From positions 2,647 to 66,646 of the forward strand of contig VGJY01000002.1 of NCBI GenBank assembly GCA_016867235.1: a stretch of 64,000 nucleotides of DNA, in the 5' to 3' direction. The notes below the pieces were generated by a model. The model saw only the letters and a program-made list of their open reading frames with translations. It searched no databases and was not told where the DNA came from. This document shows positions 1 to 64,000 of this stretch, one piece after another. Positions within the stretch are counted from its first letter, which is position 1. Each line of letters begins with the position of its first letter. The position numbers and the translations under genes were made by a program. Origin of the DNA: Candidatus Tanganyikabacteria bacterium. Lineage in GTDB: Bacteria; Cyanobacteriota; Sericytochromatia; S15B-MN24; VGJW01.

Positions 1-150
1 TCGAATTCCCGATAGACCTGCCGGGAGTCCGCCGACACGATTTCCCCGCCCAGCCGCTCGGCCAGCTCCAGCGCCAGTGCGGACTTCCCCGCCGCGGTCG
101 GCCCGCCGATCACGACCAGCGGTGGCCGGCCCGGCTCTCTCCCGGTCCTA
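1..150 (-). CDS. miaA: tRNA dimethylallyltransferase MiaA, N-terminal part; the gene continues beyond the window start
   Basis: The minus-strand translation reads [39 protein letters not shown], the P-loop and SADSRQVY signature of the MiaA N-terminus. The start codon is not resolved; a GTG near 198-200 would overlap the upstream gene. The 3' part lies outside the window. Confidence 0.6.
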
Positions 151-783
151 ATCCCTGCCCTCCAGCAGCGGCCGGAAGCGCCACATGACCTGGGCGTCAC
201 CGGGCCGCCCCGCGACGTGGAGCGTGAGCTGGCGCGTGTGGGTCGTGATCAGGCGCCGCCCGTCGATGGTGGTCCGGGGAAACCAGACGCGGAACTCCCC
301 GACCCAGTCGGCCGCATCGCGGGTCGTCGCGAGGCTGCCGATCTCGACCGGCAGCAGCGTGTTGCCCTGGTCGTCGGTCAGCGTGAAGGCCCAGCCGCTC
401 GTGGGCTCCAGGGTCGCCTGCCGGTGGAAGTGCTTGTTGAAGCGCCAGCGGATCCGGATCGGCAGCCGGCTGCCTCCCTTGAACATCGCCTCCCAGCCTT
501 GTTCGGCCGCCTTGCCCGGCCGGCCGGGGCTGCCGCTGCGCGACGCCTCGTAGGCAAGCTGCGCCGCGTACACGGCTGGATCCTCCAGGATCGCCGCGAT
601 GTGGCCCTCAAGCCCCAAGGGTGCGTTGCGCAGCCAGGTATCCTCGACGTCCCGGAACGACGCGGGGTCGGGGAACTCGCGGGGCGGCCGGTAGTCCTCG
701 GAGAGATCCAGGTAGGCGTGCGCACCCGACAGGCAGCCGGCGATGGCCGCGACAGCCAGGAATCCCGACGCCAAGCGCTTCAT
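148..783 (-). CDS. secreted/lipoprotein of unknown function (211 aa)
   Basis: Track ORF 148..819; internal ATG gives [23 protein letters not shown] signal peptide with lipobox-like AGC; protein-like composition. Confidence 0.55.
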
Positions 784-854
784 CCTGCGCAGATCGTAGC
801 AGACGCGTGCAGGCGCCACCGCGCCGTATGGCTCCGTGGGTTATGTTTTGATGC

Positions 855-1544
855 GTGACCGCCAGACCGCCCGCGCTCTTCCCGGTGATCGTCGCCGGGA
901 TGCTTTGCCTGGTCATGGCGTACGTGCCGGGCTTCGACATCGTGCTCTACCCGCTCCGCCTCCTCACGACGATGGTCCACGAAGGCGGTCATGCGCTCGC
1001 GACGCTGGCCACGGGCGGGCAGGTCGTCGCGGTCACGATCGAGCCCGACGGGAGCGGACTCACGCGGTCGCTCGGCGGCTGGCGCCCCCTCATCCTGTCA
1101 GCCGGCTACCTGGGCACCACCCTGGTGGGCTGCCTCCTGCTGCTGGCGTCCCGGGTCCAGAATCGGGCCACGCTCTTGCTGTTCGTGCTGGGCGCCTCGA
1201 CGCTCGCCCTGACGGTCCTCTTCGGGCGCAACTGGCTCGCCTGGGCCATGGGGATCTTCTGGGGGCTCCTGCTCGCGGGCTGGGCCATGAGGGGCCCGCG
1301 CAAGACACACGGCGTCATGCTGGCATTCCTGGGCATCCAGGGCAGCCTCAACGCCATGACCGACCTGCGCACGCTCTTCGACCTCTCGGTGCGAACGGGC
1401 GCCACCACCGACGCGGCGATGATGAGCCGGGAAATCCTCTGGGGGCTGCTGCCCGCGCCGTTCTGGGCCATCCTCTGGGCGGCGGTCGGCGCCACCGTCA
1501 CGGCGGTGACGCTGCGCGAACTGCTGCGGGCGCCCGGCTCGTGA
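855..1544 (+). CDS. membrane metalloprotease, peptidase M50B-like (HEGGH motif)
   Basis: Track ORF of 229 aa with several hydrophobic segments. A HEGGHAL (HExxH) motif lies in the first TM region, as in M50B-like proteins. Confidence 0.6.
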   Translation: MTARPPALFPVIVAGMLCLVMAYVPGFDIVLYPLRLLTTMVHEGGHALATLATGGQVVAVTIEPDGSGLTRSLGGWRPLILSAGYLGTTLVGCLLLLASRVQNRATLLLFVLGASTLALTVLFGRNWLAWAMGIFWGLLLAGWAMRGPRKTHGVMLAFLGIQGSLNAMTDLRTLFDLSVRTGATTDAAMMSREILWGLLPAPFWAILWAAVGATVTAVTLRELLRAPGS

Positions 1545-1894
1545 GACGCCTCGGCCTGGCCCTCGCGCCGGCCCTGGCCGTGCTTGCGGTCGCTTGCCAG
1601 ACCGAGGGAGGCTTCGTCGAGTTCGACCCGTGTTGCAAGAAGCCTTACGAGGATGCCTATCCGGGAAACGAGATCCGCATCGAGACCTGCACTGACGGTC
1701 ACTCATGCGAGGCGGCGGCCGAGCGCCTGACCCGCGACGGCTGGATCCTGGTGGAGTACGGCCGGCGCCGTGCCGACGTGGGCGCCAGCTTCGCCTACGT
1801 CTGGCGCCGCCCGAAGCCGACTCCCACCCCGCGGCCCACTTCCACTCCCCGGCCGGCCGAAACTCCGAGCCCGGCGCCTTCCGCCTCCAGCTGA
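1541..1894 (+). CDS. small lipoprotein with Pro/Thr-rich C-terminus
   Basis: A GTG start overlaps the stop of the previous gene. The N-terminus reads VRRLGLALAPALAVLAVACQTE, a lipobox, followed by PTPTPRPTSTPRP low complexity. The frame is the tail of track ORF 836..1894. Confidence 0.45.
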   Translation: MRRLGLALAPALAVLAVACQTEGGFVEFDPCCKKPYEDAYPGNEIRIETCTDGHSCEAAAERLTRDGWILVEYGRRRADVGASFAYVWRRPKPTPTPRPTSTPRPAETPSPAPSASS

Positions 1895-1935
1895 CCTCGA
1901 TCGAATGGCCCGCGCTGCCCGGGCGCAGGCACGGC

Positions 1936-2022
1936 GGCCTGCGCCACCGATGGGGGAGGGGGGCCGGCCTCCGCAGGCCTGCGCCACCGATGGGGGGCGT
2001 GGGGCCGGCCTCCGTGCCGGCC
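1936..2022. repeat. REP-like palindromic element, two tandem units of about 40 bp
   Basis: The unit ggcctgcgccaccgatggggg...ggggccggcctccg occurs twice in tandem between the convergent genes ending at 1894 and 2055. An inverted third copy lies at 63447-63521. Confidence 0.6.
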
Positions 2023-2054
2023 TCGATGCCGGAGAGAGGTCAAGCGAGCCGCGA

Positions 2055-3590
2055 TCAGCGCGCGTCCAGCACGCGCAACTGCAGCGCCTCCTTGAGGTCG
2101 TCGGAGCGGATCTCGTCGCGGCCGGCCAGGTCGGCGAGGGTGCGCGCCACCTTGAGCACCCGGTCGTAGGTGCGCGCGGTGAGGCCGAGTTGCCGGATGG
2201 CGCCGGCCAGCACCCGCTCGCTCGCCGCGTCGAGCCGGCAGTGCTGGCGCAGCTCCCGGCCCACCATCTGGCCGTTGCAGACGATCCGGCCGCCGCGGCC
2301 CTGGAACCGCCGGCCCTGCCGGGCCCGCGCCTCGCGCACGCGCTCCCGCACCACGGCGCTGGGCTCGCCCTGCGGCGCGGCCATGATCTGCTCGGCCTCT
2401 AGCCGGGGCACCTCGATGTGCAGGTCGAGCCGATCGACCAGCGGCCCGGAGATTCGCGACCAGTACCGGGCCACGCGATCCACCCCGCACGTGCAGGTCT
2501 TGACGCGATCGCCCGAGTAGCCGCACGGGCACGGGTTCATCGCCGCGGCCAGCGAGAAGTCTGCCGGATATGCGACCGTCGCGCGCGCCCGGCTGATAAC
2601 GACCCGCCTGTCCTCCAGGGGCTGGCGCAGCACCTCGAGCGTGCCGCGCGAGAATTCCCCGAGTTCGTCCAGGAAGAGCACCCCGCGGTGCGCCAGCGAG
2701 ACCTCGCCCGGGCGCGGCGCGCTGCTGCCGCCCACCAGGCCGGCGCACGAGATGCTGTGGTGGGGCGACCGGAATGGCGGGCGGCTCTCGAGGACGCCTC
2801 GCGATTCGAGCAGGCCGCCCACGCTGTATATTGCCGTCACCTCCAGGGCCTCGGGCGGCGTGAGCGGCGGCAGGATCGACGGAATGCGCCGCGCGAGCAT
2901 CGATTTGCCGGACCCGGGCGGGCCGATGAACAGCAGGTTGTGGCCGCCCGCGGCGGCGATCTCGACCGCCCGGCGCGCGCCGGGTTGTCCCTTGATGTCC
3001 GCCAGATCCGCCTCCATCCCGGGCGGCTCGGCCGCCGCGTCGCTCGCGACCTGCTCCGCCGGCCGCACGGCCGCCGGCTCTCGCAGGAAGGCGACCACTT
3101 CCTGGAGGGTCTCGAACGCGAAGACGTCGAGGCCCCCGACCAGCAAGGCCTCGGGCGCGGCCGGACGCGCGACGACCAGGGCCTGGCCCCAGCGCCGCGC
3201 CTCGATCGCCACGGGCAGTACGCCCGCGACCCTGCGGACGGAGCCGTCGAGCGCGAGTTCGCCCAGGAAGACGTAGCGGCCCAGATCCCCGGCGCCGAGG
3301 CTGTCCGCCGCTGCCAGCAACCCGATGGCGATCGGCAAGTCGAAGCCGGGACCGGCCTTGCGCAGGTGGGCGGGCGCCAGGTTGACCGTGATGCGGGTGC
3401 CGGGGGGATCGAACCCCGAGTTTCGCAAGGCCGCCCGGACGCGCTCCTTGCTCTCGTTGACCGCGGCATCGGGCAGACCCACGATGAGGAAGTTGGGCAG
3501 GCCGTTGGCCACGTCCACCTCGACGGCGACGACGACGCCCTGGATGCCCAGGGTCGCCCCTCCGGAAACTGTTGCTTGCATGATTCGCAT
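2055..3590 (-). CDS. comM: YifB/ComM family Mg-chelatase-like AAA+ ATPase
   Basis: Track ORF of 511 aa. It has a Lon-like N-domain, a Walker A motif GPPGSGKSML, the CPCG...C zinc motif and a C-terminal Mg_chelatase_C-like region. Confidence 0.85.
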   Translation of the reverse strand: MRIMQATVSGGATLGIQGVVVAVEVDVANGLPNFLIVGLPDAAVNESKERVRAALRNSGFDPPGTRITVNLAPAHLRKAGPGFDLPIAIGLLAAADSLGAGDLGRYVFLGELALDGSVRRVAGVLPVAIEARRWGQALVVARPAAPEALLVGGLDVFAFETLQEVVAFLREPAAVRPAEQVASDAAAEPPGMEADLADIKGQPGARRAVEIAAAGGHNLLFIGPPGSGKSMLARRIPSILPPLTPPEALEVTAIYSVGGLLESRGVLESRPPFRSPHHSISCAGLVGGSSAPRPGEVSLAHRGVLFLDELGEFSRGTLEVLRQPLEDRRVVISRARATVAYPADFSLAAAMNPCPCGYSGDRVKTCTCGVDRVARYWSRISGPLVDRLDLHIEVPRLEAEQIMAAPQGEPSAVVRERVREARARQGRRFQGRGGRIVCNGQMVGRELRQHCRLDAASERVLAGAIRQLGLTARTYDRVLKVARTLADLAGRDEIRSDDLKEALQLRVLDAR

Positions 3591-3606
3591 TGAATCATGT
3601 CGTCAA

Positions 3607-3715
3607 GGAGTGGGCAAGGCCCTCCCGGCCAGCGCTTCCTGGTAGGCCAGCATCGTCAGGCCGAACATCTGCTGCTTGAAGTCGTCGAGGGAGTTGCCGA
3701 ACGGGGGGAGCGGCA
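3607..3715. repeat. 109-bp perfect direct repeat, copy 1; an orphan duplicate of the 3' end of the gene at 8155-9063
   Basis: It is identical over 109 bp to 8159-8267. On the minus strand it would encode ...PLPPFGNSLDDFKQQMFGLTMLAYQEALAGRALPTP*, the C-terminus of the 302-aa protein. Confidence 0.8.
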
Positions 3716-3830
3716 CACTCGGCTTGACCTGGCTGGGCGAGCTTTGAACTCTGTTGCTAGGGCTGGGGCCGACTCTACCGATCTAGGCGAGGCCACAACC
3801 ACCGTTAGCCCTACCACTGACAGTAGTTGC

Positions 3831-5549
3831 TCAGAACGAGAGCGCCGGTCGGAACCCGAGACCGTCATCGGTCACCGAACGCCCATATCCGAGGACGTGG
3901 CACCAGAGCCCCGCCTTTCCCCCATAGTAAAACGATCCGCCACGCGTCGCCTTCTTGTTGACATCGAGACTCTTTCCAAAGTAATCGCCGGCGAAGTAGT
4001 CAATGGGAGACCCATCGGTGGTCGCTGCCAGGCCGAAACGGCGCAGCTGCGGATCCGTTGCAAGGGTCCTAACGTAGTTTCCTCCCGGCGCGGCCAAGGC
4101 CAGAGCGACGTCAAAGATCATGAAGTATCCCGTGGAAGCGGTCAGGCCAATTGTCTCCGTACGCTCCCACACGTTGCCGTTGAGGTCGAAGACACCTTCT
4201 GTAGTGCCAGTGTGGGTCGTGAGGTTGAGTTTGCCAACCCAACTGCTTGCTGTTGCTGTAGCCGAGCCCGTCAGGGCTCGATCATTGGTTGCCGATCCCC
4301 ACGAAATCGTCGGGTCATCCACGAACGTAATGTCAGGGGAGTCGATATCCCTGGCAACCGGGAAAAAGGTCGTGCTGCTTGTCTCAGCGTTGTTGCCAAA
4401 CACCGAAACGCCATTGATCGTTGCCCAGACTGCCATCGCGGTCCACTCCTCGTCGCGCATCAGATGGGCGTGCGCGTCGTAGGCTAGGCAAGTTTGCGCA
4501 GCAGCATCCCAAGTGATCTGGGTCCAAGGCACGCAGTACCTCGCCACCTTTAGACCGCTGGTGCTCCCGGCCGAAGCGCCTGCGCCGGTCGTTGGGTTCC
4601 CCGGCGTCGCGTCCGACCGGCTAGCTTCGTACTTGCCAGCGTAGAACCCGCCGAAGCGTTCCTCGGCCCAGTCCACGTCCTTGGTCCCGACGGTCGGCCT
4701 GTTGCCCACCCAGTACCCCACCGGCTTGGTCGTGTTGTCGCCGCCGCAGTTGGCCGGAACGATCAACTGGTAGGCCACGAAGTTGGGGATCCAGACAAAG
4801 GTGCTCTGCACGGCGCCCTTGGTCACGATGTAGTCGTGATGCTGCGTCGGGTCGCCGATGTCGTCGGGCGCCAGGTTCCCCAGGATCGTCTGGTAGAACT
4901 GCCCTGTCGTTCCGTTGAATGCCAGGTTCGCGAGCGGATCCAGGTCGGCACTCAGCATCGTCTGGACCAGGCTCTTGGCCTGGTTGAACTCGGCGGCCGA
5001 CCCGTTGGCGACCGGCGAGTACGAGGCGCCATTGACCGATTCGATGAGATCGGCTGCGCTCACTTGCTGCCCGGAGGCCAGCGCGAGTTTGAGCCCGAAA
5101 ATCCCGCATAGCGCGGTCGTGGAGGTGCTCAGCGTTGCCCCTCCGGCGGTGATCGCCTGCCAGGCCGTACCGTTGAAGCGGATCAGCGTCCGCAGCCTGG
5201 CGGCGTGCTTGCCCACGGCATTCGGGCCCAGGCCCTTGACCGCCTCCAGGATGTAGATCCGGTTGACGACCGGTACGTAGGACCCGAACGACAGCGAAAA
5301 TGACCCACCCGCGTCGCTCAGCGTCGTGGCAATCGCCGCACTGGTGGTCGTGTCGACGAAGGCGATGGTCGCCCCGACCGCCACGTCGGCCGCCGTGGCC
5401 AGGACCGTCCGGCGCAGGTCGGCCAGGTCGATGCGCCCGACGATCGGCGGAACTGCCTCGTCCACGTCCGAGGTCCCGGCCGGCCGGCCGGCCGGCGGGG
5501 AACACGCTGCCAGGAGTACGGCAGCCAACAGCGCGGCGAGCAGGTTCAT
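3831..5549 (-). CDS. lipoprotein with C-terminal formylglycine-generating-enzyme (FGE/SUMF1) sulfatase-modifying domain
   Basis: Track ORF of 572 aa. The N-terminus MNLLAALLAAVLLAACS carries a lipobox. The C-terminal half has the FGE hallmarks GNVWE...RGGSF...GFRPA. Confidence 0.7.
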   Translation of the reverse strand: MNLLAALLAAVLLAACSPPAGRPAGTSDVDEAVPPIVGRIDLADLRRTVLATAADVAVGATIAFVDTTTSAAIATTLSDAGGSFSLSFGSYVPVVNRIYILEAVKGLGPNAVGKHAARLRTLIRFNGTAWQAITAGGATLSTSTTALCGIFGLKLALASGQQVSAADLIESVNGASYSPVANGSAAEFNQAKSLVQTMLSADLDPLANLAFNGTTGQFYQTILGNLAPDDIGDPTQHHDYIVTKGAVQSTFVWIPNFVAYQLIVPANCGGDNTTKPVGYWVGNRPTVGTKDVDWAEERFGGFYAGKYEASRSDATPGNPTTGAGASAGSTSGLKVARYCVPWTQITWDAAAQTCLAYDAHAHLMRDEEWTAMAVWATINGVSVFGNNAETSSTTFFPVARDIDSPDITFVDDPTISWGSATNDRALTGSATATASSWVGKLNLTTHTGTTEGVFDLNGNVWERTETIGLTASTGYFMIFDVALALAAPGGNYVRTLATDPQLRRFGLAATTDGSPIDYFAGDYFGKSLDVNKKATRGGSFYYGGKAGLWCHVLGYGRSVTDDGLGFRPALSF

Positions 5550-6814
5550 CAGTACCTTAGCGCTGGTCGGAAGCCCATGTCGTAGCCAGCTTCCAAGCGG
5601 CCAGCTGCGAGCCTGAGAGACCAGAGTCCCGCGCGGCTGCCATTGAGCCAGAGTCCGCCGCGCATGTTCTTAGCATTGAATGACGAACTGTCCCAGAAGT
5701 AGTCACCGCCAAAGAGGGCCGCCGCCGAGCCGGAAGTGACCCCCGGGAGACCATTGCGACGCAGCCGGGGATCGGTGGACAGGCCGCTTACGAAGATCCC
5801 GGCTGGCGCCACAACGGGCAATGTGACGTCATTGATTACATACTTGCCGGTCGACTCCAGCCCAACCGTTTCGGAATACTCCCAAACGTTGCCATTGGCG
5901 TCGAAAACGCCATCTGTCGTCCCCGTGTGCGTCGTGAGATTCACGATTCCAGACCACGTGCTGCGCGTAGCCGACGCCGTCAGGGCCCTGTCCTTGCCGC
6001 TCACATTCCACCCGTAGGTCGGGTCGTCGAGGAAGGTAATCTGCGGGTCGTCAATGTCCGCGGGTGCCGCGGGGCTAGCTAGCGCCTACGTCTGTCTCGG
6101 AGTTGTTTCCGTGGACCGTGATGCCGTTGATCGTCGCCCAGACGGCCAAGGTGGTCCACTCGTCGTCTCTAATCAGATGGCAGTGCGCGTCGTAGGCCAG
6201 GCAAGCGAGGGCGGCCTGCTCCCAAGAGAGTTAGTTAGTCCACGGCACACAATACTGCGCCACCTTGAGCGTGCTGCTGCTGCCGGCCGTGGCGCCCGCG
6301 CCCGTCGCTGGATTTCCCGGAGTCGCGTCTGCCCGGCTGGCCTCGTACTTGCCGGCGTAGAACCCGCCAAACTGCTCCCGCGCCCAGTCGACGTTCTGAT
6401 AGCGCCGCTCAGTTGGCCTCGCCCCGCGCGCGCCCACAGGCCCCGGGCCGCAGCGTACTCGGCGCGTACGTGAGGCACGGGGCCGCGGACGTAAGCCGGG
6501 GCCAGGTCAAGTGAGCGGTGCTATCAGTCCCCGTGCTCGGCTGGATCGCCACCCAGTAGCCGACCGGCTTGGTCGTGTTGTCGCCCCCGCAGTTGGCCGG
6601 CACGATCAACTGGTATGCCATGAAGACCGGGATCCACACGAACGTGCTCGCCACCCCGCCCTTCGTCACGATGTAGTCGTGATGCTCGGCCGGCCGGAAG
6701 CGACGCGAGGTCCACCGCCCCGACCAGTGGCAGGATGCCGGCGGGCGACGGGACCGGCGTGGCGAGGGAAGCACAGCCACCCAGCACGACGCCGGCGAGG
6801 AGCGCGCCTCGCAA
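5549..6814 (-). pseudogene. decayed paralogue of the FGE-domain lipoprotein
   Basis: The 5549..6004 ORF aligns to the C-terminal FGE region of the neighbouring gene. Fragments at 6231..6437, 6409..6864 and 6524..6814 align to the middle and N-terminal parts. The frame is broken by in-frame stops around 6074-6090 and 6226-6241 and by a 127-bp insertion near 6396-6522. About 200 aa of the N-terminal half are missing. Confidence 0.65.
6396..6527. mobile_element. 127-bp insertion with imperfect 15-17 bp inverted termini (MITE-like) inside the pseudogene
   Basis: The termini ctgatagcgccgctcag and gtgagcggtgctatcag are near-perfect inverted repeats. The segment is absent from the intact paralogue at the homologous site. 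Its length is not a multiple of 3, so it shifts the frame. Confidence 0.35.
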
Positions 6815-7040
6815 CCTCGCAACCTCGCACTACGTAAGCACCCGCCAGGTAATGATGTTTCCATGTCCAGTACCTTTCTTTACCCGGCCCTGGCGCGAGC
6901 AGGCATTCGTACGGGCCGCCAGAACGACCAAACCTTGGGAAGCAGGTCGAGACCACGCGGTCGCCAGCACAGCCACTCGGGATTGAATCCGCAATCGGCA
7001 GGCACCGCGTCCTGGCTTCGGCCGCCCGCAGCGGCAACTC

Positions 7041-7076
7041 CGTCATGGAGGTGGCAAGGCCCTCCCGGCGAGCGCC
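7041..7076. repeat. degenerate third copy of the core of the 109-bp repeat
   Basis: ggaggtggcaaggccctcccggcgagcgc here matches ggagtgggcaaggccctcccggccagcgc in the repeat. Confidence 0.4.
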
Positions 7077-7179
7077 TCGTGGCTGGTTGCTCAACGCGTC
7101 ACTGAGGGAGCTGCGCCTGGGTTCCGACGTCGATCTCGGCCGGAGATGACACCGCCGCGGGTCCGAGAACGCCGCGAGG

Positions 7180-7539
7180 TCAGGCGAATTCCAGGAAGTT
7201 GGCAGGTGCGTAGAGCCGGCGCTTCCTGAGAGGGGGCGGGGACTCGGCCTCGCACTGCATTCGCAAGTTCTTCATCGTCTCGGCCGATCGCAGGAGGAAA
7301 AACGGCTCCGGTAGCGGACCGACCTTGGCCGTCCAGGGCGGCGCGGCCTGCCCACAACGATCCGCAAGCAACTCGGCGAGCGCAGCCGCCAAGGCGAGCA
7401 ATCCAGGGTCGCTCACATCGTGTGGCGCTTCCCAGTCGCTGATCGACGGCCGCTCGCGCAAGAGATCCTGCACGAGAGATCTCACGGCCAGGGCGTCTCT
7501 GGCGAGTGCCGCCCTGGCCACCTCGTCCAGGCTAGCCAT
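7180..7539 (-). CDS. hypothetical protein (119 aa), downstream partner of the NTase-fold gene
   Basis: Track ORF. Its ATG overlaps the stop of the upstream gene in a cATGGctag arrangement, which suggests a translationally coupled pair. Confidence 0.45.
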   Translation of the reverse strand: MASLDEVARAALARDALAVRSLVQDLLRERPSISDWEAPHDVSDPGLLALAAALAELLADRCGQAAPPWTAKVGPLPEPFFLLRSAETMKNLRMQCEAESPPPLRKRRLYAPANFLEFA

Positions 7540-8158
7540 GGGCTTCCTCCCAGAGATCGTCGAAAGCGTATTGCGCCTTCAGTTCTGTTCCGGGTGGCAA
7601 GAACCGGCTGACGGCACCCCAGACTACTTCCTTGGCACCAAGGCCCATGGTTTCTTGTAGCAGGATCCTCGCATCCGAGACGTCGACGTCATCTCGCCAG
7701 GCACAGAGCTTCATCGCCAGGAGCTGTGATGCGCCCGGTCTCCGTACTTCGATTCCTGGGAAAGCCAACACGACCGGCCCGTCGCTGATGCCCACCAGAT
7801 ACCCCTTGGCGCCGTCGTTTAGCCAGTCGGCAGGCCAGCCGTACTCCTCTGCCACGAGTCCCACCAGATCGCGCAACGCCGATGTCGAGGCTGCGTCCAA
7901 TGCGATGGCGTCAACGTCTTTGGTCGAGTCTCTGGCATCGAAGGCAAGGGCCATCAAAGCCCCACCGACCAGAAGCAGCCTCAGCTCCACGCCGCGAGCG
8001 GCGGCCAGGGCTCCAAGGCGCTCAAGTGCCGAGCGGATCTCGGCCTTCGTGAGTGTTGCCACAAGGTCAACTATAAACCCGGTCGCTGAATCGTTCCGTG
8101 GCCTTCCCGGGGCCAGCCGCCCAGGCCTTGCTCGAGGCGCAGCAGGGAAGAAGGTCAC
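7532..8158 (-). CDS. nucleotidyltransferase-fold protein (minimal NTase motif), DUF6036-like
   Basis: Track ORF of 208 aa. The VGGALMALAFDARDSTKDVD stretch fits the hG[GS]x9-13Dx[DE] polymerase-beta/MNT signature. The true start may be internal. Confidence 0.4.
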   Translation of the reverse strand: MTFFPAAPRARPGRLAPGRPRNDSATGFIVDLVATLTKAEIRSALERLGALAAARGVELRLLLVGGALMALAFDARDSTKDVDAIALDAASTSALRDLVGLVAEEYGWPADWLNDGAKGYLVGISDGPVVLAFPGIEVRRPGASQLLAMKLCAWRDDVDVSDARILLQETMGLGAKEVVWGAVSRFLPPGTELKAQYAFDDLWEEAHG

Positions 8159-9063
8159 GGAGTGGGCAAGGCCCTCCCGGCCAGCGCTTCCTGGTAGGCC
8201 AGCATCGTCAGGCCGAACATCTGCTGCTTGAAGTCGTCGAGGGAGTTGCCGAACGGGGGGAGCGGCATCTTGAACGTGCGCTCCCGCTCCCCGCCCGGCT
8301 TGATGACCGTGACGTCCACGACCGGAATGGCCGGATCCCAGCGCTCCACGAAGGTGCGCGGCTCGCCCGTCAGGTAATTGACCTCCTTGCGCACCGCGAG
8401 GCGCAACTCGGGCAGGCCCGTCGCCGGATCGGTGGTCAGTTCGGCCTCGTACCCGCGGTCGATCGGCAGCAGCGGGATGCGGCTCAGGAAGGCCTCCAGC
8501 GGCGAAGGCGTGGCGACCCAGGTGATGGGCGGGACGAACGAACCGGAGGCCGAGGCGCTCGCCGGCAGGCTCGTCACCTGCTCGGTGCCCGTGCTCTCGG
8601 GAGTCGTGGGGTAGAAGCGGTGGGCGTTTTCGGCCACCACCTTGTCCACGGCCTTCGTGAGGGCGCTTGCCGAACTGGCCGACAGCCCGAGTTGTTGCAG
8701 GCGCTTGACCATCAATTGCGCCTTGGCCTCGTCCACCCGTTGCAGCGCCGGATTCAGCTTCTTGTACTCGGCCAGCTCCTTGGGCGGCACGGTAGGCGTC
8801 GGCCGGGGCGTGGGCGTCGGGGCCGGGGGCCGGGGCGTCGCCGCCGCCGACCGATCCGGGTAGGCGATGGGGCTCTCGCGGCGCGGCTCATCGGCTCTTG
8901 GCGCCGGCCTGGGCAGATCCACCAGGCGTACCAGCGGCGGGATACTGGGTGCCGGGCTTGCCGCCCGCGGGCCGCGCACGCGCAGCAGGGCCACGCCCAC
9001 GACCAGCAGCGCCAACCCCAGGTGGACGGCGACCGACGCGCCGAGCCACCGCTTCTTGATCAT
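8155..9063 (-). CDS. single-pass membrane protein with Pro-rich linker; hypothetical
   Basis: Track ORF of 302 aa. A TM segment near the N-terminus is followed by a PTPTPRPTPT linker. The 3' end of the gene is copy 2 of the 109-bp repeat. Confidence 0.6.
   Translation of the reverse strand: MIKKRWLGASVAVHLGLALLVVGVALLRVRGPRAASPAPSIPPLVRLVDLPRPAPRADEPRRESPIAYPDRSAAATPRPPAPTPTPRPTPTVPPKELAEYKKLNPALQRVDEAKAQLMVKRLQQLGLSASSASALTKAVDKVVAENAHRFYPTTPESTGTEQVTSLPASASASGSFVPPITWVATPSPLEAFLSRIPLLPIDRGYEAELTTDPATGLPELRLAVRKEVNYLTGEPRTFVERWDPAIPVVDVTVIKPGGERERTFKMPLPPFGNSLDDFKQQMFGLTMLAYQEALAGRALPTP
8159..8267. repeat. 109-bp perfect direct repeat, copy 2; the native 3' end of the 8155-9063 gene
   Basis: Identical to 3607-3715. 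Confidence 0.8.
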
Positions 9064-9066
9064 GGC

Positions 9067-10164
9067 CTAGCGGCTTGCGGTCTGGAGCTGCATGGAGTCG
9101 CCCACTTTCTGCAACTGCTCGGGATACAGGTCGCCGTAGGTGAACACGGCGAACTCCTTCTTCTCGCCCTTGGCGACGCCGTAGTAGTTGTAGGGGGACT
9201 GGATGGCAAGCTCCATGAACTTGTCGGCCAGCTTCGCGGCAAACGCTCCCGCCAGCAGCGTGACCCAGAGGTTGTCTGCCGGGCGGTACCGCACGTAGAG
9301 CCAGTTGAGGCCGTCGGTGTAGCTGATCAGCACCATCTGCGTGGCGTAGAAGGTGCTGACCTCGACGCCGTGCAGCACGAACGCCGGGGGCACGTTGCCC
9401 GGCGTCGCGAGCTTGCCGCCGATAGCCTTCTCCGCCTCGGCGATCGTCTTGTAGAAGACGAACGCATTCTCCCGCGAACCGGTCTTGAGTTCGATCTGGT
9501 TGATGTCCCGCGGGACGCGTTGCTCGAGGTCGAGGGTACCCGTAGGCGTGAACTCGGTGTACTGGCTCTGGAAGTAGGGTTCGATGCCGATCGCCCAGGT
9601 GCGATCCTCGCGCATGATCTGGTGGTTGTCCTTCGCGATCCAGTAGCGGTGCCCCGGGACGTAGAATCCGCCCTTGGGGATGATGTCCAGCACGTGGCAA
9701 TCGCGACCGGCGATGGCGGAAGGCAGGCTCTCCTTCTGCAGGGCCTCGGGCGTCATCACCGTGAGCATGTAATTGCGGTACAGCAGGTCGGGATTGGTGG
9801 TGATCTCGCCCAGGATGGTCGCGGTGACTTCGTTGGCGCCCGACGGATTGTCGTTTCGGAAGAGCAGATTCTCGTCGGGGAAGTACACGCTGGCCCGGTT
9901 TTCCTTGAGCCACAGGTTGACGTTGGTCAGCTTGCCGGGATCCTCGATGATCACCCGCAGGTTCTTCGCATCCCGGTAATGGACGCGCATGGCCGCGTGG
10001 TAGGAATCGGCCTGGCGGGTGAGCTTCTGCGTCCTCAACCCCTGGAAGCTGACCTTGCCCTGGTTCTGGCGCACGTTGGTCACCAGGTCGTACGGCGTGA
10101 TCGCCATCGCGGGGATCGCCAGCGCCAGCCAGATCGCGACTGCCTTCAAGACCGTACGAGCCAC
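9067..10164 (-). CDS. secreted protein, possibly LolA/RseB-like fold; hypothetical
   Basis: Track ORF 9067..10254. A GTG start gives the signal peptide VARTVLKAVAIWLALAIPAMA. The start could instead be the upstream ATG at 10254. Confidence 0.5.
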   Translation of the reverse strand: MARTVLKAVAIWLALAIPAMAITPYDLVTNVRQNQGKVSFQGLRTQKLTRQADSYHAAMRVHYRDAKNLRVIIEDPGKLTNVNLWLKENRASVYFPDENLLFRNDNPSGANEVTATILGEITTNPDLLYRNYMLTVMTPEALQKESLPSAIAGRDCHVLDIIPKGGFYVPGHRYWIAKDNHQIMREDRTWAIGIEPYFQSQYTEFTPTGTLDLEQRVPRDINQIELKTGSRENAFVFYKTIAEAEKAIGGKLATPGNVPPAFVLHGVEVSTFYATQMVLISYTDGLNWLYVRYRPADNLWVTLLAGAFAAKLADKFMELAIQSPYNYYGVAKGEKKEFAVFTYGDLYPEQLQKVGDSMQLQTASR

Positions 10165-10291
10165 GGATGCCTCTTCCTCACGATGCCGATCCAGGGTTGC
10201 CGCCTGCCGGCGCACGCTGCCATGACGACCGCGCACCCGGTCAGGTTTCACCATGCTAACCCGGACTCCCGGGCGGGAGGCAATACCGGCG

Positions 10292-10537
10292 CTAGTCCTG
10301 GGCGGACATCACCCGCTCCACGATGACGTCGGCCATCCGCTCGTAGTGGTCGCGGACGATCTCGAAGTTGAGCTTCGCGTCGGGCGGGAAGAGCTTGAGC
10401 ACGACTTGCCGCGGGTTCTGGAGATCCACCGACCACGGTACGTAGCGGGCCGCGGCGTCGGCCGAGTAGAAGAGGATCCCGCAGAACATCGGGCCATCGT
10501 GGCGTTCGATGACGCAGGACCCGATTTCTACGGTCAT
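10292..10537 (-). CDS. small hypothetical protein (81 aa)
   Basis: Track ORF with protein-like composition. No homology recognised. Confidence 0.35.
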   Translation of the reverse strand: MTVEIGSCVIERHDGPMFCGILFYSADAAARYVPWSVDLQNPRQVVLKLFPPDAKLNFEIVRDHYERMADVIVERVMSAQD

Positions 10538-10617
10538 GCTTGGGTTATACCCTCGCTTTCGGGCTTTTCGTGCGTCATGACGCCGCCCGGCGAAAGTTCA
10601 GACGGCCGAAACGTTAT

Positions 10618-11418
10618 CTACATGCCGACTTCGGCCATGGGGTTCGGCGTGGGGAAGAGCGGTTTGCCGTCCGTCTGGTAGACGTAGTCGAAGCGCACGG
10701 TGTCGTGGCTGACCTTGCGCACGAAGATCTTGGCGAAGGTGAGCTTGTTGACCTTGATCGGCGCGGGAGGTGGCGTAGGCGGCGCCTTGGGCTTGTTGAG
10801 CGCGGGCGTGCCCTCCGGTTCGGGACGGGTGGCCGTCTGGAGCGGAACCGACAGGTCGGTGTCGATGCGCATGGCCACCGTCATGCCCGCCGTGATTCCC
10901 CACACGGCCGGGGTCTCGGCCGGCGCCACCCCGATCCACGGGGCCCGCGACAGGTCCTTGAACCCGAAGAAGTCGCCGTCGCCCAGCTTGGCGAAGCGAA
11001 CCTTGCTGCGGCCGCCCGGGATGGCCACAATCGAGTGCCCCGGGTGGAGCGGATCGTGCGGCGGATTGAACTTGAAGCGGAAGTGCGCCTGCCAGTCCTG
11101 CTCGCCGCTGGTGCCCTCGCCCGACACCATGTTGAAGCCGCCGCTCTGCCAGTAGCCGGCGCCGAGATCCTCGTACTTGAGGACCATGTCCTCGCCGAAG
11201 AGCACGGAATCCGGGTAGAGCGGCGCCGGGGTGGGCTTGGGCGTGGGGTGCGGGACGAGGGGGAACACGAAGGCCACCTTCTCCATCGGCGCCTTCCCGG
11301 CCGCCATGTTCTCGAGGACGCGGCCGACCTGTTGCCGGTTGACGCTGTCGGCGAAGAACAGGACCGGGACGACCAGGGCGATTCCGATGACGACCTCGCG
11401 CCTCATGTTGTTGGCCAT
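10618..11418 (-). CDS. membrane-anchored hypothetical protein with Pro-rich segments
   Basis: Track ORF of 266 aa with an N-terminal TM segment VVIGIALVVPVLFFA. Confidence 0.5.
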   Translation of the reverse strand: MANNMRREVVIGIALVVPVLFFADSVNRQQVGRVLENMAAGKAPMEKVAFVFPLVPHPTPKPTPAPLYPDSVLFGEDMVLKYEDLGAGYWQSGGFNMVSGEGTSGEQDWQAHFRFKFNPPHDPLHPGHSIVAIPGGRSKVRFAKLGDGDFFGFKDLSRAPWIGVAPAETPAVWGITAGMTVAMRIDTDLSVPLQTATRPEPEGTPALNKPKAPPTPPPAPIKVNKLTFAKIFVRKVSHDTVRFDYVYQTDGKPLFPTPNPMAEVGM

Positions 11419-11507
11419 TCCCGCCCCGCCGGGCCGACAAACGCGCTGCCCGAACGTGACGCCGATCCTTGCTCGCGGCGCCGCCCGGCGCCTAAGCTCC
11501 GGGAACC

Positions 11508-12851
11508 GTGATCAAAGAGCAGCCAATCGTGGTAAGAGTGCACAGTCCGGCCAGGAAGACCCGCGAAGGCGGATCGCTCGGCCTTTACCTGCTCGGGGGC
11601 GTCACTTTCGGCGCCTGGTTCCTGCAGTTCTTCACCGGCCTCTTCGACCACTGGCCCACGCTCGGCGTGTTCGCGGCGGGCACCGTGGCCCTCCTGGGAT
11701 CCGCGGTCGCGGCCCAGGGCATCCGGGAGCCTCTCCCCGCGTGGCGGGCGATGGGCCTTGCAGCCGGCCTGGCCGCGGCGATCGCCGGGTTCTGGGCGCT
11801 GCAGACCAAGCTCTCCTACGGCTCCACCCTGCTGGGGCACCCGCGCTACAGCGCTCCGCACTTCGCCGCGCCGCACCCGGCGGGCACCCGCGTCGTGCGC
11901 CTTGTGGGCGCCGACGGCGTGCCGGTCGACGGGCTCTTCTTCCCCGGGAACCACCAGGGGGCGATCGTGATCTACCCGGGCTGGGTCGGCGGCAAGGACG
12001 GCTTTGCGGCCGCCAGCCTGGCCGCCTGGCTCGCGCCGGGCTTCCAGGTGCTCGTGCTCGATCCCCGCGGTACCGGCGGTTCTGGCGGCTTCCAGCGGGG
12101 CCTGGGCGACGGCAAGCTGGACATCCAGGCCGCGGCCGGCTTCCTGCGCGGCAAGGGCGCCGCCGCCGTGGGCGTACTCGCCGAGGGCGACACGGCCCTG
12201 GCGGCCGCCCTCTCGGCGGCCGACGCCGATCCGACCTCGGACCGCCGCGTGGACGCCGTCATGCTGGTCGGGCCGACGCAGGCCTGGGGCGAGACGGCGG
12301 GCGGCGCGGCGAAGACCTGGTTCGACGATCCCCGCACCTCGTTCGGGCGGGCGTACTGGCGGGTGGCGGCCGGCAAGCGCCTCGCCCGCGGCCAGGGGCC
12401 CCTGCTCGCCGAGGCTCTGCCCCGCGTGGCGCCGCGGCCGCTGTTGATCGTCGCCCACCCTGGCGAGGGCGCCAAGCAGGCCCAGCAACTCTACATGGCC
12501 GCCTCCGAGCCGCGCGGCCTGCGCATCCTGCCGGGCGGAGGCTGGCCCCTTGGCTGGGAGGCCTATCCGGCATACCACGGAGCCGCCCGCGACTGGTTCC
12601 GGCGCGTGCTGGCCACGCAGACCGCCGCCGCCCCGGGCGCCACGCCGCAGGCCTCGGGATCGGCCCAGGCGAAGCCGCCCCTCACGCCCGAAGAGCAGCA
12701 GATGAAGGCGATGCTGTCCGAGCCGCAGCCGCTGGTGCCGGCCTTGCCCACCCCGGCGTCGCGGCCGGCCGGCGCTCCGGACCCGGCCGCCCGGGTGCCC
12801 GCGCTGCCAGCCCCGCCCGGGCCGCCTGGGCCGCCTAGCGTAGGCCGCTAG
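11508..12851 (+). CDS. membrane-anchored alpha/beta hydrolase
   Basis: Track ORF of 447 aa with a GTG start and N-terminal TM helices, followed by an alpha/beta-hydrolase-like region (VLVLDPRGTGGSGG). Confidence 0.6.
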   Translation: MIKEQPIVVRVHSPARKTREGGSLGLYLLGGVTFGAWFLQFFTGLFDHWPTLGVFAAGTVALLGSAVAAQGIREPLPAWRAMGLAAGLAAAIAGFWALQTKLSYGSTLLGHPRYSAPHFAAPHPAGTRVVRLVGADGVPVDGLFFPGNHQGAIVIYPGWVGGKDGFAAASLAAWLAPGFQVLVLDPRGTGGSGGFQRGLGDGKLDIQAAAGFLRGKGAAAVGVLAEGDTALAAALSAADADPTSDRRVDAVMLVGPTQAWGETAGGAAKTWFDDPRTSFGRAYWRVAAGKRLARGQGPLLAEALPRVAPRPLLIVAHPGEGAKQAQQLYMAASEPRGLRILPGGGWPLGWEAYPAYHGAARDWFRRVLATQTAAAPGATPQASGSAQAKPPLTPEEQQMKAMLSEPQPLVPALPTPASRPAGAPDPAARVPALPAPPGPPGPPSVGR

Positions 12852-13380
12852 CGGTTTGCAGGCTCTCCCGCCGGCCCAGCGATGCGGCCAGGCGGGCGAA
12901 GCCTTCCCGCCGCTCGCGCCAGTAGCCGTTGGCCAGGCCGCTGGTGGAGTAGACGGCGGTGACCGCGATGTCCGCGGGAAAGCGCGCGGCTTGCGCCTCG
13001 TAGCGCCGCAGCAGGTCCACGCCCACGAAGCAGACGGTGCGCGGCCGGTACTCGGCCACCAGAGCGGACAGGCGGGCGAATCCCGCCAGGTACTCGCCCT
13101 TGGCCAGCTCCCGGGACGTGGCGGTGGGCCGCTTGACGACGTCGGTGATGCCGATGCCGTGATCCAGCACCCGCACGTCGTCGCCGGGCGTGCCGTAGAA
13201 GGCCGGCACCAGCCCGCACGCGTGCAGTTCCTTCCAGAAGGCGTTTGCCGGGTTGCCGTAGTACTGCCGCCGGGCGATCGCCGGGAGGCTCGGGTTGTAG
13301 CCTACGAAGAGCAGGTCGAGACCAGGCCGGACGATGTCCGCCAGGGTCTCCTGGCCGTCAACCCAGGTGAGTTCCGCCAC
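12835..13380 (-). CDS. mug: G/U mismatch-specific uracil-DNA glycosylase (Mug/TDG family)
   Basis: 181 aa. LDLLFVGYNPSLPAI...YYGNPANAFW matches the Mug active-site region. Confidence 0.75.
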   Translation of the reverse strand: MAELTWVDGQETLADIVRPGLDLLFVGYNPSLPAIARRQYYGNPANAFWKELHACGLVPAFYGTPGDDVRVLDHGIGITDVVKRPTATSRELAKGEYLAGFARLSALVAEYRPRTVCFVGVDLLRRYEAQAARFPADIAVTAVYSTSGLANGYWRERREGFARLAASLGRRESLQTASGLR

Positions 13381-14386
13381 GGGTCGAGGATAGCACCCCC
13401 TGGCCGCGCGCGCCGTCGAAGATGTCCTTGATGCCGCCGACGGCGCCGAGCAGGCTGGTCGCCTCGTACGGCAGGTAGATCACCTTGTTGTCGCGGCCCG
13501 AGACCATCTCGCGCAAGGTCTCGATGTAGCGCATGGCGATCAGGAAGTTGGCCGGGTTGCCGCCGGTGCCTGCAATGGTGTCCGAGAGCGTCTTGACCGA
13601 CGCCGACTCGGCCTGGGCGACCCGCAACCGGGCTTCGGCCTCGCCCTCGGCGCGGAGCACCCGGGCCCGCTTCTCCCCTTCGGCCTTGTTGATCTCGGCC
13701 TCGCGCATGCCTTCGGCCTCGAGGATGCGCGCCCGCTTGGTGCCCTCCGCCTCGAGGATCTGGGCGCGGCGGTCGCGTTCGGCCCGCATCTGCTTCTCCA
13801 TGGCCTCGCGGATGTCACGCGGCGGATTGATGTCCTGCAACTCGACGCGGGTGACCTTGACGCCCCACTTGTGGCCGGCCTCGTCCAGGATCACGCGCAG
13901 CTTGGTGTTGATCGTGTCGCGGGAGTTGAGGGATTCGTCTAGGTCCATCTCGCCGATGATGTTGCGCAGCGAGGTCTGGGTGAGCTTCTCGATGGAGTCC
14001 GGCAAGTTGGCGATCTCGTAAACCGCCTTCTTCGGGTCGGTGATCTGGATGAAGACCAGGGCGCTGATCTCGGTGGCGACGTTGTCCTTGGTGATGACGT
14101 TTTGCTTGGGGATATCCAGCACCGTCTCGCGCAGGTCGATGCGCGCCGTCCGGATGCGCCGCACCACTTGCCGGCCGCCCGCCTCCTCGGCGTACTTCCA
14201 GTCGATGGAGCGGGGCTGATCGATGAGGGGGATGATCAGGCTGAGGCCGCTGCCGATGGTCGTGTAGTAGCGGCCCAGGCGTTCGATGACCATGGTCTCG
14301 GCCTGCTTGACGATCACCAGGCCCTTCGAGACGACGACGATGATGAAGATGGCGAGGACGAAGAGGACGAACAAGCCGCCTTCCAT
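13358..14386 (-). CDS. SPFH/band-7 (stomatin/prohibitin-like) membrane protein
   Basis: An internal ATG gives the N-terminus MEGGLFVLFVLAIFIIVVVSKG followed by an SPFH domain. GGAGGG lies upstream of the ATG. The long upstream extension in the track ORF is spurious. Confidence 0.8.
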   Translation of the reverse strand: MEGGLFVLFVLAIFIIVVVSKGLVIVKQAETMVIERLGRYYTTIGSGLSLIIPLIDQPRSIDWKYAEEAGGRQVVRRIRTARIDLRETVLDIPKQNVITKDNVATEISALVFIQITDPKKAVYEIANLPDSIEKLTQTSLRNIIGEMDLDESLNSRDTINTKLRVILDEAGHKWGVKVTRVELQDINPPRDIREAMEKQMRAERDRRAQILEAEGTKRARILEAEGMREAEINKAEGEKRARVLRAEGEAEARLRVAQAESASVKTLSDTIAGTGGNPANFLIAMRYIETLREMVSGRDNKVIYLPYEATSLLGAVGGIKDIFDGARGQGVLSSTRGGTHLG

Positions 14387-14388
14387 GC

Positions 14389-14844
14389 CTAACCCTCCCT
14401 TCCCGTGGATTCGGGCTCCACGATCAAGCGCGCCCCTTCGACCTCGACCACGACGACCTTCTCGCCCGGTTCGATCGCCCGGCCGGACCGCGTGACGCCC
14501 CACCAGTCCTCGCCGTCCACCTTGACCCGCCCCTGGCTCGTGGCCGGATCGAGCCGCTCGGACACGAGCGCCTCGCGGCCCACCAGGGCGTCGACGTTGG
14601 TCTTGTGAGCCTCCGGCCCGGCGAGGTGCGCAAGGGCGAACGGCCGCACGCCGAAGAAGGCGGCGAGCGAGGCCGCGGAGAACGCCAGCAACTGCAGCGT
14701 GACGTCCAGGTGGTAGAACCCGGCGATCGCCGCGACCAGGCTGCCGACCGCGAAGCACGCGAGCACGAAGCCGGCGGTGAACACTTCGCCGATGATCAGC
14801 GCCAGGGCGATGATGGTCCAGATGTGCCAGGCATCCAGGTGCAC
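14389..14844 (-). CDS. NfeD-family membrane protein (stomatin operon partner)
   Basis: 151 aa with two TM helices and an OB-fold C-terminus. It sits immediately upstream of the SPFH gene. Confidence 0.7.
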   Translation of the reverse strand: MHLDAWHIWTIIALALIIGEVFTAGFVLACFAVGSLVAAIAGFYHLDVTLQLLAFSAASLAAFFGVRPFALAHLAGPEAHKTNVDALVGREALVSERLDPATSQGRVKVDGEDWWGVTRSGRAIEPGEKVVVVEVEGARLIVEPESTGREG

Positions 14845-14875
14845 GCCCCAGGGTACCCCGCGCCGGCGGAGAGCG

Positions 14876-15874
14876 CTACAGCTCGAAGGATTGCGCCGGG
14901 ACCGGCATGGCGCGGGCCGCGTCCGCCTCGGTCAAGGTGGGCTTGACCAGGTAGGGGGGCCCTTTCTCGGGGAAGGGCACCACGACCCGATCGAAATCCG
15001 ACGGCAGTACGCAATTCTCGAAGACGCCCCGCGCCTCGTTGTGGATGTCGCGGGGCGGGTGGCGAAACGAGAGATGCGTGAGGACCAGGAGCTTGACCCC
15101 GGCCTGGCTGGCCACGCGACCGGCCTCCGCGGCGGTGGTGTGGCTGGTCTCGCTGGCGCGGCCCTGCTCGGCGCTCGTGAACGTGGAGTCGTGCACCAGA
15201 CAGTCGCATCCCCGGGCCGCCCGCAGGACCGCCTCGCACGGCCGCGTGTCGCCCGTGACGACCACCTTGCGACCGGGCCGCGACGGGCCCATGACGTCGT
15301 CCGGCCGCACCTCGCGGCCATCCGGCAGCGCGATCACCTCGCCGTGCTGCAGGCGCCCGAAGGCCGGACCCTCGGGCACACCGAGCTTGCGGGCGGCGGC
15401 CGGGTCGAAGCGGCCGGGGCGCGGATCTTCGTAGAAGCCGTAGCCGAGGCTCGGGATGCGGTGCTCGGTAGCGATGGTCTCCACGCGGTAGCCGGGGAAG
15501 GACAAACGCTCGCCGGGCGCCAGTTCGCGCCATTCCACCGGGAAGGAGATGCGGCCGATCACCCTTCGCAAGGCCTCGACCAGGTCGAAGAGCCCCCGCG
15601 GCCCGTAGATCTCGGCCGGCTCTTCCCGCCCCCAGAGCTCCCAGGTCTTGAGCATCCCCGGCAGACCCAGGTAGTGGTCGGCATGCAGGTGCGTCAGGAG
15701 GATGCGCTGGATCTGGGTGATGCCGACGGCGGCCTTGATGAGTTGCCGCTGCGTGCCTTCGCCGCAATCCACCAGGAAGCGATCCCCGCCCCGTTGCACC
15801 AGCGTGGACGATAAACCGCGGCTCGGCGTCGGCACGGCTCCCGCCGTGCCGAGGAACGTCAGGGAGAGTTCCAT
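14876..15874 (-). CDS. rnz: ribonuclease Z (tRNase Z, metallo-beta-lactamase fold)
   Basis: 332 aa with the HxHxDH motif (LLTHLHADHYLG) and the RNase Z C-terminal motifs. Confidence 0.85.
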   Translation of the reverse strand: MELSLTFLGTAGAVPTPSRGLSSTLVQRGGDRFLVDCGEGTQRQLIKAAVGITQIQRILLTHLHADHYLGLPGMLKTWELWGREEPAEIYGPRGLFDLVEALRRVIGRISFPVEWRELAPGERLSFPGYRVETIATEHRIPSLGYGFYEDPRPGRFDPAAARKLGVPEGPAFGRLQHGEVIALPDGREVRPDDVMGPSRPGRKVVVTGDTRPCEAVLRAARGCDCLVHDSTFTSAEQGRASETSHTTAAEAGRVASQAGVKLLVLTHLSFRHPPRDIHNEARGVFENCVLPSDFDRVVVPFPEKGPPYLVKPTLTEADAARAMPVPAQSFEL

Positions 15875-15885
15875 GCCCCGCGCGT

Positions 15886-16059
15886 CAGGGAAGGGATTTT
15901 CGACCAGACGAGATGAGGGCCGCCCCGCCGGCCGTGAACAGGATGCCGATGATGAGCATCGGCGAGCCCGCCAGGATCTGCCAGCCGAACTTCAGCAGGT
16001 CGATCACCCCGATGACGACCAGGATCGTGCCGAGGATGGTCTTCGCGGCAGGAGGCATG
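15886..16059 (-). CDS. small membrane protein (57 aa), hypothetical
   Basis: The sequence is MPPAAKTILGTILVVIGVIDLLKFGWQILAGSPMLIIGILFTAGGAALISSGRKSLP. It lies 12 nt upstream of rnz on the same strand. Below the ORF-track threshold. Confidence 0.3.
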
Positions 16060-16064
16060 GCCTA

Positions 16065-17879
16065 TCAGGCGCCGACCGGAGCGGGAGCGCCCGCATACAC
16101 CTCCTCGATCTGGGCCTTGTAGCGCTCGAGGATGATGCGCCGCTTGAGCTTGAGCGTGGGCGTGAGCTCGCCCTTGTCCTGCGAGAGTTCTTCGGGCAGG
16201 AGCACGAACTCCTTGATCTGCTCGAAGCGGGCGAAATCGCGGGTCGTGCGGTCGATCTCGGCACGTAGCAACTGGCGCACCTTCGGGATCTCGATCAGCG
16301 CCACGCGGCTGGCGGTGTTGAGGCCCTCGCCCTTGGCCCAGCGCTCCAGCGGCTCGAAGTTGGGCACGATGAGGGCGGAGATGAAGTTGCGGTTGTCGCC
16401 GATCAGCACCGCCTGCGCGATGTAGGGGCTGGTGATGAGCGCGTTTTCGACCGGCGCCGGCGCGACGTTCTTGCCGTTGGACATCACCAGGATCTCCTTC
16501 TTGCGGTCGGTGATCTTGAGGTAGCCGTCGGCGTCGAACTCGCCGATGTCGCCGGTGTGGAACCAGCCGTCGGCGTCGATGGCGTCACGGGTGGCATCGG
16601 CCAGGTTCCAGTAGCCCTTCATGACGTTGGGGCCCTTGCAGAGGATCTCGCCGTCGGCCGCTATCTTGACGTCGACGCCCGGGATGGGCTTGCCGACCGT
16701 ACCCAGGCGGCGGGCCGCCGGGGTGTTGGCCGAGACGATCGGGCTCGTCTCGGTCAGGCCGTAGCCCTCCAGCACGGTGATGCCGATGAGGTTGAAGAAT
16801 TCCCCGACCTCGCGGGAAAGCGGCGCGCCGCCCGAGATGGCGTAGCGCAGCTTGCCGCCCGTACGGGCCCGGATCTTCGAGAAGACCAGGCGATCGGCGA
16901 TGGCCACCTGCAGCGCGAGCACCGGCGGGACGCTCCCCACTTTCTCCTTCTCGACAGAGGCTTCCTTGGCCACCTTCAGGCCCCAGGTGAACAGCGTCTT
17001 CTTGAGCCCGCCGGCTTGATCCATGGCGTCGTAGACGCGGGCGCGAATCTTCTCGAAGAGGCGCGGCACGCTGCACATGAAGGTCGGCGAGACCTCGGCC
17101 AGGTTTTGCGGCACCTTGTCGATGTTTTCAGCGTAGTTGATCGTCGCCCCGGCGAGGACGAAGGTGTAGTAGGCGATGCGCTCGAAGACGTGGCAGAGCG
17201 GCAGGAACGACAGGCAGGAATCCTCGGCGGTGATGCCGATGAGCGTGTTGATCACCTGGTGGTTGGAGGCCAGGTTGTTGTGCGAGAGCATCGCGCCCTT
17301 GGGATTGCCGGTGGTGCCGGACGTGTAGATGATGGACGCCAGGTCGTCGCCCTTTAGCTGCTCCTTGCGGGCTTTGCGCTCGTTGAGTGTGGATCCCAGC
17401 AACTCTTCGCCCTTCTTGAGGAGGGCGTCGAACGTGAGAATGTCCTGCTTGACCGCATGCTCGGGCGCGCCGTCCAGGAGCACCACGTGCGTCAACTGCG
17501 GTACCTCGCCCGAGATCTCGGAGATCTTGGCGAGGTGCGTGCCGGACGACAGGATGATCAGCTTGGCGCCGCAGTCCTCGAGGATGTACTTGACCTGCGC
17601 GGCCGTGAGCGTCGGGTAGATCGGCACGTTGACCGCGCCGGCGGCCAGGATCCCCTGGTCGGCGAAGACCCACTCGGGCCGGTTCTCCGACAGCAGGGCG
17701 ACGCGATCGCCCGCCACGACCCCGAGGCCGATCAGGGCCGCCGTCACCTTCTCGGCAAAATCGGCGAACTCCTGGTAGGTAATGGGGTGCCAGGCTTCGT
17801 TCTTCTTGTAGCGAAGGGCGGCCTTGGAGCCGAATTTGGCGACCGTCTGGTCGAACACGGCGGGCAGGGTCACGTGCAT
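16065..17879 (-). CDS. long-chain fatty acid--CoA ligase (AMP-binding)
   Basis: Internal ATG (MHVTLP) with GGAGGA 9 nt upstream; it has the AMP-binding motif TSGTTGNPKGAMLSHNN and a FadD-like C-terminus. Confidence 0.8.
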   Translation of the reverse strand: MHVTLPAVFDQTVAKFGSKAALRYKKNEAWHPITYQEFADFAEKVTAALIGLGVVAGDRVALLSENRPEWVFADQGILAAGAVNVPIYPTLTAAQVKYILEDCGAKLIILSSGTHLAKISEISGEVPQLTHVVLLDGAPEHAVKQDILTFDALLKKGEELLGSTLNERKARKEQLKGDDLASIIYTSGTTGNPKGAMLSHNNLASNHQVINTLIGITAEDSCLSFLPLCHVFERIAYYTFVLAGATINYAENIDKVPQNLAEVSPTFMCSVPRLFEKIRARVYDAMDQAGGLKKTLFTWGLKVAKEASVEKEKVGSVPPVLALQVAIADRLVFSKIRARTGGKLRYAISGGAPLSREVGEFFNLIGITVLEGYGLTETSPIVSANTPAARRLGTVGKPIPGVDVKIAADGEILCKGPNVMKGYWNLADATRDAIDADGWFHTGDIGEFDADGYLKITDRKKEILVMSNGKNVAPAPVENALITSPYIAQAVLIGDNRNFISALIVPNFEPLERWAKGEGLNTASRVALIEIPKVRQLLRAEIDRTTRDFARFEQIKEFVLLPEELSQDKGELTPTLKLKRRIILERYKAQIEEVYAGAPAPVGA

Positions 17880-17947
17880 GCGATGAATCCTCCGAACTGG
17901 TAATCCCACATTCTACCAGTCCAGCTCCGGCCGGCAGGGGGGAGCGG

Positions 17948-19006
17948 CTAGATCGGCAGGCCGGGACGGGGACGCAGGATCGGCTCCTGGGCGCGCGCCA
18001 CTCGCGTCTTGTGGCGGGTACGGTGTCCTCGCCGGGCGGGGGCGGCGTTGTGAGCCGGGCGGGCGGAAATCGCCTCGGCCGCCGCCAGCACCGGCGCGTG
18101 CCCGCGTTCGGCCGCGATCGCCTCGGCGAGAGTCGGGATGACGATGCGATCGCCCGGGAAGATGCGGTCGGCGTCGCGAACGCGCTGCCGGTTGAACGCG
18201 AAGAGGCCCTTCCAGCGGGCGCCGGCCCCCTGGTAGTACCTGCGAGCGAGCTTGATGAGCGTGTCGCCCGGCTTCACGACATGCCAGCGCTGCGCGCTCG
18301 CGGCAGACTCGTCGGATCGCGCCGCTGCCGGACCGGGCTTCGCCGGCCGCGCCGCCGCGGGTCTGGCGCTGGCCGGCCTGGCGGCCGGCGCCGGATCGGC
18401 GATCACCTGGCGGCCCTCGAAGGGGAGGCGAATCGGCGGCGCGGCCTCGCCAAGGACGGGTTCCGCCGGGTCGGCCGGCTGAGCGGCGGGCACGGCAAGC
18501 GCCTCCTCCGTCGCCGATCCGGCGGGGACCTTGGCGGGAGCCGATCCGGCGGCGGGGGACTTGGCGGCGACCGTGCCGGCGGCGGGGGCGGGCAAAGGAT
18601 CGGCCGGCGCGGGTTGCACGGCCACGACCGGAGCCAGGTGTCCACCGAGCACGGGCGGCGGCGGCACCAGGTCGGAGTCGGTGAACCGTGGCAGAGGCGG
18701 TGCCGGCAGGGCGAACCCGGGAGGCGCGGTGATCAAGCCGGCGCAGATCGACGCGGCGGCCACGGCCGGCACCCAGGGGGAGCGACCGGGAGCCGGCGGC
18801 GGCGGCCAGGCTACTTGATCCCGCAACCAGTCGCTCTGGGCCAGGGCCCTGCCGATCTCGGCAGGAAGGCGCCCGCGCCGCGCTGCCAGCAGGGCACGCA
18901 AAGCGTCGAGTTCTTCGGCGATGCAACGCCGGCCGCCCTCCGACTCAATGGCGAGAACGCCGGATTCCGGTGCCGGCGTGATCGGTCCAGGGGCTTCGGC
19001 CTGCAT
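17948..19006 (-). CDS. Pro/Ala-rich protein with C-terminal LysM domain
   Basis: Internal ATG with GGAG upstream. A LysM motif VKPGDTLIKLARRYY...IFPGDRIVIP lies near the C-terminus. Confidence 0.6.
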   Translation of the reverse strand: MQAEAPGPITPAPESGVLAIESEGGRRCIAEELDALRALLAARRGRLPAEIGRALAQSDWLRDQVAWPPPPAPGRSPWVPAVAAASICAGLITAPPGFALPAPPLPRFTDSDLVPPPPVLGGHLAPVVAVQPAPADPLPAPAAGTVAAKSPAAGSAPAKVPAGSATEEALAVPAAQPADPAEPVLGEAAPPIRLPFEGRQVIADPAPAARPASARPAAARPAKPGPAAARSDESAASAQRWHVVKPGDTLIKLARRYYQGAGARWKGLFAFNRQRVRDADRIFPGDRIVIPTLAEAIAAERGHAPVLAAAEAISARPAHNAAPARRGHRTRHKTRVARAQEPILRPRPGLPI

Positions 19007-19157
19007 GGAGGACTCCTTGTCCAGTTGAAACGAACCGCTCCTTGAACCCGATGATCGCGCGGAGAGTGAATGTCTTCCGTGATCCTCGTCCGGTGCTATG
19101 TCAACTCCGCCCGCCTCCGGCCTTGCCCGAACCGCCCGCAGTTGGCAGACTGGCAGC

Positions 19158-20555
19158 ATGCGTAGCGGATTCTTGACCAGCCTCGCCCTCCTCGCGGCGC
19201 TCCTGGGCCTGCCCGCCCCGGCCCCGGCGGCGGAGCCCAACCCGGCAATGCGCTTGCAGGCCGCCCGTGCGGAGTTCCTCGCGACCCTGCCCGCGCCGCT
19301 GCCTGCCGACCCGTGGCCGCTGCGCGATCCGGCCGCAGACGCCACGCGGTCGGCCGAGTTGCTGGCCTACGACCAGGCTATTGCCAAGGCGCGGGACTGG
19401 GCACGTGGCGCAAACGGCGTCGACATCCTGCCGCGCAAGGGCCTGTGGGTTCGGCCGTATCGCCGCGACGCCATCGCCCTCGACGTCCTCGAGGTGATGG
19501 ACAACGCACAGTCGCTGGGCATTACCGACCTGTTCGTCGAGACGTTTCGCGGCGGCCGCGTCAACTATCTCCGCGGCGGAACCTTCCCCTCCCGTTACTC
19601 CGAGGATCTGCTCGCGGTGTACGTCAAGGAGGGGCAACGCCGTGGAATCCGCATCCACGCCTGGCTGCACACCCTCGACTTCGGGCCCGACTGGGCCAAG
19701 GCCCGCCCGGACACCCTCGTCCTCGACGGCTTCGGTCAGCCGTCCGGCAGCACCGAGCGCGGCTCGGCGCGCGTCTCGCCAGCTCTCTCCGAGGTGCATC
19801 GGGAAGTCGCCGAACTGATCGGCGAGAGCGCGGCACGCGGCGTGGACGGCGTCATGCTGGACTACCTGCGCTACCCCACGCGACTCAAGGGCGACGACAT
19901 CGACGAGTCCGCCGACCCGCGCAACTTCTTCGGCTACAACCTGCGGCAGTTCGAGGCTGCCCTGCGGCGCCACCCCGAACTGGCGACGCCGGAGGCCCGC
20001 GACTTCCTCCGGACCGGCAACCTGGCCCGGGAAGAACAACGCGAGGATCTGATGGCGCGCTGGAAGGGAGCGCTCTCGGAGGATCTCGAGAGCCTCATCG
20101 GCGTGGCCCGCGACCGGGCGACGCGGGAGAATGTCGCCCTGGGGGCCGCCTACTTCCCCGACTACTACTTCCACCCCCACGACACCCGCGTCCAGGAATC
20201 CCGGCGCTGGGCGCCGCAGTTCGATCTGCTCTCGCCCATGTGCTACCAGTACTACCTCGACGAGTACCCCGGCCCCTACGGCACCTACACCATCAACCGC
20301 GCGCTGGAGATTGCCGACGACACCATCGCGCGCCTTCCGGCCAACAAGGCCCCCCTCCTGATGCCGTCGTTTTCCGCCGAGGTGCCGGGAACGCCGTACG
20401 AGCGCGTGTTCCACCACCGCACCTTGCGCGAGCAGACCGCCTTCTTGAAGGGCCGGGTCTTCGACAAGGCATTCCCGCGCATCGGGGGCGTCGCGTATTT
20501 CAGCTACGGCTGGATCTTCCTCGACTCGGAGGCGCGGCGGAAGGCCGCGGGCTAA
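19158..20555 (+). CDS. glycoside hydrolase-like GHL10 (DUF187) family secreted protein
   Basis: Signal peptide MRSGFLTSLALLAALLGLPAPAPAA. The TIM-barrel-like GHL10 fold is supported by GVDGVMLDYLRYP. Confidence 0.6.
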   Translation: MRSGFLTSLALLAALLGLPAPAPAAEPNPAMRLQAARAEFLATLPAPLPADPWPLRDPAADATRSAELLAYDQAIAKARDWARGANGVDILPRKGLWVRPYRRDAIALDVLEVMDNAQSLGITDLFVETFRGGRVNYLRGGTFPSRYSEDLLAVYVKEGQRRGIRIHAWLHTLDFGPDWAKARPDTLVLDGFGQPSGSTERGSARVSPALSEVHREVAELIGESAARGVDGVMLDYLRYPTRLKGDDIDESADPRNFFGYNLRQFEAALRRHPELATPEARDFLRTGNLAREEQREDLMARWKGALSEDLESLIGVARDRATRENVALGAAYFPDYYFHPHDTRVQESRRWAPQFDLLSPMCYQYYLDEYPGPYGTYTINRALEIADDTIARLPANKAPLLMPSFSAEVPGTPYERVFHHRTLREQTAFLKGRVFDKAFPRIGGVAYFSYGWIFLDSEARRKAAG

Positions 20556-20688
20556 GAAACTTTTACTTAACCTTAAACTTTCCTTGGGCTAGCCTTAACT
20601 TAACTTCGGCCATTTTTTAATATAAACAAAATACAAGCTTAAAACACAGCAGGTTGGTGGAGCACCCAGAGTGGTGGAGGTCTTTGCT
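20556..20688 (+). promoter_or_regulatory. strongly AT-rich intergenic island (about 30% GC in a 70% GC genome) with repeated cttaa/cttgggct motifs; putative promoter/regulatory region
   Basis: It reads gctaagaaacttttacttaaccttaaactttccttgggctagccttaacttaacttcggccattttttaatataaacaaaatacaagcttaaaac. GGAGG sits 8 nt before the ATG at 20689. Confidence 0.45.
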
Positions 20689-21462
20689 ATGCGTCGTTTC
20701 TCGCCCGTCGCCGCGTTCGCCCTGGTCGCCCTCGCGATCGCCGGTTGCGGACGCACACCGGTGTCCGTGGACGCGCCCGCCGCGAAACCAGACGCCCCCA
20801 AGCAGCAACAGCCATCGCCGACCAATCCCCGGGCGCCCTTCCAGCAACCCGGCCAGGGCGCGGGCCAGCAGGACACCGCCCGGCTCCTGGCCGAGGTGTC
20901 GCAGGCCTTCGCCGCGATGCCGGGCTACCGGGCGGATCTGGAGACCACCGACTCGAAGGGTAGCCACAAGGCCCTGGTCAAGTCGCGGGTGGCGTTCGCC
21001 AAGCCGGAGATCCTGAAGTTCGAGATCCTGTCCAACTCGGATCAGGCGTCGCAGAAGGGCACGAAGGCGCTGTGGCAGGGCGGCAAGACCATCGAAATCC
21101 GGCCGTCCGGCTTGCTCGGCTTCGCGAAGGTGACGCTGCAGACCTCCGACAGCCGCGTCAAGACGCTCAACGGCTACACGATCGACCAGATCAACGTGAA
21201 GGCCGCGATGACCAGCCTGCTGTCGCCCCAGGCCCAGGTGAAGGTGCTCGGCAACTCGCAACTCGGTACCCGGCCGATCGTCCTGGTGGATGTCAGCGGG
21301 GCGACGATGACCCCGGATATCGACCACCAGCGGATCGGGATCGACCTGGCGACCAAGTTGCCCGTCACCATCGACATGCTGCGCGGCAGCGAGTCGAAGT
21401 ACGCCGTGAGGCTGCTGAACATGACGGTGGTCAAGCCGGCCGCCAACGAGCTGACGATCTAG
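20689..21462 (+). CDS. lipoprotein (LolA-like/outer-membrane lipoprotein-sorting fold possible)
   Basis: MRRFSPVAAFALVALAIAGC lipobox; 257 aa. Confidence 0.6.
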   Translation: MRRFSPVAAFALVALAIAGCGRTPVSVDAPAAKPDAPKQQQPSPTNPRAPFQQPGQGAGQQDTARLLAEVSQAFAAMPGYRADLETTDSKGSHKALVKSRVAFAKPEILKFEILSNSDQASQKGTKALWQGGKTIEIRPSGLLGFAKVTLQTSDSRVKTLNGYTIDQINVKAAMTSLLSPQAQVKVLGNSQLGTRPIVLVDVSGATMTPDIDHQRIGIDLATKLPVTIDMLRGSESKYAVRLLNMTVVKPAANELTI

Positions 21463-21473
21463 CCGATTCTCAC

Positions 21474-21525
21474 GATTGGCGGGCCGGACGAGAGTTCCGG
21501 CCCGCCAATCGCGTTAGTGAGTTTT
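21474..21525 (+). terminator. rho-independent terminator
   Basis: A perfect 15-bp stem, gattggcgggccgga / tccggcccgccaatc, with loop cgagagt, is followed by gcgttagtgagtttt, 12 nt after the stop. Confidence 0.65.
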
Positions 21526-21612
21526 AAGAAAAAATTAAGGCAAGATTATCTTGGGCTTTACCTATATATAACCAGCTAGTTTTGTGATTTCTTTTCCGGA
21601 GGCACCCGCCCT
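21526..21612 (+). promoter_or_regulatory. second AT-rich island; putative promoter of the DUF4332 lipoprotein gene
   Basis: It reads aagaaaaaattaaggcaagattatcttgggctttacctatatataaccagctagttttgtgatttcttttcc, with a TATATA box. The cttgggct 8-mer is shared with 20583-20590. GGAGG sits 10 nt before the ATG. Confidence 0.4.
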
Positions 21613-22143
21613 ATGAAATACGCTCCGCTGCTCGTCCTTGGCCTGGCCCTGGTGGCCGGCTGCAGCACCGCGGCCCCGACCGCGCCGCGCCAGGCGCCCC
21701 AGGCTGCCACCATGGAAGCCGACGCGACCTACAAGCTGGAGGACGTCCTGGGCATCGGCCCCAAGTACGCCGAGTTCCTGCGCGAAGCGGGCGTGACCTC
21801 GATCGCCAAGCTGGTCGCCCAGACCGAGACGCGCCAGGAGCGGCAGCAACTGGCGCGCGAGACGGGTATCCCCTACGGCAACGTGCTGCACATCGCCCGG
21901 AAGGTGCAGCTCATGGAAATCCGCGGCATCGGGGTGCGGACTAGCAATCTGCTGGAGGCCGTCGGGGTCGACGGCGTGAAGGAACTGGCGCAGCGGCGTG
22001 CCGACAACCTGCATGCCCGCTTGCTCCTGGCAAACCACATCGGCCGCCCGTTCTTGAAGCAGGATCCGAGCCTGCCGATGGTGGAGCGATGGATCGCCGA
22101 GGCCAAGGAAATGGTCTCGGCCGGCAAGGCCATCGAGGAGTAG
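21613..22143 (+). CDS. lipoprotein with DUF4332-like helix-hairpin-helix domain
   Basis: MKYAPLLVLGLALVAGC lipobox. The rest reads LEDVLGIGPKYAEFLREAGVTSIAKL...IRGIGVRTSNLLEAVGVDGVKELA. Confidence 0.55.
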   Translation: MKYAPLLVLGLALVAGCSTAAPTAPRQAPQAATMEADATYKLEDVLGIGPKYAEFLREAGVTSIAKLVAQTETRQERQQLARETGIPYGNVLHIARKVQLMEIRGIGVRTSNLLEAVGVDGVKELAQRRADNLHARLLLANHIGRPFLKQDPSLPMVERWIAEAKEMVSAGKAIEE

Positions 22144-22146
22144 CGC

Positions 22147-23277
22147 CTACCTCGCGAGGCGCAGTTCGGCGCCCGGATAGTAGTGGCCGAGGATGTCGTC
22201 GTAATCGTAGCCCCACTCGGCCAGCTTCCGGGCGCCCCACTGCGACATCCCGACCCCGTGGCCCCAGCCTCGCCCGACCAGCTGGAACGCCCCGCCCGGC
22301 AAGGTGGCCAGCGAGAACAGGGTGCTGTTGAGCCCCAGCGCGAACCGGAATGCCGGGCCGGTAATCTCGCGGCGGCCCAGATCCCCGCGAATCATGACCC
22401 ACCGGGCGCGCCCCGTGAAACTTCGCTCGGTGATCTCGATCTCCCGGATTCCGCCCACGTCGATGCCCTTGGCGGCCAGGCGCCCGCGTAACTCGTCGCG
22501 GCCGATTTCGACCGTCCAGAGCCACCTGGGCGAATCCCAGTCGAAATCGGGGACCGGCTGGAGGTAGGAGTAGCCGGTCGGCCTGCGCCCCGGAAGGCGG
22601 CGTTCGAAGCCCTGGACGGCCTCGGCGCCCTCGGTGTAGCCGCCGGCGCCGGCGCAGTAATACGCCTGGATGGGCGCCCCGCCGTATTCCAGGATCTGCC
22701 CGGCGGTCGCCGCGACGGCCGCGGAAGACGCGGTGGCTTCAACGCTCACCCCTCCGTAGACCTGATCCTCGACGGTCGGCTTGACGTCATACCCCCGGTC
22801 GTTGCGGCTCCCCAGCCGCGACACGGTATACGTGCGAGCCGCGACGGCCTGGGCTTTGAGAGCCTCGAGCGGCCAGCCGGGCGGCATCTCCTCGGGGACC
22901 ACGCCGAAGAGGTACTCCTCGAGATCGAGCGTGTTGACCGCCACGAGGCCCCCGCCTGGCGCCGGCCGGATCTCGAGGTTGCCGCGATACCAGCGCTTGC
23001 CGACGCGCACCGGCGTGCCGAACGGCGGGCTGATACCGAGCGAGGTCCCGACGGAGGCGGTGGCGCCGCCCGGCCCGACCGCTGCCACCCGCGCGCCGAT
23101 CGCCACGGCTTCCCAGACTTCGCCCTCCCGCACGGGCACGGGTGCTCCCGGGAGGGCGATCAGCAGCGAGGCGGAAGCCACGCCGAAGCTGGCCGTCGCC
23201 ACCCCGTCCAGGAGGCCGACCCGTACCACCGTGACTTTGGCCGCGACGGCCGCCGCGACTGCCCAAGACATGTCCAT
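22147..23277 (-). CDS. SpoIID/LytB domain protein (amidase enhancer-like)
   Basis: 376 aa with SpoIID-like motifs AQAVAARTY...QVY...AYYCAGAGGYTE. Confidence 0.7.
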   Translation of the reverse strand: MDMSWAVAAAVAAKVTVVRVGLLDGVATASFGVASASLLIALPGAPVPVREGEVWEAVAIGARVAAVGPGGATASVGTSLGISPPFGTPVRVGKRWYRGNLEIRPAPGGGLVAVNTLDLEEYLFGVVPEEMPPGWPLEALKAQAVAARTYTVSRLGSRNDRGYDVKPTVEDQVYGGVSVEATASSAAVAATAGQILEYGGAPIQAYYCAGAGGYTEGAEAVQGFERRLPGRRPTGYSYLQPVPDFDWDSPRWLWTVEIGRDELRGRLAAKGIDVGGIREIEITERSFTGRARWVMIRGDLGRREITGPAFRFALGLNSTLFSLATLPGGAFQLVGRGWGHGVGMSQWGARKLAEWGYDYDDILGHYYPGAELRLAR

Positions 23278-23455
23278 AAAGCGTATTACGCATTCGGATT
23301 AGCCACCAGGCCGGCCCGCGGGGTATGAATAGAGGGGAGGGGAGCGCACTACTCGATGCAAGTGCGCGGCCTGATGGCGCAGGAAAGACCTTGAAACACA
23401 TCCGGGTGGATCGGCAAGGATCGAGTCGAATGGCGGCACGGACGGGAGTGCGGGC

Positions 23456-23815
23456 GTGACCGGACCGTATCCCAGGTGGGTCCTGGGCTTCTTCTACTAC
23501 CATCCAGAAGATCCGCGCCTGATCGTGCCCATCCGCGACGGCCGGGACCACATCTTCAACTACGCGAAACCGATGGCCCTGGTGCTGACGGTCGCGTCGG
23601 TGCTGCTCCCGACCTTCGGCGCCATCCTGATGATCGCGGGGCTCATCAACTTCTTCGACGTGGTCATGGCCAACCTCGTCCTGATCATCGTCCCCACCCT
23701 GGTCGTCCTGGCCTGCGTGGGCAGCGTCGTGGGCAGCATCTTCGTGCGCGAAGACGATCAGGGCAATGCCATCCTGCCGCAGCACGGCGCCGTGCAGGTC
23801 CCCTGGGATCGCTGA
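23456..23815 (+). CDS. small membrane protein (DUF5808-like), hypothetical
   Basis: 119 aa; GFFYYHPEDPRLIVP then two TM helices. Confidence 0.5.
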   Translation: MTGPYPRWVLGFFYYHPEDPRLIVPIRDGRDHIFNYAKPMALVLTVASVLLPTFGAILMIAGLINFFDVVMANLVLIIVPTLVVLACVGSVVGSIFVREDDQGNAILPQHGAVQVPWDR

Positions 23816-24156
23816 TGCGTAAGAGCGCGTGAATTCCTTCATAAAAGTGCTTCCGAGGGGTTGAAAACTGCGTAGGTGCTACTTAATGTCGAAGATCCGG
23901 CATTGGGAATCGGCGAGCATTATGGGGGGCAAATGGCGAAGGTCGATGTCGACGTCCGGTCTTCCAGGATCCCCGAAAACGTGACTGGCGGTCTGTCGCG
24001 CGCGGCCGTCGGAATGCGTACCGACGAACGCTCCGCACCGCATGGCGATCCACCGCCATGGTCCAACTTCCACTCGCCCCAGGGGATGGCGTACATCCGG
24101 AGCCGCAACACCGGCGAACTGGCGCTGAACCGCTAGGACCGGGGGTCCACCGGGTT

Positions 24157-24750
24157 TCAGCGGCGGGCCGCGCGGGCTGGATCGCCGGCGATCCAGTCCC
24201 GGACGCGCGTGATCGTCGTGGGCAGCATCGTGAACTGCACGTAATCGAGCACCCACGCCGGGATCATGGGCGCGTCGGGGTCTATCTTCGCGGAGTAGCG
24301 GACGCGCGTGCGAGCCTGCGCGATGGACGACAGTTCGAGATCGCCCTCGTACTGCTTGAAGGTCCCTTCGACGCGTTGGTACGTGAACGTGAAGCGCTCC
24401 GGGAACAGCACCGTCTCGTTGAGCGTCCAGCGGGGACCGATCGGCCAGAAGAGCGCCAGGTAGAACCAGCCGTAGATGGTATTGCCCGACTGGCGCCTGA
24501 TCTGCGAGCCGGTGATCTGGAAGATCTCGTTGTAGCGGCCGAAGTCGGTGTAGACCTCCCAGACCCGCGCCACCGGAGCCTCGACATTCCCGACGACCTG
24601 GTAGCGCTTGATTCGCTCGGACCCGCGCTCCATCTGCACCACGACGCCCCCGCGGTTGACCCGAGCCTCCTCCTCGGGGCTCAGCGTACGCAGGAGATCG
24701 GGCGGAGGAGAGGCGACGGCAGCCAGGAAGGCGAGCCCCAACAGCGGCAT
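24157..24750 (-). CDS. SRPBCC (START/polyketide-cyclase-like) family protein with signal peptide
   Basis: 197 aa with a START/Bet v1-like pattern. Confidence 0.55.
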   Translation of the reverse strand: MPLLGLAFLAAVASPPPDLLRTLSPEEEARVNRGGVVVQMERGSERIKRYQVVGNVEAPVARVWEVYTDFGRYNEIFQITGSQIRRQSGNTIYGWFYLALFWPIGPRWTLNETVLFPERFTFTYQRVEGTFKQYEGDLELSSIAQARTRVRYSAKIDPDAPMIPAWVLDYVQFTMLPTTITRVRDWIAGDPARAARR

Positions 24751-24802
24751 GGCTCAACCATACCCGAGCCGGACCGCTCGCGGCCAGTGCGATCGAATCA
24801 AG

Positions 24803-25561
24803 TTATAGTTGCGTCGTGCCGGGCGGGTACGGGTTGGGAGTCCCGATGGGGGGCGCCGTGCCTTGCGTCCACCAGTCGGGTGCCTTCGCCTCTGGCGGAT
24901 ACACGCCGATCGGCGGTTCGGGCTTGTAGGGCGGCACCGGCGGCTGACCGGGGCGCCAGGAGCCGGGCTGGAGTTCGACCTGCGGACCGGGCTGCGGGAC
25001 CCGGGCGTTGGGACCGTAGAGGCCCCCGGAGCCGCTCCCCGATCCGCTCCCCGATCCGCCGCCGGGAACGACCACGATCGGCGGCTGGCTCGCATGCTGG
25101 TTCAGCGACTGCTGCATCTGCTGCTGGCCGGCCAGGAGCTGATGGTCGTGCGCATTGAGGTGGGTAATGCCTTGCGCGAGGACTCCCTGGCCGGCAAGGA
25201 TCTGCTGCTGGCCGGCAAGCAGGGCGTTGTTCTGCGAGACGATCGTGCTCGCGAACTGCCCGATCGTCTCGGTCAGGCTCTCGAGCGTTTCGCTGATCTC
25301 GTCGAGCTTTCCCGAAATCTGGCCCAGGGCCTGCTGGATGGGGCTGGGCTGCGGCGGCGCCGGGGGAGGCTGTATGACGATGATCGGCGGCCGCGGCTGC
25401 GGCGGCGGGGGAGGCAGCACCACGATGGGCGGCCGCGGTTGTGGCCGCGGCGGCCCGATGATTACCGGCGGGCGGTAGCGGTGGCCTGGCGGCGCCCAGG
25501 CGCCGGCGCTCGCACTCGCGCTGGCGCTGGCTGAAGCGCCCCCGTATGTGGGTACGTGCAT
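24803..25561 (-). CDS. Pro-rich repetitive protein with central coiled-coil/Gln-rich segment
   Basis: 252 aa. It contains the repeats RPPIVVLPPPPPQPRPPIIVIQPPPAPPQP, a (GS)n run and a central helical QQ-rich block. Confidence 0.45.
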   Translation of the reverse strand: MHVPTYGGASASASASASAGAWAPPGHRYRPPVIIGPPRPQPRPPIVVLPPPPPQPRPPIIVIQPPPAPPQPSPIQQALGQISGKLDEISETLESLTETIGQFASTIVSQNNALLAGQQQILAGQGVLAQGITHLNAHDHQLLAGQQQMQQSLNQHASQPPIVVVPGGGSGSGSGSGSGGLYGPNARVPQPGPQVELQPGSWRPGQPPVPPYKPEPPIGVYPPEAKAPDWWTQGTAPPIGTPNPYPPGTTQL

Positions 25562-25710
25562 CGCAGCTCTCCTTGCCGCTTGCAGGAACGTCGCTCGCCA
25601 ATCCTTGCGAACCAGGCCGCAGCCTCCCTGCGGGAGGTCGACTCATTTACATAATCCCCGATTTTGCGATCTTTTGCACACACCTTCCGGAACTTTCTCC
25701 TGGATGTTGC

Positions 25711-26310
25711 ATGGCGGCCCCGAATGGAGGACGGGCCCTGCTAAGCTGGATCCCCATGCCGGGATCGATCCGTTTCTGCACGCACTGCGGCGCCGCCGTG
25801 CGGCTGGAGATCCCGGCCGGCGACAACCGCGAGCGGCACGTCTGCCCGACCTGCGCGCACATCCAGTACGTCAACCCGCGCATCGTCGTCGGAGCGGTCA
25901 GCGCCTGGGAGGGCCGCCTCCTCCTCTGCCGCCGGGGCATCGAGCCCCGATCGGGGTTCTGGACCGTCCCGGCCGGCTTCATGGAACTCGGGGAGTCGGC
26001 CGAGGAGGGCGCCGTCCGCGAAACGCTCGAAGAAGCGTGCGCCCAGGTAGAAATCGCGGCCCTGCTGGGAGCATACAGCGTCCCGCGCATCGACCAGGTT
26101 CACCTGTTCTACGCCGCGAGGATGCTGGAGCCCGCGCACGGGAGCGGCGCCGAGACCCTCGAGGCCCGGCTGGCGACCTGGGACGAAGTGCCCTGGGAGG
26201 AGCTGGCATTCCCTTCGGTTCGGTGGGCCCTCGAGATCTACCGCGAGTATGCCGCGTCCCGGCGGGAGGCCTGGCAGCCGCGCGCCGCCGCCTGGGCGCC
26301 CGAGTGCTAG
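25711..26310 (+). CDS. NUDIX hydrolase with N-terminal zinc-ribbon
   Basis: A CxxC...CxxC zinc ribbon precedes the Nudix box GFWTVPAGFMELGESAEEGAVRETLEEA. An alternative start lies at 25756. Confidence 0.65.
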   Translation: MAAPNGGRALLSWIPMPGSIRFCTHCGAAVRLEIPAGDNRERHVCPTCAHIQYVNPRIVVGAVSAWEGRLLLCRRGIEPRSGFWTVPAGFMELGESAEEGAVRETLEEACAQVEIAALLGAYSVPRIDQVHLFYAARMLEPAHGSGAETLEARLATWDEVPWEELAFPSVRWALEIYREYAASRREAWQPRAAAWAPEC

Positions 26311-27218
26311 AGGATCCGCTGGCCGACGGCCGAGAGGATCAGCTCCACCGCCAGCTCCGAGGTGCGGTTGCGCTCGTCGAAGATCGGGTTGACTTCGACC
26401 AGGTCGAGGCTGGTGAGCCTGCCGGAGTCGGCGATGAGTTCCATCGCGAGGTGGGCCTCCCGGTAGGTCGGCCCTCCCGGGCACGGCGTCCCCACCCCCG
26501 GCGCGTACTGCGGATCCACGAAGTCCATGTCGAAGCTCACGTGCAGGGCCTGGGTGTCGCGGGTCGCCATGGCGATCGCCCGCGTCACCACCTCGCGGAT
26601 CCCCAGTTCGTCTACGGCGCGCATCGTGAAGATGTGCATCCCCGAGGCGCGCAGCAATTCGCGCTCCCGGGAATCCACGTCCCGGATGCCGATCAGCACG
26701 GTATCCTCGGGCCGCACCTTCGGGGCGAAGCCGCCCAGACCGACCAGTTGCGCGTCGCCTAGGCCCTGCACCACGGCGAGGGGCATCCCGTGGATGTTGC
26801 CGCTGGGCGAGGATGCGGGGGTGTTGAAGTCGCCGTGGGCGTCGAACCAGATCAGGCCGAGGCGCCCTCCGGAACGCACCACGGGCGCGGCCGCCGCGGC
26901 GATCGTGCCGATGGCGATGCTGTGGTCCCCCCCCAGGAAGATCGGGAACTCGCCCGCGGCGACGATGCGGCCGGCCGCCTCGGCCGCCAGCTGGCAAGTG
27001 GCGAGGATCTCCTCGTAGAACTTCAGCGTCGTGGCGCCCGCCGACACGGTCTCGGGCATGGGCGCCGCCACGTCGCCGGCATCCCGCACCGCGAAGCCGA
27101 GCGCGCGCAACTTGTCCCCCAGGCCCGCGATGCGGAGCGAGCGGGTGGCCATGTCGACTCCCCGGTGGCCTGCGCCCAGGTCCATGGGAATCCCCAGCAC
27201 CGCGATCGGTCTGTTCAT
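26307..27218 (-). CDS. arginase/agmatinase/formiminoglutamase family hydrolase
   Basis: 303 aa with the ureohydrolase motifs GGDHSIA...DAHGD...SFDMD. GGAGG lies 6 nt upstream of the ATG. Confidence 0.8.
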   Translation of the reverse strand: MNRPIAVLGIPMDLGAGHRGVDMATRSLRIAGLGDKLRALGFAVRDAGDVAAPMPETVSAGATTLKFYEEILATCQLAAEAAGRIVAAGEFPIFLGGDHSIAIGTIAAAAAPVVRSGGRLGLIWFDAHGDFNTPASSPSGNIHGMPLAVVQGLGDAQLVGLGGFAPKVRPEDTVLIGIRDVDSRERELLRASGMHIFTMRAVDELGIREVVTRAIAMATRDTQALHVSFDMDFVDPQYAPGVGTPCPGGPTYREAHLAMELIADSGRLTSLDLVEVNPIFDERNRTSELAVELILSAVGQRIL

Positions 27219-27307
27219 TGAAGCCTCCTCGGGGGGGTGCCGCCCCCCCGAGCCCCCCCGCAATGCCATCCGTGACGCTCCGCCGGGCGTCCCTGCCCGG
27301 CGTGGGG
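27219..27307 (-). promoter_or_regulatory. structured 5' leader element, copy 1
   Basis: It shares about 80 nt with 32905-32990. A 10-bp hairpin CUCGGGGGGG/CCCCCCCGAG overlaps the SD GAGGAGG. A second hairpin at 27281-27302 shows compensatory changes relative to copy 2. Confidence 0.55.
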
Positions 27308-27439
27308 GTTGCACAGCGGTGCCGGCGAAGCTGTTTGATCGCGCACTGCCTCGCATTATAGGGGAAAGGTACGGATAAGGACCGGTTAACCTTTGCCTAA
27401 GTCGCGTCAGGCGAGGCCCTCTCCGGCCGACATTTCCAG

Positions 27440-28216
27440 GTGGTGATGGTGTCAGCAGTCGGGAGCTACCGCGGGGCGATCGCGCCGCGGGTGGCCGGTT
27501 TCGCTCCGTCGGCCCCGGTCTACCCCGGGACGACGCCGCCGGCACAGCCTGCCCCGCAGGGCCCGGTCAACACCCTGCCCGATCCTGCCAACCCGGTGGC
27601 GGCGATCCTGGCCGCGCCGATCAACGCCTCGCTCATCGTCGCCGATCTGGTCCAGGCGCTGTCGCATCCGATCAAGACGATCAAGAGCCTCTGGAGCCTG
27701 ATGGGCAACCTCGGCAAGTTCGATCGGCTCACACCGCTGCAGGCCGCGTCCGGGCCCGCCGCTCGCGATTCCCTGCACGCCGCGGTCGCCGATCTCAAGT
27801 CCAGCGGTCTCACGCACGTCCTCGGTTTTGCCGCCCGCGCCATCGACCGCCGGGCCGGCGTCGCCTTCGCGCAGTTGCGCCCGAGCGTCGAGCAGACGCT
27901 GGGCGGCCGCGCCGGCCGGCCGATCAACCTGATGTGGCCCGCCGCCGGCCGCAACTGGACCGCCCTCGACGACACGATCACGATCCAGAACGTCCTGGCG
28001 CAGTACCCGGACGCCATCGTGCAGAAGGCCTTCATGGGAGTGTCCGAGATCCAGGTGGTGGACCAGAGCTTCCAGGGCTACTTCCAGCCCGTCCGCCGCT
28101 CCGGCGCCGCCTTGATCGTTTCGCGCCCGCTGGGCCTGGTACCCGGCGAGAAGCGCCTTGACGAGTCGCTGATGGCCTACCTCAACGAGGCGGGCCGCGT
28201 CAGCGCCAACTTCTAG
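27440..28216 (+). CDS. hypothetical protein (258 aa)
   Basis: Track ORF with protein-like composition. Confidence 0.45.
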
Positions 28217-28872
28217 AGCGTCAACTGGCCCGAGACCAGGTCCCGGACGGGCTTGAAGCTCCGGCGGTGCGCCTCGCAGGGGCCCCGTTCGGCCAACGCG
28301 GCCAGGTGCTGGGCGGTCGGGTAGCCCTTGTGGCGATCGAAGCCGTAGGCCGGGAAGCGGGCATGGAGGTCGGCCATGAGCTTGTCGCGGTGCACCTTGG
28401 CCAAGATCGACGCGGCGGCGATCGAGACGCATAGCGCGTCGCCGCCGACGATCGCCTCCTGCGGCACGTCGAGGTCGGGGATCGGGAAGTTGCCGTCCAC
28501 GAGCACGAAGTCGGGCGCGAGGGAGCAGCCGTCGGCTCCTAGCTCCTCGAGCGCACGGCGCATCGCCTCGAGCGACGCTCGCAGGATGTTGAGGCGGTCG
28601 ATTTCGGCCACGTCGCAAAGGCCGACGCCCCAGGCCAGGGCGTGCGCCCGTATCGCGTCGGCACAGGCGTCGCGAGCCCCTTCCGAGAGCTGCTTGGAAT
28701 CGCGCACGTCGCAAAGGGCTTTGCGAGCCTTGCGGTAGCCCCGATCGCCCCGTCCGGGCAAGACGACTGCGGCGGCCACCACCGGCCCGGCCAGGGGCCC
28801 GCGGCCGGCTTCGTCGACACCGGCCACGCGGCGCGAGCCGTACTTCCAGAGGGCAACTTCCCTGGTCCACAT
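28213..28872 (-). CDS. rnhB: ribonuclease HII
   Basis: An internal ATG gives [32 protein letters not shown]...; the DEAGRGP catalytic motif is present. 219 aa. Confidence 0.85.
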
Positions 28873-29034
28873 AAGTCTGCGGCCTACAGCGCCAGGCTCG
28901 GGAAGAGGCCGCCGGCCGCAGACCCGGCGCCAAAAGGGCGCCCCGACGGCGCTCGGCGCCGAGCGGCCCCCATCGAAACCCTTCCTTCCATGCCTGCCGA
29001 TCATACCCTGGCGGGAGTGATATCCTGAACGCGT

Positions 29035-31695
29035 ATGGGAGGCTCCGCGGCGCAAGTCGACGCGTTCGTGGCGCGCCAGCCCTTCCCCCTCGACGACTTT
29101 CAGCGTGAGGCGATCGAGCACTTGGCGGCCGATCGGTCGGTGCTCGTCTCGGCTCCCACGGGCGCCGGCAAGACCGTCGTCGCCGAATTCGCCGTCCATG
29201 CGGCCCTGGGAGCGGGGCGCCGCTGCATCTACACCACGCCGCTCAAGGCGCTTTCGAACCAGAAGTTCCGCGACCTGCGCGAGTACCTGGGAGAGGCGGT
29301 CGGCCTGATGACGGGCGACGTCGTGATCAACGCCGAAGCCCGCATCCTCATCATGACGACCGAGATCCTGCGAAACATCTTGCAGACCGACCCGGACCGC
29401 GTCGCCGACGTCTCGCACGTCATCCTCGACGAGGCGCACTACATCGGCAGCGAGGGCCGCGGGACCGTCTGGGAGGAAACCATCGTCTTCCTCGGCAAGG
29501 GCACTCTCGTCGTCGCCCTGTCGGCCACCATCCCCAACGCCCAGGAACTCGCGAGCTGGGTCTCCGAGGTCCACCGGCCCATGAGCGTCGTATTCCACGC
29601 CGAGCGCCCGGTCCCGCTGGATTCTTACGTGGCCACGCCCGACATCCAGCGCCTGTTCGACGCCCGCGGCCGCCTGGCGGTCCGGGCGTTCCGCCTGGAC
29701 GGCTGGGTGGACCTGCCCGATCCGGTGGACGTGGTGCGGGGCCTCAAGCTCAAGCGCATGCTTCCGGCCATCTACTTCATCTTCTCGCGCCTGGGCTGCG
29801 AGCAGACCGCCCAGGATCTCATCGCGGCCGACCTGGATTTGACCACCAAGGACGAACGCCTGGAGATCGCCGCCCGGGTGGAGGAGGCCGTCGCCAAGAC
29901 ACCGGGCCTGCTGGGCTCGACGTCGTCGCGCAAGTGGCTCGACGCCCTGCCCAACGGCGTCGCGCCGCACCATGCCGGCCTGCTGCCGCCCCTCAAGCTC
30001 GTGGTAGAGAAGCTCTTCCAGCGAGGGCTGATCAAGGTCGTCTTCGCCACCGAGACGTTGGCGGCGGGCATCAACATGCCGGCCCGCACGGTCGTCGTCT
30101 CGAACCTCCTCAAGCGAACGGACGACGGCGTCAGGATGCTGCACGTGGGCGAGTTCGCGCAGATGACGGGCCGCGCCGGCCGCCGGGGCATGGACAAGGT
30201 CGGCCACGCCGTCGTGCTCGCCTCGCATCGCTACACGCCGCATGACATCGCCCACCTGGTGCGCGATCCCGTCGAACCGCTGCGCAGCCGCTTCACGCTC
30301 AACTACAACATGGTGGCCAACCTGACGCACCGCTACGAGCCCCCCGCGGCCAAGCGCATCGTCGAGCAGAGCTTCGCCAGTTTCCAGGGCGATCAGGTCA
30401 TCGCGCACCTCGTCGAGCAAAGGCGGGAGGTGCAGCGGCGCCTTGGCCGCATCGACCTGCGTTGCCCGGTCCTCCCCGACGCCGGCCGGGAGGACCTGCT
30501 GGGGCGCTTCGCCACGGCGCGCGGCAAGCGCGACTCTCTCAAGAAGCGCCTGGGCGCCATGATGGCCCAGCGGCGCTACTTGCCGCGGCCCGTCGCGGCC
30601 GAGCGCATCGCCAGGGCGGCCATCGGCTCCTGGCTGCTGGTGCACCTGCCCGGGCGCACCCGCCCGGAACTGGCGCTCCTGCTGCACAGGCAGCTCACAA
30701 GGAGCGGCGACGCCCACTTCACGGTGCTGACCGACCTGCCAGCCCTGATCCGCCTGGGGACCGCGCACCTGGTCGCCGTCCTGGATGCCGCGCCGGTCTC
30801 CGAGCTGCCGCCCCAGCCCGTCCTGGCCAAGGCCGGCGCCCTGTCCTTCCTCCAGCAGATCAAGCCGGCGGGTTACGAGCCGCGTTTCCCGGCGTGGCTG
30901 GAGAGCAGCGGCCTGGACCTGGCCGACTTCGGCTGGACGCTGGAAGAACCGCCCGACATCCGCCGGGCGAAGGCCAAGCTGGATGAAGTCCTGCTGGAGC
31001 TGGGCCGCCTGCCTTGCGTCACCTGCCGGGTCCGGGTCGAGTGCAGCGACCTGGTCGACGAACACCGCCTGCTCGGCAAGGAAGAATCCGCGCTCGGCCG
31101 GGAGATCGAACAGGTCAAGAGCGCCCACTGGCGCGAGTTCCAGGCCCTGCACCGGGTGCTCGAGGAACTCGGCTACATGCGCGGCCGGGAATTGCTCGCG
31201 CGCGGCGCGGCGATCGCCAACATCCGCACCACGAATGAACTCATGGCCGCCGAATGCGTGGCCGGCGGCTTCCTGGAAGATCTGGGCCCGGTAGCGGTGG
31301 CGACCGTGGTGAGCTGCCTGGTCGCCGAGCCGCCGCGCGGCCGGCAGGCCTGGCACCCCCTGCCGTACCGGGACGCCGTCTACAAGATCTGCCGGCAACT
31401 GGCGCTGATCGGCCGCGACCTGGTGAAGGTGCAGCGGCAGTTCAGCGTCGATCTGCCGGTCTACCTGGAGCGCGAGTACGCCGGACTCACGCAGGCCTGG
31501 GCCGAGGGCGGCGCATGGGCCGATCTGGTCGCCGCCTCCGGCATCGACGAGGGGCAACTCGTGCGCCACCTGCGCCAGGTCATCGACTTGCTGCAGCAAT
31601 TGCGCGAGGTGCCGGGGGTCGGGGCGGCGTTCCACGCGAAGGCCCGCGACGCCGCGGCCTTGCTGGATCGCGACATCGTGAAGGAGGTCTTCTGA
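29035..31695 (+). CDS. Ski2-like/HelY-type DEAD/DEAH-box helicase
   Basis: 886 aa with helicase motifs [12 protein letters not shown] (ILDEAHY), SAT and [10 protein letters not shown], plus Ski2-type C-terminal domains. Confidence 0.8.
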
Positions 31696-32904
31696 CTACT
31701 CCCGGAAGCGCGGCAAGCTGACGAGAGTGCCGTTGCGGGCCTCGACCCCCACCCGGGGAGCAAACGTCGCGCCCGAGGGGAAGGCGACCCAGAGCGGTTC
31801 CTTGAGCCGGTAGTAGAACGGGTACAGCACGACCGCAGAGCCGGGCCCGAGCCACCCGACCTGCCGCTCCACGTACTCGCTCTCGAGCATCTCGAGGGCG
31901 CGGGGCGAATCCACCCGCGCCTTGGCCAGCAGGTCGGTGCCTGCTCGCCATTGCGTCCACTCCCCGCCGGCCGCGCGCCAGGTGGGGCCGCCGCCGAAGC
32001 GCGGCACCGTGACGTCGATGTCGCCGGCCTTGACCGAACTGGTGGCAGCGAACACCACGTGCCAGTCACCTTCCTTGACCAGGCCCGGCTTGAAGTCCCG
32101 GATATCCCGGGTGTAGGCCAGGTACGGCGCCCAGTCCGCCCCCAACTGACCGCGGACGGCGACCGTCGCCTTCCGCAACGCCCACAGCCCGGATCCCTCC
32201 TCGCCCTCGGGGAGGTCGGCGGGAACCGCGGCCGGCGTCGGGGACGGGGACGCGCCGATCGTCACCGTCGCGACGTCGGCGGTGCGGAGGTTGAGTTCCC
32301 GGGCAAGCCGCTTGTTGTAATCGTCCACCGCGGCCTTGGCGACGTCCTGCGCGAGGTACCTTGGTCGCAACGTCCCGGCCGACTCGCCGACCAGTTCGCC
32401 CAGCAACCAGGCGCCATACAGGGCCATGCCGGCGCCGGCGGCCGCGAGGCCGAAGCCGCGCCAGTCGGCGCCGCAGCCGGCGATCACGGTGGTGTCGTCG
32501 CATGGCACGGCGGGAAACGGCGCCAGGAGCGACGGCGGCAACGTGACCGCGCCCAGCTTGGTCTCGGTCGGCCGCTTGCCGAAGAAGTTGTCGACGGCCA
32601 GCAGCAAGCCCAGCGGCAGCGCCAGGCTGCCGACCTCGACCCGATACAGCCACGAGCGCGTCATGTTGCGCCTGACCCGCCGCTCGAGCTCGGGATCGGC
32701 CGAAGACGTCGCCAGGTCCAGGTCGGAAATGGGCCTCGAGCCGCGCTTGACCGAGTAGGAAGCCGAGCCTTCCGCCTTGAAGTCGATCGCCCGGTCGGTG
32801 TACTCCTTGATCCGCTCGGTCGGATCGTCGGCCACCTCGGCGTCTACCGGGCTCGAAACGGCCAGCAGCGCCGCGAGCGCGACCACGAGACCGGGACGCT
32901 TCAT
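31696..32904 (-). CDS. secreted hypothetical protein (402 aa)
   Basis: An internal ATG gives the signal peptide MKRPGLVVALAALLAVSSPVDA. It is preceded by leader element copy 2. Confidence 0.55.
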   Translation of the reverse strand: MKRPGLVVALAALLAVSSPVDAEVADDPTERIKEYTDRAIDFKAEGSASYSVKRGSRPISDLDLATSSADPELERRVRRNMTRSWLYRVEVGSLALPLGLLLAVDNFFGKRPTETKLGAVTLPPSLLAPFPAVPCDDTTVIAGCGADWRGFGLAAAGAGMALYGAWLLGELVGESAGTLRPRYLAQDVAKAAVDDYNKRLARELNLRTADVATVTIGASPSPTPAAVPADLPEGEEGSGLWALRKATVAVRGQLGADWAPYLAYTRDIRDFKPGLVKEGDWHVVFAATSSVKAGDIDVTVPRFGGGPTWRAAGGEWTQWRAGTDLLAKARVDSPRALEMLESEYVERQVGWLGPGSAVVLYPFYYRLKEPLWVAFPSGATFAPRVGVEARNGTLVSLPRFRE

Positions 32905-32990
32905 AGCCTCCTCGGGGGGGTGCCGCCCCCCCGAGCCCCCCCGCAGTGTCGTCCGTGACGATCCGCCGGACATCCCTGTCCGGCGAGGGG
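32905..32990 (-). promoter_or_regulatory. structured 5' leader element, copy 2
   Basis: Same G7/C7 hairpin and SD as copy 1. The hairpin at 32964-32985 carries compensatory G-C to A-U substitutions. Confidence 0.55.
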
Positions 32991-33042
32991 CGCGTGCACC
33001 GGTGTCGGCGCAGCCGGTGAACAACTCATATGACGGACATCA

Positions 33043-33798
33043 ATGCTAGCATGGGCTGCTTTGAGCGATATCACCGACATCTTCGCCGCGGACAGCCGAC
33101 TTGGCCAGATCCTCATCCGTCGCGGCGTGGTGACGCCGGCCGAACTGGAGGACGCCCTGCGCGTCCAGGAAGCCCAGCCGGAGCGGCAACTCGGAGAGAT
33201 CCTGGTCGCCCAGCACTCGGCCACGCCGAGCCAGATCCGCGAGGCGCTGCGCGATCAGCTTGCCGACGCCCGCCTGGGGCAGATCCTGGTGCGCATCGGC
33301 GCGGTCAAGCCCGAGCACCTCGGCGAGGCCCTGGATCTCCAGGCCGACCGCGGCGGCTTGCTGGGCGAGATCCTGGTCGAGCTGGAATTCTCGACCAAGG
33401 AGCAGATCGCCTGGGCCCTCTCGCAGCAGAACGCCGAGAAGCGTTTCGGGTCGTTCCTGCTGCGGCGCCGCCTCATCGCGCCCGAGCAGCTCGACCAGGC
33501 GATGCGCCTGCTGGGCAAGCGCCCCGACGCCCTGCTGTCGGAGATCCTCGTCGAGGAAGGGTACCTCACCCTCGAGCAGGTGCAGGAAAACCTGCGCTTC
33601 CAGCTGCAGGAAGCCCGCCTGGGCCAGATCCTCATCAAGCAGGGCTCGCTCACCGAGGGCCAGCTCGAGCAGGCCCTGATCCGCCAGGGAGCCACGGGTC
33701 AACTCCTGGGCGAGATCCTGGTGGCCACCGGCCTGTGCACGCTCGAGCAGATCGGGCGCGCCCTCGAAGAGCAGATGGCAACGACAAGCGAGTCGTGA
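33043..33798 (+). CDS. stand-alone protein of tandem T2SSE_N/MshEN-type repeats (predicted c-di-GMP-binding)
   Basis: 251 aa with eight copies of the 24-residue motif (R/Q)LG(Q/E)IL(V/I)xxGxxTxxQLxxALxxQ. Confidence 0.65.
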   Translation: MLAWAALSDITDIFAADSRLGQILIRRGVVTPAELEDALRVQEAQPERQLGEILVAQHSATPSQIREALRDQLADARLGQILVRIGAVKPEHLGEALDLQADRGGLLGEILVELEFSTKEQIAWALSQQNAEKRFGSFLLRRRLIAPEQLDQAMRLLGKRPDALLSEILVEEGYLTLEQVQENLRFQLQEARLGQILIKQGSLTEGQLEQALIRQGATGQLLGEILVATGLCTLEQIGRALEEQMATTSES

Positions 33799-34931
33799 CC
33801 GAGCGGATCCTCGTTTCCGGCTACTACGGGTTCGGCAACACCGGCGACGAGGCCATCCTCGCCTCGATCGCGCAGCACCTCGGCAAGGCCGGGGAGCTGG
33901 TGGTGCTCTCGGCCAATCCCCGGCACACGGCACTCGAGCACAAGGTTCGCGCCATCTCCCGGCTGGATCTGCCAGCGATCGCGCGCGAACTCGGGCGCGC
34001 CGCGCTGTTCGTCTCGGGCGGCGGCGGTCTCCTGCAGGACGCGACCGGCCCTGGCAGCGTCCCCTACTATGCCGGCCTGCTCAAGATGGCCCAGTGGCGG
34101 CGCGTACCCACCATGTTGCTTGGCGCCGGCATCGGGCCGCTTGGCACGTCGCTGGGACAGGCGCTCACCCGCATGGCGGCGAGCAGGTGCCGGGTCTGCG
34201 CGGTGCGCGACGACCAGTCCGCCCGGATCCTCCAGGCCCTGGGAGTCGAACCGGCGCGCATCGCCGTCACGGCCGACACGGTGCTCGCCCTGGATCCGGC
34301 GGCTCCCGAGCGTGTCGACGAACTGCTGGCCCGCGGCGGCGTCGACCTCGGGCACGCGCCGGCGATCGGCGTGGCGATCCGCCCCTGGCCCACCTGGTTC
34401 GAGCGGCAGTTCAAGGCCTTCTCGGCGGTCCTGGCGCAGGTGGCCGCCCGCGAGGGCGCGCAGGTGCTGCTCATCCCGTTCCAGCGGCCGCACGACGATC
34501 GCATCACGCAGGAACTATACGACTGCTTGCAATTCCGGCCTCACTCGCATGCGCCGCGTGTCACCGTGCTGACCGAGCCGATGACCGCGGCCGAGACGCT
34601 AGGCGTCCTGGGACGCTGCGGCCTGGTGTTCGCGATGCGCCTCCACGCGCTGATCATGGCGGCGGCCTCCTGCGTGCCCTTCGTGGGGGTCGCGTACGAT
34701 CCCAAGGTCGAGCATTTCGCCGCGGCCTGGGACATGCCGGTGGTTCTGGGCGTCGAGGGCCTTGAAGATTCGCGCCGGGTAGAGGATCTCGTCGGCCGCA
34801 TGTGGGGGCAGCGCGAGGTCACGGCCGGCGTCATGCGCCAGTTGCTGCCGCGGCAGCAGGACCTGGCCCGCCAGAACTTCGAGCTGGCGCGGCAGACGGC
34901 CGGTTTGACCGGGGATCTCCAGTGGGTATGA
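33795..34931 (+). CDS. csaB: polysaccharide pyruvyl transferase CsaB
   Basis: A GTG start overlaps the previous stop. The N-terminal motif is SGYYGFGNTGDEAIL. Confidence 0.75.
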   Translation: MTERILVSGYYGFGNTGDEAILASIAQHLGKAGELVVLSANPRHTALEHKVRAISRLDLPAIARELGRAALFVSGGGGLLQDATGPGSVPYYAGLLKMAQWRRVPTMLLGAGIGPLGTSLGQALTRMAASRCRVCAVRDDQSARILQALGVEPARIAVTADTVLALDPAAPERVDELLARGGVDLGHAPAIGVAIRPWPTWFERQFKAFSAVLAQVAAREGAQVLLIPFQRPHDDRITQELYDCLQFRPHSHAPRVTVLTEPMTAAETLGVLGRCGLVFAMRLHALIMAAASCVPFVGVAYDPKVEHFAAAWDMPVVLGVEGLEDSRRVEDLVGRMWGQREVTAGVMRQLLPRQQDLARQNFELARQTAGLTGDLQWV

Positions 34932-35743
34932 GTGTTGAGGGCGTGCCGCGGCTGCGCGTACTTGGAATCCCGGTCGATCCCATCGACGCCACCCGGGCCG
35001 CGCGGCTGGTGGCGCGGCATCTGGCCGACGGCACCCCGATCCAGGTGGTCACCATCAATGCCGAGATGGCAATGAACACTCGCGCCGATCCCGCCCTCGC
35101 CGCGGTGATCGGGCAGGCCGGCCTCGTGTTGCCGGACGGCTCCGGCGTGGTCTGGGCCGCGAGGCGCCGCGGCGCCAGGGTGCGCAAGCTGCCGGGAGTC
35201 GAGTTCATTCACGAGATTTGCGCGGCCTGTGCCCGCGCGGGGCGGCCCCTGTACCTGCTGGGGGCGGCGCCCGGGGTCGCCCAGGCAGCGGCCGAGGTCC
35301 TCGCGGCCCGCCACAAGGGCCTCGAAATCGGCGGCGTGCGGGACGGCTACTTCAAGCCGGAGGAAGAGGACGCGGTGCTGGAGGCCATTCGCGAGGCCAG
35401 GCCGGGCGCGCTGCTGGTGGCGCTGGGGGTACCGCGGCAGGAGTTCTGGATCGCGCGGCACCAGGCCGCTCTGGAGGTGCCCGTCGCGATGGGCGTGGGC
35501 GGGAGCTTCGACGTGCTGTCCGGCCGCCTGCGGCGCGCTCCCGGCTGGATGCGCGCCCTGCACCTCGAATGGCTCTACCGGCTCATCCAGGAGCCATGGC
35601 GGTGGAAGCGCATGCTCACGGCGCTACCCACCTTTGCGATCCTTGCACTGGCTTCCGAGAAGCAAGAAAGATACACTGGCTACGGTATGGTAGCGGCGGC
35701 AAGTGGCCAACAGCCTGGCGAGCAAGGAGGACTTCCTCTGTGA
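34928..35743 (+). CDS. WecB/TagA/CpsF family glycosyltransferase
   Basis: 271 aa, overlapping csaB by 4 nt; family pattern PDGSGVVWAARRRG...LGAAPGVAQAAAEVL. Confidence 0.7.
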   Translation: MSVEGVPRLRVLGIPVDPIDATRAARLVARHLADGTPIQVVTINAEMAMNTRADPALAAVIGQAGLVLPDGSGVVWAARRRGARVRKLPGVEFIHEICAACARAGRPLYLLGAAPGVAQAAAEVLAARHKGLEIGGVRDGYFKPEEEDAVLEAIREARPGALLVALGVPRQEFWIARHQAALEVPVAMGVGGSFDVLSGRLRRAPGWMRALHLEWLYRLIQEPWRWKRMLTALPTFAILALASEKQERYTGYGMVAAASGQQPGEQGGLPL

Positions 35744-36429
35744 TCCGGCTCAAACAGGTCACCAAGGTCTACTCCAACGGCGTACGAGCGCTGATGGGGC
35801 TGAACCTCGAGATCAACCCGTCGGAATTCGTCTTCCTGGTAGGCCCCTCGGGCGCGGGGAAGAGCACGCTGCTCAAGCTGCTCTACCGGGCCGAGGAGCC
35901 CACATCGGGCCAGGTGCTGGTGGGCGGCGTCGAGATCAGCCGCCTGTCCCGCGGCCAGTTGCCGGCGCTGCGGCGACGCATCGGCGTGGTGTTCCAGGAC
36001 TACAAGCTGCTGCCGCAGCGCACGGTCTTCGAGAACGTCGCATTCGCGCTCAAGGTGCTGGGCACGAGCCGGGCCGAGGTCGAGAAGCGCACGCGCAGCG
36101 CGCTGGATCTCGTGGGGCTGCGCGAGTACGCCGACCTCATGCCGGCCCAGCTTTCCGGCGGCCAGCAGCAGCGCGTCTGCCTGGCGCGGGCCATCGTCAA
36201 CACGCCGCCGCTGCTGCTGTGCGACGAGCCCACCGGCAACCTGGATCCCGAGACCAGCTGGGACATCATGCGGTTGCTCACGCGCATCAACCAGCACGGC
36301 ACCACGGTGGTGGTGGCGACCCACAACAAGATGATCGTCGACTCCATGCGCCGCCGCGTCGTCACCGTCGACGGCGGGCGCATGATCCTCGACCAGCAGC
36401 GCGGAGGCTACCCGGTTGGAGTCGGTTAG
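35740..36429 (+). CDS. ftsE: cell division ATP-binding protein FtsE
   Basis: GTG start with AGGAGG upstream. Walker [13 protein letters not shown] signature LSGGQQQRV and Walker B LLLCDEPT are all present. Confidence 0.85.
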
Positions 36430-37315
36430 GCGGCTCTGGCGCCAGGTCGGCTTCGTCGCCGAGGAGGCGATCGCCTCGATCACCCGCTCCGGGTGGATGA
36501 GCTGGATCGTCATCATCACCATGACGGTGTCGCTGTCCATCCTGGGCGGCGTCTGGCAGCTCTCGGACGATCTCTACGGCCTGTCGCGCGCGATTGGCGG
36601 CAAGGTCGAGGTGATGGTCTTCGTCGCCGAGCAAGGCGATGCCGCGCGGCTGGCCTCCGGCATCCGGGCGATCGAGGGGGTCAGCACCACCGAGGTCATC
36701 CCCAAGGATCGCGCCTGGCAGCAGCTCCAGAAGGAGATGAAGCACCAGGTCTCGTTCGAGAACCTCCTCGACGACAACCCTCTTCCCGACACGATTCGCG
36801 TGAAGGTGCTGGATCCCGACCAGGTCGAACCGGTCGCCACCCGCATTCGCAACCTGCCGGGCGTCGAGGACGTCAACTACGGGCGCGACCTGCTGGCCAA
36901 GGTCCAGCAACTGTCGACGTTCGTGCAGGCCGCGGGCCTCATCATCGTGGGCATCCTGATGGTCGCGACCCTGGCGGTCACCGGCAACACCATCCGCCTG
37001 ACGGTGCAGTCGCGGCGGCGCGAGATCGAGATCATGCAGCTGGTGGGCGCCTCGGCGGGCTTCATCCACTGGCCCTTCATCCTGGAGGGCATGCTCTTCG
37101 GCTTTTTGGGCACCCTGCTCACCAGCGGCCTGCTGGTGGTGTGGCGCGGTTTCGTGCTCGCGCGGTTGCAGGAGCTGTTTCCCTTCGTGCCGCTCGAGCC
37201 CAGCACCGTCCAGACCGTGCGCCTGATGGCCAACCTGCTGCTGGTGGGGATGGGCGTGGGAGCCATGGGCAGCCTGGTGTCGGTCAAGCGCCACCTCTCG
37301 CAGTCGGGAGTCTGA
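36416..37315 (+). CDS. ftsX: cell division permease FtsX
   Basis: 299 aa with four TM helices and an FtsX extracellular domain. It overlaps ftsE. Confidence 0.8.
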   Translation: MESVRRLWRQVGFVAEEAIASITRSGWMSWIVIITMTVSLSILGGVWQLSDDLYGLSRAIGGKVEVMVFVAEQGDAARLASGIRAIEGVSTTEVIPKDRAWQQLQKEMKHQVSFENLLDDNPLPDTIRVKVLDPDQVEPVATRIRNLPGVEDVNYGRDLLAKVQQLSTFVQAAGLIIVGILMVATLAVTGNTIRLTVQSRRREIEIMQLVGASAGFIHWPFILEGMLFGFLGTLLTSGLLVVWRGFVLARLQELFPFVPLEPSTVQTVRLMANLLLVGMGVGAMGSLVSVKRHLSQSGV

Positions 37316-37322
37316 CGCTCAT

Positions 37323-40300
37323 TCACCTGGCGACCAGCCGCGCCTCGATACGGTACAGGCGGCCGTCGCGCATGAGGGCGATGGATACCAGGTCGCCGGG
37401 CAAGCGGCCCGAAAGGGCCTTCGCCAGGTCCCGCGGCCCGGCGATCTCGAAGTCCTCGACTCCGACGATCACGTCGCCCGGCAGGATCCCGGCCGCCGCG
37501 GCGGGCGATCCGGGCGTCACGCTCGCCACCCGGCAGCCGGTGCCGCCGAAGGCCAGATCGGGCATGGTCCCGAGGCTGACCCGCCGGGCCGGAAGCAGGG
37601 CCGCCTCGGCTGGCAAGCCGGATGACGGCGCGGCGGGAGGCGAGCCGGATGACGTCGCGGTGGGGAGCGGGCCCGACGACCGCGCTGCGGCCTGGGAGCC
37701 GGATGCCGGCGTCGCGGCCGGCGGGTGCGACGGCCGCGCCTCGGGCGGCAGGGACGACAGCCGCAAGGCCAGGTGGCCCGCCAGCCTGGCCGCCGCGGCC
37801 ACGGCCTCCGGCTCGACCTTGTCGGCGGTGTCCCCGGGCCGGTGGTAGTCGGGGTTTGGGCCCGTGTGCAGGTGGAGGGCCGGCACGCCGGCCGCGACGA
37901 AGCTCTGGTCGTCGCTCGCCGCCACCGCCCGCGCCACGGGCCTGGTGGCGACGCCGGCGCGGCGTGACGCCTCGGCCAGCAGGTCCGGCCAGCGGCCCCA
38001 GGTCTCGGTGCCGAAGGCGGTGACGGCCCGGTCGCCGAAACGTCCCACCGCGTCCAGGTTGACCATGGCCAGGCAGTCGGCGGCGGGATACCGCCCGGGA
38101 GCGTCCACGAAGTGGCGGGAACCGAGGCGGCCCGCCTCCTCGCCGGTGAACGCCACGAAGACGAGCGTGCGCTCGGGCCGCCAGCCCGCCCCGGCCAGGC
38201 GCGCCACCTCGAGCAGGGCGGCCACCCCGCTCGCGTTGTCGGCGGCGCCGGGATGGATCTTCCCCGCGTCGCCGGCGTGGACGTCCGGCCAGCCGCGGCC
38301 GAGGTGGTCGTAATGGGCGCCGATCACCACGCTCTGGCTGGCCCACTCGGGGCGCTTCCCTCGCAGGAGGCCGACGACGTTCTTCGCGCCGTCGACCGGC
38401 GGAGCGCCCGCCGGCAAGGTCGGCCGGAACGCCTGGAAATAGCTCCCGGGCGCGTCCCCGCCAGGCTCCAGACCGGCGCTCCGGAACTGCGCGGCGAGGT
38501 AGTCGGCCGCGGCGTCCAGTTCGGGAGTGCCCAGGCCCCTCCCGGCAAACCGGCTGTCGGCCAGGTGCCTGATGCCGTCTCGCAGCCTGGCCGGGGAGAC
38601 CGCCGAAGGCGAGAGGGTCAGCGGGAGCGGCGCCCGCATCGCGAGCGACACCCGCGCCCCGGGAGCGCCTTCCGGCGCGACGGGAGCGCCTTCCTGCGCG
38701 GCACCGGCGGGCCGGGTGCCGGGATCGGGCACCGCCACCGAGAGCGGGGAGTCGGGCGCGGCCCACTCGCCCCGGGCGATGGCCCGCAGATCGGCGCCGG
38801 CGAACGCCACGAAGCCGTACTTCCCGTAGTGGGGGAGCTTGCGCCCGACGGCCTCGAGCGCCGCGGGTCGCTCGGCGGCCACCCAGCCCAGCGCCAGATC
38901 CGGATTTCCCGGATGCGCCAGCGCCAGGGCGATCGCCACGCCCTCCCCGGTCAAGGGGCCGGAGGGCAGGCGAGGGGTCGCCCCTTCGACGTCCGCGCCC
39001 AGCCGCGCGGCCTGCCGCCTCACCTCGGCGAAGTGACGGTTCTCGCGGCCCAGCACCCAGACCGTCCGGTCCGCGGGCAGGGTCTCGACTTCGGTGTCCT
39101 GCGCGACCTCGACCTGGCCAGGCTGCGACTCGCGCCACGCTTCGGCAAGCCGCCGATACCCCGCCCGGTGCGGCTCGGGGGCGCGGGCCGGCACGACGAC
39201 CAGCGCCCTCTCGGCCGCGAAGGCCCGCGCCAGGCTAGGCGGGACTTCGCCGGGCTGCAGCCGGCGGAACAGGTCGAACTCCGGGTCGACGTCCAGGCGT
39301 AGCGGCCGCGCGGAGAGCGGCAGGTCCAGCCTCGCCGTCCGACCCGCCAGATCCACCCGCGCCCGCACCGGATCGCCCGCGCCCTCGGTCCGGACCTGCA
39401 CCGGCACGCCCAGCCTGAACTCAGGGCCCGCCTGCGCCTGATCGAGAATGGCCGTCAGGCGCCACGCTTCGCCTTCGCGCAGGGCTCGCACGTCCCGCAC
39501 GCGCAGTTCCGGGGCGCCGACGCTCCTGACCCAGCGACCGAATTCCGGCGCCACGGCCGGATCGCCTTCGGCCGCAAAGGCCCGCTCCAGGTCGCCGAAG
39601 GTGGCCCGCCGGCCGCGTTTCTCCCGGTAGAAGCGGCGCAACGCGGCCAGGAATGCGTCGTCGCCCAGCGCGCGGCGCGCCATGTGGAAGAACAGCAGGC
39701 TCTTGCCGTAGCCGACCGCCTCGGTGACCGAACTGTGGCGGCCCCGGAAGGCCGTGAGCGGGAAATCCCTGGCGCCCTTGACGAACTCGGAGTAGCGCTG
39801 CAGCGTGGCCCGCCGGTAGGCCGCGCCGCCGCCGTCCTGCTCGGCCAGCAGGTGATCGGCGAGGTAGGCCGTGAGGCCCTCGCACCAGTTGCCCTGATCG
39901 TAGTCGACGAACACCGAGTTGCCCCACCAGTTGTGGAGGATCTCGTGGGGATAGGAGGTCCGGAGGATGAAGGGGAAGCGGATGATCTTGGGCCCGAGCA
40001 ACGTGAACGAGGGCATGCCGTAGCCGGTCTCCCAGAAATTCTCGACCAGCGCGAACTTCCCGTATGCATACGGCCCGAAGAGCCGCTCGTAGAGCAGGAG
40101 GTACTCGGCCGTCGCGTCCAGGTAGCGGTCGGCGAGCGTCTGATCGGGTTCCCGCAGCAGTGCGAGCGCATCGATGTCGCCCACCTTGCGCGCGTACTCG
40201 GTCCAGCGCCCGGCCACCAGGTAGATCTCGTCTTGCGGCTCCGGGGACACCCAGCGAAACGCCCCCTCGTCGCTCGCCGCGGCCGTAAGGGTCCGGCGGC

Positions 40301-40865
40301 CCTGCGACAGGGCCTTCCAGCCAGCCGGCACGCGGCATTCCAGGCCAAACGGCAGCAACTCGTCGTCGCCGAAGCGGGGGTACCAGAAGGTGGAACCCGC
40401 CAGGTAGACCCCGTCCGTCCCGACCGTCCCCGGGCTCTCCTTGAAGCTGCGGGCGTACTCTTCGCCCTGCTCGCGGGGCGGATGGTGGACGCGCCCGCCG
40501 TACTCCAGTTCGAAGGCCCGCGCTCCAGGCACCAGGCGGACGCGGAAGGTCTCGACCGGCACCGCCGCGTCCCCCGCGGCGTTTTGCCCGTGCGCGGCCG
40601 CCTCGCTGGCCGCGACGCGCGCTACGGTCACGCCGATCGTGCGGCTTTCGGGCCGCAGGCCGCCGTGCAGGCGGAACGTCAACTCCCCGCCGCCCCGGGC
40701 GACCGGCGCGGCCAGGGTGATGGTATCGCGCACTCCGATGGTACCGGCCGCGGGATCCAGGCGCACGACCAGGTCATGGCCCGCCGGGACCGGATATCCG
40801 GCGGCAGCCCCCGAGAGGCCGAGCGCGCAGCCGGCCATGACCCATGCGAGTCTTGCGTGCATCAT
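37323..40865 (-). CDS. secreted tri-domain peptidase: M1 aminopeptidase-N-like + M28 aminopeptidase + C-terminal PDZ
   Basis: 1180 aa with a signal peptide. The M1 gluzincin motif is HEILHNWWG-x18-E. The M28 motifs GAHYDH and DNASGVAALLEVAR are present. The PDZ region reads GILPGDVIVGVEDFEI. Confidence 0.75.
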   Translation of the reverse strand: MMHARLAWVMAGCALGLSGAAAGYPVPAGHDLVVRLDPAAGTIGVRDTITLAAPVARGGGELTFRLHGGLRPESRTIGVTVARVAASEAAAHGQNAAGDAAVPVETFRVRLVPGARAFELEYGGRVHHPPREQGEEYARSFKESPGTVGTDGVYLAGSTFWYPRFGDDELLPFGLECRVPAGWKALSQGRRTLTAAASDEGAFRWVSPEPQDEIYLVAGRWTEYARKVGDIDALALLREPDQTLADRYLDATAEYLLLYERLFGPYAYGKFALVENFWETGYGMPSFTLLGPKIIRFPFILRTSYPHEILHNWWGNSVFVDYDQGNWCEGLTAYLADHLLAEQDGGGAAYRRATLQRYSEFVKGARDFPLTAFRGRHSSVTEAVGYGKSLLFFHMARRALGDDAFLAALRRFYREKRGRRATFGDLERAFAAEGDPAVAPEFGRWVRSVGAPELRVRDVRALREGEAWRLTAILDQAQAGPEFRLGVPVQVRTEGAGDPVRARVDLAGRTARLDLPLSARPLRLDVDPEFDLFRRLQPGEVPPSLARAFAAERALVVVPARAPEPHRAGYRRLAEAWRESQPGQVEVAQDTEVETLPADRTVWVLGRENRHFAEVRRQAARLGADVEGATPRLPSGPLTGEGVAIALALAHPGNPDLALGWVAAERPAALEAVGRKLPHYGKYGFVAFAGADLRAIARGEWAAPDSPLSVAVPDPGTRPAGAAQEGAPVAPEGAPGARVSLAMRAPLPLTLSPSAVSPARLRDGIRHLADSRFAGRGLGTPELDAAADYLAAQFRSAGLEPGGDAPGSYFQAFRPTLPAGAPPVDGAKNVVGLLRGKRPEWASQSVVIGAHYDHLGRGWPDVHAGDAGKIHPGAADNASGVAALLEVARLAGAGWRPERTLVFVAFTGEEAGRLGSRHFVDAPGRYPAADCLAMVNLDAVGRFGDRAVTAFGTETWGRWPDLLAEASRRAGVATRPVARAVAASDDQSFVAAGVPALHLHTGPNPDYHRPGDTADKVEPEAVAAAARLAGHLALRLSSLPPEARPSHPPAATPASGSQAAARSSGPLPTATSSGSPPAAPSSGLPAEAALLPARRVSLGTMPDLAFGGTGCRVASVTPGSPAAAAGILPGDVIVGVEDFEIAGPRDLAKALSGRLPGDLVSIALMRDGRLYRIEARLVAR

Positions 40866-40909
40866 CCGGATTCAACCTCCGCTTCGGACGATGATAACCT
40901 CGTGAGCAC

Positions 40910-41959
40910 ATGCCCTTCGCGCCGCTTCTCGCCATGATCGCCGCCAGCGTGCTGCTGGCTGCCGCTGCAACTCCCGGAGTGCCGGAGCCGTTGCACCACC
41001 CGGCCGAGAAGCGCCTGTCAAACGTGCGCAAGCTGACCTCGGGCGGCCAGAACGCCGAGGCCTACTTCTCGGCCGACGGCGCGCGCATCGTCTTCCAGGC
41101 GACGCGCCCGCCTCACGGCTGCGACCAGATCTACACGATGGATCTTTCCGGCGGGGCGATGCGCAGGCTGTCGAGCGGCGAGGGCCGCACCACGTGCTCC
41201 TTCTTCCTGCCCGACGGCAAGCGCTTCGTGTACGCCTCGACGCACCTGGGCGGGCCGAATTGCCCGGCCCCGCCGGACAACCGCCTCGGCTACGTCTGGC
41301 CCCTCTTTCCCGACTACGACATCTTCCTGGGGGACCTCGGGGGCGGCGCGCACAGGCGCCTGACCGACACGCCGGGCTACGACGCCGAGGCCGCCGTCTC
41401 GCCGGACGGCCGCCGCGTGGTCTTCACGTCGGTGCGCGACGGCGATCTCGAGATCTACTCGATGAACAGCGACGGCACCGACGTGCGCCGCCTGACCCAT
41501 CGCAAGGGTTTCGACGGCGGACCGTTCTACTCCTGGGACGGCAAGCACATCGTCTACCGGAGCCACTACCCCGACACTCCCGAAGCACTGGCCGAGTACG
41601 AGGGCCTCCTGGCCCAGAACCTGATGCGGCCGACGAGAGCCGAGGTCTACCTCATGAACGCCGACGGCTCCGGGCAGACCCAGGTGACCCGGACCGGACA
41701 CGCCAACTGGTCGCCCTTCATGCACCCGGACGGGCGCCGCATCGTCTTTTCCTCGAACATGCACGATCCGCGCGGCCGCACGTTCTCGCTCTACATGATC
41801 AACACCGACGGGACGGGACTGGAGCGTGTCACGTACGGCGCGCGCTTCGACAGCTTCCCGATGTTCAGCCGGGACGGCACCAGGCTGCTCTTCAGCTCGT
41901 CGCGCGCCGCGACCGAGGCTCGCGAGTTCAACGTCTTCCTGGCTGACTGGCAGCCCTGA
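40910..41959 (+). CDS. TolB-like WD40/PD40 beta-propeller periplasmic protein
   Basis: 349 aa with a signal peptide and repeated PD40 motifs (SPDGxRIVF). Confidence 0.7.
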   Translation: MPFAPLLAMIAASVLLAAAATPGVPEPLHHPAEKRLSNVRKLTSGGQNAEAYFSADGARIVFQATRPPHGCDQIYTMDLSGGAMRRLSSGEGRTTCSFFLPDGKRFVYASTHLGGPNCPAPPDNRLGYVWPLFPDYDIFLGDLGGGAHRRLTDTPGYDAEAAVSPDGRRVVFTSVRDGDLEIYSMNSDGTDVRRLTHRKGFDGGPFYSWDGKHIVYRSHYPDTPEALAEYEGLLAQNLMRPTRAEVYLMNADGSGQTQVTRTGHANWSPFMHPDGRRIVFSSNMHDPRGRTFSLYMINTDGTGLERVTYGARFDSFPMFSRDGTRLLFSSSRAATEAREFNVFLADWQP

Positions 41960-41974
41960 AGCCTGCGCCTCGGC

Positions 41975-42985
41975 TTGCGGGGTACAAAACCGCTAATGCC
42001 CGGCCCCCAGGATCCCTCGAACCAGAACCCGCTGCCCAAGCGGGTCGTTCCGCAGAACCTGACGCGGCCCATCGATCCCGACGAGGTCTACGACATGACC
42101 CTCGGGCCGGGCGACAGCGTGGTGCAGGCCGCCTACGCCCGCACCGGCCGCGGGACCACCTTCCTGGGGCCGACGGCCGGCCGGCCGGGAGTCGCCGAGG
42201 ACGGCACCGATGCGCTGATGCTCCGCAAGGTGGCCAAGCGCAGCCGCAGCCTCACCTTCATCGTGCAGGGCATCATGTGGCGAGCCGGCTTCGCGCCGGA
42301 CATCGCCCAGACGCCCCTCGGGCAGGCCACGCCCTTCCGCAAGATCCTCGACACCGAGACCGTGGCGCCCAGCGGCAGCATCCTGCGCCCGGTCGTCGCC
42401 AACTACGAACTGGTGTTCCGGGAGCTCATCCCCAAGCCCCTGCTCGACCAGTGCGACCAGATGTTCGGCCTGGTGCGCAAGCTGGAGCGCATCGCGGTCT
42501 TCTACTTCCCCGCCGGCGAGGGCGCCACGGCGGGCGTCGTCGCCCAGTACCTGGAGCAGCCCGCCTCCAGGGGCCACGTGCTCTACCTCCAGACCAACAT
42601 CAAGAACGCCTCGCCCACGGTGCTCGAGCAGATCCAGAAGACCTTCGAGGCCGCCGTGCCGCGGGCGATCGAGGCGGCAAAGCAAGCCACGCCGGGCACG
42701 TTCTGGCAAGAACTGGACCGGTCGATGTACCAGGTGACCGCGACCTTCAAGAACAGCGTGCTCGGCAGCGGTACCCGGGCGGCCACCTCGCAGCTCCAGA
42801 AATCGGCCAAGCAGGCCGGCCACAAGGTCGACCGGGCCGCCGGCGTCATCGACGCGGTCAACAAGGGCTTCGACGCGGCCGCCGCGGTGCCCGCGCAACT
42901 GGGCGTGGGTGTCGTGCGCGGCTTCACGAAGGCCATCGTGGGCGCCATCGAGGGCCTCGACAAGCTCTTGAAACCCAAGTCCTGA
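41975..42985 (+). CDS. hypothetical protein (336 aa)
   Basis: Track ORF with protein-like composition. Confidence 0.45.
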   Translation: MRGTKPLMPGPQDPSNQNPLPKRVVPQNLTRPIDPDEVYDMTLGPGDSVVQAAYARTGRGTTFLGPTAGRPGVAEDGTDALMLRKVAKRSRSLTFIVQGIMWRAGFAPDIAQTPLGQATPFRKILDTETVAPSGSILRPVVANYELVFRELIPKPLLDQCDQMFGLVRKLERIAVFYFPAGEGATAGVVAQYLEQPASRGHVLYLQTNIKNASPTVLEQIQKTFEAAVPRAIEAAKQATPGTFWQELDRSMYQVTATFKNSVLGSGTRAATSQLQKSAKQAGHKVDRAAGVIDAVNKGFDAAAAVPAQLGVGVVRGFTKAIVGAIEGLDKLLKPKS

Positions 42986-42998
42986 CAGGAGGCCCCCG

Positions 42999-44132
42999 TT
43001 GCCGCACTTCGTCGCCGCCCTCGCCTCCCTCGCCCTGGCCACGGCGACGCCGTCGCTCGAAATCCAGAACCTGGTGGTCGTCGGAACGCCCGAGCCTCCC
43101 GAGTGGACGTACAGCCTCGTGCCGATCCCGCTCATCTACTTCGGCGGCGGCGCCGAACTGCGGCACGGCGGGGGCGTGCCCGACCAGTACGTGCTGGCCA
43201 GCGGCGGGTACACATGGGCCGGCAAGGAGGTCTACGACCCGCGGTCCAGGTCGATCGTGCGGTCGGCCGCCTATGCCACGACCAACGGCGGCCTGTCGCC
43301 GTACTGGGATTCCCGCCTCGGCTGGGGCCTCAACCTCACGCGGGAGGTGCGGGTCTGGCTGCAAGGCCGCTACACCGCGCCGGCCCTGGAAGCCAACATG
43401 GCGTCGTGGGTAGCCGGCGAGGAAGGCAAGCCGCTGGATAATCACTACGATCCGGCCGCCCTGGTGGGCTTCCGGCCGATCGTGACCGTGGGACCGCACC
43501 TGCAAGCGGACTACACCGACGATCCCGACTTCCCGACCTCGGGCACGTGGGCGCGGGTGGGCATGGACTACGGCCCGGCGTGGCTGGGGAACCAGAGCAA
43601 GGGCGGTGCAGCCAACGAGTTCGGCCTGTACCGGGCCCGCCTGGCGCAGTTCTTCCGCGTGGGCGAGGACATGACCGTCGTGGTGAGCGGCGTGGCCGGT
43701 ACCGGGACCGGGCTCATCCCGGTGAACCTGCGGTACGCGGCGGGCGGCGCGACTTACGTGCGGGGGTACCTGGGCGATCGGTTCGCCGGCGACAGGCTCC
43801 TGGCCGGGTCGATCGAGTGGCGCCACCTGGCGCTCCCGGGCCTGGTCGAGTACGGCGACCTGGGCCTGGGCTACCACGCCTACCTGGATTACGGCCGGGT
43901 CTGGGAGACCTCCTGCGCGGCATGCACGCCGAGCAACCCGGCCATCGCGTTCCCCGACGACCTGCGAGCGGGCGCCGGCGCGGGAATCAGCGTCGTGGCA
44001 GGCCGGAGCACCCTGCTGCGCCTCGACCTGATGGCCGGCAACGAGGGCGTCATCTGGTACCCGCTCTTCGGCGGCCTGCTCAAGATCCCCTTCGTGCCGG
44101 GCCTGGGCCTCAGCTTGCGCGAGACCTGGTAG
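42999..44132 (+). CDS. outer-membrane beta-barrel protein (Omp85/surface-antigen-like barrel without POTRA)
   Basis: 377 aa with a signal peptide. Alternating hydrophobic beta-strand patterning runs through the protein, and the C-terminus LKIPFVPGLGLSLRETW resembles an aromatic-terminal barrel signature. Confidence 0.5.
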   Translation: MPHFVAALASLALATATPSLEIQNLVVVGTPEPPEWTYSLVPIPLIYFGGGAELRHGGGVPDQYVLASGGYTWAGKEVYDPRSRSIVRSAAYATTNGGLSPYWDSRLGWGLNLTREVRVWLQGRYTAPALEANMASWVAGEEGKPLDNHYDPAALVGFRPIVTVGPHLQADYTDDPDFPTSGTWARVGMDYGPAWLGNQSKGGAANEFGLYRARLAQFFRVGEDMTVVVSGVAGTGTGLIPVNLRYAAGGATYVRGYLGDRFAGDRLLAGSIEWRHLALPGLVEYGDLGLGYHAYLDYGRVWETSCAACTPSNPAIAFPDDLRAGAGAGISVVAGRSTLLRLDLMAGNEGVIWYPLFGGLLKIPFVPGLGLSLRETW

Positions 44133-44141
44133 ACGCCATAA

Positions 44142-44172
44142 AGAGCCAGAGAGGACAGCCTCCCTGGCTCTT
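44142..44172 (+). terminator. putative terminator hairpin
   Basis: agagccagagagg-acagc-ctccctggctct has a 13-bp stem with one mismatch and lies 10 nt after the stop. There is no clear U-tract. Confidence 0.35.
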
Positions 44173-44209
44173 GGAGCATGGCACCGTGGTTATGCGCCCA
44201 GGCGCGTGA

Positions 44210-44818
44210 ATGCTTGCGTTTGCGCGGTTAAGGTTGGGGAATAGCGGAGAAGTGGGGACGCTAGCGGAGGCCATCCGCCTGAACGACATCGGCCACGAGC
44301 ACATCGTGAGCGCCATCGCGGGCACGCGGGCACCGGACGCCCAGGTGCGCCAGGCGCTGATGGAAGCCCTCGAGGCCGCCGAAGTCGCCGGCGCCGACAA
44401 CCCGAAGTGGCGAGCCGAGAGCGTCATCGCCCTGGTGAATCTGGAGCTGTTCTCGATCCTGGTGGCCGAAGGCGATCCAATGGCCTACCAGAAAGCCATC
44501 CAGGACGCCCTGGACGTGGTGGGCCGGGCCTTCGACGGCTCGCCCTCGACGCCGCAGGAGATCACCCGGCTGGCGCACGTCTGGTACAGCCTCGGCTTCC
44601 ACCAGCAGGCCTTGACGCGGTTCCAGGATGCCGTGGGGCTATACCAGCAGGCCTCCCAGACCGCCCTGGCCGTGCAGGAGGGCCAGCGGGACATCCGGTT
44701 GCTCATCCTGATCGCGACCAACATCGCCACCTGCGCCGACAAGCTGGGATTGCCCGACATGGCCGCGCGGACGCGCGACCACGTAGAAAACCTGCTGCGC
44801 CTGCTGGGAAAGGGCTAG
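44210..44818 (+). CDS. hypothetical protein (202 aa), helical
   Basis: Track ORF only. Confidence 0.45.
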   Translation: MLAFARLRLGNSGEVGTLAEAIRLNDIGHEHIVSAIAGTRAPDAQVRQALMEALEAAEVAGADNPKWRAESVIALVNLELFSILVAEGDPMAYQKAIQDALDVVGRAFDGSPSTPQEITRLAHVWYSLGFHQQALTRFQDAVGLYQQASQTALAVQEGQRDIRLLILIATNIATCADKLGLPDMAARTRDHVENLLRLLGKG

Positions 44819-44834
44819 GAAAGGGCCGGTACGG

Positions 44835-45020
44835 TCAGGCCAGCGACAGGCCGGACGTCTTGCCATGCCCGGTGCCGAGCACCGGAGCGTCGGCCTTGGC
44901 GAGGTGGACCGTCTTGGGCTTGTCCTTCTTAGGCTTGGGCGCGGCAGTATCGCCGGCCGTACCCGACGGAAATGCCAGCGAAGCCAGCGGCCTCCGCCCC
45001 ACCTTGAGGTTGCCCGGCAT
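44835..45020 (-). CDS. small basic protein (61 aa), hypothetical
   Basis: It reads MPGNLKVGRRPLASLAFPSGTAGDTAAPKPKKDKPKTVHLAKADAPVLGTGHGKTSGLSLA. A perfect GAGGAGG lies 7 nt upstream of the ATG. It sits downstream of kbl on the same strand. Confidence 0.4.
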   Translation of the reverse strand: MPGNLKVGRRPLASLAFPSGTAGDTAAPKPKKDKPKTVHLAKADAPVLGTGHGKTSGLSLA

Positions 45021-45052
45021 GAATCGGCCTCCTCTCGTTCCCAGTCTTGGAG

Positions 45053-46246
45053 TTATACCCTGACCGGGAGGATTCCCAGTTGGCGCCCGACTTTCTCGAA
45101 GGCCCGCAGCGCGAAGTCGAGGTCGTCGCGGGTGTGTGTGGCCGTGACGATGGTCCGCACGCGCTCCTTGCCGCGCGCCACCGTGGGGAAGCCGATGCCC
45201 ACGGCGAAGACGCCCTCCGCGAATAACCCGTCCGAGAGCGCCATGGCACGTTTCGTGTCGCCGACGATCACCGGCGTGATGGGTGTCTGGGAGGCCCCGG
45301 TGTCGAAGCCCAGGTCGGCCAGGCCGGCCTTGAAGTAGCGGGAGTTGTCCCAGAGGCGCTCGATGATGGCCGGTTCGGTCTCGAGCAGGTCGAATGCCGC
45401 CATGCACGCGGCGGTGACGGCCGGGGGGTGCGAGGTCGAGAACAGGAAGGGGCGCGCCTTGTGCCACAGGTACTCGATGAGCACCTGCGGGCCTGCCACG
45501 TAGCCGCCCAGCACGCCCACGGCCTTCGAGAGCGTCCCGACCTGGATGTGGACGCGGCCGTGCAGGTCGTAGTGATCGACCGTGCCGCGCCCGTTGCGGC
45601 CCAGGACGCCCGAAGCGTGGGCGTCGTCGACCATGATCAACGCCCCGTGCTCCTCGGCGGCCGCGACGATATCCGGCAGGGGCGCGATGTCGCCGTCCAT
45701 CGAGAAGACGCCGTCGGTGACGACGAGGATCCGGCGGTACTGCCCCGCGACCTCGGCCAGCACGCGCCGCAGATCGGCGACGTCCTTGTGCTTCCAGACC
45801 TTGATCTGCGCCCGCGACAGGCGGCAGCCGTCGATGATGCTCGCGTGGTTGAGTTCGTCCGAGACGATGACGTCTTCCTTGCCCAGGATGGACGAGACCG
45901 TGCCGGCATTCGCGGTGAAGCCGCTCTGGAAGACCACCGCCGCCTCGGTGTGCTTGAACTTCGCGATGCGCGCCTCGAGGGCCATGTGGCCGGCCATCGT
46001 GCCCGCGATGGTGCGCACCGATCCCGAACCGGCGCCCTCGGTGCGGACGGCTTCCAGGGCCGCCTCGATCAGCCTGGGGTGCGTGGTGAGGCCCAGGTAG
46101 TTGTTGGACGAGAGGTTGACCACCTCCTTGCCGTCGATGACGCAGCGCGCGGCCTGCTCGCGGGCAAGCACGCGCAACGGCCGGAAGAGGCCTTGATCCT
46201 TGAGTTCGGCGACTTCGTCGTGAAGGAATTTCAGGGGATCGGTCAT
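45053..46246 (-). CDS. kbl: glycine C-acetyltransferase (2-amino-3-ketobutyrate CoA ligase)
   Basis: 397 aa PLP-dependent class II aminotransferase with the TLSKA lysine motif. It is adjacent to tdh. Confidence 0.8.
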   Translation of the reverse strand: MTDPLKFLHDEVAELKDQGLFRPLRVLAREQAARCVIDGKEVVNLSSNNYLGLTTHPRLIEAALEAVRTEGAGSGSVRTIAGTMAGHMALEARIAKFKHTEAAVVFQSGFTANAGTVSSILGKEDVIVSDELNHASIIDGCRLSRAQIKVWKHKDVADLRRVLAEVAGQYRRILVVTDGVFSMDGDIAPLPDIVAAAEEHGALIMVDDAHASGVLGRNGRGTVDHYDLHGRVHIQVGTLSKAVGVLGGYVAGPQVLIEYLWHKARPFLFSTSHPPAVTAACMAAFDLLETEPAIIERLWDNSRYFKAGLADLGFDTGASQTPITPVIVGDTKRAMALSDGLFAEGVFAVGIGFPTVARGKERVRTIVTATHTRDDLDFALRAFEKVGRQLGILPVRV

Positions 46247-46259
46247 GGTCTCGGGTACC

Positions 46260-47291
46260 TCAGGGGGTCAGCACGACCTTGCCGCAGTTGCCGCTCTGCA
46301 TCAGGGCGAAGGCCTCGGCGAAATGCTCCAGGGGGAAGCGGTGCGTGATGAGGGGCGCGATGTCCAGACGCCCGGACGCGAGCAGGGCGGAGGTCTGGTA
46401 CCACGTCTCGAAGACGCGGCGGCCGATGATGCCTTGCACCAGGGCGCCCTTGAAGACGATCTGGCTCGCCAGATCCAGTTCCACCGGGCCGCTGGGAATT
46501 CCCAGCATCGCGTAGCGGCCGCCATTTGCCAGCGCCTCGAAGCCCTGGCGGATGGCCTGCGGGTGGCCGGACATCTCGCAGACCACCTGCACCCCGCCCT
46601 CGTCGGTGGTCTCGGCGAGGATGTCGCCGACCACGTCGTCGCGCGTCGGGTTGAACGTCCGCGTGGCGCCCATCTTGCGGGCGAGATCCAGGCGGTAGTC
46701 GTTGACGTCGACCGCGAAGAGCTTGGTCGCTCCCGAGGCCCGCGCCACGCCCACGGCCATCAGGCCCTGGGGGCCGCAGCCGAACACCGCGCAGGTCTTG
46801 CCCGAGATGGGTCCTGAAAGCACGGTGTGGACGGCGTTGCCCAGGGGTTCTTGCAGCGATGCGAACTCCGGAGGGAGCGTCGCGGGGTTCTTCCAGGCAT
46901 TCTTGGCCGGGATGCGCACGAACTCGGCGTACGAGCCGTCGAGGTCCACGCCCAGGATGGTGGTGTCGTGGCAGATGTGGCCGTTGCCCTCCCGGCACTG
47001 CCGGCACACCCCGCAGATGACGTGGCTCTCGGCCGACACGTACTCGCCGCCGGCAAAGTCCACGACCGCCTCACCCACCGCCACCACGTCGCCGCTGAAC
47101 TCGTGGCCGATCACCAGCGGAGTCCGGATGCGGCCCTGCGCCCACTGGTTCCATTCGAAAATGTGCAGGTCGGTGCCGCAGATGGACGTGGCGCGCACCT
47201 TGACCAGGAGGTCCTTGGGGCCGACCTCCGGAACCGGCACCTCCCGGAGTTCGAAACCGTGCCCGGGCCCCTGCTTGACGATGGCCCGCAT
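46260..47291 (-). CDS. tdh: L-threonine 3-dehydrogenase (Zn-dependent MDR)
   Basis: An internal ATG gives MRAIVKQ. It has the GHEFSG motif, a structural Zn Cys cluster and GxGxxG. This is the canonical tdh-kbl pair. Confidence 0.8.
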   Translation of the reverse strand: MRAIVKQGPGHGFELREVPVPEVGPKDLLVKVRATSICGTDLHIFEWNQWAQGRIRTPLVIGHEFSGDVVAVGEAVVDFAGGEYVSAESHVICGVCRQCREGNGHICHDTTILGVDLDGSYAEFVRIPAKNAWKNPATLPPEFASLQEPLGNAVHTVLSGPISGKTCAVFGCGPQGLMAVGVARASGATKLFAVDVNDYRLDLARKMGATRTFNPTRDDVVGDILAETTDEGGVQVVCEMSGHPQAIRQGFEALANGGRYAMLGIPSGPVELDLASQIVFKGALVQGIIGRRVFETWYQTSALLASGRLDIAPLITHRFPLEHFAEAFALMQSGNCGKVVLTP

Positions 47292-47510
47292 GGCGGCCGG
47301 CAGCGCGCTCTCGGCGAAGGCCCGCGGGCCGCGGGCGGCGCGGCGCGTGCCGTCAGGCCGGGCGGCCGCCTGCGGATGCGACGGCGAGACGTCGGTACGC
47401 TGCCGCTCGATGGCCTCGCGCATGCCTTAACTCCTTATAAACACTGGCTTTCCAGGATACCACGCGCCAAGCGCGAGCGGCGCCGGGACCCGGCTCCCCG
47501 CCTGGTCGCG

Positions 47511-48575
47511 CTACCGTTCGGGCAGCCGGCGCAGGGCAGCGACGGCGGCGCGGCGCCTGGCGATCGAGCGCTCCAGCAGGCGGCGCGCCCGGGCGTCGTC
47601 CCGCTCGTCAGCCGCCTCCAGGAACAGCCGCCAGCCTTCCTCCATGGCCACCATGCTCTCGACCACCGCGGTCACGACCTGCTCGCGGCCGCGCGGCGGC
47701 GTCCCGTATTCGGCCAGGGTCATCCGGATCTCGTGCCACTCGGGGAGGACTCCCGCCAGGACCGCCCGGGTACGCCGCATGCGCAGGTGTGCCGAGCCGC
47801 GCCGCTCGGCGCCGATCTCTTCGAGGGTCGCGAAAGTCCTGGTGGCCAGGGCATTGAAGCGATCGAGCTGCGCCTGGAAGTCCGGCGGCGCCGGCCACAG
47901 GGCGGCGACCGCCCAGGTGCCCATCGCGAGGGCCGCGCCCTGGATCGCGCCGGCGGATCGCCTGAGCAGGGCGCGCTCGGCCAGCTGTGCCGGTCCCAGC
48001 GCCAGGCCGATGCCCAGTCCTCCCGCGAGCCCGCCGAGATGCGCGGCGTTGTCTATCTGCGGGTTCGCGGCGCCGAAGGCCAGGTTGGCGATCACGAAGA
48101 ACAGGGCGTTGCGCGCCAGGCCCTTCCACGACCCGCCCGCCACCTGCCCGGGGGCCCGCGCCAGCCAGCCGAGGACCAGGCCGTACAGGCCGAAGATGGC
48201 GCCCGACGCGCCGACCGCCGTCAGGTGGGGGTTCCACGCGAGGCTGGCGACGCCCCCGCAGAAGCCCGCGGCCAGGTACGCGAGCAGGAAGTACCCGGCC
48301 CCGATGCGCCGCTCGACGAACCGGCCCACGTCCCATAGCACCCACATGTTCAGCGCCAGGTGGACGAGCCCCGCGTGCACGAACAGGCTGGTGAAGAGCC
48401 GCCACGGCTCGCCCCCGGCCGTCCGCGGGCCGTACGTGGCGCCCCAGGCGAGCATGTCGGCGACCGCCGGTTCCAGCCAGTCGGCGCCCGCGGCGCAAGC
48501 CGCCCCGTACAGCCCGACACAGCCCGCCAGGAGGGCCGCCGTGGCCACGGCGCGCCGTTCGGCGGGCGGGCTCAT
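47511..48575 (-). CDS. rhomboid-family intramembrane serine protease with C-terminal extension
   Basis: 354 aa with the GASGAIFG serine motif and an HLGGL histidine motif. Confidence 0.75.
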   Translation of the reverse strand: MSPPAERRAVATAALLAGCVGLYGAACAAGADWLEPAVADMLAWGATYGPRTAGGEPWRLFTSLFVHAGLVHLALNMWVLWDVGRFVERRIGAGYFLLAYLAAGFCGGVASLAWNPHLTAVGASGAIFGLYGLVLGWLARAPGQVAGGSWKGLARNALFFVIANLAFGAANPQIDNAAHLGGLAGGLGIGLALGPAQLAERALLRRSAGAIQGAALAMGTWAVAALWPAPPDFQAQLDRFNALATRTFATLEEIGAERRGSAHLRMRRTRAVLAGVLPEWHEIRMTLAEYGTPPRGREQVVTAVVESMVAMEEGWRLFLEAADERDDARARRLLERSIARRRAAVAALRRLPER

Positions 48576-51281
48576 CTAGCCCGTGTAGGGCACCGGCGGC
48601 ATGCTCACCGGATAGCTGGGTGCCGGGCCGTAGCCCTCGGCCTGCCGCAGGACCGTGGCGATGGCCTCCTCGGTGTCCGCGCAGCCGATGACGACCAGAT
48701 CGCCCTCGCGGGCCAGGCTCATGCCGTAGTTGATGGACTCGGCCTCCTGGAGCACCACGTGCAGGCGTTCGGCGGAGAAGTTCGCGCTCTCGACGCCGCG
48801 CTTGATGACCCCTGCGACCTCGCCCGCCTGCCGGCCGCGCAGATCGGTCATCTCGCGCACCACCAGTTCGTCGAAGGTGCCGGCGCAGATGCGCCCGACC
48901 TCTTCGAGTTTCTCGTCGTAGCGGTCGCCCGGCGCGGTGATCACGCCGATGAGGCGCCGCCGTTCCATCTGCGCCACGGTCTCGCAGATGGCGCGATAGG
49001 AATCGGGATTGTGGGCGTAGTCGATCAAGACGGTGAAATCGCGCACCCGCACCATGTTGAGGCGGCCCGGGTTCTGGTCGATGGTGCTCTGGAACGACGC
49101 CACGCCGCTCACGATCTGGTCGTGCGAGAGGCCCGCATGGATGAGGATTGCCACCGCCGCCAGCAGATTCTCGACGTTGTGGCGGGCGCGGCCGCGCAGG
49201 GTCACCGGGATGCGTTCGACCTCCACCAGGGGCATCCGGTGCTCGCCGACCGCGACCATGATCATGTTGCGCCGCAGGTACACCGCCGTCCCGCCCTTCA
49301 TCAGGTGATCCTCCACGACGGGATGGCGGTCCTCGGTCGAGAAGAACGTCACCTTGGTGCCCTCGGGCGCCTCCTGGGCCATCTCGCGGCAGTGGGCGTC
49401 GTCGGCGTTGAGGACCGCGTGGCCCTTGGCGCGCTGCACGAGCAAGCGCTTCACGCGGGCGAGATCTTCCAGGCTCTCGGCGCCATGCTGGCCGAGGTGA
49501 TCGTCGCGGATGTTGAGCACGGCGCCGACATCGCACCACTCGAATGCCATGCCGCGCTTGAAGAGGCCCCCGCGGGCGGTCTCGAGCACGGCGAACTCGC
49601 ACTGGGGATCGGTCAGCACCGTCCGCGCCGACCAGTAGCCGGTGCAATCCCCCTTCACGACTCGCTTGCCGTCGAGGTAGATGCCCTCGGTGGTGGTGAC
49701 GCCGACGCGGATGCCGGCCTGGCGGATGGCGTGGCCCACCAGCAAGGCGGTGGTGGTCTTCCCGTTGGTGCCGGTGATCGCCACGATCGGGATGCGCGTG
49801 GGGCTGCCGGGCGGGTAGAGCATGTCGATGATGGCGGCGCCGACGTCGTGGGGTTCGCCCTCGCTGGGATGCTGGTGCATGCGGATGCCGGGGGCGGCAT
49901 TCACCTCGATGATGGCTCCGCCCTGCTTGTCCAGGGGCTGGGAGATGTCCTCGACCACCACGTCGATGCCGGCGACGTCCAGTCCGACCTTCTTGGCGGC
50001 GCGGACGGCCATCACCGCGTTTTCCGGGTGGATCTGATCGGTCAGGTCGATGGCCGTCCCGCCGGTGGACAGGTTGGCGTTGCTGCGCAGGAGCACCATG
50101 GCGCCCTCGGCCGGGACGCTGTCGGGCGTGCAACCCTGCTTTTGCAGGACCTCGACGACGTTGCCGTCGATCTTGAGCTTGGTCAGGGGCTTTAGATGGC
50201 CGGTGCCGCGGCGCGAATCCGTATTGGCCTCCTCCATGAGCTGCTTGATGGACTGCCTGCCGTCGCCGATCACGTGGGCGGGCAAGCGCCGGGCCACCGC
50301 CACCACGCGATCGCCCACCACGAGCACGCGGTGGTCCTGGCCCTTGATGAACTCCTCGACGAGCACGCTGCGGCCGTACTCGCGGGCGAGATGGAAAGCG
50401 GCCTCGACGTGGGCCGGATCGGACACGTTGACCGTGACGCCCTTTCCCTGGTTGCCGTAATGGGGCTTGACGGCCACCGGCCTGCCCATGCGCCGCGACA
50501 CCGCCAGCGCCTCCTCCACCCGCGTGACCACCTCGCCGCGGGGGACGGGCAAGCCCGCCTCGCGCAGGAGCGCGTTGGTCAGATCCTTGTCCGACGCGAT
50601 ATCGACCGCGATGTGGCTCGTCTCGCTGGTGAGCGCCGCCTGGATGCGCCGCTGGTAGCGGCCGTAGCCAAGCTGGAACAGCGACGCCTCGTCGGTCACC
50701 CGGAACGTGGGGATGCCGCGCCGCGCCGCGGCCTCGACGATGGCCGCGGTGCTGGGCCCGAGGCTGTGGCGCTTGGCCCAGTAGCGCAGGTTGTCGAGAT
50801 CCTCCGCGATATCGAGCATCTCCCCGCGGCACAGCGACTCGACGATGCGGATGCCGACCCACACGGCCTCCTGGACGACCTTCTCGAGCTTGTACGACAC
50901 GACGATCTGGTAACAGCCAGGATGCCGCTTGACCTCGCGGGCCTTCCCGTAGCCCACGTCGACGCCCGCCAGGCACTGCAACTCGATGATGGTGTGCTCG
51001 AGGATGTGCGCCATGTAGGTGCCTTCGTGGAGGCGTTCCACGAAGCCGCCGCGGTAGCCGCGGGAGCAGCGGTGATCCCCCAGCGTCGGGATCAGGTCGA
51101 CCATCTTGTCGGCAAAGCCCGGGAAATCGGTCGACGGCCGGTCGTACAGCTCCTGGAGATCGACCACGAGCAAGTAGGCGGGCCGGGGGCTGTAGAGGTT
51201 GGGACCGCGCAGGACGCGCCTCTCCAGGACCTTGATGGGCAACTTGGGGATCTCCTCTCGACGGCCGCGGGAAGTCGCCAT
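48576..51281 (-). CDS. cphA: cyanophycin synthetase
   Basis: 901 aa with an ATP-grasp N-terminal half and a Mur-ligase-like C-terminal half (ITGTNGKTTT). Confidence 0.85.
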   Translation of the reverse strand: MATSRGRREEIPKLPIKVLERRVLRGPNLYSPRPAYLLVVDLQELYDRPSTDFPGFADKMVDLIPTLGDHRCSRGYRGGFVERLHEGTYMAHILEHTIIELQCLAGVDVGYGKAREVKRHPGCYQIVVSYKLEKVVQEAVWVGIRIVESLCRGEMLDIAEDLDNLRYWAKRHSLGPSTAAIVEAAARRGIPTFRVTDEASLFQLGYGRYQRRIQAALTSETSHIAVDIASDKDLTNALLREAGLPVPRGEVVTRVEEALAVSRRMGRPVAVKPHYGNQGKGVTVNVSDPAHVEAAFHLAREYGRSVLVEEFIKGQDHRVLVVGDRVVAVARRLPAHVIGDGRQSIKQLMEEANTDSRRGTGHLKPLTKLKIDGNVVEVLQKQGCTPDSVPAEGAMVLLRSNANLSTGGTAIDLTDQIHPENAVMAVRAAKKVGLDVAGIDVVVEDISQPLDKQGGAIIEVNAAPGIRMHQHPSEGEPHDVGAAIIDMLYPPGSPTRIPIVAITGTNGKTTTALLVGHAIRQAGIRVGVTTTEGIYLDGKRVVKGDCTGYWSARTVLTDPQCEFAVLETARGGLFKRGMAFEWCDVGAVLNIRDDHLGQHGAESLEDLARVKRLLVQRAKGHAVLNADDAHCREMAQEAPEGTKVTFFSTEDRHPVVEDHLMKGGTAVYLRRNMIMVAVGEHRMPLVEVERIPVTLRGRARHNVENLLAAVAILIHAGLSHDQIVSGVASFQSTIDQNPGRLNMVRVRDFTVLIDYAHNPDSYRAICETVAQMERRRLIGVITAPGDRYDEKLEEVGRICAGTFDELVVREMTDLRGRQAGEVAGVIKRGVESANFSAERLHVVLQEAESINYGMSLAREGDLVVIGCADTEEAIATVLRQAEGYGPAPSYPVSMPPVPYTG

Positions 51282-51605
51282 GGTAGCTCAGGCCGCGTCT
51301 TTATTGAACTTTTAACACAAGGAATCGTGACTTAACGCCCATAACACTCCCGGGGTAGCACAGGTGGTGGGGTAACTCGGAGATGTTCAGATCGTGTCCT
51401 GACATGTGGCCGCATCTGCAGCGGCCGGAGAAGTCGGCCGAGGCGGCCGTGGGTCGCCGAACGCGCACGATGCCGCTGGTTCTGGACGAGGTGCGCGAGA
51501 TCGTGGAGTCCAGCTTGCGGCGGGCGCCGCGGCGGGCGCGCACCAGGGAGCTGCGGCTGCTGTTCTCGTCTTGAGGCCTCGCGGCTCGGGGGGCCGTCCG
51601 GACGC

Positions 51606-52517
51606 CTAGGGGCGCGGCGCGATTGACCGCTGCCGCTCGGCCTGGGCCTCCGACTGGATGCCGATCGCGGGCCAATCCGGTTCGGGACAGCCGCAGCGCC
51701 AGTCCGCGCCTAGCGGCACGCGATTCTCGATGTTGAACGCCATCCCGGCGGGCAGCATGTGGAGCCGTACGTTCATCATCGCCAGCAACTCGCCCGTCTC
51801 GGCGGTCGTGACGTTGGAGTTGCCGATCTCGCGGCCGTCCAGGATGGTCACCATCCCACTGCCGACGATGCGGAAGTCGTAGTTCGGACAGACCACCATC
51901 GCCGTGTTCTCGTCGATGCCCAGCCCCAGGATGAACGGGTTCTGGGCCACTATCGACAGCAAGCGTCCCAGTCGCTGCCGCTGCAGGAAGTGCTGATCGA
52001 CGACCACGCGCCGCAGGAAGCCCAGGCCGGGGGCCAGGTGCAACATGTGCTTGCGCGGGTGCAGGCCCATGCCCCCCTCGGCGATCATGTGTTCGCTGAT
52101 GGCACTCGCCCCCGCCGACGTGCCTGCGATGGTGAGGCCGCGCTTGTGTGCGCGGTGCATGGCCTTGGCGACCTCGGTACCTCCCAGGATCGACGAGATC
52201 CGGTTCTGGTCGCCGCCCGTCAGGAAGACGCCGGTGCTTGCATACACCAGGTCGGCGTGGGCGGGATCGTTGGCCTCCTCTCGCGAGTCGATCGGCAGGT
52301 ATTGCACCTCGGCGGCGCCAAGAAGCTTGAACAGCCGCGCGTAGGTCTGCCACTTGGCCTCGGCGTTCAGCGAAGCCGTGGGGACGACCACGATGCGGGC
52401 GTTGCGGCCACCGGCGATGTCCACGACCGAGGCGAGGATGGGACTGTCGATTTCCTTGGACTCGGCCCCGCCGATGAGGATCAGGTGGCCGCGGCGATTC
52501 GGCGCATCAATGGTCAT
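51606..52517 (-). CDS. cphB: cyanophycinase (peptidase S51)
   Basis: An internal ATG gives MTIDAPNRRGHLILIGGAE. The motif GTSAGASA and a Ser-His-Glu triad context are present. Confidence 0.8.
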   Translation of the reverse strand: MTIDAPNRRGHLILIGGAESKEIDSPILASVVDIAGGRNARIVVVPTASLNAEAKWQTYARLFKLLGAAEVQYLPIDSREEANDPAHADLVYASTGVFLTGGDQNRISSILGGTEVAKAMHRAHKRGLTIAGTSAGASAISEHMIAEGGMGLHPRKHMLHLAPGLGFLRRVVVDQHFLQRQRLGRLLSIVAQNPFILGLGIDENTAMVVCPNYDFRIVGSGMVTILDGREIGNSNVTTAETGELLAMMNVRLHMLPAGMAFNIENRVPLGADWRCGCPEPDWPAIGIQSEAQAERQRSIAPRP

Positions 52518-52545
52518 GCAAGGCGGATCATACCCGCCCGCGGCC

Positions 52546-53004
52546 TCAACCGCTCTTCGAGATCGTGCGCGAGTGGTCGGCCAGCGACGCGGCGAGCGAC
52601 TCCAGGCCCAGGAACAGCCACTTCCGCTCGGCCGGGGGCAGATCGAGCACGTGACTCGCGCGATTGAGGTCGAGGGTGACCCCAGCGCCACGCGCTTCTT
52701 CCAGCGTCTCCCACTCCTCGTCCGTCAAGGGGTGCTTGCCCGCGGTAGGCCGGCAATCCACGACCTCGAGCCGCGGCTCCTCGCCGCGGGCGACACGGAA
52801 CAGGAACTCGGCATCCACGCGCAGGCCATGGGCGAGTTTCTGCAGGGTGTCGAGCGAGGGGGCCTTCGTGACGCGGCCGACCATGATGTTGGCCAGCGTG
52901 CCCGGATTAAGGCCGGAGAGCCGAGCGAGCTCATTCTGGCTGATCCCCAGCTCCGCTCGGCGGACCCGGATAAAGGCCACGAGACGATCTACAGCGGATT
53001 TCAT
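52546..53004 (-). CDS. XRE-family helix-turn-helix transcriptional regulator
   Basis: ELGISQNELARLSGLNPGTLANI is an HTH_3-type motif. The gene is 28 nt upstream of cphB on the same strand. Confidence 0.7.
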   Translation of the reverse strand: MKSAVDRLVAFIRVRRAELGISQNELARLSGLNPGTLANIMVGRVTKAPSLDTLQKLAHGLRVDAEFLFRVARGEEPRLEVVDCRPTAGKHPLTDEEWETLEEARGAGVTLDLNRASHVLDLPPAERKWLFLGLESLAASLADHSRTISKSG

Positions 53005-53019
53005 CTGAATTACTCTCGA

Positions 53020-53060
53020 AGAAAGCAATATTAACCGCCCCACGTGATGTAAAGAAACGG
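53020..53060 (-). promoter_or_regulatory. putative sigma70-type promoter for the XRE regulator/cphBA
   Basis: On the minus strand the element is TTTACA-N17-TATTGC, with a cacgtg palindrome in the spacer, about 30 nt upstream of the ATG. Confidence 0.3.
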
Positions 53061-53133
53061 GCGCGGTTTGACCCGATGAGGCCCCTGGGGATGCGCTCGC
53101 AGGTCGGATGGCTTGCGGTTGCGATCTACCCTA

Positions 53134-54885
53134 TCACCGGAGGGCGGGGGTCTTGAACCCCCTTGCAAGTTTGACTTCCGCTTCGTAGCGCTCCGCCTCG
53201 CGTTGCGCCCAGGCAACAGCCTCGGTGCGCGACCACCCGAGCGACTCTCCCACCTCGCGGCCCACCAGGTCGGCCACCTCGGCGAGGCAGCCGAGGCCGG
53301 AAAACGCGTCCACCAGCTGAATTCGCAGCCGGCGCGCCAGCACGTCGGCCACCGAGAGCGCACCTTCGTGCCGGACGGCAAACGCGACTTGCGCGCGCCA
53401 GAACGGCACCTCCGCCGAAAGATTGCCGATTTCCCCCGCCAGGCGGCCCTCCGCGCGGGCAATGTCGAGGACCGGCCGAAAGCCGCTGCCGTACACCTGC
53501 GCAAGGCGCCCGACCATCCGGGCCTCGCTGGCGGCCGCTCCGGCGCGTTCGCGTTCCACGAGGGCGGCGAGCTCCTCCGGGCGCGTCGGGCCGCCGTACG
53601 GCACGACCCGCGCCCTGGGCACCCGGCCGCCCGCGGCGCACCCTGCCGCCCGCAGGCTCCTGGCGACGCGATCGACCAGTTGCCGCGCCATGACCCGGTA
53701 CGTCGTCAGCTTCCCCCCGGCCAGGCACCAGATGCCCGACGGCGTCTCGAAGATCTCGTGCTCGCGCGAGATGTCGGACTCGAACTCCGCGTGCGCGGGC
53801 GCCACAAGCGGCCGCCAGCCGCCGAACGCGCTGATGACGTCGTCCGCCCGCAGGTTCATCCCGGGGCATGCGGCATTGACCGACCCGAGGAGATAGCCGA
53901 CCTCGTCGGCCGTGGCATGCGTGTCTCGATCGAGGTAGCCGTCGCCGTCGGCGGTGCCGGGATTGGCCGTATCGGTCGTGCCGATGAGCGATCGCTCGCC
54001 CCAGGGGATCACGAACATGTACCGGCGCCGGCCGTCGGCATGCGGCAGGGTCTTGAGGATCAACGCATGGCCATGCGTGAAGCTGGGGACCACGACGTGA
54101 ATGCCCTTGGTGGGCAACAGCTTGCGGGGCGCGTCCGGCCGATCCAGGCGGTTGACCGCGTCCAGCCAGGGCCCCGCGGCATTGACGACTGCGTGGCCCC
54201 TGATCTCGAAGGGTTCGCCACCGAGGGCGTCGCGCGCGATCACGCCCGTCACGCGGTGCGCCCGATCGTAGGAGAAGCCCTCGGCCTGGCAGTAGTTGGC
54301 CACCGTGGCGCCCAGCAGCGAGGCCGCCTTGACCACGTCGATCACCAGGCGGGCGTCGTCGGTCAGGCCATCCACGTAGCGCAGGGCGCCTATCAGGTCG
54401 GCCTTCTCGAAACAGGGCTCCTCCGCGCGCAGGGCGTCCGGATCGAGGCTGCCATGCCACTTCGAGGCCGAAAAGCCCGTCAGGGAACTCAGGGTTTCGT
54501 AGACCGTGATCCCCAGGCGCGCTTGCCAGAGCGTCAGGCGTCGCCCGGACTCCACCGGGTAGATGAACGGCAGCTCGCGCGCCAGGTGCGGCACCTGGCG
54601 GAACAGGCGGTTGCGCTCCATCAGGGCTTCACCGACCAGATGGAACCGGAACTGCTCGAGGTACCGCAGGCCGCCGTGCAGCATCTTGCTGGACTTGCTG
54701 CTCGTGCCGCTGGAAAAATCGAGGCGTTCGACCAGTGCCACCGAGAGCCCGCGCGCCGCGGCCTCGTGCGCGATTCCCGCCCCGCAGATGCCGCCGCCGA
54801 TGACCACCAGGTCGAAGTGCTTGCGGCCCATCTCCAGGAGCGCAGCCTGCCTGGCTTGCGGGGAGAGGGCCGGGAGCGACGCCAT
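53134..54885 (-). CDS. glpD: FAD-dependent glycerol-3-phosphate dehydrogenase
   Basis: 583 aa with the DLVVIGGGICGAGIA FAD motif and GlpD family features. Confidence 0.8.
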   Translation of the reverse strand: MASLPALSPQARQAALLEMGRKHFDLVVIGGGICGAGIAHEAAARGLSVALVERLDFSSGTSSKSSKMLHGGLRYLEQFRFHLVGEALMERNRLFRQVPHLARELPFIYPVESGRRLTLWQARLGITVYETLSSLTGFSASKWHGSLDPDALRAEEPCFEKADLIGALRYVDGLTDDARLVIDVVKAASLLGATVANYCQAEGFSYDRAHRVTGVIARDALGGEPFEIRGHAVVNAAGPWLDAVNRLDRPDAPRKLLPTKGIHVVVPSFTHGHALILKTLPHADGRRRYMFVIPWGERSLIGTTDTANPGTADGDGYLDRDTHATADEVGYLLGSVNAACPGMNLRADDVISAFGGWRPLVAPAHAEFESDISREHEIFETPSGIWCLAGGKLTTYRVMARQLVDRVARSLRAAGCAAGGRVPRARVVPYGGPTRPEELAALVERERAGAAASEARMVGRLAQVYGSGFRPVLDIARAEGRLAGEIGNLSAEVPFWRAQVAFAVRHEGALSVADVLARRLRIQLVDAFSGLGCLAEVADLVGREVGESLGWSRTEAVAWAQREAERYEAEVKLARGFKTPALR

Positions 54886-54900
54886 ACTTCCTGGATCCTA

Positions 54901-56544
54901 CTACAGGAAGAAGATCCCCGGATTCAGCAGGCCCGGCGGATCCACCCCGCGCAGCGCGCCCCGCACGAGTGCGGCGCCGGCATGGCCGGCGTGGCGCCCG
55001 TACCATGCCGCGTGGTCCCGGCCGACGCCATGGTGATGGCTCAAGGCCCCGCCATTGGCCAGGATCGCGTCGGTCGCGGCCTGCTTGGCCGCCCACCACT
55101 GCTCGATCGGGCGCTCGGCATCCTGGCGCGCGAGGAAGGTGAAGTACAACGAAGCGCCGACCTCGTAGGCATGCGAGAGGTGGCAGAAGACCCAGGCGGG
55201 CGTTCCCCAGTCGGCCAGGGCGCGGTGAAGGGCCCCCGTCACCGCGCCATGCAACGCTTCCAGGTTGGACCAGACCGTGGCGGTCTCGAGCGTGTCGACC
55301 ATGACGCCGCGATCGAGCAGGACGTCTCGCAGGTAGGGGAGATCGAAGCGGTGGTCGTACCACTCCCGCCCCACCCGCTCTCCCAGCCCCATCCCGCCGG
55401 CCGCCGCCACCGCCTCCTCGGTCAGGCGCCGCTCGTGCTCGAGATCGGACGCCCGCGCGTGCTCGAAACCCATGATGAGCAAGCACCTGCCATCCAGCGG
55501 ACCGAGCATGCGCTTCACGAGACCGGCGACCAGGCGGCCCGGTCCTGGCGGCGTTTCCCGCCGCAGCGCGAAGGTCCCCTCCGTTTCGGCCGCGTCCGAA
55601 AGGCGCAATGTCGCGGGCTTCCCGCCGGCCTGGAGTATGGTCCTGACAGCGCGGGCGCCGCTGGAAAAGTCGCGGAGCAGGGCGGCCTGGTAGCGGCGCA
55701 CCCGCGGGACCGGCCGGACGCGGAGCGTCGCCTCGGTGATGATGCCGCAGGTCCCCTCGCTGCCGGCCAGGAAGCGATTGAGGTCCGGGCCGTCGCTCGC
55801 GGCCGGGACGCAAGGCGTCGCGAGTTCGCCGGCAGGGGTGGCCAGGCGCAAGGCCACGACCATGTCCTCGATCTTGCCGTAGCGCGTGGACTGCTGGCCC
55901 GCCGACCGCGCGGCGATCCAGCCGCCGAGGGTCGAGAATTCGAAGGACTGCGGGTAGTGGCCAAGCGTGAAGCCCTGCGCCTCGAGCTGCCGCTCCAGGT
56001 CGGGGCCCAGGATGCCGGCCTGGATCCGGGCCGTCCGGCTTTCGCGGTCGAGCGCCAGGACTCGATCGAGGCGCGCCAGGGACACGACGAGGTAGGGGCG
56101 GGGCGGACCCTCGACTCCGCCCACCACCGAAGTCCCGCCACCGAAGGGCACCACGGGCATCCCCAGCTCGGAGGCGGCCGCCAGGACGGCAGCGACCGCC
56201 TCGTGGCTGCCGGGAGCCAGCACCGCCACGGGGGGATTCCCCACCGTGCCGCGCCGCAGCCTAACCAGGTCCCGGTACGATTTCCCGAAGGCGTGCCGCA
56301 CGCGCGCTTCGTGATCGGTGGTGAGCGCATCCGCACCGCCGGCCGCCGCCGCGAGGCGCACCAGCACGGACTCCGACACGCCGGGAGCCGGGAGAGCGAT
56401 GTCGTCCAAGGCGACCGGCGGCCGCCCACCGGCCGGTTCGCCGATGCGGGCGGTCAGGGCGGGCCAGAGCCTGGGTCGATCGTCCAGGGAAAAGGACTTC
56501 GTCGGGTCGCCCCAGCCAAACCAGCGCGTGAGCATGCGGACCAT
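54901..56544 (-). CDS. FAD-linked oxidase (GlcD/alkyl-DHAP-synthase-like)
   Basis: FAD_binding_4-like region VVPFGGGTSVVGG with a C-terminal FAD-oxidase domain. The start was chosen at the internal ATG (MVRMLT). Confidence 0.7.
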   Translation of the reverse strand: MVRMLTRWFGWGDPTKSFSLDDRPRLWPALTARIGEPAGGRPPVALDDIALPAPGVSESVLVRLAAAAGGADALTTDHEARVRHAFGKSYRDLVRLRRGTVGNPPVAVLAPGSHEAVAAVLAAASELGMPVVPFGGGTSVVGGVEGPPRPYLVVSLARLDRVLALDRESRTARIQAGILGPDLERQLEAQGFTLGHYPQSFEFSTLGGWIAARSAGQQSTRYGKIEDMVVALRLATPAGELATPCVPAASDGPDLNRFLAGSEGTCGIITEATLRVRPVPRVRRYQAALLRDFSSGARAVRTILQAGGKPATLRLSDAAETEGTFALRRETPPGPGRLVAGLVKRMLGPLDGRCLLIMGFEHARASDLEHERRLTEEAVAAAGGMGLGERVGREWYDHRFDLPYLRDVLLDRGVMVDTLETATVWSNLEALHGAVTGALHRALADWGTPAWVFCHLSHAYEVGASLYFTFLARQDAERPIEQWWAAKQAATDAILANGGALSHHHGVGRDHAAWYGRHAGHAGAALVRGALRGVDPPGLLNPGIFFL

Positions 56545-56668
56545 GATGGTTCCCCGCCATGGCAAGGGCAAGTGGCCGAATTCTCTCGTCCATCGCCAAG
56601 CTAGGTACGAGCCTGCCTTCCCCTTAGCGTGTGTCCGCCACAACCGGAATCGAAAGGGAAGGTACAGC

Positions 56669-57544
56669 ATGATGCGATCGACCCTGGCCCGATCGCTCGC
56701 CCTGGGCCTGGCGCTCTCGCTGCCGTTCGGCGTCAGCGCGATCGCGGCGCAGCATGGCCGGGCCACGCTACAGAGCTCCGGAGCCAGCGATCTGCTGGTA
56801 GCCTACGAGAATACATTGATGGCGCATGCCGACGCCTCGCAGGGCAATACGGCGCTTGCGCAGAGCCACCTCAACCTGGCGCGAATGCATCTCGAGCATG
56901 CGAACAAGTCCCTCGGCGCCACGCCGGGCCGCGAGCCCGAGCGGCCGCGGGGCGGCGGCGGCGGCCCCGAAGGCGCCATGATGGAACCCGAAGGCGAAGA
57001 GCGTGCGGCCGAGGATGCGCGCGAGGCCGAGGCGCAGGGCGGTGGCGGCGGTCCCGCCCGCGGGCCGCTCAGCGGGCTCGAGACCATGCTGCGCGCCACC
57101 GAGGAAGACGTGAACACCGAGAGTACGAACCGCCTGGTCGCGTCGTTCACGAACGAACTCGCCCGCGTGGCCCAGATGGGCGGCGGGGGCGGACCGGGCC
57201 AAAGGCCCCAGCCGCTCGCCGAGCGCATCACGGCGACCGAGCATCTGGAGATGGCCTACGCCTCGACCGGCAAGGCTGCCGGCTCCACCGCCATCCAGGC
57301 CTGGGAGGAGGCGAAGGCCGGCATCGACGACGCCAAGCGCCACCTGGACCACGCCAAGAAGGCTCCGGGCAACGAAGCGCTCAAGGCGCAACTCGACCGG
57401 GCCGAGAAGGCGATCAAGGATGCCGAGGGCCCGATCAAGAGCAAGTCGGGCGACGCCCTGGACAGGTCGGCGCGCGCCATCCGCGAGCTGACCATGACCC
57501 TGGCCGCCATGGCGCCTCGCGAGATGCAGGACCGGTCCCGCTAG
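56669..57544 (+). CDS. secreted helical protein with Gly-rich spacers, hypothetical
   Basis: 291 aa with signal peptide MMRSTLARSLALGLALSLPFGVSAIAA. Confidence 0.5.
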   Translation: MMRSTLARSLALGLALSLPFGVSAIAAQHGRATLQSSGASDLLVAYENTLMAHADASQGNTALAQSHLNLARMHLEHANKSLGATPGREPERPRGGGGGPEGAMMEPEGEERAAEDAREAEAQGGGGGPARGPLSGLETMLRATEEDVNTESTNRLVASFTNELARVAQMGGGGGPGQRPQPLAERITATEHLEMAYASTGKAAGSTAIQAWEEAKAGIDDAKRHLDHAKKAPGNEALKAQLDRAEKAIKDAEGPIKSKSGDALDRSARAIRELTMTLAAMAPREMQDRSR

Positions 57545-57615
57545 GGCGCTCCTTTCGCCTTGACCTCCCCGCGACCGCCAATTCGAGCCGCGGGGCCGGC
57601 TAGGACATCACCAGC

Positions 57616-57640
57616 GAGGCCGCGGTCCTGCCGCGGCCTC
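57616..57640. terminator. bidirectional hairpin between convergent genes
   Basis: gaggccgcgg-tcctg-ccgcggcctc is a perfect 10-bp GC stem, with no U-tract. Confidence 0.35.
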
Positions 57641-57644
57641 GTCG

Positions 57645-58259
57645 TCATGGCTCCAGGGCCTCCCGCATTGCCGCCACGAGCGCCTCCTTCACCTCGTCGG
57701 GGCGCCATTGCCTGCCGGTAACTTCCGCGAGGCTCGTCATCACCGCGCTGTCGAGGCCGCAGGCGCGAATGGCGGCGAAGCCGGGATCGGGCGCCACGTT
57801 GAGCGCGACCCCGTGGTACGTGACCCAGTTGCGCACCGCGATGCCAAGGGACGCGATCTTGCGGTCGCCGACCCAGACCCCGGTCAGGCCCGGCTCGCGC
57901 CGGCCAGCCACGCCCAGGGTCGCGAGCGCCCGGATGACCGCATCCTCCAGGGAACGCAAGAACCGGTGCAGGTCGCGCCCGGTCTCCGCCAGCTTGACGA
58001 CCGGATACGCCACGATCTGGCCGGGGCCGTGATAGGTGGCGTCGCCACCCCGTTCGACCTCCACGACCGGAATGTCCCCGGCGGCCAGCACGTTGGCGCG
58101 CGCGCCGCGCTTGCGGCCCAGGGTGATGACCGGCGGATGGGTGACGACCAGCAAGGTGTCGGGCGCCTCGCCTCGCGCCACGGCCCCGACCAGATCGCGC
58201 ATCAGGGCAAGCGCTTCCTCGTAGGGCAGCAGGCCCAGGTCGCGGATCGCCAGCGCCAC
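57645..58259 (-). CDS. lipB: lipoyl(octanoyl) transferase
   Basis: 204 aa with a GTG start and the LipB motifs RGGDATYHGPGQ...KIASLG. Confidence 0.8.
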   Translation of the reverse strand: MALAIRDLGLLPYEEALALMRDLVGAVARGEAPDTLLVVTHPPVITLGRKRGARANVLAAGDIPVVEVERGGDATYHGPGQIVAYPVVKLAETGRDLHRFLRSLEDAVIRALATLGVAGRREPGLTGVWVGDRKIASLGIAVRNWVTYHGVALNVAPDPGFAAIRACGLDSAVMTSLAEVTGRQWRPDEVKEALVAAMREALEP

Positions 58260-59432
58260 TCAGCCGGCCCGGGTCGGGACCCTCTGCGGCTCGGGCGCGA
58301 GACGGGCGAAAAACAGGAACTCCCGCACTTCGTCCCCGGAGTACGAGCGCACTGCGCTGTCGCTGTCCGCCCGGAAACGCTTGTACGCGACCTCCCGGAA
58401 GTCCACCGCCACGGCCCGGCGCGCCAGTTCCTCCCGTAGCACGTCCTCGGGGATCAGGCCCTCGTTGCTGTACGACACCAGGACGTGATCGGCCGCGACG
58501 CCATCCAGGATGCTCGCGAGGGCCGCCGCGGCCGCCGGGCGGCGGCAGAACCGGGAATTCTGCTCGTCGGGCCGCAGCCCGGTCTTGCCGCGCGGGGTGA
58601 AGGAGCCCAGATCCCAGCGGGCGAGCGTTTCCAGGATGTGGTAGTAGGCGTTGTACTGCCGCTGATTGTAGGGCGGATCCAGGTACAGGACGTCGAACCG
58701 CCGGCCCCGGAAGCCCGAGACGAGTCTGGCGATATCGGCGCAGTGCGCCTCGTGGCGCGTGCCGGGAGCAGCGCGCCCGATCGCCGGGATTCGCAATGCC
58801 AAGGGGGCGCGCGCGCTCTTCTTGACGTGCTTCAGGAACGCGGCGTAGACGCTCGCGGTGTTCGCCACCTGGTCCGCGCTCTCCAGGAGGCTGGATAGCA
58901 GGACGCAACTCTCGCCGGTCGTGACGAGGCCGGCGCCTTCCCACGCCGCGATAAGGTCCCGGATGGCCTCGCAGCGCGCCCCGTTGTCGGCCGAGAAGTA
59001 GTTGCGGCCGGCCGAGCCGCCCTCGCAGTATGCGTCGCAGAACCCCGCTGCGCGGCCCGGCAGGGCGTCGAGCCAGGCGAGCACCCGAACAAGCGGCCCC
59101 ATGCCCGCGAGGTCCCTGTCGCGCAGCAGGCCGAAGCGACGCGCCCGACGCTCGTAATCGGCCACCAAGGCGTCCGGGACCCGGATCTCGCCGTGGAGCC
59201 CCGCGAATGCCGGCGGCCCGTCCTGCACCAGGAAGCACTGCTGGAGGACGTAGGAGTAGTGCTGCAGGTCGTTGGAGACCGTCGAGAAGCCCATAGCCTT
59301 CGCGAGTTGGCCCACGACGGCCGTGCCCGCGAAGGCGTCGAGGAAGGTCCCGCCCGCGCGGTCGAGGCCGTGCGCGGCCAGGACGCCGCGGATCTCCGCC
59401 AGGAGGCTGTGCTTGCTGCCGATGTAGTTCAT
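58260..59432 (-). CDS. D12-class (Dam-like, alpha group) N6-adenine DNA methyltransferase
   Basis: The N-terminus MNYIGSK is D12 motif I, and LYLDPPYN is motif IV. 390 aa. The start overlaps the upstream stop in an ATGA arrangement. Confidence 0.75.
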   Translation of the reverse strand: MNYIGSKHSLLAEIRGVLAAHGLDRAGGTFLDAFAGTAVVGQLAKAMGFSTVSNDLQHYSYVLQQCFLVQDGPPAFAGLHGEIRVPDALVADYERRARRFGLLRDRDLAGMGPLVRVLAWLDALPGRAAGFCDAYCEGGSAGRNYFSADNGARCEAIRDLIAAWEGAGLVTTGESCVLLSSLLESADQVANTASVYAAFLKHVKKSARAPLALRIPAIGRAAPGTRHEAHCADIARLVSGFRGRRFDVLYLDPPYNQRQYNAYYHILETLARWDLGSFTPRGKTGLRPDEQNSRFCRRPAAAAALASILDGVAADHVLVSYSNEGLIPEDVLREELARRAVAVDFREVAYKRFRADSDSAVRSYSGDEVREFLFFARLAPEPQRVPTRAG

Positions 59433-59980
59433 GGCTCGGTGTGCCCTTCAGACAGTAGCAGGTCGCGAGCCTGGACGATAGCCCTGAAGTAGCGGACGGC
59501 CTCGGGATCGTCGGGATTGAGGTCCGGATGGAAACGCTTGGAGAGTTCGCGGAACGCGCGGCCGACCGCATCGGGCGAGAGATCGTCCTCGAGGTGGAGC
59601 ACGCCGGCCGCCCACGACCGGCCGCCCTTCCGCAGGCTGTCGAGGCGGGCGCGCAGCTCCTCGATCTCGGCCTGATACGCCAGCTCGCGCTCGGTGGCCT
59701 CCGAGAGCTGGATGGACAGCTTCTGACGCCCCTGCTGGCTCGCGGTCAGCGCCACGCGCAGGGCGTCCACTTCGGAAGTCTGGGGAGCCAGTTCGGGGGT
59801 AGGAGGCGCGTGCGCCACCAGGCGCTCCAGCAGGCCCGTCCGGGTCAGGCCGTAGTTGGCGGCGAGCGTCTCGAGCTGGATGAGGGTCTCGGCGGCGAAG
59901 CGAAATGACACGAGCCGTGCCGGCTCGCCGGTGATGGACTTGGCCGGGGGCTTGCCCCCCCGGTACCCGCCGCGAGGCAT
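59429..59980 (-). CDS. ribbon-helix-helix (Arc/CopG-like) DNA-binding domain fused via coiled coil to a C-terminal J-domain (DnaJ, HPD motif)
   Basis: 183 aa. The N-terminal part PARLVSFRFAAETLIQLETLAANYGLTRTGLLERLV has the RHH beta-alpha-alpha pattern. The C-terminal part FRELSKRFHPDLNPDDPEAVRYFRAIVQARDLL is a J-domain with an HPD motif. Confidence 0.55.
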   Translation of the reverse strand: MPRGGYRGGKPPAKSITGEPARLVSFRFAAETLIQLETLAANYGLTRTGLLERLVAHAPPTPELAPQTSEVDALRVALTASQQGRQKLSIQLSEATERELAYQAEIEELRARLDSLRKGGRSWAAGVLHLEDDLSPDAVGRAFRELSKRFHPDLNPDDPEAVRYFRAIVQARDLLLSEGHTEP

Positions 59981-60025
59981 CTTGAGTCTGTATATACACA
60001 CGAACCCTCGCGTACTATCTAGTTC

Positions 60026-61696
60026 ATGACTCGCCCGCCCGAACAGACGCTGATGCGGCCGGCCGAACGCGATCGGGAGACCAGGCGCGCGCTCGGGGCG
60101 TTCTACACCTCGGACGCGCTGGCGCGCAGTGTCACCGCGAAGGCCCTGGGGTTCTGGGGCGGATCGGGCGTTCCGTCGTCCCTCGATCCGGCATGCGGCG
60201 ATGGGGCGTTCCTGCTTGCACTTGAAGAACTGGGCGTCGCCGGGTCCGGCGACGGGGCGGCGCGCTGCGGCATGGACGTCGATCCGGCGGCGATCGCCGC
60301 TGCCCGGGTGCGCCTGGGCGACGCCCCCGACCTGGTCCTGGCCGACGGACTGGATCCGACCGTGTTTCCGGGCCGCCGGTTCGATCTGGTTCTGGGCAAC
60401 CCGCCGTTCGGCCTGCCGCGGGACGATGCCCGCGCCTGGGGCCTCGCGGCCAAGCGCACCGATTCCTATGCCTGCTTCCTCGCGATGGGCCTCAGACGCC
60501 TGGCGCCAGGAGGTGTCCTGGGGTTCATCACCGCCGACACGTGGCTGTCGATCCGCTCGCACGGCGCCTTGCGCGATCTGCTCCTCCCCCACCTGCTCGC
60601 CGTGGACCTCCTGCCCCCGGGCGCCTTCGACGCGACCGTCGGCACTTGCGCGGTGTACCTGCGGGCCGACCCGGTGCGCGGGCCGATCGCCGTGACGGAC
60701 CTGGCGGGGCGCCGGTACGCCATCGGGCGCGACACGGTCGCCTCTTTGCCTGGACACACCCTCTTCGTGGGCCGCCCCGGCCTGGCGGATCTGCTGGCCG
60801 CGGGCACCGTCCGGCCCGAAGAAGTCGCACCCGGCCACGCCGCGCCCGTGCGAACGCTCCGGCGAGGGGAACGGGACATCCGGCTGGTGCGGCTGGGCGA
60901 CATCGCCGCCACCCCGCACGGCATCTCGACCGGCCAGAACGCCCGCTACGTCCGCGCGGTGCCCGGGATCTCGGGGCGCTACCTCCCGCTCGAGCCGCGC
61001 ATGGCGATGCCGCCCGGGCGCCTGGAGAGCCTCACCGAAGCCGAGAAGCGCGGCGGCGTGGCCGGGGACTGGGAGGATGGCACCGGCTGCTACGTGCCGT
61101 TCGACAAGGGCGCCGCGGCCGATGCCGGCGCGGGCTGGCTGCCGAACTACTTCGTCCCTTGCGGCTACTACCTCAACTGGGCCGAAGGCGCCCTGGCCGA
61201 CATGCGCCGCAATCCCGGCTTCGCGTGGAAGAACAGTCGCTACTTCTTCCGCCGAGGCCTGACGTTCTCGGTCTCGGGCGCGTACGCCCCGACGTTCCGC
61301 CTGGGTGCCGGCGGGGTCTTCGAGGCCAAGAGCTCCGGGCTCTTCTGCGACGTCCTGCCGCCCGAATTGCTGCTGGCCATCCTCTGCAGCCGCGTCGCTC
61401 GCTACCTGTTCAAGGTCTTCATCAAGCACTCGGTGGACACCAGCGGGGCCGACGTGGCGCGCTTTCCGCTCGTGCTGCCCGATCCGGCCGTCCGCGACCG
61501 TATGATCGCGCTCGTGGGCCAGATCATCGCCGCGCAGCGGCGGGACCCGGCCTACCCGTACCAGCACCGCGAGCAGCCCGAACTCGACGCCCTGGCGGCC
61601 CGAGCCTACGGCCTCTCGGACGAAGAGGTCGCCGAGATAGACGCGTGGTTCGCCGCCCGCTACTCGAAGCTGGCGGCGGCGCAATCGCGACGCTGA
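60026..61696 (+). CDS. gamma-class N6-adenine DNA methyltransferase (Eco57I/TaqI-like) with C-terminal target-recognition region
   Basis: 556 aa with motif X GAFYTSD, motif I DPACGDGAFL and motif IV LVLGNPPFG. Confidence 0.7.
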   Translation: MTRPPEQTLMRPAERDRETRRALGAFYTSDALARSVTAKALGFWGGSGVPSSLDPACGDGAFLLALEELGVAGSGDGAARCGMDVDPAAIAAARVRLGDAPDLVLADGLDPTVFPGRRFDLVLGNPPFGLPRDDARAWGLAAKRTDSYACFLAMGLRRLAPGGVLGFITADTWLSIRSHGALRDLLLPHLLAVDLLPPGAFDATVGTCAVYLRADPVRGPIAVTDLAGRRYAIGRDTVASLPGHTLFVGRPGLADLLAAGTVRPEEVAPGHAAPVRTLRRGERDIRLVRLGDIAATPHGISTGQNARYVRAVPGISGRYLPLEPRMAMPPGRLESLTEAEKRGGVAGDWEDGTGCYVPFDKGAAADAGAGWLPNYFVPCGYYLNWAEGALADMRRNPGFAWKNSRYFFRRGLTFSVSGAYAPTFRLGAGGVFEAKSSGLFCDVLPPELLLAILCSRVARYLFKVFIKHSVDTSGADVARFPLVLPDPAVRDRMIALVGQIIAAQRRDPAYPYQHREQPELDALAARAYGLSDEEVAEIDAWFAARYSKLAAAQSRR

Positions 61697-61821
61697 GGCG
61701 CGCCCTCACGGCCGGCTGCGTGAAGATTTGACTTTTTTCCTATCTTAACCGTTTCGGGTATTGCTTGACAGTATCCGATCGGCGCATCCTCGAACATACA
61801 TTTCAGAAAGGATGCGGTGAC

Positions 61822-63417
61822 ATGGAAGCCTCGATCGACTTTTCTCGCCCCTTCGAAGCTTACGGCCGGCGGGAGTTGCTGGAGTGGAATGCCAAGTGCG
61901 GGCGCGAGGCTCGCGGTGCCAAGTGGCGGTTCCTGGCGACACTCCCGGAGATAGATCGTGTCGCGGCCTTCCGGGACGCCGGGTTTCGATCGATCGAGGA
62001 ACTGGCCCAGGTGCGCGGAGCCGTTTCCGAGCGAGACGTGGCCGAAACCTTGCGATTACACGGGTACATCGGGCGATTCTGGGTGCTCTGGCGGCTCTTT
62101 GCCAAAGGAGAAGTCGGCCTGTCCAAACTCCTGCTCGTCGCCCCGCACGTGACAGCCGACTCCGCCGCGTGGTGGGCCGAGCAGGTCCAGCGCTGCAACC
62201 GCGCCCAGTTGCGGGCACTCGTCCGGGCCCTGGCAGCGCAATGCGCCGAGGCGGCGCCCGCGTCCGATAGCCGGACTCTTCCCATTCAGCCGCTCCCCGT
62301 CGCCGACGAGTCTCGAACGGCCGACCGCACGGCTTCGACGCCTGCTCCCACGGCGCGGGTCGGGCTCTCGTCCGGGGAATGCGGCGGTGGCTCTTTGCCC
62401 CCGCCACCCGAGGAGGCCCTGCCGTCGGCGCCCTCGCCGCAAGTCGCAAGCGGAGGCGGTGCAACCGGCGCGCGCAATCCCCCACCCGAGCGGCCCGTCC
62501 GCGTGCGACTCACCGCCGAGCTTAGCGTGGCCGGCGCGAAGGCGTTGGACGATCTCCAGGACCGTTGGGAGCGTGAGCACGGTCCGCTTTCGCGGGGCGA
62601 GGTGATCGAGAAGCTCGCATTCGAGGCGCTGTCGCGGGTCGACGCCCCTGCCGATAACCCAGCGAACTTGACTGCGACCGACGGCGGCGCCTCGAGCGAT
62701 CCGGAGGTCGAAGGCAGCGCCTCAGGCGAAGCAGAGATCGACCGCTCTCTTCCCATTCTGGAGAGTGAGGCTGCAGCCGTCCCGGGGCCGGGTGGTAGCG
62801 GGGAGCCCGCCCGAAGGCCGGGAGCGCCCCGGCGCCTCATCGAGATTGTTTACCGCGAAGCGGACACCGGCTATCGCTGGCTTCCCTCACGCCATGGGCC
62901 CGTGGCCGTGGCGGACATGCCTGCTGCAATTCAAGATCGGCTGGCGGGCGCGCTTTCCATCACCCTCGAGGAACTTCGCGCCAGAGCGCTGGCCGCTTCG
63001 GCGCGGCACGAGCGGAGCCTGCTTCAGCGCATGGCAGCCAGGAGGCGGGAGGGACGCGACGTGCCCGCCGACCTCGGGCGCGACATCCCGCTCCACGTCG
63101 AGATATACATGATGGGAAGGTCCGGCGGCCGCTGCGAAAGCGAAGGGTGCACGCGCCGGGCGATCGACCTCCACCACCTCGACCCGTTCGGCGAGACCCG
63201 GCGGCACGACATCGACCGGATGCTGGCCCTCTGCGCCGGGCACCACCCTGCCTACCACTCGGACGCCACGACTCCGGATGCGGGCGACCCGCGAGTCCTC
63301 CGGGCGGCCGCGCCCGGCACCGAGGTCCGGTGCTCCGCGGTAAACGTCAAGGTGGCGGCCTGCAAGCGGCGAGCCCTGGCCGGGAGAGGTGGAGCAGCCG
63401 CTGCGGAGTGGGCCTGA
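61822..63417 (+). CDS. DUF222-like N-domain + C-terminal HNH endonuclease protein
   Basis: The HNH motif is GGRCESEGCTRRAIDLHHLDPFGETRRHDIDRMLALCAGHH. A TTGACA box and AAGGA precede the ATG at 61822. The track ORF begins 57 nt earlier. Confidence 0.6.
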   Translation: MEASIDFSRPFEAYGRRELLEWNAKCGREARGAKWRFLATLPEIDRVAAFRDAGFRSIEELAQVRGAVSERDVAETLRLHGYIGRFWVLWRLFAKGEVGLSKLLLVAPHVTADSAAWWAEQVQRCNRAQLRALVRALAAQCAEAAPASDSRTLPIQPLPVADESRTADRTASTPAPTARVGLSSGECGGGSLPPPPEEALPSAPSPQVASGGGATGARNPPPERPVRVRLTAELSVAGAKALDDLQDRWEREHGPLSRGEVIEKLAFEALSRVDAPADNPANLTATDGGASSDPEVEGSASGEAEIDRSLPILESEAAAVPGPGGSGEPARRPGAPRRLIEIVYREADTGYRWLPSRHGPVAVADMPAAIQDRLAGALSITLEELRARALAASARHERSLLQRMAARRREGRDVPADLGRDIPLHVEIYMMGRSGGRCESEGCTRRAIDLHHLDPFGETRRHDIDRMLALCAGHHPAYHSDATTPDAGDPRVLRAAAPGTEVRCSAVNVKVAACKRRALAGRGGAAAAEWA

Positions 63418-63446
63418 TAGCGCGGCTCTGATGACTTCGCTCCGGC

Positions 63447-63521
63447 ATCGCGGCCGGCACGGAGGCCGGCCCCACCCGTTGCATCGGTGGCGCAGGCCTC
63501 CGTGCCTGCGTCCGATAGGCG
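63447..63521. repeat. REP-like element, inverted copy
   Basis: Its reverse complement, aggcctgcgccaccgatgcaacgggtggggccggcctccgtgccggccgcgatgccggag, matches the unit at 1976-2030. Confidence 0.55.
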
Positions 63522-63638
63522 CCAGGTCATTTGAGCGCCGCTATGAGAGGCTCGCCTGTCGAATGGGATGTGACAACAGCGAGCGCTGCGGCGAGCGACG
63601 GAAGGGGGCAGATCTTCGAGCGCCGCCCAGTAAGAAAT

Positions 63639-63660
63639 CGGGCCGCCCGAAGGCGGCCCG
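63639..63660 (-). terminator. rho-independent terminator of mdh
   Basis: cgggccgcc-cgaa-ggcggcccg hairpin; on the minus strand followed by AUUUCUUACU. Confidence 0.55.
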
Positions 63661-63674
63661 ACGGGCAAACAGCG

Positions 63675-64000
63675 CTAGCTGCGGGTCTTCATCTTGTCGA
63701 CGAGCTCGCGGACGGACTCGGCGCTCTTGTGCAGGGCGGCACGCTCTTCGTCGGTCAGCTTGATCTCGAAGATGGACTCCATGCCGCGAGCGCCGATCTT
63801 GATCGGGACGCCCACGAAGAGGCCGTTGATCCCGAACTCGCCCTCGAGCAGGACGGCGCTCGGGATGATGCGCTTCTGGTCGTACATGATGGCGTCGACC
63901 ATCTCGACCACCGAAGCCGAGGGAGCGTAGTAGGCGCTGCCGGTCTTGAGCAGGCCGACGATCTCGGCGCCGCCGTTGCGGGCGCGATCCTCCAGGGACC
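63675..64000 (-). CDS. mdh: malate (LDH/MDH-family) dehydrogenase, C-terminal part; continues beyond the window
   Basis: The C-terminus ...[83 protein letters not shown] is typical of the family. Confidence 0.75.

Follow-up and report, generated by a model that had tools for sequence, protein, structure and literature searches.

A 4,552-bp segment between the stop codon of a gene for a 302-residue membrane protein and the competence gene comM is a horizontally acquired islet without an integrase. The islet lies in the 64-kb window that was analyzed, a contig of a Candidatus Sericytochromatia metagenome-assembled genome (MAG). Two copies of the 3' end of the 302-aa gene form its boundaries, a third co-terminal copy lies inside, and the islet contains no recombinase gene. 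The features of the locus are listed in Table 1.

Table 1 Features of the islet and its borders, from the target gene to comM (window positions)
Feature	Position	Strand	Basis or remark
Target gene, membrane-anchored 302-aa protein, function unassigned	8155..9063	-	open reading frame
Copy 2 (attL-like)	8154..8267	-	working last 36 codons and stop of the 302-aa gene
Spacer after the copy-2 stop, 91 nt	8063..8153	-	partial comM-leader box inside
Partial comM-leader box GATTCAGCGA	8083..8092	-	in the 91-nt spacer after copy 2
DUF6036/DUF2204-type nucleotidyltransferase (NTase), 176 aa	7532..8062	-	homologue lengths
NTase partner, helical, 119 aa	7180..7539	-	overlaps NTase by 8 nt
Copy 3, degenerate (attI-like)	7041..7082	-	last 12 codons and stop, diverged target-gene allele
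Fossil comM-leader box GATTCAAT	6982..6989	-	53 nt downstream of the copy-3 stop; alignment
FGE-like lipoprotein pseudogene	5549..6814	-	tblastn matches in three frames
FGE/SUMF1-like lipoprotein, intact, 572 aa	3831..5549	-	family expanded in Sericytochromatia
Islet tail, 115 nt	3716..3830	-	joint with copy 1 is the novel right-hand junction
Copy 1 (attR-like)	3602..3715	-	displaced orphan 3' end, native comM leader still attached
Native comM leader	3578..3598	-	perfect 8-bp palindrome CATGATTC-AATGC-GAATCATG
comM, Mg-chelatase-like AAA+ competence protein	2055..3581	-	Pfam matches

Three co-terminal copies of the gene end

The initial annotation had reported two identical 109-bp segments, one the real 3' end of the 302-aa gene and the other an orphan fragment beside comM, with a degenerate copy between them at 7041-7076. 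Alignment confirmed the 109-nt block without mismatch (3607-3715 and 8159-8267) and extended the similarity to 113 of 114 nt (3602-3715 vs 8154-8267). The two copies differ at one base, the third position of the last codon (CCT vs CCG), and share the TGAC that follows. Similarity ends abruptly on both sides (z < 1 in local alignments of the flanks). The open reading frame of the 302-aa gene ends in copy 2. Copy 1 is displaced and retains the native comM junction: its downstream flank, GATTCAATGCGAATCATGCAAGC, equals the gene-end/comM junction of L005, the closest relative. A GTG in frame at the 5' edge of copy 1 creates a potential 37-codon mini-ORF. The window contains no N bases.

The internal copy is also real and proved slightly longer than annotated. 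It is identical to the gene end at 36 of 42 nt and reads in frame as ...HEALAGRALPPP followed by the stop. Five of the six differences fall at third codon positions (P about 0.018) and the stop position is unchanged, which argues that copy 3 was once coding sequence and a working terminus. The 17-mer GGCAAGGCCCTCCCGGC occurs at exactly three sites in the 64-kb window, all in gene-end copies, where 0.15 are expected and 0 of 100 shuffles reached three. A search for further repeat copies with blastn-short and tblastn found none. All three copies share exactly the same end point.

The repeated sequence encodes the best-conserved part of the protein family in the alignment, the C-terminus ...LLAYQEALAGRxLxxP. 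The 302-aa protein matched no family in a Pfam scan and has eight homologues among 5.8 billion proteins, and the nearest database relative is 69% identical in this protein. Downstream, the comM start was placed by the conserved N-terminus MQ(A/S)TV, and the palindrome in the leader spans both the leader box and the start codon (ATG 3581).

Cargo modules

The internal copy divides the islet into the two blocks originally described, an FGE lipoprotein gene with its pseudogene and a two-gene NTase module. The true NTase start is the GTG at 8062, and the 208-aa version in the ORF list is over-extended. The 2611 homologues are mostly 176-178 aa and cover 85% of the 208-aa ORF, and the alignment to P0011 begins at residue 33 of that ORF. 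A -10-like hexamer, TATAGT, lies 7 nt upstream of the GTG and follows the partial leader box in the spacer. The NTase has weak matches to DUF6036/DUF2204 that fall under the Pfam cut-off and a PADLOC match to AbiEii (5.8e-5); its homologues carry PF19502/PF09970, and those on plasmids are annotated DUF6036. Relatives of the NTase module are spread across other phyla. The partner is 55% identical to a 118-aa gene product whose gene overlaps the NTase homologue in L014-L017, where the pair is kept together with 62% and 55% identity. The partner family comprises 262 clusters in the representative library, its single-sequence structure model has a pLDDT of 51, too low for use, and no PDB relatives were found. 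On sequence grounds, the NTase and its 119-aa partner form a conserved two-gene, TA-like module.

The intact lipoprotein is 100% identical to P0129 and has at least eight paralogues in the same MAG. Pfam gave no match on the 572-aa protein itself and detected PF03781 in more distant members. The pseudogene stands in tandem with the intact gene and is 76-83% identical to it. Its lipobox start survives near 6814, about 190 codons have been lost internally, and the frame is shifted at two or more points. The pseudogene is collinear with intact gene 1 of L010, in which the tandem pair is intact in a different genomic context. The islet tail has no similarity to the sequences tested.

Occupancy of the junction in relatives

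All related loci are collinear with the window over 15 flanking genes. Relatives in which comM abuts the homologue of the 302-aa gene, the comparison suggested in the initial annotation, were found in four lineages (L003/L004, L005, L006, L034), where the 302-aa gene is followed by comM after a gap of 22-68 nt. The second comparison suggested there, for other cargo at the same 3' end, identified L001, which has a 613-aa gene without similarity to the islet. The same junction thus holds this islet, the 613-aa gene, or nothing, depending on the lineage, and comM is the ancestral downstream neighbor of the target gene. GC3 is 0.70-0.80 in the islet genes vs 0.89-0.94 in host genes. The empty sites establish that the segment was inserted where the 302-aa gene ends and, with the atypical GC3 and the cross-phylum distribution of the NTase module, identify the islet as an insertion and not an old segmental duplication.

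comM-leader boxes follow each copy

A comM-leader box (GATTCA...), overlooked in the first reading, is found downstream of every gene-end copy. GATTCA lies 6, 53, and 62 nt past the three stops and has six sites in total on the minus strand of the 64-kb window. The longer motif GATKYAAT has two sites in the window, the fossil box after copy 3 and the native comM leader. The 53-62 nt spacing after copies 2 and 3 resembles the 55-nt leaders of L003 and L034. The boxes make the modules look like pieces that once occupied the orthologous junction in other lineages. The modules were thus probably resident there in related lineages and picked up the junction sequence.

Proposed assembly of the islet

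We give about an even chance to serial Campbell-type insertion of circles at one att-like core, with a trans-acting tyrosine- or serine-type integrase as the most likely agent. Each circle would bring along the last codons of the gene and would insert by a single crossover in one short core, GCCGGGAGGGCCTTGCC (coding strand). At each step the incoming terminus would keep the gene intact and the previous terminus would be shifted distally. The resulting order would be gene end (copy 2), NTase module, old terminus (copy 3), FGE module, native terminus (copy 1), and comM. With an integrase acting in trans and not encoded by the islet, the product would be a tandem of CIME-like elements, and its perfect 109-bp repeats would now also permit excision by RecA. 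We infer that the intermediates were circular, in which order the steps took place, and which enzyme acted. Two successive insertions at one core, as first proposed, fit the sequence, with the crossover placed in the 17-nt shared block. The differences that flank the core would confine the older crossover, in this model, to a block of about 17-20 nt. Such a block is shorter than RecA usually needs and has the usual size of an att core.

Serial insertion is favored by the empty sites, the other cargo in L001, the 15-gene collinearity, the low GC3, the 17-mer confined to the three copies, and the sharp borders. The native junction at copy 1, the mainly synonymous changes in copy 3, the leader boxes, and the published CIME and e14 precedents point the same way. 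Against this reading stand the searches that found no integrase, attP element, or arms, and the occurrence of the modules elsewhere without repeats. A perfect 109 bp exceeds the usual identity segment of an att site and is what homologous recombination requires, and sequence resembling the leader beyond the incoming termini is better explained by chromosomal DNA of relatives than by a dedicated attP. The one-module intermediate is not visible because the nearest relative is too distant (69% protein identity), and the junctions are those of an assembled MAG contig.

The search for a recombinase agreed with the initial annotation that the islet has neither an integrase nor a transposase. Pfam and PADLOC detected no integrase, transposase, mobilization, or conjugation genes among the islet ORFs. 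In the larger ORFs of the window (about 50, with a few short or overlapping ones outside the scan), Pfam detected no recombinase and no mobilization or conjugation genes. The two cargo modules fill the whole 4.5 kb and leave noncoding gaps of at most about 230 nt, which are too short for a recombinase remnant. Scans of IMG/VR found no attP-bearing element, no related integrase-carrying element was found in viral contigs or plasmids, and no arm-like sequences are common to the segments at the module boundaries. The NTase module in L014 and L011 and an FGE paralogue in L063 are not flanked by gene-end repeats. Of the site-specific integration originally proposed, insertion at the gene terminus stood, and an integrase as the agent gained no support from these searches.

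Alternative explanations

Homology alone is a possible but rather unlikely explanation. RecA would integrate DNA of relatives that carried cargo at the same junction and had been circularized or illegitimately joined. The gene terminus would be the anchor, the 109 bp would reflect how much homology the incoming fragment carried, and the locus would be a hotspot resembling minimal mobile elements. RecA-mediated Campbell integration or gene conversion would equally produce a perfect 109-bp identity with sharp ends, and the terminus, which is conserved across lineages better than any other stretch of the gene, is a natural anchor. The leader boxes past the incoming termini imply pieces from orthologous loci, the occupancy of the junction varies with lineage, and no integrase was found among the window ORFs scanned. 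However, a plain double crossover with flanking homology replaces sequence and does not duplicate it, so a circle or an unusual ends-in event is needed. The copy-3 junction implies a crossover below the usual RecA requirement, if the flanking differences pre-date the event, and the identical end point of all three copies also speaks against homology alone.

There is a small chance that the gene/comM junction is a dedicated landing pad at which cassettes were stacked without a cassette-borne or dedicated integrase. The palindromic leader or the 17-nt core would be recognized by a host-encoded, possibly competence-linked recombination activity. Each cassette would bring or copy a unit of gene end plus comM-leader box and would finally be preceded by a separate copy of the signals upstream of comM.

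An artifact of assembly or strain mixture is highly improbable. The chromosome would be empty and the 4.4-kb block would be a separate circle or another locus with the 109-bp segment. The window does come from a metagenome assembly, an exact repeat of 109 bp is below the length of typical reads plus flanks and can be resolved wrongly when k is small, and P0129 and P0009 are each on a single contig with no second assembly for comparison. However, both novel joints (gene-repeat-spacer and tail-repeat-leader) are required even for a circle, and the block has no replication gene. Lengths of 109 or 114 nt match no common assembler k, and the sequence has no Ns. A true attL/attR pair would show both the T/G difference beside the repeat and downstream flanks that differ. 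Copy 3 and the decay of the pseudogene indicate that the block has long been in a chromosome.

Old in situ duplication of the 3' region of the gene followed by divergence, the alternative offered in the initial annotation, is scarcely credible. The block does contain a tandem duplication, the FGE gene and pseudogene, but this pair is already intact elsewhere, in L010. The duplication is contradicted by the empty sites in four lineages and by the compositionally foreign cargo with relatives in other phyla, and an old event would not be expected to leave a perfect repeat. A transposon or casposon-like insertion was rejected even though direct repeats flank the insert, because 109 bp is far above known target-site duplications, the ends have no terminal inverted repeats, there is no transposase, and the internal third copy is left unexplained.

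Relationship to known elements

The islet is a real and fairly ordinary footprint of gene acquisition that adds an instance to known classes and is not a new class. CIMEs lack an integrase, keep their att sites, and accrete in tandem at gene 3' ends, where decay is greatest in the element most distant from the target; in streptococci the accretion sites are fda, rpsI, rpmG, and tRNA-Lys (PMC7563491, PMC6323972). The islet resembles them as a small (1-13 kb), cargo-only element without integrase or transfer genes that is bordered by direct repeats from the target-gene 3' end, arranged in tandem with an internal att copy, and missing from relatives, whose orthologous site is an empty attB. The element distal to the target, here the FGE module with its pseudogene, is likewise the more decayed. 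In contrast to CIMEs, the islet has no ICE/IME partner, no known integrase for the site, and no remnant that would indicate an origin by deletion from an ICE or IME. Its outer repeat is a perfect 109 bp vs a few tens of bp in CIMEs, its host is an uncultured Sericytochromatia lineage, and its incoming termini carry fossil downstream leader sequence.

Phage 21 integrates in icd of E. coli. The e14 element does likewise, supplying a new icd end and leaving the icdC fragment distally (PMC13626634). In both e14 and the islet the insert provides the working last codons, the native C-terminal fragment (here copy 1) is left at the far end, and replacement and native ends differ mainly conservatively or synonymously, as copy 3 does from the gene end. 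However, e14 is a 15-kb prophage with an integrase and SOS-induced excision, whereas the islet has no phage genes or integrase and its outer copies are identical over 109 nt.

Minimal mobile elements of Neisseria are alternative cassettes between two conserved genes that are exchanged by transformation and flanking homology. The gene/comM junction is similar in that two conserved syntenic genes enclose nothing, the 613-aa gene, or the islet, without mobility genes. Minimal mobile elements are not defined by duplicated gene ends, whereas the stacked termini here need insertion, not replacement. Prochlorococcus islands are flanked by repeated tRNA 3' ends and contain degenerate copies inside; repeated use of one att-like site with full border repeats and decayed internal copies is common to both. 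The target here is instead a protein-coding terminus, and the islet is tiny, with no phage-like integrase gene nearby.

Sericytochromatia are a poorly sampled, uncultured, non-photosynthetic sister group of cyanobacteria, and to our knowledge almost nothing is known of their mobile DNA. The islet is a clean, datable gene gain in this group. A trans-acting recombinase for the core, if found, would be the first integrative system of this clade; if no such enzyme exists, the locus would be a case of homology-driven cassette stacking. The fossil leader boxes suggest that cassettes probably move between orthologous sites of diverged lineages, and the stacked termini would show in which order the modules arrived. 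From the 109-bp repeats, the islet is predicted to remain excisable.

The 4,552-bp islet is an insertion at a variable junction

The window is part of a MAG contig (Candidatus Sericytochromatia). The 302-aa membrane protein encoded beside the islet has only 8 homologues among 5.8 billion sequences, and gene order is constant on every contig bearing one: AMP-binding, MBL, Band7, UDG, hydrolase, 266 aa, 81 aa, 395 aa, 302 aa, comM, M50B and 223 aa. None of these contigs carries the islet genes. The initial annotation had proposed an insertion, and this was correct, with empty sites found in related lineages; cargo at the same junction, which it had also envisaged, occurs as an unrelated 613-aa gene in a related lineage, L001/L002. 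The 4,552-bp segment was inserted into this junction, whose state varies across the clade. Downstream of copy 1, the sequence (GATTCAATGCGAATCATGCAAGC) matches the native junction of the closest relative, L005; copy 1 followed by comM is therefore the ancestral arrangement.

Positions of islet features, junctions in relatives and other loci (window coordinates unless a locus is named)
Feature	Position	Detail
Repeat copy 1	3602-3715	Orphan, comM side
Repeat copy 2	8154-8267	End of 302-aa ORF, 9063-8155 (-)
Repeat copy 3	7041-7082	Degenerate, internal
comM start palindrome	3578-3598 (-)	CATGATTC-AATGC-GAATCATG
Possible mini-ORF	3603-3717 (-)	37 codons
Lipoprotein gene	3831-5549	FGE/SUMF1-like
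NTase start codon	8062	GTG
Rejected comM relic	7083-7179	97 nt before copy 3
110-nt direct repeat	27222-27331 and 32905-33014	85% identity
GC-rich ~50-nt element	1932-2024 and 63460-63512	GGCCTGCGCCACCGATGGGGG...
DNA methyltransferase cluster	58260-63417	GC3 of 550-aa protein gene 0.77
Cyanophycin gene pair	48576-52691
302-aa homologue to comM	L005	22 nt; closest, 69% identity
302-aa homologue to comM	L006	42 nt
302-aa homologue to comM	L003/L004	65 nt
302-aa homologue to comM	L034	68 nt
302-aa homologue to comM	L007	257-nt spacer
302-aa homologue to comM	L008	70-119-nt spacer
302-aa homologue to comM	L001/L002	613-aa gene, own AT-rich upstream region, no flanking repeat
613-aa gene	L001 5483-8000
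10-nt repeats in spacer	L007 6380-6533	TGACCCGGAA, TGACCCGAAA

Scans of GTDB representative genomes with the single 302-aa protein and with an alignment of its family (A1) returned no relatives; the lineage is missing from that set. Of 22 matches to the degenerate AYQEALAGR pattern in a metagenome scan, L034 was the sole true relative, and its site is empty. No exact record was found for the 302-aa protein or for P0134, a member of the FGE/SUMF1-like lipoprotein family, and so neither was placed on contigs.

The 613-aa gene of L001 has no Pfam family or gene-end duplication; it has a 15-nt tandem repeat and a promoter-like, AT-rich upstream region. A AACGATTC motif lies 20 nt after the stop and is similar to the box after copy 2. 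The L007 spacer has TGACCCGGAA at the stop codon and TGACCCGAAA 144 nt beyond it, perhaps the 10-nt repeats on either side of a tiny insert, perhaps chance.

Repeat copies and the gene terminus

All genes of the islet region are on the minus strand. Copies 1 and 2 are identical at 113 of 114 nt, and the perfect 109-nt repeat reported from the sequence was borne out exactly. The copies differ only in the final base of their last codon (CCT versus CCG); in both, TGAC comes next and contains the stop codon. Comparison of the flanks found no residual similarity outside the repeat borders on either side. As initially annotated, the 302-aa ORF has its true end in copy 2, and the orphan copy 1 would code for the same 36 residues. 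The degenerate third copy described there is also present, with 36 of 42 nt identical and an in-frame reading that ends in HEALAGRALPPP and a stop. The common 17-mer occurs exactly 3 times within 64 kb versus 0.15 expected. More sensitive DNA and protein searches of the 64-kb window found no fourth copy. Folding of the repeat was not significant (z-score -1.1), nor was anything in Rfam, promoter and terminator scans of the islet.

Six positions separate copy 3 from the gene end, 5 of them third codon positions and 4 synonymous (binomial P ~0.018). The stop codon position is unchanged and the terminal Pro of the 302-aa family is kept. With these features, copy 3 looks like the once-functional terminus of a diverged allele and not a randomly decayed duplicate.

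The orphan copy opens with an in-frame GTG in place of the gene's ATG (Met266). The possible mini-ORF that results stops 21 nt short of the comM ATG and might keep translational coupling intact. Elsewhere in the window, the 110-nt direct repeat occupies the 5' parts of an arginase-family ORF and a 442-aa ORF of unknown function, two genes 5.7 kb apart, which suggests an N-terminal segment common to both. The GC-rich element forms a tandem pair just downstream of comM, with one more 61 kb away, and looks like a REP-like intergenic repeat.

comM leader boxes follow the gene termini

An alignment of comM leaders (A2) has GAT(T/G)(T/C)AAT 6-10 nt upstream of the comM ATG in all relatives (L005, L006, L001, L003, L007 and L034). 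The window contains only two GATKYAAT boxes, one in the native comM leader and one 53 nt after the copy-3 stop. GATTCA occurs 6 times on the minus strand of the window; 3 of these follow the three stops, at distances of 6, 53 and 62 nt. Every gene terminus is followed by a comM leader box on the same strand, which is a new observation. A spacer of ~55 nt is found in L003 and L034. Together, the boxes and spacers suggest that the cargo modules start where comM would and carry fossil "gene end + leader" junctions from lineages with longer leaders. These fossil boxes are the one added point of interest. The comM start codon lies within a perfect 8-bp palindrome; palindrome and box could act in regulation or form a translational hairpin. 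The segment preceding copy 3 was considered as a relic of the comM 5' end (pairwise z ~3) but was missed by a comM N-terminal protein HMM and by nhmmer, and was rejected.

Cargo modules

The proximal module begins with a nucleotidyltransferase (NTase) gene. Its real start gives a 176-aa protein; homologues have 176-178 aa, and their alignment with the longer ORF begins at its residue 33. The family is DUF6036/DUF2204, with a weak AbiEii match. An overlapping 119-aa gene comes next, and the same overlapping pair is located downstream of proB in another organism (62% and 55% identity). The 287-aa relatives of the 119-aa partner were checked as NTase fusions and are not fusions. Single-sequence AlphaFold modeling of the partner gave a pLDDT of 51, too low for use, and PDB sequence searches with the three cargo proteins returned no usable match.

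The distal module is a tandem lipoprotein pair of the FGE/SUMF1-like family (members: window 3831-5549, P0130-P0137, P0170 and P0192). The window lipoprotein scored below all Pfam thresholds. With 100% identity, the 572-aa islet protein matches one named as coming from a Candidatus Sericytochromatia MAG (tag FJZ01_00380), which makes the window a MAG contig. The upstream copy is a pseudogene, with the lipobox retained, an internal deletion and at least 2 frameshifts. An intact collinear pair with 70% nt identity is present on L010 in another genomic context, so the tandem pre-dates the islet insertion. Such lipoproteins are strongly expanded in Sericytochromatia: the source MAG has at least 8 paralogues, and other contigs carry tandem arrays of 3-4. 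An identical paralogue from this population is present in Logan run SRR7985589.

Two further gene groups lie elsewhere in the window. The methyltransferase cluster may be a restriction-modification island; it encodes a D12-class N6-adenine MTase, an Eco57I-like methylase and an unknown protein of 550 aa, the last with lower GC3. In this genome, from a non-photosynthetic relative of cyanobacteria, a cyanophycin synthetase gene adjoins one for a cyanophycinase-like S51 peptidase.

Origin of the islet

The layout reads gene terminus, module 2, old terminus, module 1, native terminus, comM, and serial Campbell-type insertion at one site would produce it. On this model, the differences flanking the core in copy 3 would place the older crossover within a ~17-20 nt identity block, a length usual for att cores and short by RecA standards. 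The identity segment of SLP1 is 112 bp. Actinomycete integrative elements (AICEs) recombine via identity segments common to attP and attB (PMC2440964). At icd, e14 replaces the gene end and displaces an icdC fragment (PMC13626634), as in the islet. Integrase-less cis-mobilizable elements (CIMEs) accrete in tandem at gene 3' ends with the most decayed element farthest from the target (PMC7563491, PMC6323972); this is the best-documented analogue of the islet layout. The feature belongs to a known class: small islets that lack an integrase and are marked by att-like duplications of a gene terminus.

On the strength of the layout, the short crossover block and these analogues, we favor site-specific recombination by an enzyme encoded elsewhere, a reading that may equally prove right or wrong. 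Several results weigh against it. The initial annotation saw no integrase or transposase, and we likewise detected no integrase, resolvase or transposase domain in the islet ORFs or in ~50 larger ORFs of the 64-kb window (a few short or overlapping ORFs left out); no non-coding gap in the islet exceeds ~230 nt. IMG/VR viral contigs searched with the AYQEALAGR pattern and the 17-mer core yielded only chance 17-19-mers and no attP candidate, and islet DNA had no match in a plasmid collection. The four module boundary segments have no arm sequences in common, and no gene-end repeats flank the NTase module or an FGE paralogue elsewhere (L014, L011, L063). The perfect 109-bp identity fits RecA well, and the fossil leaders are most simply chromosomal DNA of relatives; a purely homology-driven history is a serious rival, if a somewhat unlikely one. 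An assembly artefact is unlikely. Old segmental duplication in situ, the alternative first offered, is ruled out by the empty sites together with the GC3 of the islet genes, 0.70-0.80 compared with 0.89-0.94 for all flanking genes.

Follow-up and report, generated by a model that had tools for sequence, protein, structure and literature searches.

A leader-like structured block at two gene starts of a Candidatus Tanganyikabacteria bacterium: a probable lineage-specific repeat insertion

The shared block and its genes

The window analysed here is a stretch of 64,000 nt (64 kb; GC content 69.5%) from contig VGJY01000002.1 of Candidatus Tanganyikabacteria bacterium. Two genes on its minus strand, one encoding an arginase and the other a protein with a signal peptide, are preceded by the same block of DNA. 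The genes and the two copies of the block are:

26307-27218, minus strand: arginase gene (rocF), downstream of copy 1; matches TIGR01229 at 296 bits and PF00491
27222-27334, minus strand: copy 1 of the 113-nt block, leader of the arginase gene; from the ungapped alignment, covariance-model self-hit of 129.6 bits
31696-32904, minus strand: gene of a 402-amino-acid protein with signal peptide, downstream of copy 2; no family match
32905-33017, minus strand: copy 2 of the 113-nt block, leader of the gene of the 402-amino-acid secreted protein; covariance-model score of 128 bits

Both copies lie on the minus strand where the initial annotation had placed them. It had described a shared block of approximately 85 nt; the sharing is confirmed, but the ungapped alignment covers 113 nt (27222-27334 and 32905-33017), of which 95 positions are identical. 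The copies are the only two full ones in the 64-kb window, 5.7 kb apart and in the same orientation, and each occupies a divergent intergenic region. Through the block runs the in-frame N-terminal extension ...RGGSGGRHPPEEA common to both genes, which had been noticed before and is indeed present and in frame. Open reading frames pass through this GC-rich block in five of the six frames of copy 1 and three of the six of copy 2. An in-frame ATG in copy 1 (GGATGG, 17 codons upstream) was considered as the arginase start and rejected; it is ACG in copy 2, and the N-termini of the orthologues align with the annotated ATG. The window also encodes a cyanophycin synthetase and a cyanophycinase, enzymes that handle an arginine-rich polymer. 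In two relatives (L122 and L252) the arginase and secreted-protein genes are immediate neighbours.

The differences between the copies are unevenly placed. All 18 fall within the first 72 nt of the block (25% divergence) and none within the last 41 nt, a clustering that uniform placement would give with a probability of about 1e-4. The invariant 3' part of 41 nt is built as G7-CUC-G7-loop-C7-GAG-GAGGCU, and the variable 5' part contains two short hairpins. The window has exactly two occurrences of a 29-nt core, GGGGGGGCTCGGGGGGGCGGCACCCCCCC, where none is expected (zero in 100 shuffles), which agrees with the earlier view that chance does not account for the repeat. Of the eight runs of at least seven G or C in the 64 kb, six are within the two copies of the block. 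The placement of the copies next to the Shine-Dalgarno (SD) sequence and ATG had been called identical, but the spacer between GAGGAGG and the AUG is CUUCA in copy 1 and CU in copy 2. A Logan contig (k=31) with an identical arginase ends exactly 33 nt before the arginase ATG, where a contig of this k is expected to break if it meets a repeat present in at least two copies.

Searches of known families gave little. Rfam 15 yielded zero matches over the whole window at gathering thresholds, and at a permissive E-value only chance-level ones (e.g. CRISPR-DR29 at 21.7 bits against a threshold of 39). Among the approximately 48 window ORFs scanned against Pfam there was no transposase, and none of the RAYT type (IS200/IS605-like tyrosine transposase). 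The block had no match in plasmids by BLAST, and a search for proteins containing the element, with the six frames of both copies joined as one query, scored nothing. In viral contigs the 5' motif matched two unrelated phage coding sequences only, and the core pattern had no match. A scan of a genome collection with the over-loose pattern G6-N3-6-G6-N5-8-C6 returned 120 chance matches, all unrelated to the block. Both leaders were negative in consensus promoter and terminator scans; an intrinsic terminator was rejected because the hairpin is without a U-tail.

Predicted RNA structure and the buried Shine-Dalgarno sequence

The consensus fold of the two copies has four helices. In helix 1 the C-run pairs with the first G7 tract and closes the junction. 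Helix 2 is an 8-bp upstream hairpin in which one G-C pair is changed to A-U on both arms between the copies, helix 3 is a 4-bp hairpin with one G-C to G-U change, and helix 4 is the invariant 10-bp hairpin CUCGGGGGGG/CCCCCCCGAG found in both copies. The structural features, all read on the minus strand, are:

27224-27230, minus strand: copy 1 SD sequence GAGGAGG, 5 nt before the AUG; predicted unpaired probability at most 0.04 per nucleotide
27228-27252, minus strand: copy 1 hairpin CUCGGGGGGG-CGGCA-CCCCCCCGAG (10 bp), the 3' arm including the first GAG of the SD
27253-27259, minus strand: copy 1 first G7 tract; pairs with the C-run 27304-27308 and closes a three-way junction; alternative partner of C7
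27267-27277, minus strand: copy 1 small hairpin CGUC-ACG-GAUG; G-U here, G-C in copy 2
27281-27302, minus strand: copy 1 upstream 8-bp hairpin CGCCGGGC-AGGGAC-GCCCGGCG
32907-32913, minus strand: copy 2 SD sequence GAGGAGG, 2 nt before the AUG; predicted paired except for one G
32911-32935, minus strand: copy 2, identical 10-bp hairpin
32936-32942, minus strand: copy 2 first G7 tract
32950-32960, minus strand: copy 2 small hairpin CGUC-ACG-GACG
32964-32985, minus strand: copy 2 upstream hairpin CGCCGGAC-AGGGAU-GUCCGGCG; one G-C to A-U compensatory pair, alignment columns 39/48

The perfect 10-bp hairpin that runs into the SD, and the second hairpin with its compensatory pair, had been recognized from the letters of the window and are found in both copies. 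The SD had been described as sequestered, with its first GAG in the hairpin arm; it is predicted to be buried, but to a greater extent, as folding pairs nearly all of GAGGAGG in both copies and leaves the AUG free. Independent initiation at this SD should thus be poor. Can the single C7 tract pair with either G7 tract, to give mutually exclusive helices? This is possible as proposed, but the alternative with the first G7 is costlier, in that keeping the second G7 tract unpaired has a predicted cost of 13-14 kcal/mol. An RNA thermosensor had also been suggested. The stem is a perfect one of 10 bp with seven consecutive G-C pairs, and folding at 15, 37 and 45 C predicts one and the same structure, which makes a thermometer unlikely. 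A G-quadruplex motif can be read in G7-CTC-G7 (G3-N1-G3-N3-G3-N1-G3), but G-quadruplex-aware folding leaves the hairpin structure unchanged.

The three substitutions that fall in stems all keep pairing, and the other 15 of the 18 differences are at unpaired positions. Covariation amounts to one compensatory pair, between two copies of the same genome. It had been taken to argue for a cis-regulatory function, but a single pair is equally expected in a hairpin borne by a repeat and formed in DNA or RNA. The invariant 41-nt tail and the structure-preserving changes would fit functional selection, a conserved end required for mobility, or gene conversion.

Absence from relatives and an empty site

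Are the two leaders found in front of the same genes elsewhere? The relatives compared were fetched Sericytochromatia-like contigs that carry homologues of either gene. Upstream of the arginase orthologues the block is absent in all seven cases (L122, L242, L246, L247, L251, L252 and L253; 70-84% amino-acid identity), and it is likewise absent upstream of all four secreted-protein orthologues (L122, L123, L124 and L242). A covariance model built from the two copies (R1) found nothing above noise at the arginase and secreted-protein loci of the relatives. The covariance-model search that had been recommended, run on the relatives, gave nothing at orthologous loci and one candidate of 26.8 bits in L124, described below.

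An empty site is seen in L123, which is the closest relative for the secreted-protein gene, at 67% amino-acid identity and 74-86% nucleotide identity. There the sequence reads ...GCTAGCATCAATGTTTGTCTTATGAAGCG, and at the filled site of the window it reads ...GCTAGCATTGATGTCCGTCATATGA, then 120 nt, then TATGAAGCG. By BLAST, window positions 31342-32905 correspond to L123 1737-189 and window positions 33026-33218 to L123 193-1; 5 nt are common to both L123 ranges (TATGA, L123 189-193), a sequence that is single there and present twice in the window. The window thus exceeds L123 by 125 nt, made up of 120 unmatched nt and the duplicated TATGA. The features of the insertion sites are:

32901-32905, minus strand: downstream TATGA, which holds the working start codon ATG 32904-32902
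32906-33025, minus strand: insertion at copy 2, 120 nt without an L123 counterpart; from BLAST and alignment
33026-33030, minus strand: upstream TATGA, which holds the former start codon ATG 33029-33027; TATGA is duplicated relative to L123
27335-27338, minus strand: TCAA adjoining copy 1 on its 5' side, with a second TCAA adjoining the 3' side at 27218-27221; possible 4-bp target duplication

A target duplication together with an empty site in a relative, as expected of a MITE (a miniature transposable element with inverted repeats), is therefore found for copy 2 (TATGA, L123). For copy 1 the boundaries may alternatively be CAGTG (27344-27348) and CAATG (27216-27220), flanking a 123-nt insert; with these boundaries a GTG would sit at the ancestral start. 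Terminal inverted repeats were looked for by eye at the ends of both copies and none were seen; in copy 2 the one end, GTTGTTCACCGG..., is not the reverse complement of the other, ...CCCGAGGAGGC. The comparison of orthologous loci shows a lineage-specific insertion, as judged from aligned sequences, that is absent from these loci in the relatives.

Promoter-like boxes, an ancestral near-leaderless state and upstream reading frames

Upstream of the block each locus has a −10-like box, and each has a putative upstream open reading frame (uORF) that runs through the block to the start of the gene:

27355-27360, minus strand: TATAAT, −10-like box upstream of copy 1; counterpart in relatives CCTGCTA(GG/CC/GC)AT
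33043-33048, minus strand: TAGCAT, −10-like box upstream of copy 2; kept in L123, with TAACAT at the same place in L122 and L242
27215-27346, minus strand: copy 1 uORF, 43 codons, from a GTG (27346) 8 nt after TATAAT; its UGA overlaps the arginase AUG (AUGA); from translation, putative in use
32901-33029, minus strand: copy 2 uORF, 42 codons, from the former ATG (33029); its UGA overlaps the AUG of the gene (AUGA); from translation, putative in use

In five arginase relatives (L246, L242, L247, L251 and L252) the motif CCTGCTA(GG/CC/GC)AT is followed by 6-7 nt and then the ATG, and in L123 and L122 the ATG of the secreted-protein gene is preceded at 10-13 nt by TAGCAT or TAACAT. With a −10-like box only 6-13 nt before the ATG, the orthologues look almost leaderless, and so does the ancestral state of both genes. 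In the window the block lies in sense orientation between the −10-like box and the start codon, and it should therefore be transcribed as a 5' leader; we infer that transcription starts just upstream of it in both loci. A two-hexamer consensus promoter scan of both leaders was negative, so it is the conserved −10-like boxes that carry the suggestions of a leaderless ancestry and of these transcription starts.

The two uORFs read the same frame of the element, and in both copies the upstream stop overlaps the main start, an arrangement typical of translational coupling. Each uORF ends ...Pro-Pro-Arg-Arg-Leu, the two AGG arginine codons being the SD sequence itself. The encoded peptide is not conserved, the differences being distributed 8:3:7 by codon position (hand count), and the chance that both copies would be in the AUGA frame is about 1 in 9. 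Translational coupling from the uORF to the gene is plausible on the basis of this layout.

The hairpin core as a dispersed repeat

Is the block confined to these two loci? Metagenomes were searched with a pattern of 24 specified bases (G6, 0-2 nt, CTC, G6, 5-9 nt, C6, GAG), and the core was found at at least 117 loci, mostly from soil. The consensus of these matches, GGGGGG-(TC/CA/GA)-CTCGGGGGG-CGGAG-CCCCCCGAG-(TG/GG), exceeds what the pattern requires, and the search itself accounts for part of the likeness of the window core to this family. The G6/C6 hairpin pattern fits both window copies, with their G7/C7 runs; their loop is CGGCA and that of the metagenome consensus CGGAG. The metagenome cores occur singly, in tandem arrays (L146), in inverted pairs (L239) and in combination with further small hairpin modules. 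By a crude count among the matches listed, 57 of 125 copies are within 40 nt after the stop of a long ORF and about 30 of 125 are inside long ORFs of high GC3. In two biotin carboxylases (L170 and L219) the Pfam domain CPSase_L_D2 aligns unbroken across an 11-codon insert, GGSSGGGAPRV, and in a valyl-tRNA synthetase Anticodon_1 (Pfam) aligns across the insert. One contig of 62% GC (L233) carries a core that differs from that of the window by one change (96.9% over a 32-nt BLAST alignment) and has no 5' part; as a relative of the window it was rejected, being unrelated by tblastx. Copies unrelated to gene starts, which the initial annotation had regarded as the mark of a dispersed repeat, are thus found for the 3' module or core, but not for the full 113-nt block. 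Judged from sequence likeness, the hairpin core appears to belong to a widespread family of dispersed G-tract/C-tract hairpin repeats, related to one another by common descent or by convergence.

A possible third copy, diverged from the other two, was found in L124 (Cyanobacteria bacterium REEB65), a distant relative. The R1 match there is at 4960-5071 (26.8 bits), and the candidate copy, counted from its ATG, is at 4948-5071. It lies in a divergent intergenic region at the contig end, away from the arginase and secreted-protein genes. Within its first 33 nt, 27 positions match copy 2, including ATGAGTT, and the remainder has the layout of the window copies: a hairpin, a G-run and a G6/C5 hairpin. 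By sequence alone the match is weak (nhmmer E of 0.2-0.3 in 1.7 Mb), so that a third copy is only suggestive. Profiles (nhmmer) of the two or three copies found no further copies in the 1.7 Mb of fetched sequence, and a literature search for the repeat sequence gave irrelevant matches only and no description of it. The G-tract/C-tract core is very abundant in soil metagenomes and is found in frame in essential enzymes; as no description was met in the literature searched, it may merit a study of its own.

Origin and possible function

How did the same block come to lie at the start codons of two genes? On balance we favour, with confidence only somewhat above even, a small non-autonomous insertion of about 120 nt, transposase-less and lineage-specific, that now forms the 5' leader of both genes. 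The element would have landed twice on start codons, in the same orientation. It contributes the only SD sequence (GAGGAGG), which is predicted to be almost completely base-paired, and a start codon remains where the old start was or close by (the former ATG in copy 2, a GTG in copy 1). Translation may still begin where it formerly did, close to the 5' end of the mRNA; ribosomes would then read across the element, opening its hairpins, and after termination would re-initiate at AUGA with the help of the element's SD. Only insertions in the given orientation and reading frame would leave the gene expressed. As expression would be kept only with sense, start-adjacent and in-phase insertions, this would explain why both copies are placed alike; if the coupling holds, selection for continued expression would suffice, and a regulatory purpose is not needed to account for the placement. 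By this model the insertion very likely changes how both genes are translated, and the net effect on expression is probably a damping or coupling of translation and not ligand sensing.

The block had been read originally as a conserved cis-regulatory RNA, a riboswitch, thermosensor or protein-binding leader, with the arginase and the secreted protein as a small regulon. Neither proposal fares well: there is no Rfam family, the block is absent at orthologous loci, the L123 site is empty, and among the 7 + 4 orthologues of the would-be regulon members none has the block upstream. A narrower version, in which a true cis-regulatory leader has recently spread in this lineage and co-regulates the two genes, we consider unlikely. 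In its favour, every copy is sense-oriented and adjoins a start codon, the copies agree throughout the 41-nt 3' part against 25% divergence in the rest, the stem substitutions keep pairing in three of three cases with 15 of the 18 differences unpaired, and both uORFs read one frame of the element and end on AUGA. In L122 and L252 the two genes lie directly side by side, and the cyanophycin synthetase and cyanophycinase of the window would suit an arginine-related role. One possible form is a leader-peptide attenuator, in which a pause at the AGG codons during arginine scarcity would block initiation of arginase. But the leader is missing from all orthologous loci examined and from Rfam, the uORF peptide is not conserved (8:3:7), most frames of so GC-rich a block are open anyway, and a shared AUGA frame would arise by chance about once in nine. 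The hairpins are also far more stable than known switching elements, and the core hairpin occurs in many contexts that are not leaders. Could the leader itself be a mobile cassette? Such a cassette would insert on the start codons of leaderless genes and couple their translation to the uORF; a start codon would be kept at the mRNA 5' end, and the SD would double as two rare AGG arginine codons with which the uORF ends. Before an arginase it would form an arginine-sensing translational gate, of which copies could arise at further genes. We regard this as a speculative idea with a slim chance of being right.

A one-off local copying between the loci, with no regulatory purpose, would have proceeded by microhomology-mediated template switching or by ectopic gene conversion at junction matches of 4-5 nt. 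It agrees with the presence of only two copies in 64 kb, within 6 kb of each other and in direct orientation, with the short junction homologies TATGA and TCAA, and with the lack of terminal inverted repeats and of a nearby transposase; the identical 41-nt tail could reflect a recent gene conversion. However, relatives are without the block at both loci, which calls for no fewer than two insertions, and a recent copy would hardly be expected to show the 25% divergence of the 5' part. A very large repeat family moreover has the core hairpin in common with the block, and there is a candidate copy in another genome (L124). Local copying is for these reasons distinctly improbable. An action at the DNA level, either phase variation through slippage of the G7/C7 tracts or a G-quadruplex that competes with the hairpin, seems very improbable indeed. 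The tracts do exist and are rare elsewhere in the window, and the quadruplex motif can be read directly in the sequence, but tract lengths do not differ between the two copies, nor in the independent Logan contig over the part of the element it covers (the 33 nt that precede the arginase ATG); the tracts also lie outside the coding frame of the genes, and quadruplex-aware folding still prefers the hairpin.

The small non-autonomous insertion, if correctly interpreted, is a case of a repeat that mimics a riboswitch, through its presence in two copies, its hairpins and compensatory change, and its location adjacent to the SD. It is the comparison of orthologous loci that points to a recent insertion. 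Should the proposed mechanism be true, the two loci would be a natural example of a structured insertion tolerated at a start codon, where the element's SD, an upstream start codon and the AUGA overlap together keep ribosomes entering the gene.

Comparison with known systems

The two leaders resemble the erm or cat leader attenuators in having a short uORF, a main SD buried in a hairpin and a stop that overlaps the main start. They differ in that no separate SD serves the uORF, the uORF peptide lacks conservation, and the arrangement came about by insertion. As pairing between the two G tracts is impossible, the leaders lack the classic switch between 1:2/3:4 and 2:3 pairing.

Repetitive extragenic palindromes (REPs, and the related REPINs and BIMEs) are mobilized by RAYT transposases. 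The REPs of the GTAG/CGTC superfamilies consist of a palindrome of 20-40 nt with a GTAG or CGTC tag at one end, and REPs inside coding regions have been reported (Di Nocera et al., 2013; PMC3733652). The G6/C6 family is REP-like in that its unit is a GC-rich hairpin of about 30 nt, dispersed mostly just after genes, which also forms arrays, inverted pairs and combined modules and is occasionally found in frame inside genes. The window block departs from REPs in several ways: a palindrome is present, but there is no GTAG, and the only CGTC is within the small middle hairpin; no RAYT is encoded among the approximately 48 window ORFs; and the block is a composite of 113-125 nt with a duplicated target sequence.

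The in-frame copies of the G6/C6 family invite comparison with the Rickettsia palindromic elements (RPEs), since they too are carried within conserved proteins with the domain alignment unbroken. The G6/C6 units are much shorter than RPEs, 31-33 nt or about 11 codons, and the two window copies are outside genes.

Correia, ERIC, BOX and RUP elements and other MITEs are co-transcribed with their neighbours, form stable hairpins and can alter the expression of adjacent genes. The element of the window differs from them: it is without terminal inverted repeats, it has an outward-facing SD, and both copies are exactly on start codons. In other respects it is like them, being a non-coding insertion of about 100-150 nt at an AT-rich site, with a short target duplication and with orthologous sites in relatives that are free of it.

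Arginase gene neighbourhood and upstream region

Arginase (26307-27218) shares the window with genes for cyanophycin synthesis and, putatively, breakdown (48576-52724), and the same neighbourhood is kept in relatives (the Sericytochromatia-like contig L122 and one further contig). Together, these genes point to a neighbourhood of arginine and cyanophycin turnover.

48576-51287, cyanophycin synthetase
51606-52724, Peptidase_S51 cyanophycinase-like gene

Window positions 26307-32904 and L122 10001-16573 differ by an inversion: with the secreted-protein gene as reference, a four-gene block from arginase to a DEAD-box helicase points the opposite way. The inversion is not flanked by the two repeat copies situated at the arginase and secreted-protein gene starts, and these copies are directly oriented. 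Elsewhere in the window, a D12-class adenine methyltransferase gene adjoins an Eco57I-type gene (58260-61696).

58260-59447, D12-class adenine methyltransferase
60023-61696, Eco57I-type restriction-modification methylase-like gene

The motif CTGACGCG-N-CTTA-N5-AAGGTTAACC-N4-CTTA is conserved between arginase and the divergent gene, both in the window and in several relatives.

Window 27385-27420, intergenic motif
L242 ~9900-9935, intergenic motif
L246 ~4020-4055, intergenic motif
L122 ~12250-12285, intergenic motif

The motif, with the palindrome GGTTAACC at its centre, resembles an operator or promoter element common to these sequences. Among the arginase relatives, the interval from the -10-like box to the ATG varies considerably in length, as does the upstream spacer. 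One relative has an upstream region of 565 nt (L247 2641-3207; L248 187-753), compared with the usual ~120-175 nt, and this region contains short GGAATG/GGCTGG-type repeats.

Repeat sequences

Two other repeats are present in the window. A tandem repeat of ~34 nt (gcctgcgccaccgatggggg.ggggccggcctccg), at about 1930-2030, lies immediately downstream of a Mg-chelatase-like gene (2055-3602, minus strand). Positions 3664-3715 and 8216-8267 are identical over ~53 nt (gaacatctgctgcttgaagtcgtcgagggagttgccgaacGGGGGGAGCGgca), surround G6 runs at 3703 and 8255, and diverge beyond; the identity points to paralogous genes or to duplication of a gene end.

A 31-33-nt repeat, GGGGGG-NN-CTCGGGGGG-CGGAG-CCCCCCGAG, is very abundant in soil metagenome contigs (loci L125-L241 are among the matches listed); no description of it was found in the literature searched.

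L170 894-924, G6/C6 repeat copy
L219 9254-9284, G6/C6 repeat copy
L126 2807-2839, G6/C6 repeat copy
L146 9673-9880, G6/C6 repeat copies

In these metagenome loci the repeat is found 3' of stop codons, in tandem arrays and as inverted pairs. It is also present as in-frame inserts of ~11 codons (e.g. GGSSGGGAPRV) in biotin carboxylase, valyl-tRNA synthetase and a TPP enzyme, where the Pfam domain alignment continues unbroken across the inserts.

What the first reader, a model, noticed from the sequence alone, without database searches (positions are those of the whole stretch)
57645..59980. Operon encoding a ribbon-helix-helix/J-domain fusion protein translationally coupled to a Dam-like MTase and lipB
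The first gene (59980 to 59429, minus strand) encodes a 183-aa protein. Its N-terminal 60 aa has the beta-strand/helix/helix pattern of Arc/CopG/ParD ribbon-helix-helix DNA binders (LVSFRFAAETLIQLETLAANYGLTRTGLLERLV). A coiled-coil linker follows (ELAYQAEIEELRARLDSL). The C-terminal 55 aa is a J-domain with the HPD motif (FRELSKRFHPDLNPDDPEAVRYFRAIVQARDLL).

A sequence-specific DNA-binding domain fused to an Hsp70-recruiting J-domain is, as far as I know, not a described bacterial architecture.

Its stop overlaps the ATG of a D12-class adenine MTase in an ATGA arrangement (MTase motifs MNYIGSK and DPPYN). That MTase abuts lipB with no spacer.

The arrangement suggests a methylation-linked regulatory or defense module. 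One reading is an RHH repressor that uses DnaK to remodel a complex at a methylation-sensitive operator. An orphan MTase under a C-protein-like controller is another reading. The recruitment of housekeeping lipB into the same transcript is also odd.
Basis: partly seen in the sequence, partly recalled or inferred. Interest (0 to 1): 0.65.

Follow-up and report, generated by a model that had tools for sequence, protein, structure and literature searches.

The report
DNA-binding repressor fused to chaperone-recruiting J-domain
A rare 183-residue protein in uncultured Sericytochromatia joins a ribbon-helix-helix DNA-binding domain to an Hsp70-recruiting J-domain, always has a conserved 20-bp palindrome in front of its gene, and always sits between two DNA adenine methyltransferase genes, so it is probably a chaperone-linked autoregulator rather than a defence system.

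Summary
Window 59980..59429 (-) encodes a 183-aa protein with three parts: an N-terminal ribbon-helix-helix (RHH) domain, a ~50-residue single helix, and a C-terminal J-domain with an invariant HPD motif. Its stop overlaps the start of a D12-class adenine MTase (ATGA). That MTase's TGA abuts the GTG start of lipB.

New here:
- A 20-bp AT-rich palindrome (GAGT-NN-GTATATAC-NN-ACTC; window 59984-60003) lies just upstream of the J gene in all 8 loci found. It occurs nowhere else in 198 kb and is absent from the J-less relatives.
- It sits in a 45-bp gap shared with a divergent Eco57I/PglX-like MTase.
- The family is tiny: 11 sequences (52-100% identity) plus one more recovered by translating locus L017. 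Those with a source name are Sericytochromatia. No other protein carrying this N-terminal domain appears to have a J-domain.
- At least two related genomes keep MTase-lipB without the J gene.

Best reading: an autoregulatory RHH repressor that is also a class-C J-domain protein, tying control of the divergent MTase promoters to DnaK. No restriction enzyme or known defence partner was found. The lipB link is inherited synteny. This is a new variant of known kinds, of moderate interest.

The parts
59984..60003 (.). 20-bp AT-rich palindrome. On the gene strand it reads TCGTGTGTATATACAGACTC; the family consensus is GAGT-NN-GTATATAC-NN-ACTC. It ends 3 nt before the J gene ATG and 22 nt before the divergent MTase ATG. 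Proposed operator overlapping a -10-like TATATA.
   Evidence: Unique in the 64-kb window, with 0 matches in 100 shuffles. Aligned across loci. A degenerate motif matches only upstream of the J start in all 8 J loci, nowhere else in 198 kb on either strand, and not in J-less loci. L017 carries a symmetric core variant, GTCTAGAC. Binding by the protein is inferred.
59801..59980 (-). Residues 1-60 of the J protein: an invariant basic/glycine N-terminal arm (MPRGGYRGGKPP.KS.TGE) followed by the RHH core. The core is a strand (~22-28, VSFRF), helix A (30-42), a G-x-T turn and helix B (47-56).
   Evidence: Conservation. AF2 helices at 30-42 and 47-56. The N-terminal profile hits standalone 54-100-aa proteins, 7 of 10 of which pass the Pfam RHH_1 cutoff. 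hhalign 99.6%. Foldseek top hits are CopG, Arc, NikA, ParD and PutA RHH domains.
59630..59776 (-). Residues 69-117: a long single helix, the probable coiled-coil spacer or oligomerisation element.
   Evidence: AF2 helix 69-117 with block pLDDT 82-95. Only weak coiled-coil family hits. Oligomeric state is not tested.
59444..59623 (-). Residues 120-179: J-domain helices I-III with the HPD loop (H151-P152-D153). Helix IV is absent.
   Evidence: Pfam PF00226 37.3 bits against cutoff 27.8. PDB profile hits to E 4.6e-10, including E. coli DnaJ 5nro_B. Foldseek rmsd 1.2-1.4 A over ~50 residues. HPD is invariant.
59429..59980 (-). Whole gene for the 183-aa RHH / long helix / J-domain protein.
58260..59432 (-). 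D12-class (alpha-type) N6-adenine DNA methyltransferase, 390 aa. It has no restriction partner here. Its start overlaps the J gene stop (ATGA).
   Evidence: Pfam PF02086 83.6 bits. It is not a Dam orthologue: TIGR00571 scores 14.6 against a cutoff of 114.85. PADLOC MTase_II 237 bits. A 48%-identical homologue is paired with an ICEA/NlaIII-like REase in L011.
57645..58259 (-). lipB, octanoyl/lipoyl transferase, 204 aa. Its GTG start directly abuts the MTase stop.
   Evidence: NCBIfam NF010925 173 bits against cutoff 155; Pfam LplA-B_cat 150.7 bits. Adjacency to the MTase is conserved with or without the J gene.
57616..57640 (-). GC-rich hairpin immediately after the lipB stop. It is the probable end of the transcription unit, lying between convergent genes.
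   Evidence: Fold energy -30.7 kcal/mol, z -4.76, 0 of 200 shuffles as stable. No U-tract. Terminator function is inferred.
60026..61696 (+). Divergent gamma-class N6-adenine MTase, 556 aa (motif I DPACGDG, motif IV NPPFG). It is Eco57I-type with a PglX-like C-terminal region and no nuclease domain. It shares the 45-bp intergenic region and the palindrome with the J gene.
   Evidence: Pfam Eco57I 37.8 bits; N6_Mtase 20.2 bits, just below its 20.4 cutoff. NCBIfam PglX partial hits. PADLOC MTase_II, mad2 and PglX partial hits. The divergent arrangement is conserved in L004, L005, L015 and the P0018 contig.

Best explanation
The 183-aa protein is a lineage-specific class-C J-domain protein whose targeting module is a ribbon-helix-helix DNA-binding domain.

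Proposed mechanism:
1. It forms a dimer, or a dimer of dimers through the long helix.
2. It binds the 20-bp palindrome GAGT-NN-GTATATAC-NN-ACTC. The palindrome overlaps the -10-like TATATA of its own promoter, which has a near-leaderless layout, and lies in the 45-bp gap shared with the divergent Eco57I-like MTase gene.
3. It thereby represses its own operon (J gene, D12 adenine MTase, lipB) and probably also the divergent MTase.
4. The C-terminal J-domain with intact HPD recruits DnaK-ATP to the repressor-operator complex. Free DnaK then either remodels or strips the repressor, or is needed for its activity.

Expression of the two orphan adenine MTases would thus be coupled to the cell's chaperone and proteostasis state.

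What is shown: the domain composition, purifying selection, the conserved gene order, and the co-occurring palindrome.

What is inferred: DNA binding to that palindrome, repression, and any DnaK effect.

lipB belongs to the transcription unit by inherited gene order, not by functional logic.
For: J-domain:
- Above the Pfam cutoff, with invariant HPD and a J fold.

RHH:
- The N-terminal profile, searched against 1.84 billion representatives, finds short standalone proteins at E 6e-7 to 1e-3. Seven of 10 scanned pass the RHH_1 gathering score, and several of those scanned match PHROG Arc/CopG-like repressor families.
- hhalign gives 99.6%.
- Foldseek top hits of the N-terminal model are almost all RHH DNA binders.

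Cis element:
- The palindrome is unique in the window, with 0 of 100 shuffles matching.
- It lies directly upstream of the J start in 8 of 8 J loci, is absent elsewhere in 198 kb, and is absent from J-less loci.
- It shows a symmetric core substitution in L017.
- It sits 2-8 nt from the start codon in 6 loci, with no Shine-Dalgarno sequence.

Context:
- The order Eco57I-like MTase <> J > D12 MTase > lipB is conserved from 52% to 100% J-protein identity.
- dN/dS is 0.02-0.12 in all three segments for the closer pairs.
- A strong hairpin closes the unit after lipB.

From established knowledge, not tested here:
- RHH repressors such as Arc, Mnt, CopG, omega and ParD typically autoregulate through palindromic or repeated operators over their own promoters.
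- DnaK/DnaJ control DNA-binding proteins such as sigma32, HspR, P1 RepA and eukaryotic HSF1.
Against: - No experiment or direct computation links the protein to the palindrome. An AT-rich palindrome between divergent genes could simply be a bidirectional promoter core.
- The promoter scan found no sigma-70 consensus in the region.
- The window protein itself does not reach any Pfam RHH cutoff. The RHH assignment is transitive and structural, and the Foldseek E-values are weak (0.25-3) because the domain is short.
- The beta strand is not formed in the monomer model.
- Helix IV of the J-domain is missing. By my own alignment to E. coli DnaJ, one helix-II basic position (R27 equivalent) is Glu.
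- Two related genomes keep the D12 MTase-lipB pair, and one of them also the Eco57I-like MTase, without the J gene. The regulator is therefore dispensable.
- All members belong to one narrow clade, so conserved gene order may reflect shared descent rather than function.
Confidence: 0.45

Rival explanations
1. It acts as a C-protein-like controller left over from a decayed restriction-modification system. The RHH domain times or limits MTase expression, and the J-domain is an accessory with no role in regulation.
For: - The gene is directly upstream of, and partly translationally coupled to, the D12 MTase.
- A palindrome precedes the gene, as a C-box would.
- A 48%-identical MTase homologue in another phylum is paired with an ICEA/NlaIII-like endonuclease, so the MTase family derives from R-M systems.
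Against: - Known C proteins are Xre-type HTH proteins. This one is RHH.
- No endonuclease gene is conserved in any of the 8 loci.
- The J-domain is under purifying selection at least as strong as the RHH domain in the two closer pairs (dN/dS 0.02-0.10), so it is not a passenger.
- J-less genomes keep the MTases.
Confidence: 0.12
2. It is a dedicated co-chaperone. The J protein hands the co-translated MTase, or both MTases, to DnaK for folding or assembly on DNA. The RHH domain only localises it to the nucleoid.
For: - The J stop overlaps the MTase start in 3 loci.
- The J gene always neighbours the same two MTases.
- From established knowledge, class-C J proteins are often client-specific and encoded beside their client (HscB-IscU).
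Against: - The MTases exist without the J gene in close relatives.
- There are 131-310-nt gaps between the J gene and the MTase in L001 and L004.
- A sequence-specific palindrome that travels with the gene points to site-specific binding, not general nucleoid binding.
- No client-binding domain is evident.
Confidence: 0.1
3. It is a relic of a mobile-element gene, such as an omega/ParG/CopG-type plasmid or phage regulator that acquired a J-domain. It is fixed by descent between two former R-M methylases and regulates only itself.
For: - The closest N-terminal relatives are short standalone RHH proteins that match phage Arc/CopG-like repressor PHROGs and share the MPRGG.R.G N-terminal arm.
- The gene is patchily present within the clade.
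- The neighbouring MTases are of R-M type.
Against: - No relative was found in viral contigs, phage records or plasmid records beyond generic J-domain hits.
- GC content matches the flanks at 0.70-0.72.
- The flanks are housekeeping genes in conserved order.
- Because the palindrome sits 14-40 nt from the divergent MTase start, an effect on that gene is hard to avoid.
Confidence: 0.15
4. The conserved palindrome is only a bidirectional promoter core (self-complementary TATATA), and the N-terminal domain is a dimerisation module rather than a DNA binder.
For: - TATATA is self-complementary and AT-rich in a 70% GC genome.
- The spacing to both start codons fits a -10 element.
- The monomer model shows no beta strand.
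Against: - The conserved outer arms GAGT/ACTC, 6 nt either side of the core, and the symmetric core change in L017 are not explained by a -10 box.
- The element is absent where the two MTases are divergent without the J gene (L009).
- RHH domains form their strand only on dimerisation, and the fold hits are DNA-bound RHH repressors.
Confidence: 0.12

Closest known systems
Arc/Mnt/CopG/omega-type ribbon-helix-helix autorepressors (Pfam RHH_1, PF01402)
   Same: - A short N-terminal beta-alpha-alpha domain with a G-x-T turn.
- A basic N-terminal arm.
- A palindromic operator over the gene's own promoter.
- Foldseek top hits are CopG-DNA and Arc.
- The nearest sequence relatives pass the RHH_1 cutoff.
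   Different: - It carries a ~50-residue helix and a J-domain at the C-terminus. Known RHH repressors instead have nothing there, a toxin-binding tail, or an enzyme domain (PutA).
- The window protein itself is below the RHH_1 cutoff.
Class C (type III) J-domain proteins, e.g. DjlA, HscB and CbpA-like nucleoid-associated DnaJ homologues
   Same: - A J-domain with HPD, used with a specialised targeting module.
- No G/F region, zinc finger or DnaJ_C domain.
- CbpA also associates with DNA.
   Different: - CbpA binds curved DNA non-specifically and has DnaJ C-terminal domains.
- DjlA is membrane-anchored.
- Here the targeting module is a sequence-specific RHH with a cognate palindrome, the J-domain is C-terminal, and it lacks helix IV.
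Chaperone-gated transcription factors (HspR-DnaK, sigma32-DnaJ/DnaK, HSF1-DNAJB1/Hsp70) and SV40 large T antigen (J-domain plus origin-binding domain)
   Same: Hsp70 acts on a DNA-bound factor to alter its DNA binding or oligomeric state. T antigen fuses a J-domain to a sequence-specific DNA-binding domain in one chain. These points come from established knowledge and were not tested here.
   Different: - In the bacterial examples the J protein is a separate polypeptide.
- No bacterial RHH-J fusion turned up in the two literature searches run.
- None is mentioned in the main text of a survey of about 280,000 J-domain proteins, PMC10410713. Its supplements could not be read.
Controller (C) proteins of restriction-modification systems
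   Same: A small DNA-binding protein gene directly upstream of, and overlapping, a modification gene, preceded by a palindrome.
   Different: - C proteins are HTH proteins.
- They need a restriction gene to control, and none is present.
- They have no J-domain.

Membership tests
J-domain protein (Pfam PF00226) | Profile match above the curated cutoff | tested here: met
   37.3 bits against cutoff 27.8, residues 127-176. PDB J-domains match down to E 4.6e-10.
J-domain protein (Pfam PF00226) | HPD tripeptide in the loop between helices II and III | tested here: met
   H151-P152-D153 is invariant in 10 homologues and also present in L017.
J-domain protein (Pfam PF00226) | Helical hairpin fold (helices I-IV) | tested here: met
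   AF2 helices at 120-127, 136-150 and 159-179. Foldseek rmsd 1.2-1.4 A over ~50 residues to solved J-domains. Helix IV is absent because the protein ends at residue 183.
J-domain protein (Pfam PF00226) | Stimulates Hsp70/DnaK ATPase | not testable with these tools
   Needs a biochemical assay.
Class A/B DnaJ or CbpA | G/F region, zinc finger and/or DnaJ C-terminal substrate-binding domains | tested here: not met
   No DnaJ_C or DnaJ_CXXCXGXG hit. NCBIfam DnaJ models match only the J-domain, at 25-30 bits against cutoffs above 300.
Ribbon-helix-helix superfamily (Arc/MetJ/CopG) | Direct profile match above cutoff (RHH_1 or a related family) | tested here: not met
   The window protein has no RHH family at E<=10. 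Two of 10 family members hit RHH_1 at a best E of 0.008, and one hits NikA-like at 0.0075.
Ribbon-helix-helix superfamily (Arc/MetJ/CopG) | Homology to bona fide RHH proteins | tested here: met
   The N-terminal profile hits 43 short proteins at E<=1e-3 in 1.84e9 sequences. Seven of 10 scanned pass the RHH_1 cutoff. hhalign 99.6%, E 1.8e-23, with the caveat that this comparison set was chosen from the profile's own hits. PDB 3h87_C, which Foldseek lists under the M. tuberculosis Rv0301-Rv0300 toxin-antitoxin complex, matches at E 0.0014-0.023.
Ribbon-helix-helix superfamily (Arc/MetJ/CopG) | Strand-helix-turn-helix fold | tested here: met
   AF2 helices at 30-42 and 47-56, with pLDDT 81-92 over residues 31-60. 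Foldseek top ~17 hits are RHH proteins (CopG, Arc, NikA, Rv0298, ParD, PutA), probability up to 0.95 but E 0.25-2. The strand is not formed in the monomer model.
Ribbon-helix-helix superfamily (Arc/MetJ/CopG) | Dimer that inserts a two-stranded sheet into the major groove of a repeated or palindromic operator | tested here: inconclusive
   A conserved, co-occurring 20-bp palindrome exists. Dimerisation and binding cannot be tested here.
R-M controller (C) protein | Xre-type helix-turn-helix fold | tested here: not met
   The fold and the homologues are RHH.
R-M controller (C) protein | Co-located restriction endonuclease gene under its control | tested here: not met
   No endonuclease is conserved in the 8 loci. 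The HNH-like ORF at 61765-63417 is specific to this window.
RHH antitoxin of a type II toxin-antitoxin pair | Adjacent cognate toxin gene | tested here: not met
   The downstream genes are an MTase and lipB. No toxin family hit was found.
D12-class N6-adenine DNA methyltransferase (PF02086) | Profile match above cutoff, plus motif I (FxGxG-like) and motif IV (DPPY) | tested here: met
   83.6 bits against cutoff 22. DAFAGTA and LDPPYN are read directly from the sequence.
Dam (GATC) orthologue, TIGR00571 | Score above the subfamily cutoff | tested here: not met
   14.6 bits against cutoff 114.85. No PDB relative by sequence. Target specificity is unknown; CATG is only a lead, from the ICEA-like neighbour of a 48% homologue.
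LipB octanoyltransferase | Equivalog model above cutoff | tested here: met
   NF010925 173.4 bits against cutoff 155; TIGR00214 150.7 against 83.55.
Known anti-phage defence systems (PADLOC-DB, incl. BREX, MADS) | The J protein or a full gene set matches a defence model | tested here: not met
   The J protein has 0 hits. The MTases hit only generic MTase, PglX or mad2 methylase portions. No PglZ, BrxC or other partners are nearby.

The most novel reading that the evidence does not exclude
It is a single-chain, chaperone-gated repressor. The RHH domain holds the protein on a 20-bp operator between two DNA adenine methyltransferase genes, and the built-in J-domain loads DnaK onto the repressor itself. 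Free-DnaK level, and hence proteotoxic stress, would then directly set the expression of the cell's DNA-methylation enzymes. This would be a bacterial counterpart of HSF1-Hsp70 control, and the first bacterial J-domain protein targeted to a specific DNA sequence.
Probability: 0.2. Interest if true: 0.7.

Novelty: new variant of a known kind. Interest (0 to 1): 0.45.

Why it matters
J-domain proteins decide where Hsp70 acts. In bacteria the known specialised ones point DnaK at membranes, Fe-S scaffolds or the nucleoid in general.

A J-domain fused to a sequence-specific RHH with an identifiable cognate palindrome would be a compact, testable model for Hsp70 acting on a defined protein-DNA complex. 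It would also be a possible route from proteostasis to DNA methylation.

The components are small: 183 aa and 20 bp. They could be tested in E. coli with its own DnaK, even though the source organism is uncultured.

The family is very small and dispensable in close relatives, so its biological reach is probably narrow.

Tried and rejected
- **Defence-system reading.** PADLOC gave nothing for the J protein and only generic methylase hits for the MTases. No REase is conserved.
- **Dam orthology.** Rejected by the TIGR00571 score.
- **Mobile-element origin.** No relatives in viral contigs, phage records or plasmid records beyond generic J-domain matches. GC content is flat across the region.
- **Wider distribution.** GTDB species genomes gave 0 confirmed loci and JGI metagenomes gave 1.
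- **J remnants in J-less loci.** tblastn found none.
- **Methylation site in the operator.** CATG, GATC and GANTC are not conserved in the palindrome, by inspection. CATG and GATC are not depleted in the window.
- **Sigma-70 consensus scan.** 0 promoter hits. The one terminator-like hit inside the J gene is at chance level.
- **Rfam and tRNA scans of the window.** Nothing found.
- **J-domain-only protein search for sister architectures.** It returned no candidates, so that search was wasted.
- **Literature.** No paper describing an RHH-J fusion turned up. The supplements of the large J-domain survey are not held.


Full report
**Observation**

Its stop overlaps the ATG of a 390-aa gene (59432-58260) in the sequence CCATGAAC. 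That gene begins MNYIGSK and contains LDPPYN. Its TGA (58262-58260) is followed at once by the GTG of a 204-aa gene (58259-57645).

- Pfam assigns the three products to DnaJ (37.3 bits, cutoff 27.8, residues 127-176), MethyltransfD12 (83.6 bits) and LplA-B_cat (150.7 bits).
- NCBIfam confirms LipB (NF010925, 173 bits against 155). It shows the MTase is not a Dam orthologue (TIGR00571, 14.6 against 114.85).
- A GC-rich hairpin (57616-57640, -30.7 kcal/mol, z -4.8) follows the lipB stop.

The mechanical ORF is open upstream to 61684. This is a high-GC artefact lying antisense to a real divergent gene.

**The protein**

Ten full-length homologues (52-100% identity) exist among 5.8 billion clusters. 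The two with a source name are labelled Candidatus Sericytochromatia. Their alignment shows several conserved features:

- an invariant N-terminal arm, M-P-R-G-G-Y-R-G-G-K-P-P-x-K-S-x-T-G-E;
- a strand-helix-G-x-T-helix segment;
- a variable linker;
- a conserved helical segment;
- a J-domain with invariant H151-P152-D153.

AlphaFold2 with this alignment (mean pLDDT 78.5) gives helices at 30-42 and 47-56, one long helix at 69-117, and J-domain helices at 120-127, 136-150 and 159-179. There is no helix IV. Foldseek superposes the C-terminus on solved J-domains at 1.2-1.4 A over about 50 residues. The family profile matches PDB J-domains, including E. coli DnaJ, down to E 4.6e-10.

Nei-Gojobori dN/dS between the closer pairs is 0.05-0.11 overall and 0.02-0.12 in each of the three segments. 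All three parts are therefore maintained by selection.

**Is the N-terminus an RHH?**

Direct Pfam hits are below threshold. The window protein has none, and 2 of 10 members hit RHH_1 at a best E of 0.008. Three independent lines nevertheless agree.

1. A profile of residues 1-70 was searched with HMMER against 1.84 billion representatives. It returned only its own cluster strongly (136 bits), plus 43 proteins at E 6e-7 to 1e-3. Most of these are 54-100 aa long, and several share the MPRGG.R.G arm. Seven of 10 scanned pass the RHH_1 gathering score. Several of those scanned against PHROGs match Arc/CopG-like repressor families.
2. Profile-profile comparison with those RHH_1-positive proteins gives 99.6% probability. 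The comparison set was drawn from the profile's own hits, so it is not fully independent.
3. An AF2 model of residues 1-70 finds CopG-DNA, Arc, NikA, Rv0298, CopA, ParD and PutA RHH domains as its top Foldseek matches. Probability reaches 0.95, and E-values are weak because the domain is about 36 residues long.

I accept the RHH assignment. None of the 43 weak hits is recognisable as a J-domain protein. Most are too short, and four of the longer ones (P0133, P0139, P0164, P0171) show two matched RHH stretches each. The RHH / long helix / J architecture therefore appears confined to this clade, within the reach of the search.

**A cis element that travels with the gene**

The gap between the J gene ATG (59980) and the ATG of the divergent gene (60026) is only 45 bp. 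It contains an AT-rich palindrome in a 70% GC genome.

- The 18-mer consensus matches once in the window (59985-60002) and in 0 of 100 shuffles.
- Upstream regions of the homologous genes align on it.
- A degenerate motif, GT[AC][TC]A[TG]AC[AG]N[AT]CT, matches only directly upstream of the J start in each of the 8 distinct J loci: window, L001, L004, L005, L006, L014, L015 and L017.
- It often matches on both strands at the same place.
- It matches nowhere else in 198 kb of window plus loci, and not in the J-less loci.

The consensus is GAGT-NN-GTATATAC-NN-ACTC. L017 has GTCTAGAC as its core, a symmetric change.

In six loci the element ends 2-8 nt before the start codon with no Shine-Dalgarno sequence. 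This fits a -10-like TATATA and a leaderless or near-leaderless mRNA. In L014 and L001 it lies 27 and 65 nt upstream. A conserved palindrome over its own promoter is the classic arrangement of RHH autorepressors. That last point is established knowledge, and binding has not been shown here.

**Neighbourhood**

In every J locus with enough sequence the order is:

Eco57I-type MTase (divergent) <> J > D12 MTase > lipB

This is followed by a conserved unknown gene, an FAD-linked oxidase and a glycerol-3-phosphate-dehydrogenase-like gene. Upstream lie TyrRS, a histidine kinase and an ANTAR regulator, or DUF2804. One J gene (L017, and the ENA contig of P0018) had been missed or called antisense by gene callers. 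tblastn and translation recover it with a GTG start.

The 4-nt J/MTase overlap is present in the window, L005 and L006. Gaps of 13, 18, ~90, 131 and 310 nt occur in L015, L014, L017, L004 and L001.

Two related genomes lack the J gene.

- L009/L010 have the two MTases back to back, 109 bp apart, followed by lipB.
- L007/L008 have BON-domain genes upstream of MTase-lipB.

tblastn finds no J remnant in either. Their MTases are 72-78% identical to MTases of J-bearing loci and nest among them. This implies at least two losses or gains of the J gene.

The divergent 556-aa product has motif I DPACGDG and motif IV NPPFG. It scores 37.8 bits on Pfam Eco57I and has a PglX-like C-terminal region, but no nuclease domain and no BREX or MADS partners.

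The D12 MTase family is broad, with more than 3,700 proteins at E<=1e-10 across phyla. A 48% homologue in another phylum lies 6 nt downstream of an ICEA/NlaIII-like HNH endonuclease gene (29.7 bits, cutoff 24). The family therefore includes true R-M methylases, possibly CATG-specific. In the window no such partner exists, and CATG is not depleted (observed/expected 1.07).

**Interpretation**

The most economical reading is a lineage-specific class-C J-domain protein whose targeting module is an autoregulatory RHH.

- It binds the palindrome that overlaps its own promoter and sits 22 nt from the divergent MTase start codon.
- It would therefore control the J-MTase-lipB unit, and probably the divergent MTase as well.
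- The J-domain is as strongly conserved as the DNA-binding part. It would recruit DnaK to the repressor-operator complex.

By analogy with HspR-DnaK, sigma32-DnaJ/DnaK, P1 RepA and HSF1-Hsp70 (established knowledge, not tested here), DnaK could strip, monomerise or activate the repressor. Either way, expression would be tied to free chaperone levels. The direction of the effect cannot be predicted.

lipB is in the unit because MTase-lipB adjacency predates or is independent of the J gene. I see no functional logic in that link, and none is needed.

**Rivals**

Four alternatives are listed with their tests:

- a C-protein-like controller of a decayed R-M system;
- a dedicated co-chaperone for the MTase;
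- a self-regulating mobile-element relic;
- a palindrome that is only a bidirectional promoter core.

The defence reading is not supported. PADLOC has no hit for the J protein. No relatives were found in viral contigs, phages or plasmids. The genomic context is housekeeping genes.

**Comparison with the known, and novelty**

The parts are ordinary: an RHH repressor, a J-domain and orphan MTases. The combination is not ordinary.

- Two full-text literature searches returned no paper describing an RHH-J fusion.
- The main text of a survey of about 280,000 J-domain proteins mentions only eukaryotic myb/SANT DNA-binding partners (PMC10410713). Its domain tables could not be read.
- From my own knowledge, the nearest analogues are CbpA, which binds curved DNA non-specifically and has DnaJ C-terminal domains, and SV40 large T antigen, which carries a J-domain plus an origin-binding domain.

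I rate it a new variant of known kinds. Interest is moderate. It is a neat, directly testable model for Hsp70 acting at a defined DNA site. Against that, the family has about a dozen sequences in one uncultured clade and is dispensable in close relatives.

Noticed in passing
window 61765-63417 (+): A 550-aa ORF with a C-terminal HNH-like motif (HHLDPF...CAGHH). Hits are weak: RecA_dep_nuc E 0.0037 and a PADLOC endonuclease effector E 0.0036. It lies beside the Eco57I-like MTase only in this window. The other loci have DUF2804, an ANTAR regulator or an unknown gene there. It is probably a lineage-specific insertion, not a cognate nuclease.
   Followed up: partly
window 60026-61696 (+): The divergent 556-aa gamma-class adenine MTase (NPPFG) has a PglX/type-IIG-like C-terminal region but no nuclease domain and no BREX or MADS partner genes. 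It is conserved as a second orphan MTase across the clade, even where the J gene is absent (L009).
   Followed up: partly
L011 5173-5994 and 6001-7185: A 48%-identical homologue of the D12 MTase, in a different genomic context with no synteny to the window, sits 6 nt downstream of an ICEA/NlaIII-like HNH endonuclease gene (Pfam ICEA 29.7 bits, cutoff 24). This suggests the MTase family derives from CATG-type R-M systems.
   Followed up: partly
L017 185-709; ENA contig of P0018: The J gene homologue, which has a GTG start, was mis-called by gene callers. It appears as a 235-aa truncated ORF in one assembly and as a 203-aa antisense gene in the other. Database counts of this family are therefore slight underestimates.
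   Followed up: yes
window 57616-57640: A perfect 10-bp GC stem-loop lies right after the lipB stop, between convergent genes (-30.7 kcal/mol, z -4.8). It has no U-tract. It is a likely bidirectional terminator in this high-GC genome.
   Followed up: partly
L001 1582-1890 and L004 3140-3269: In two loci the J gene and the MTase are separated by 310 and 131 nt of unannotated sequence instead of overlapping. The content of these spacers was not examined.
   Followed up: no
window 56675-57544 (+): A conserved gene of ~290-320 aa, convergent with lipB, has a signal-peptide-like N-terminus and low-complexity Gly/Glu/Ala-rich repeats. It has no family hit and is present in nearly all related loci.
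   Followed up: no
P0133, P0139, P0164, P0171 (hits): Several distant relatives of the N-terminal domain carry two RHH repeats in one chain (169-274 aa). They may be natural single-chain RHH 'dimers'.
   Followed up: no
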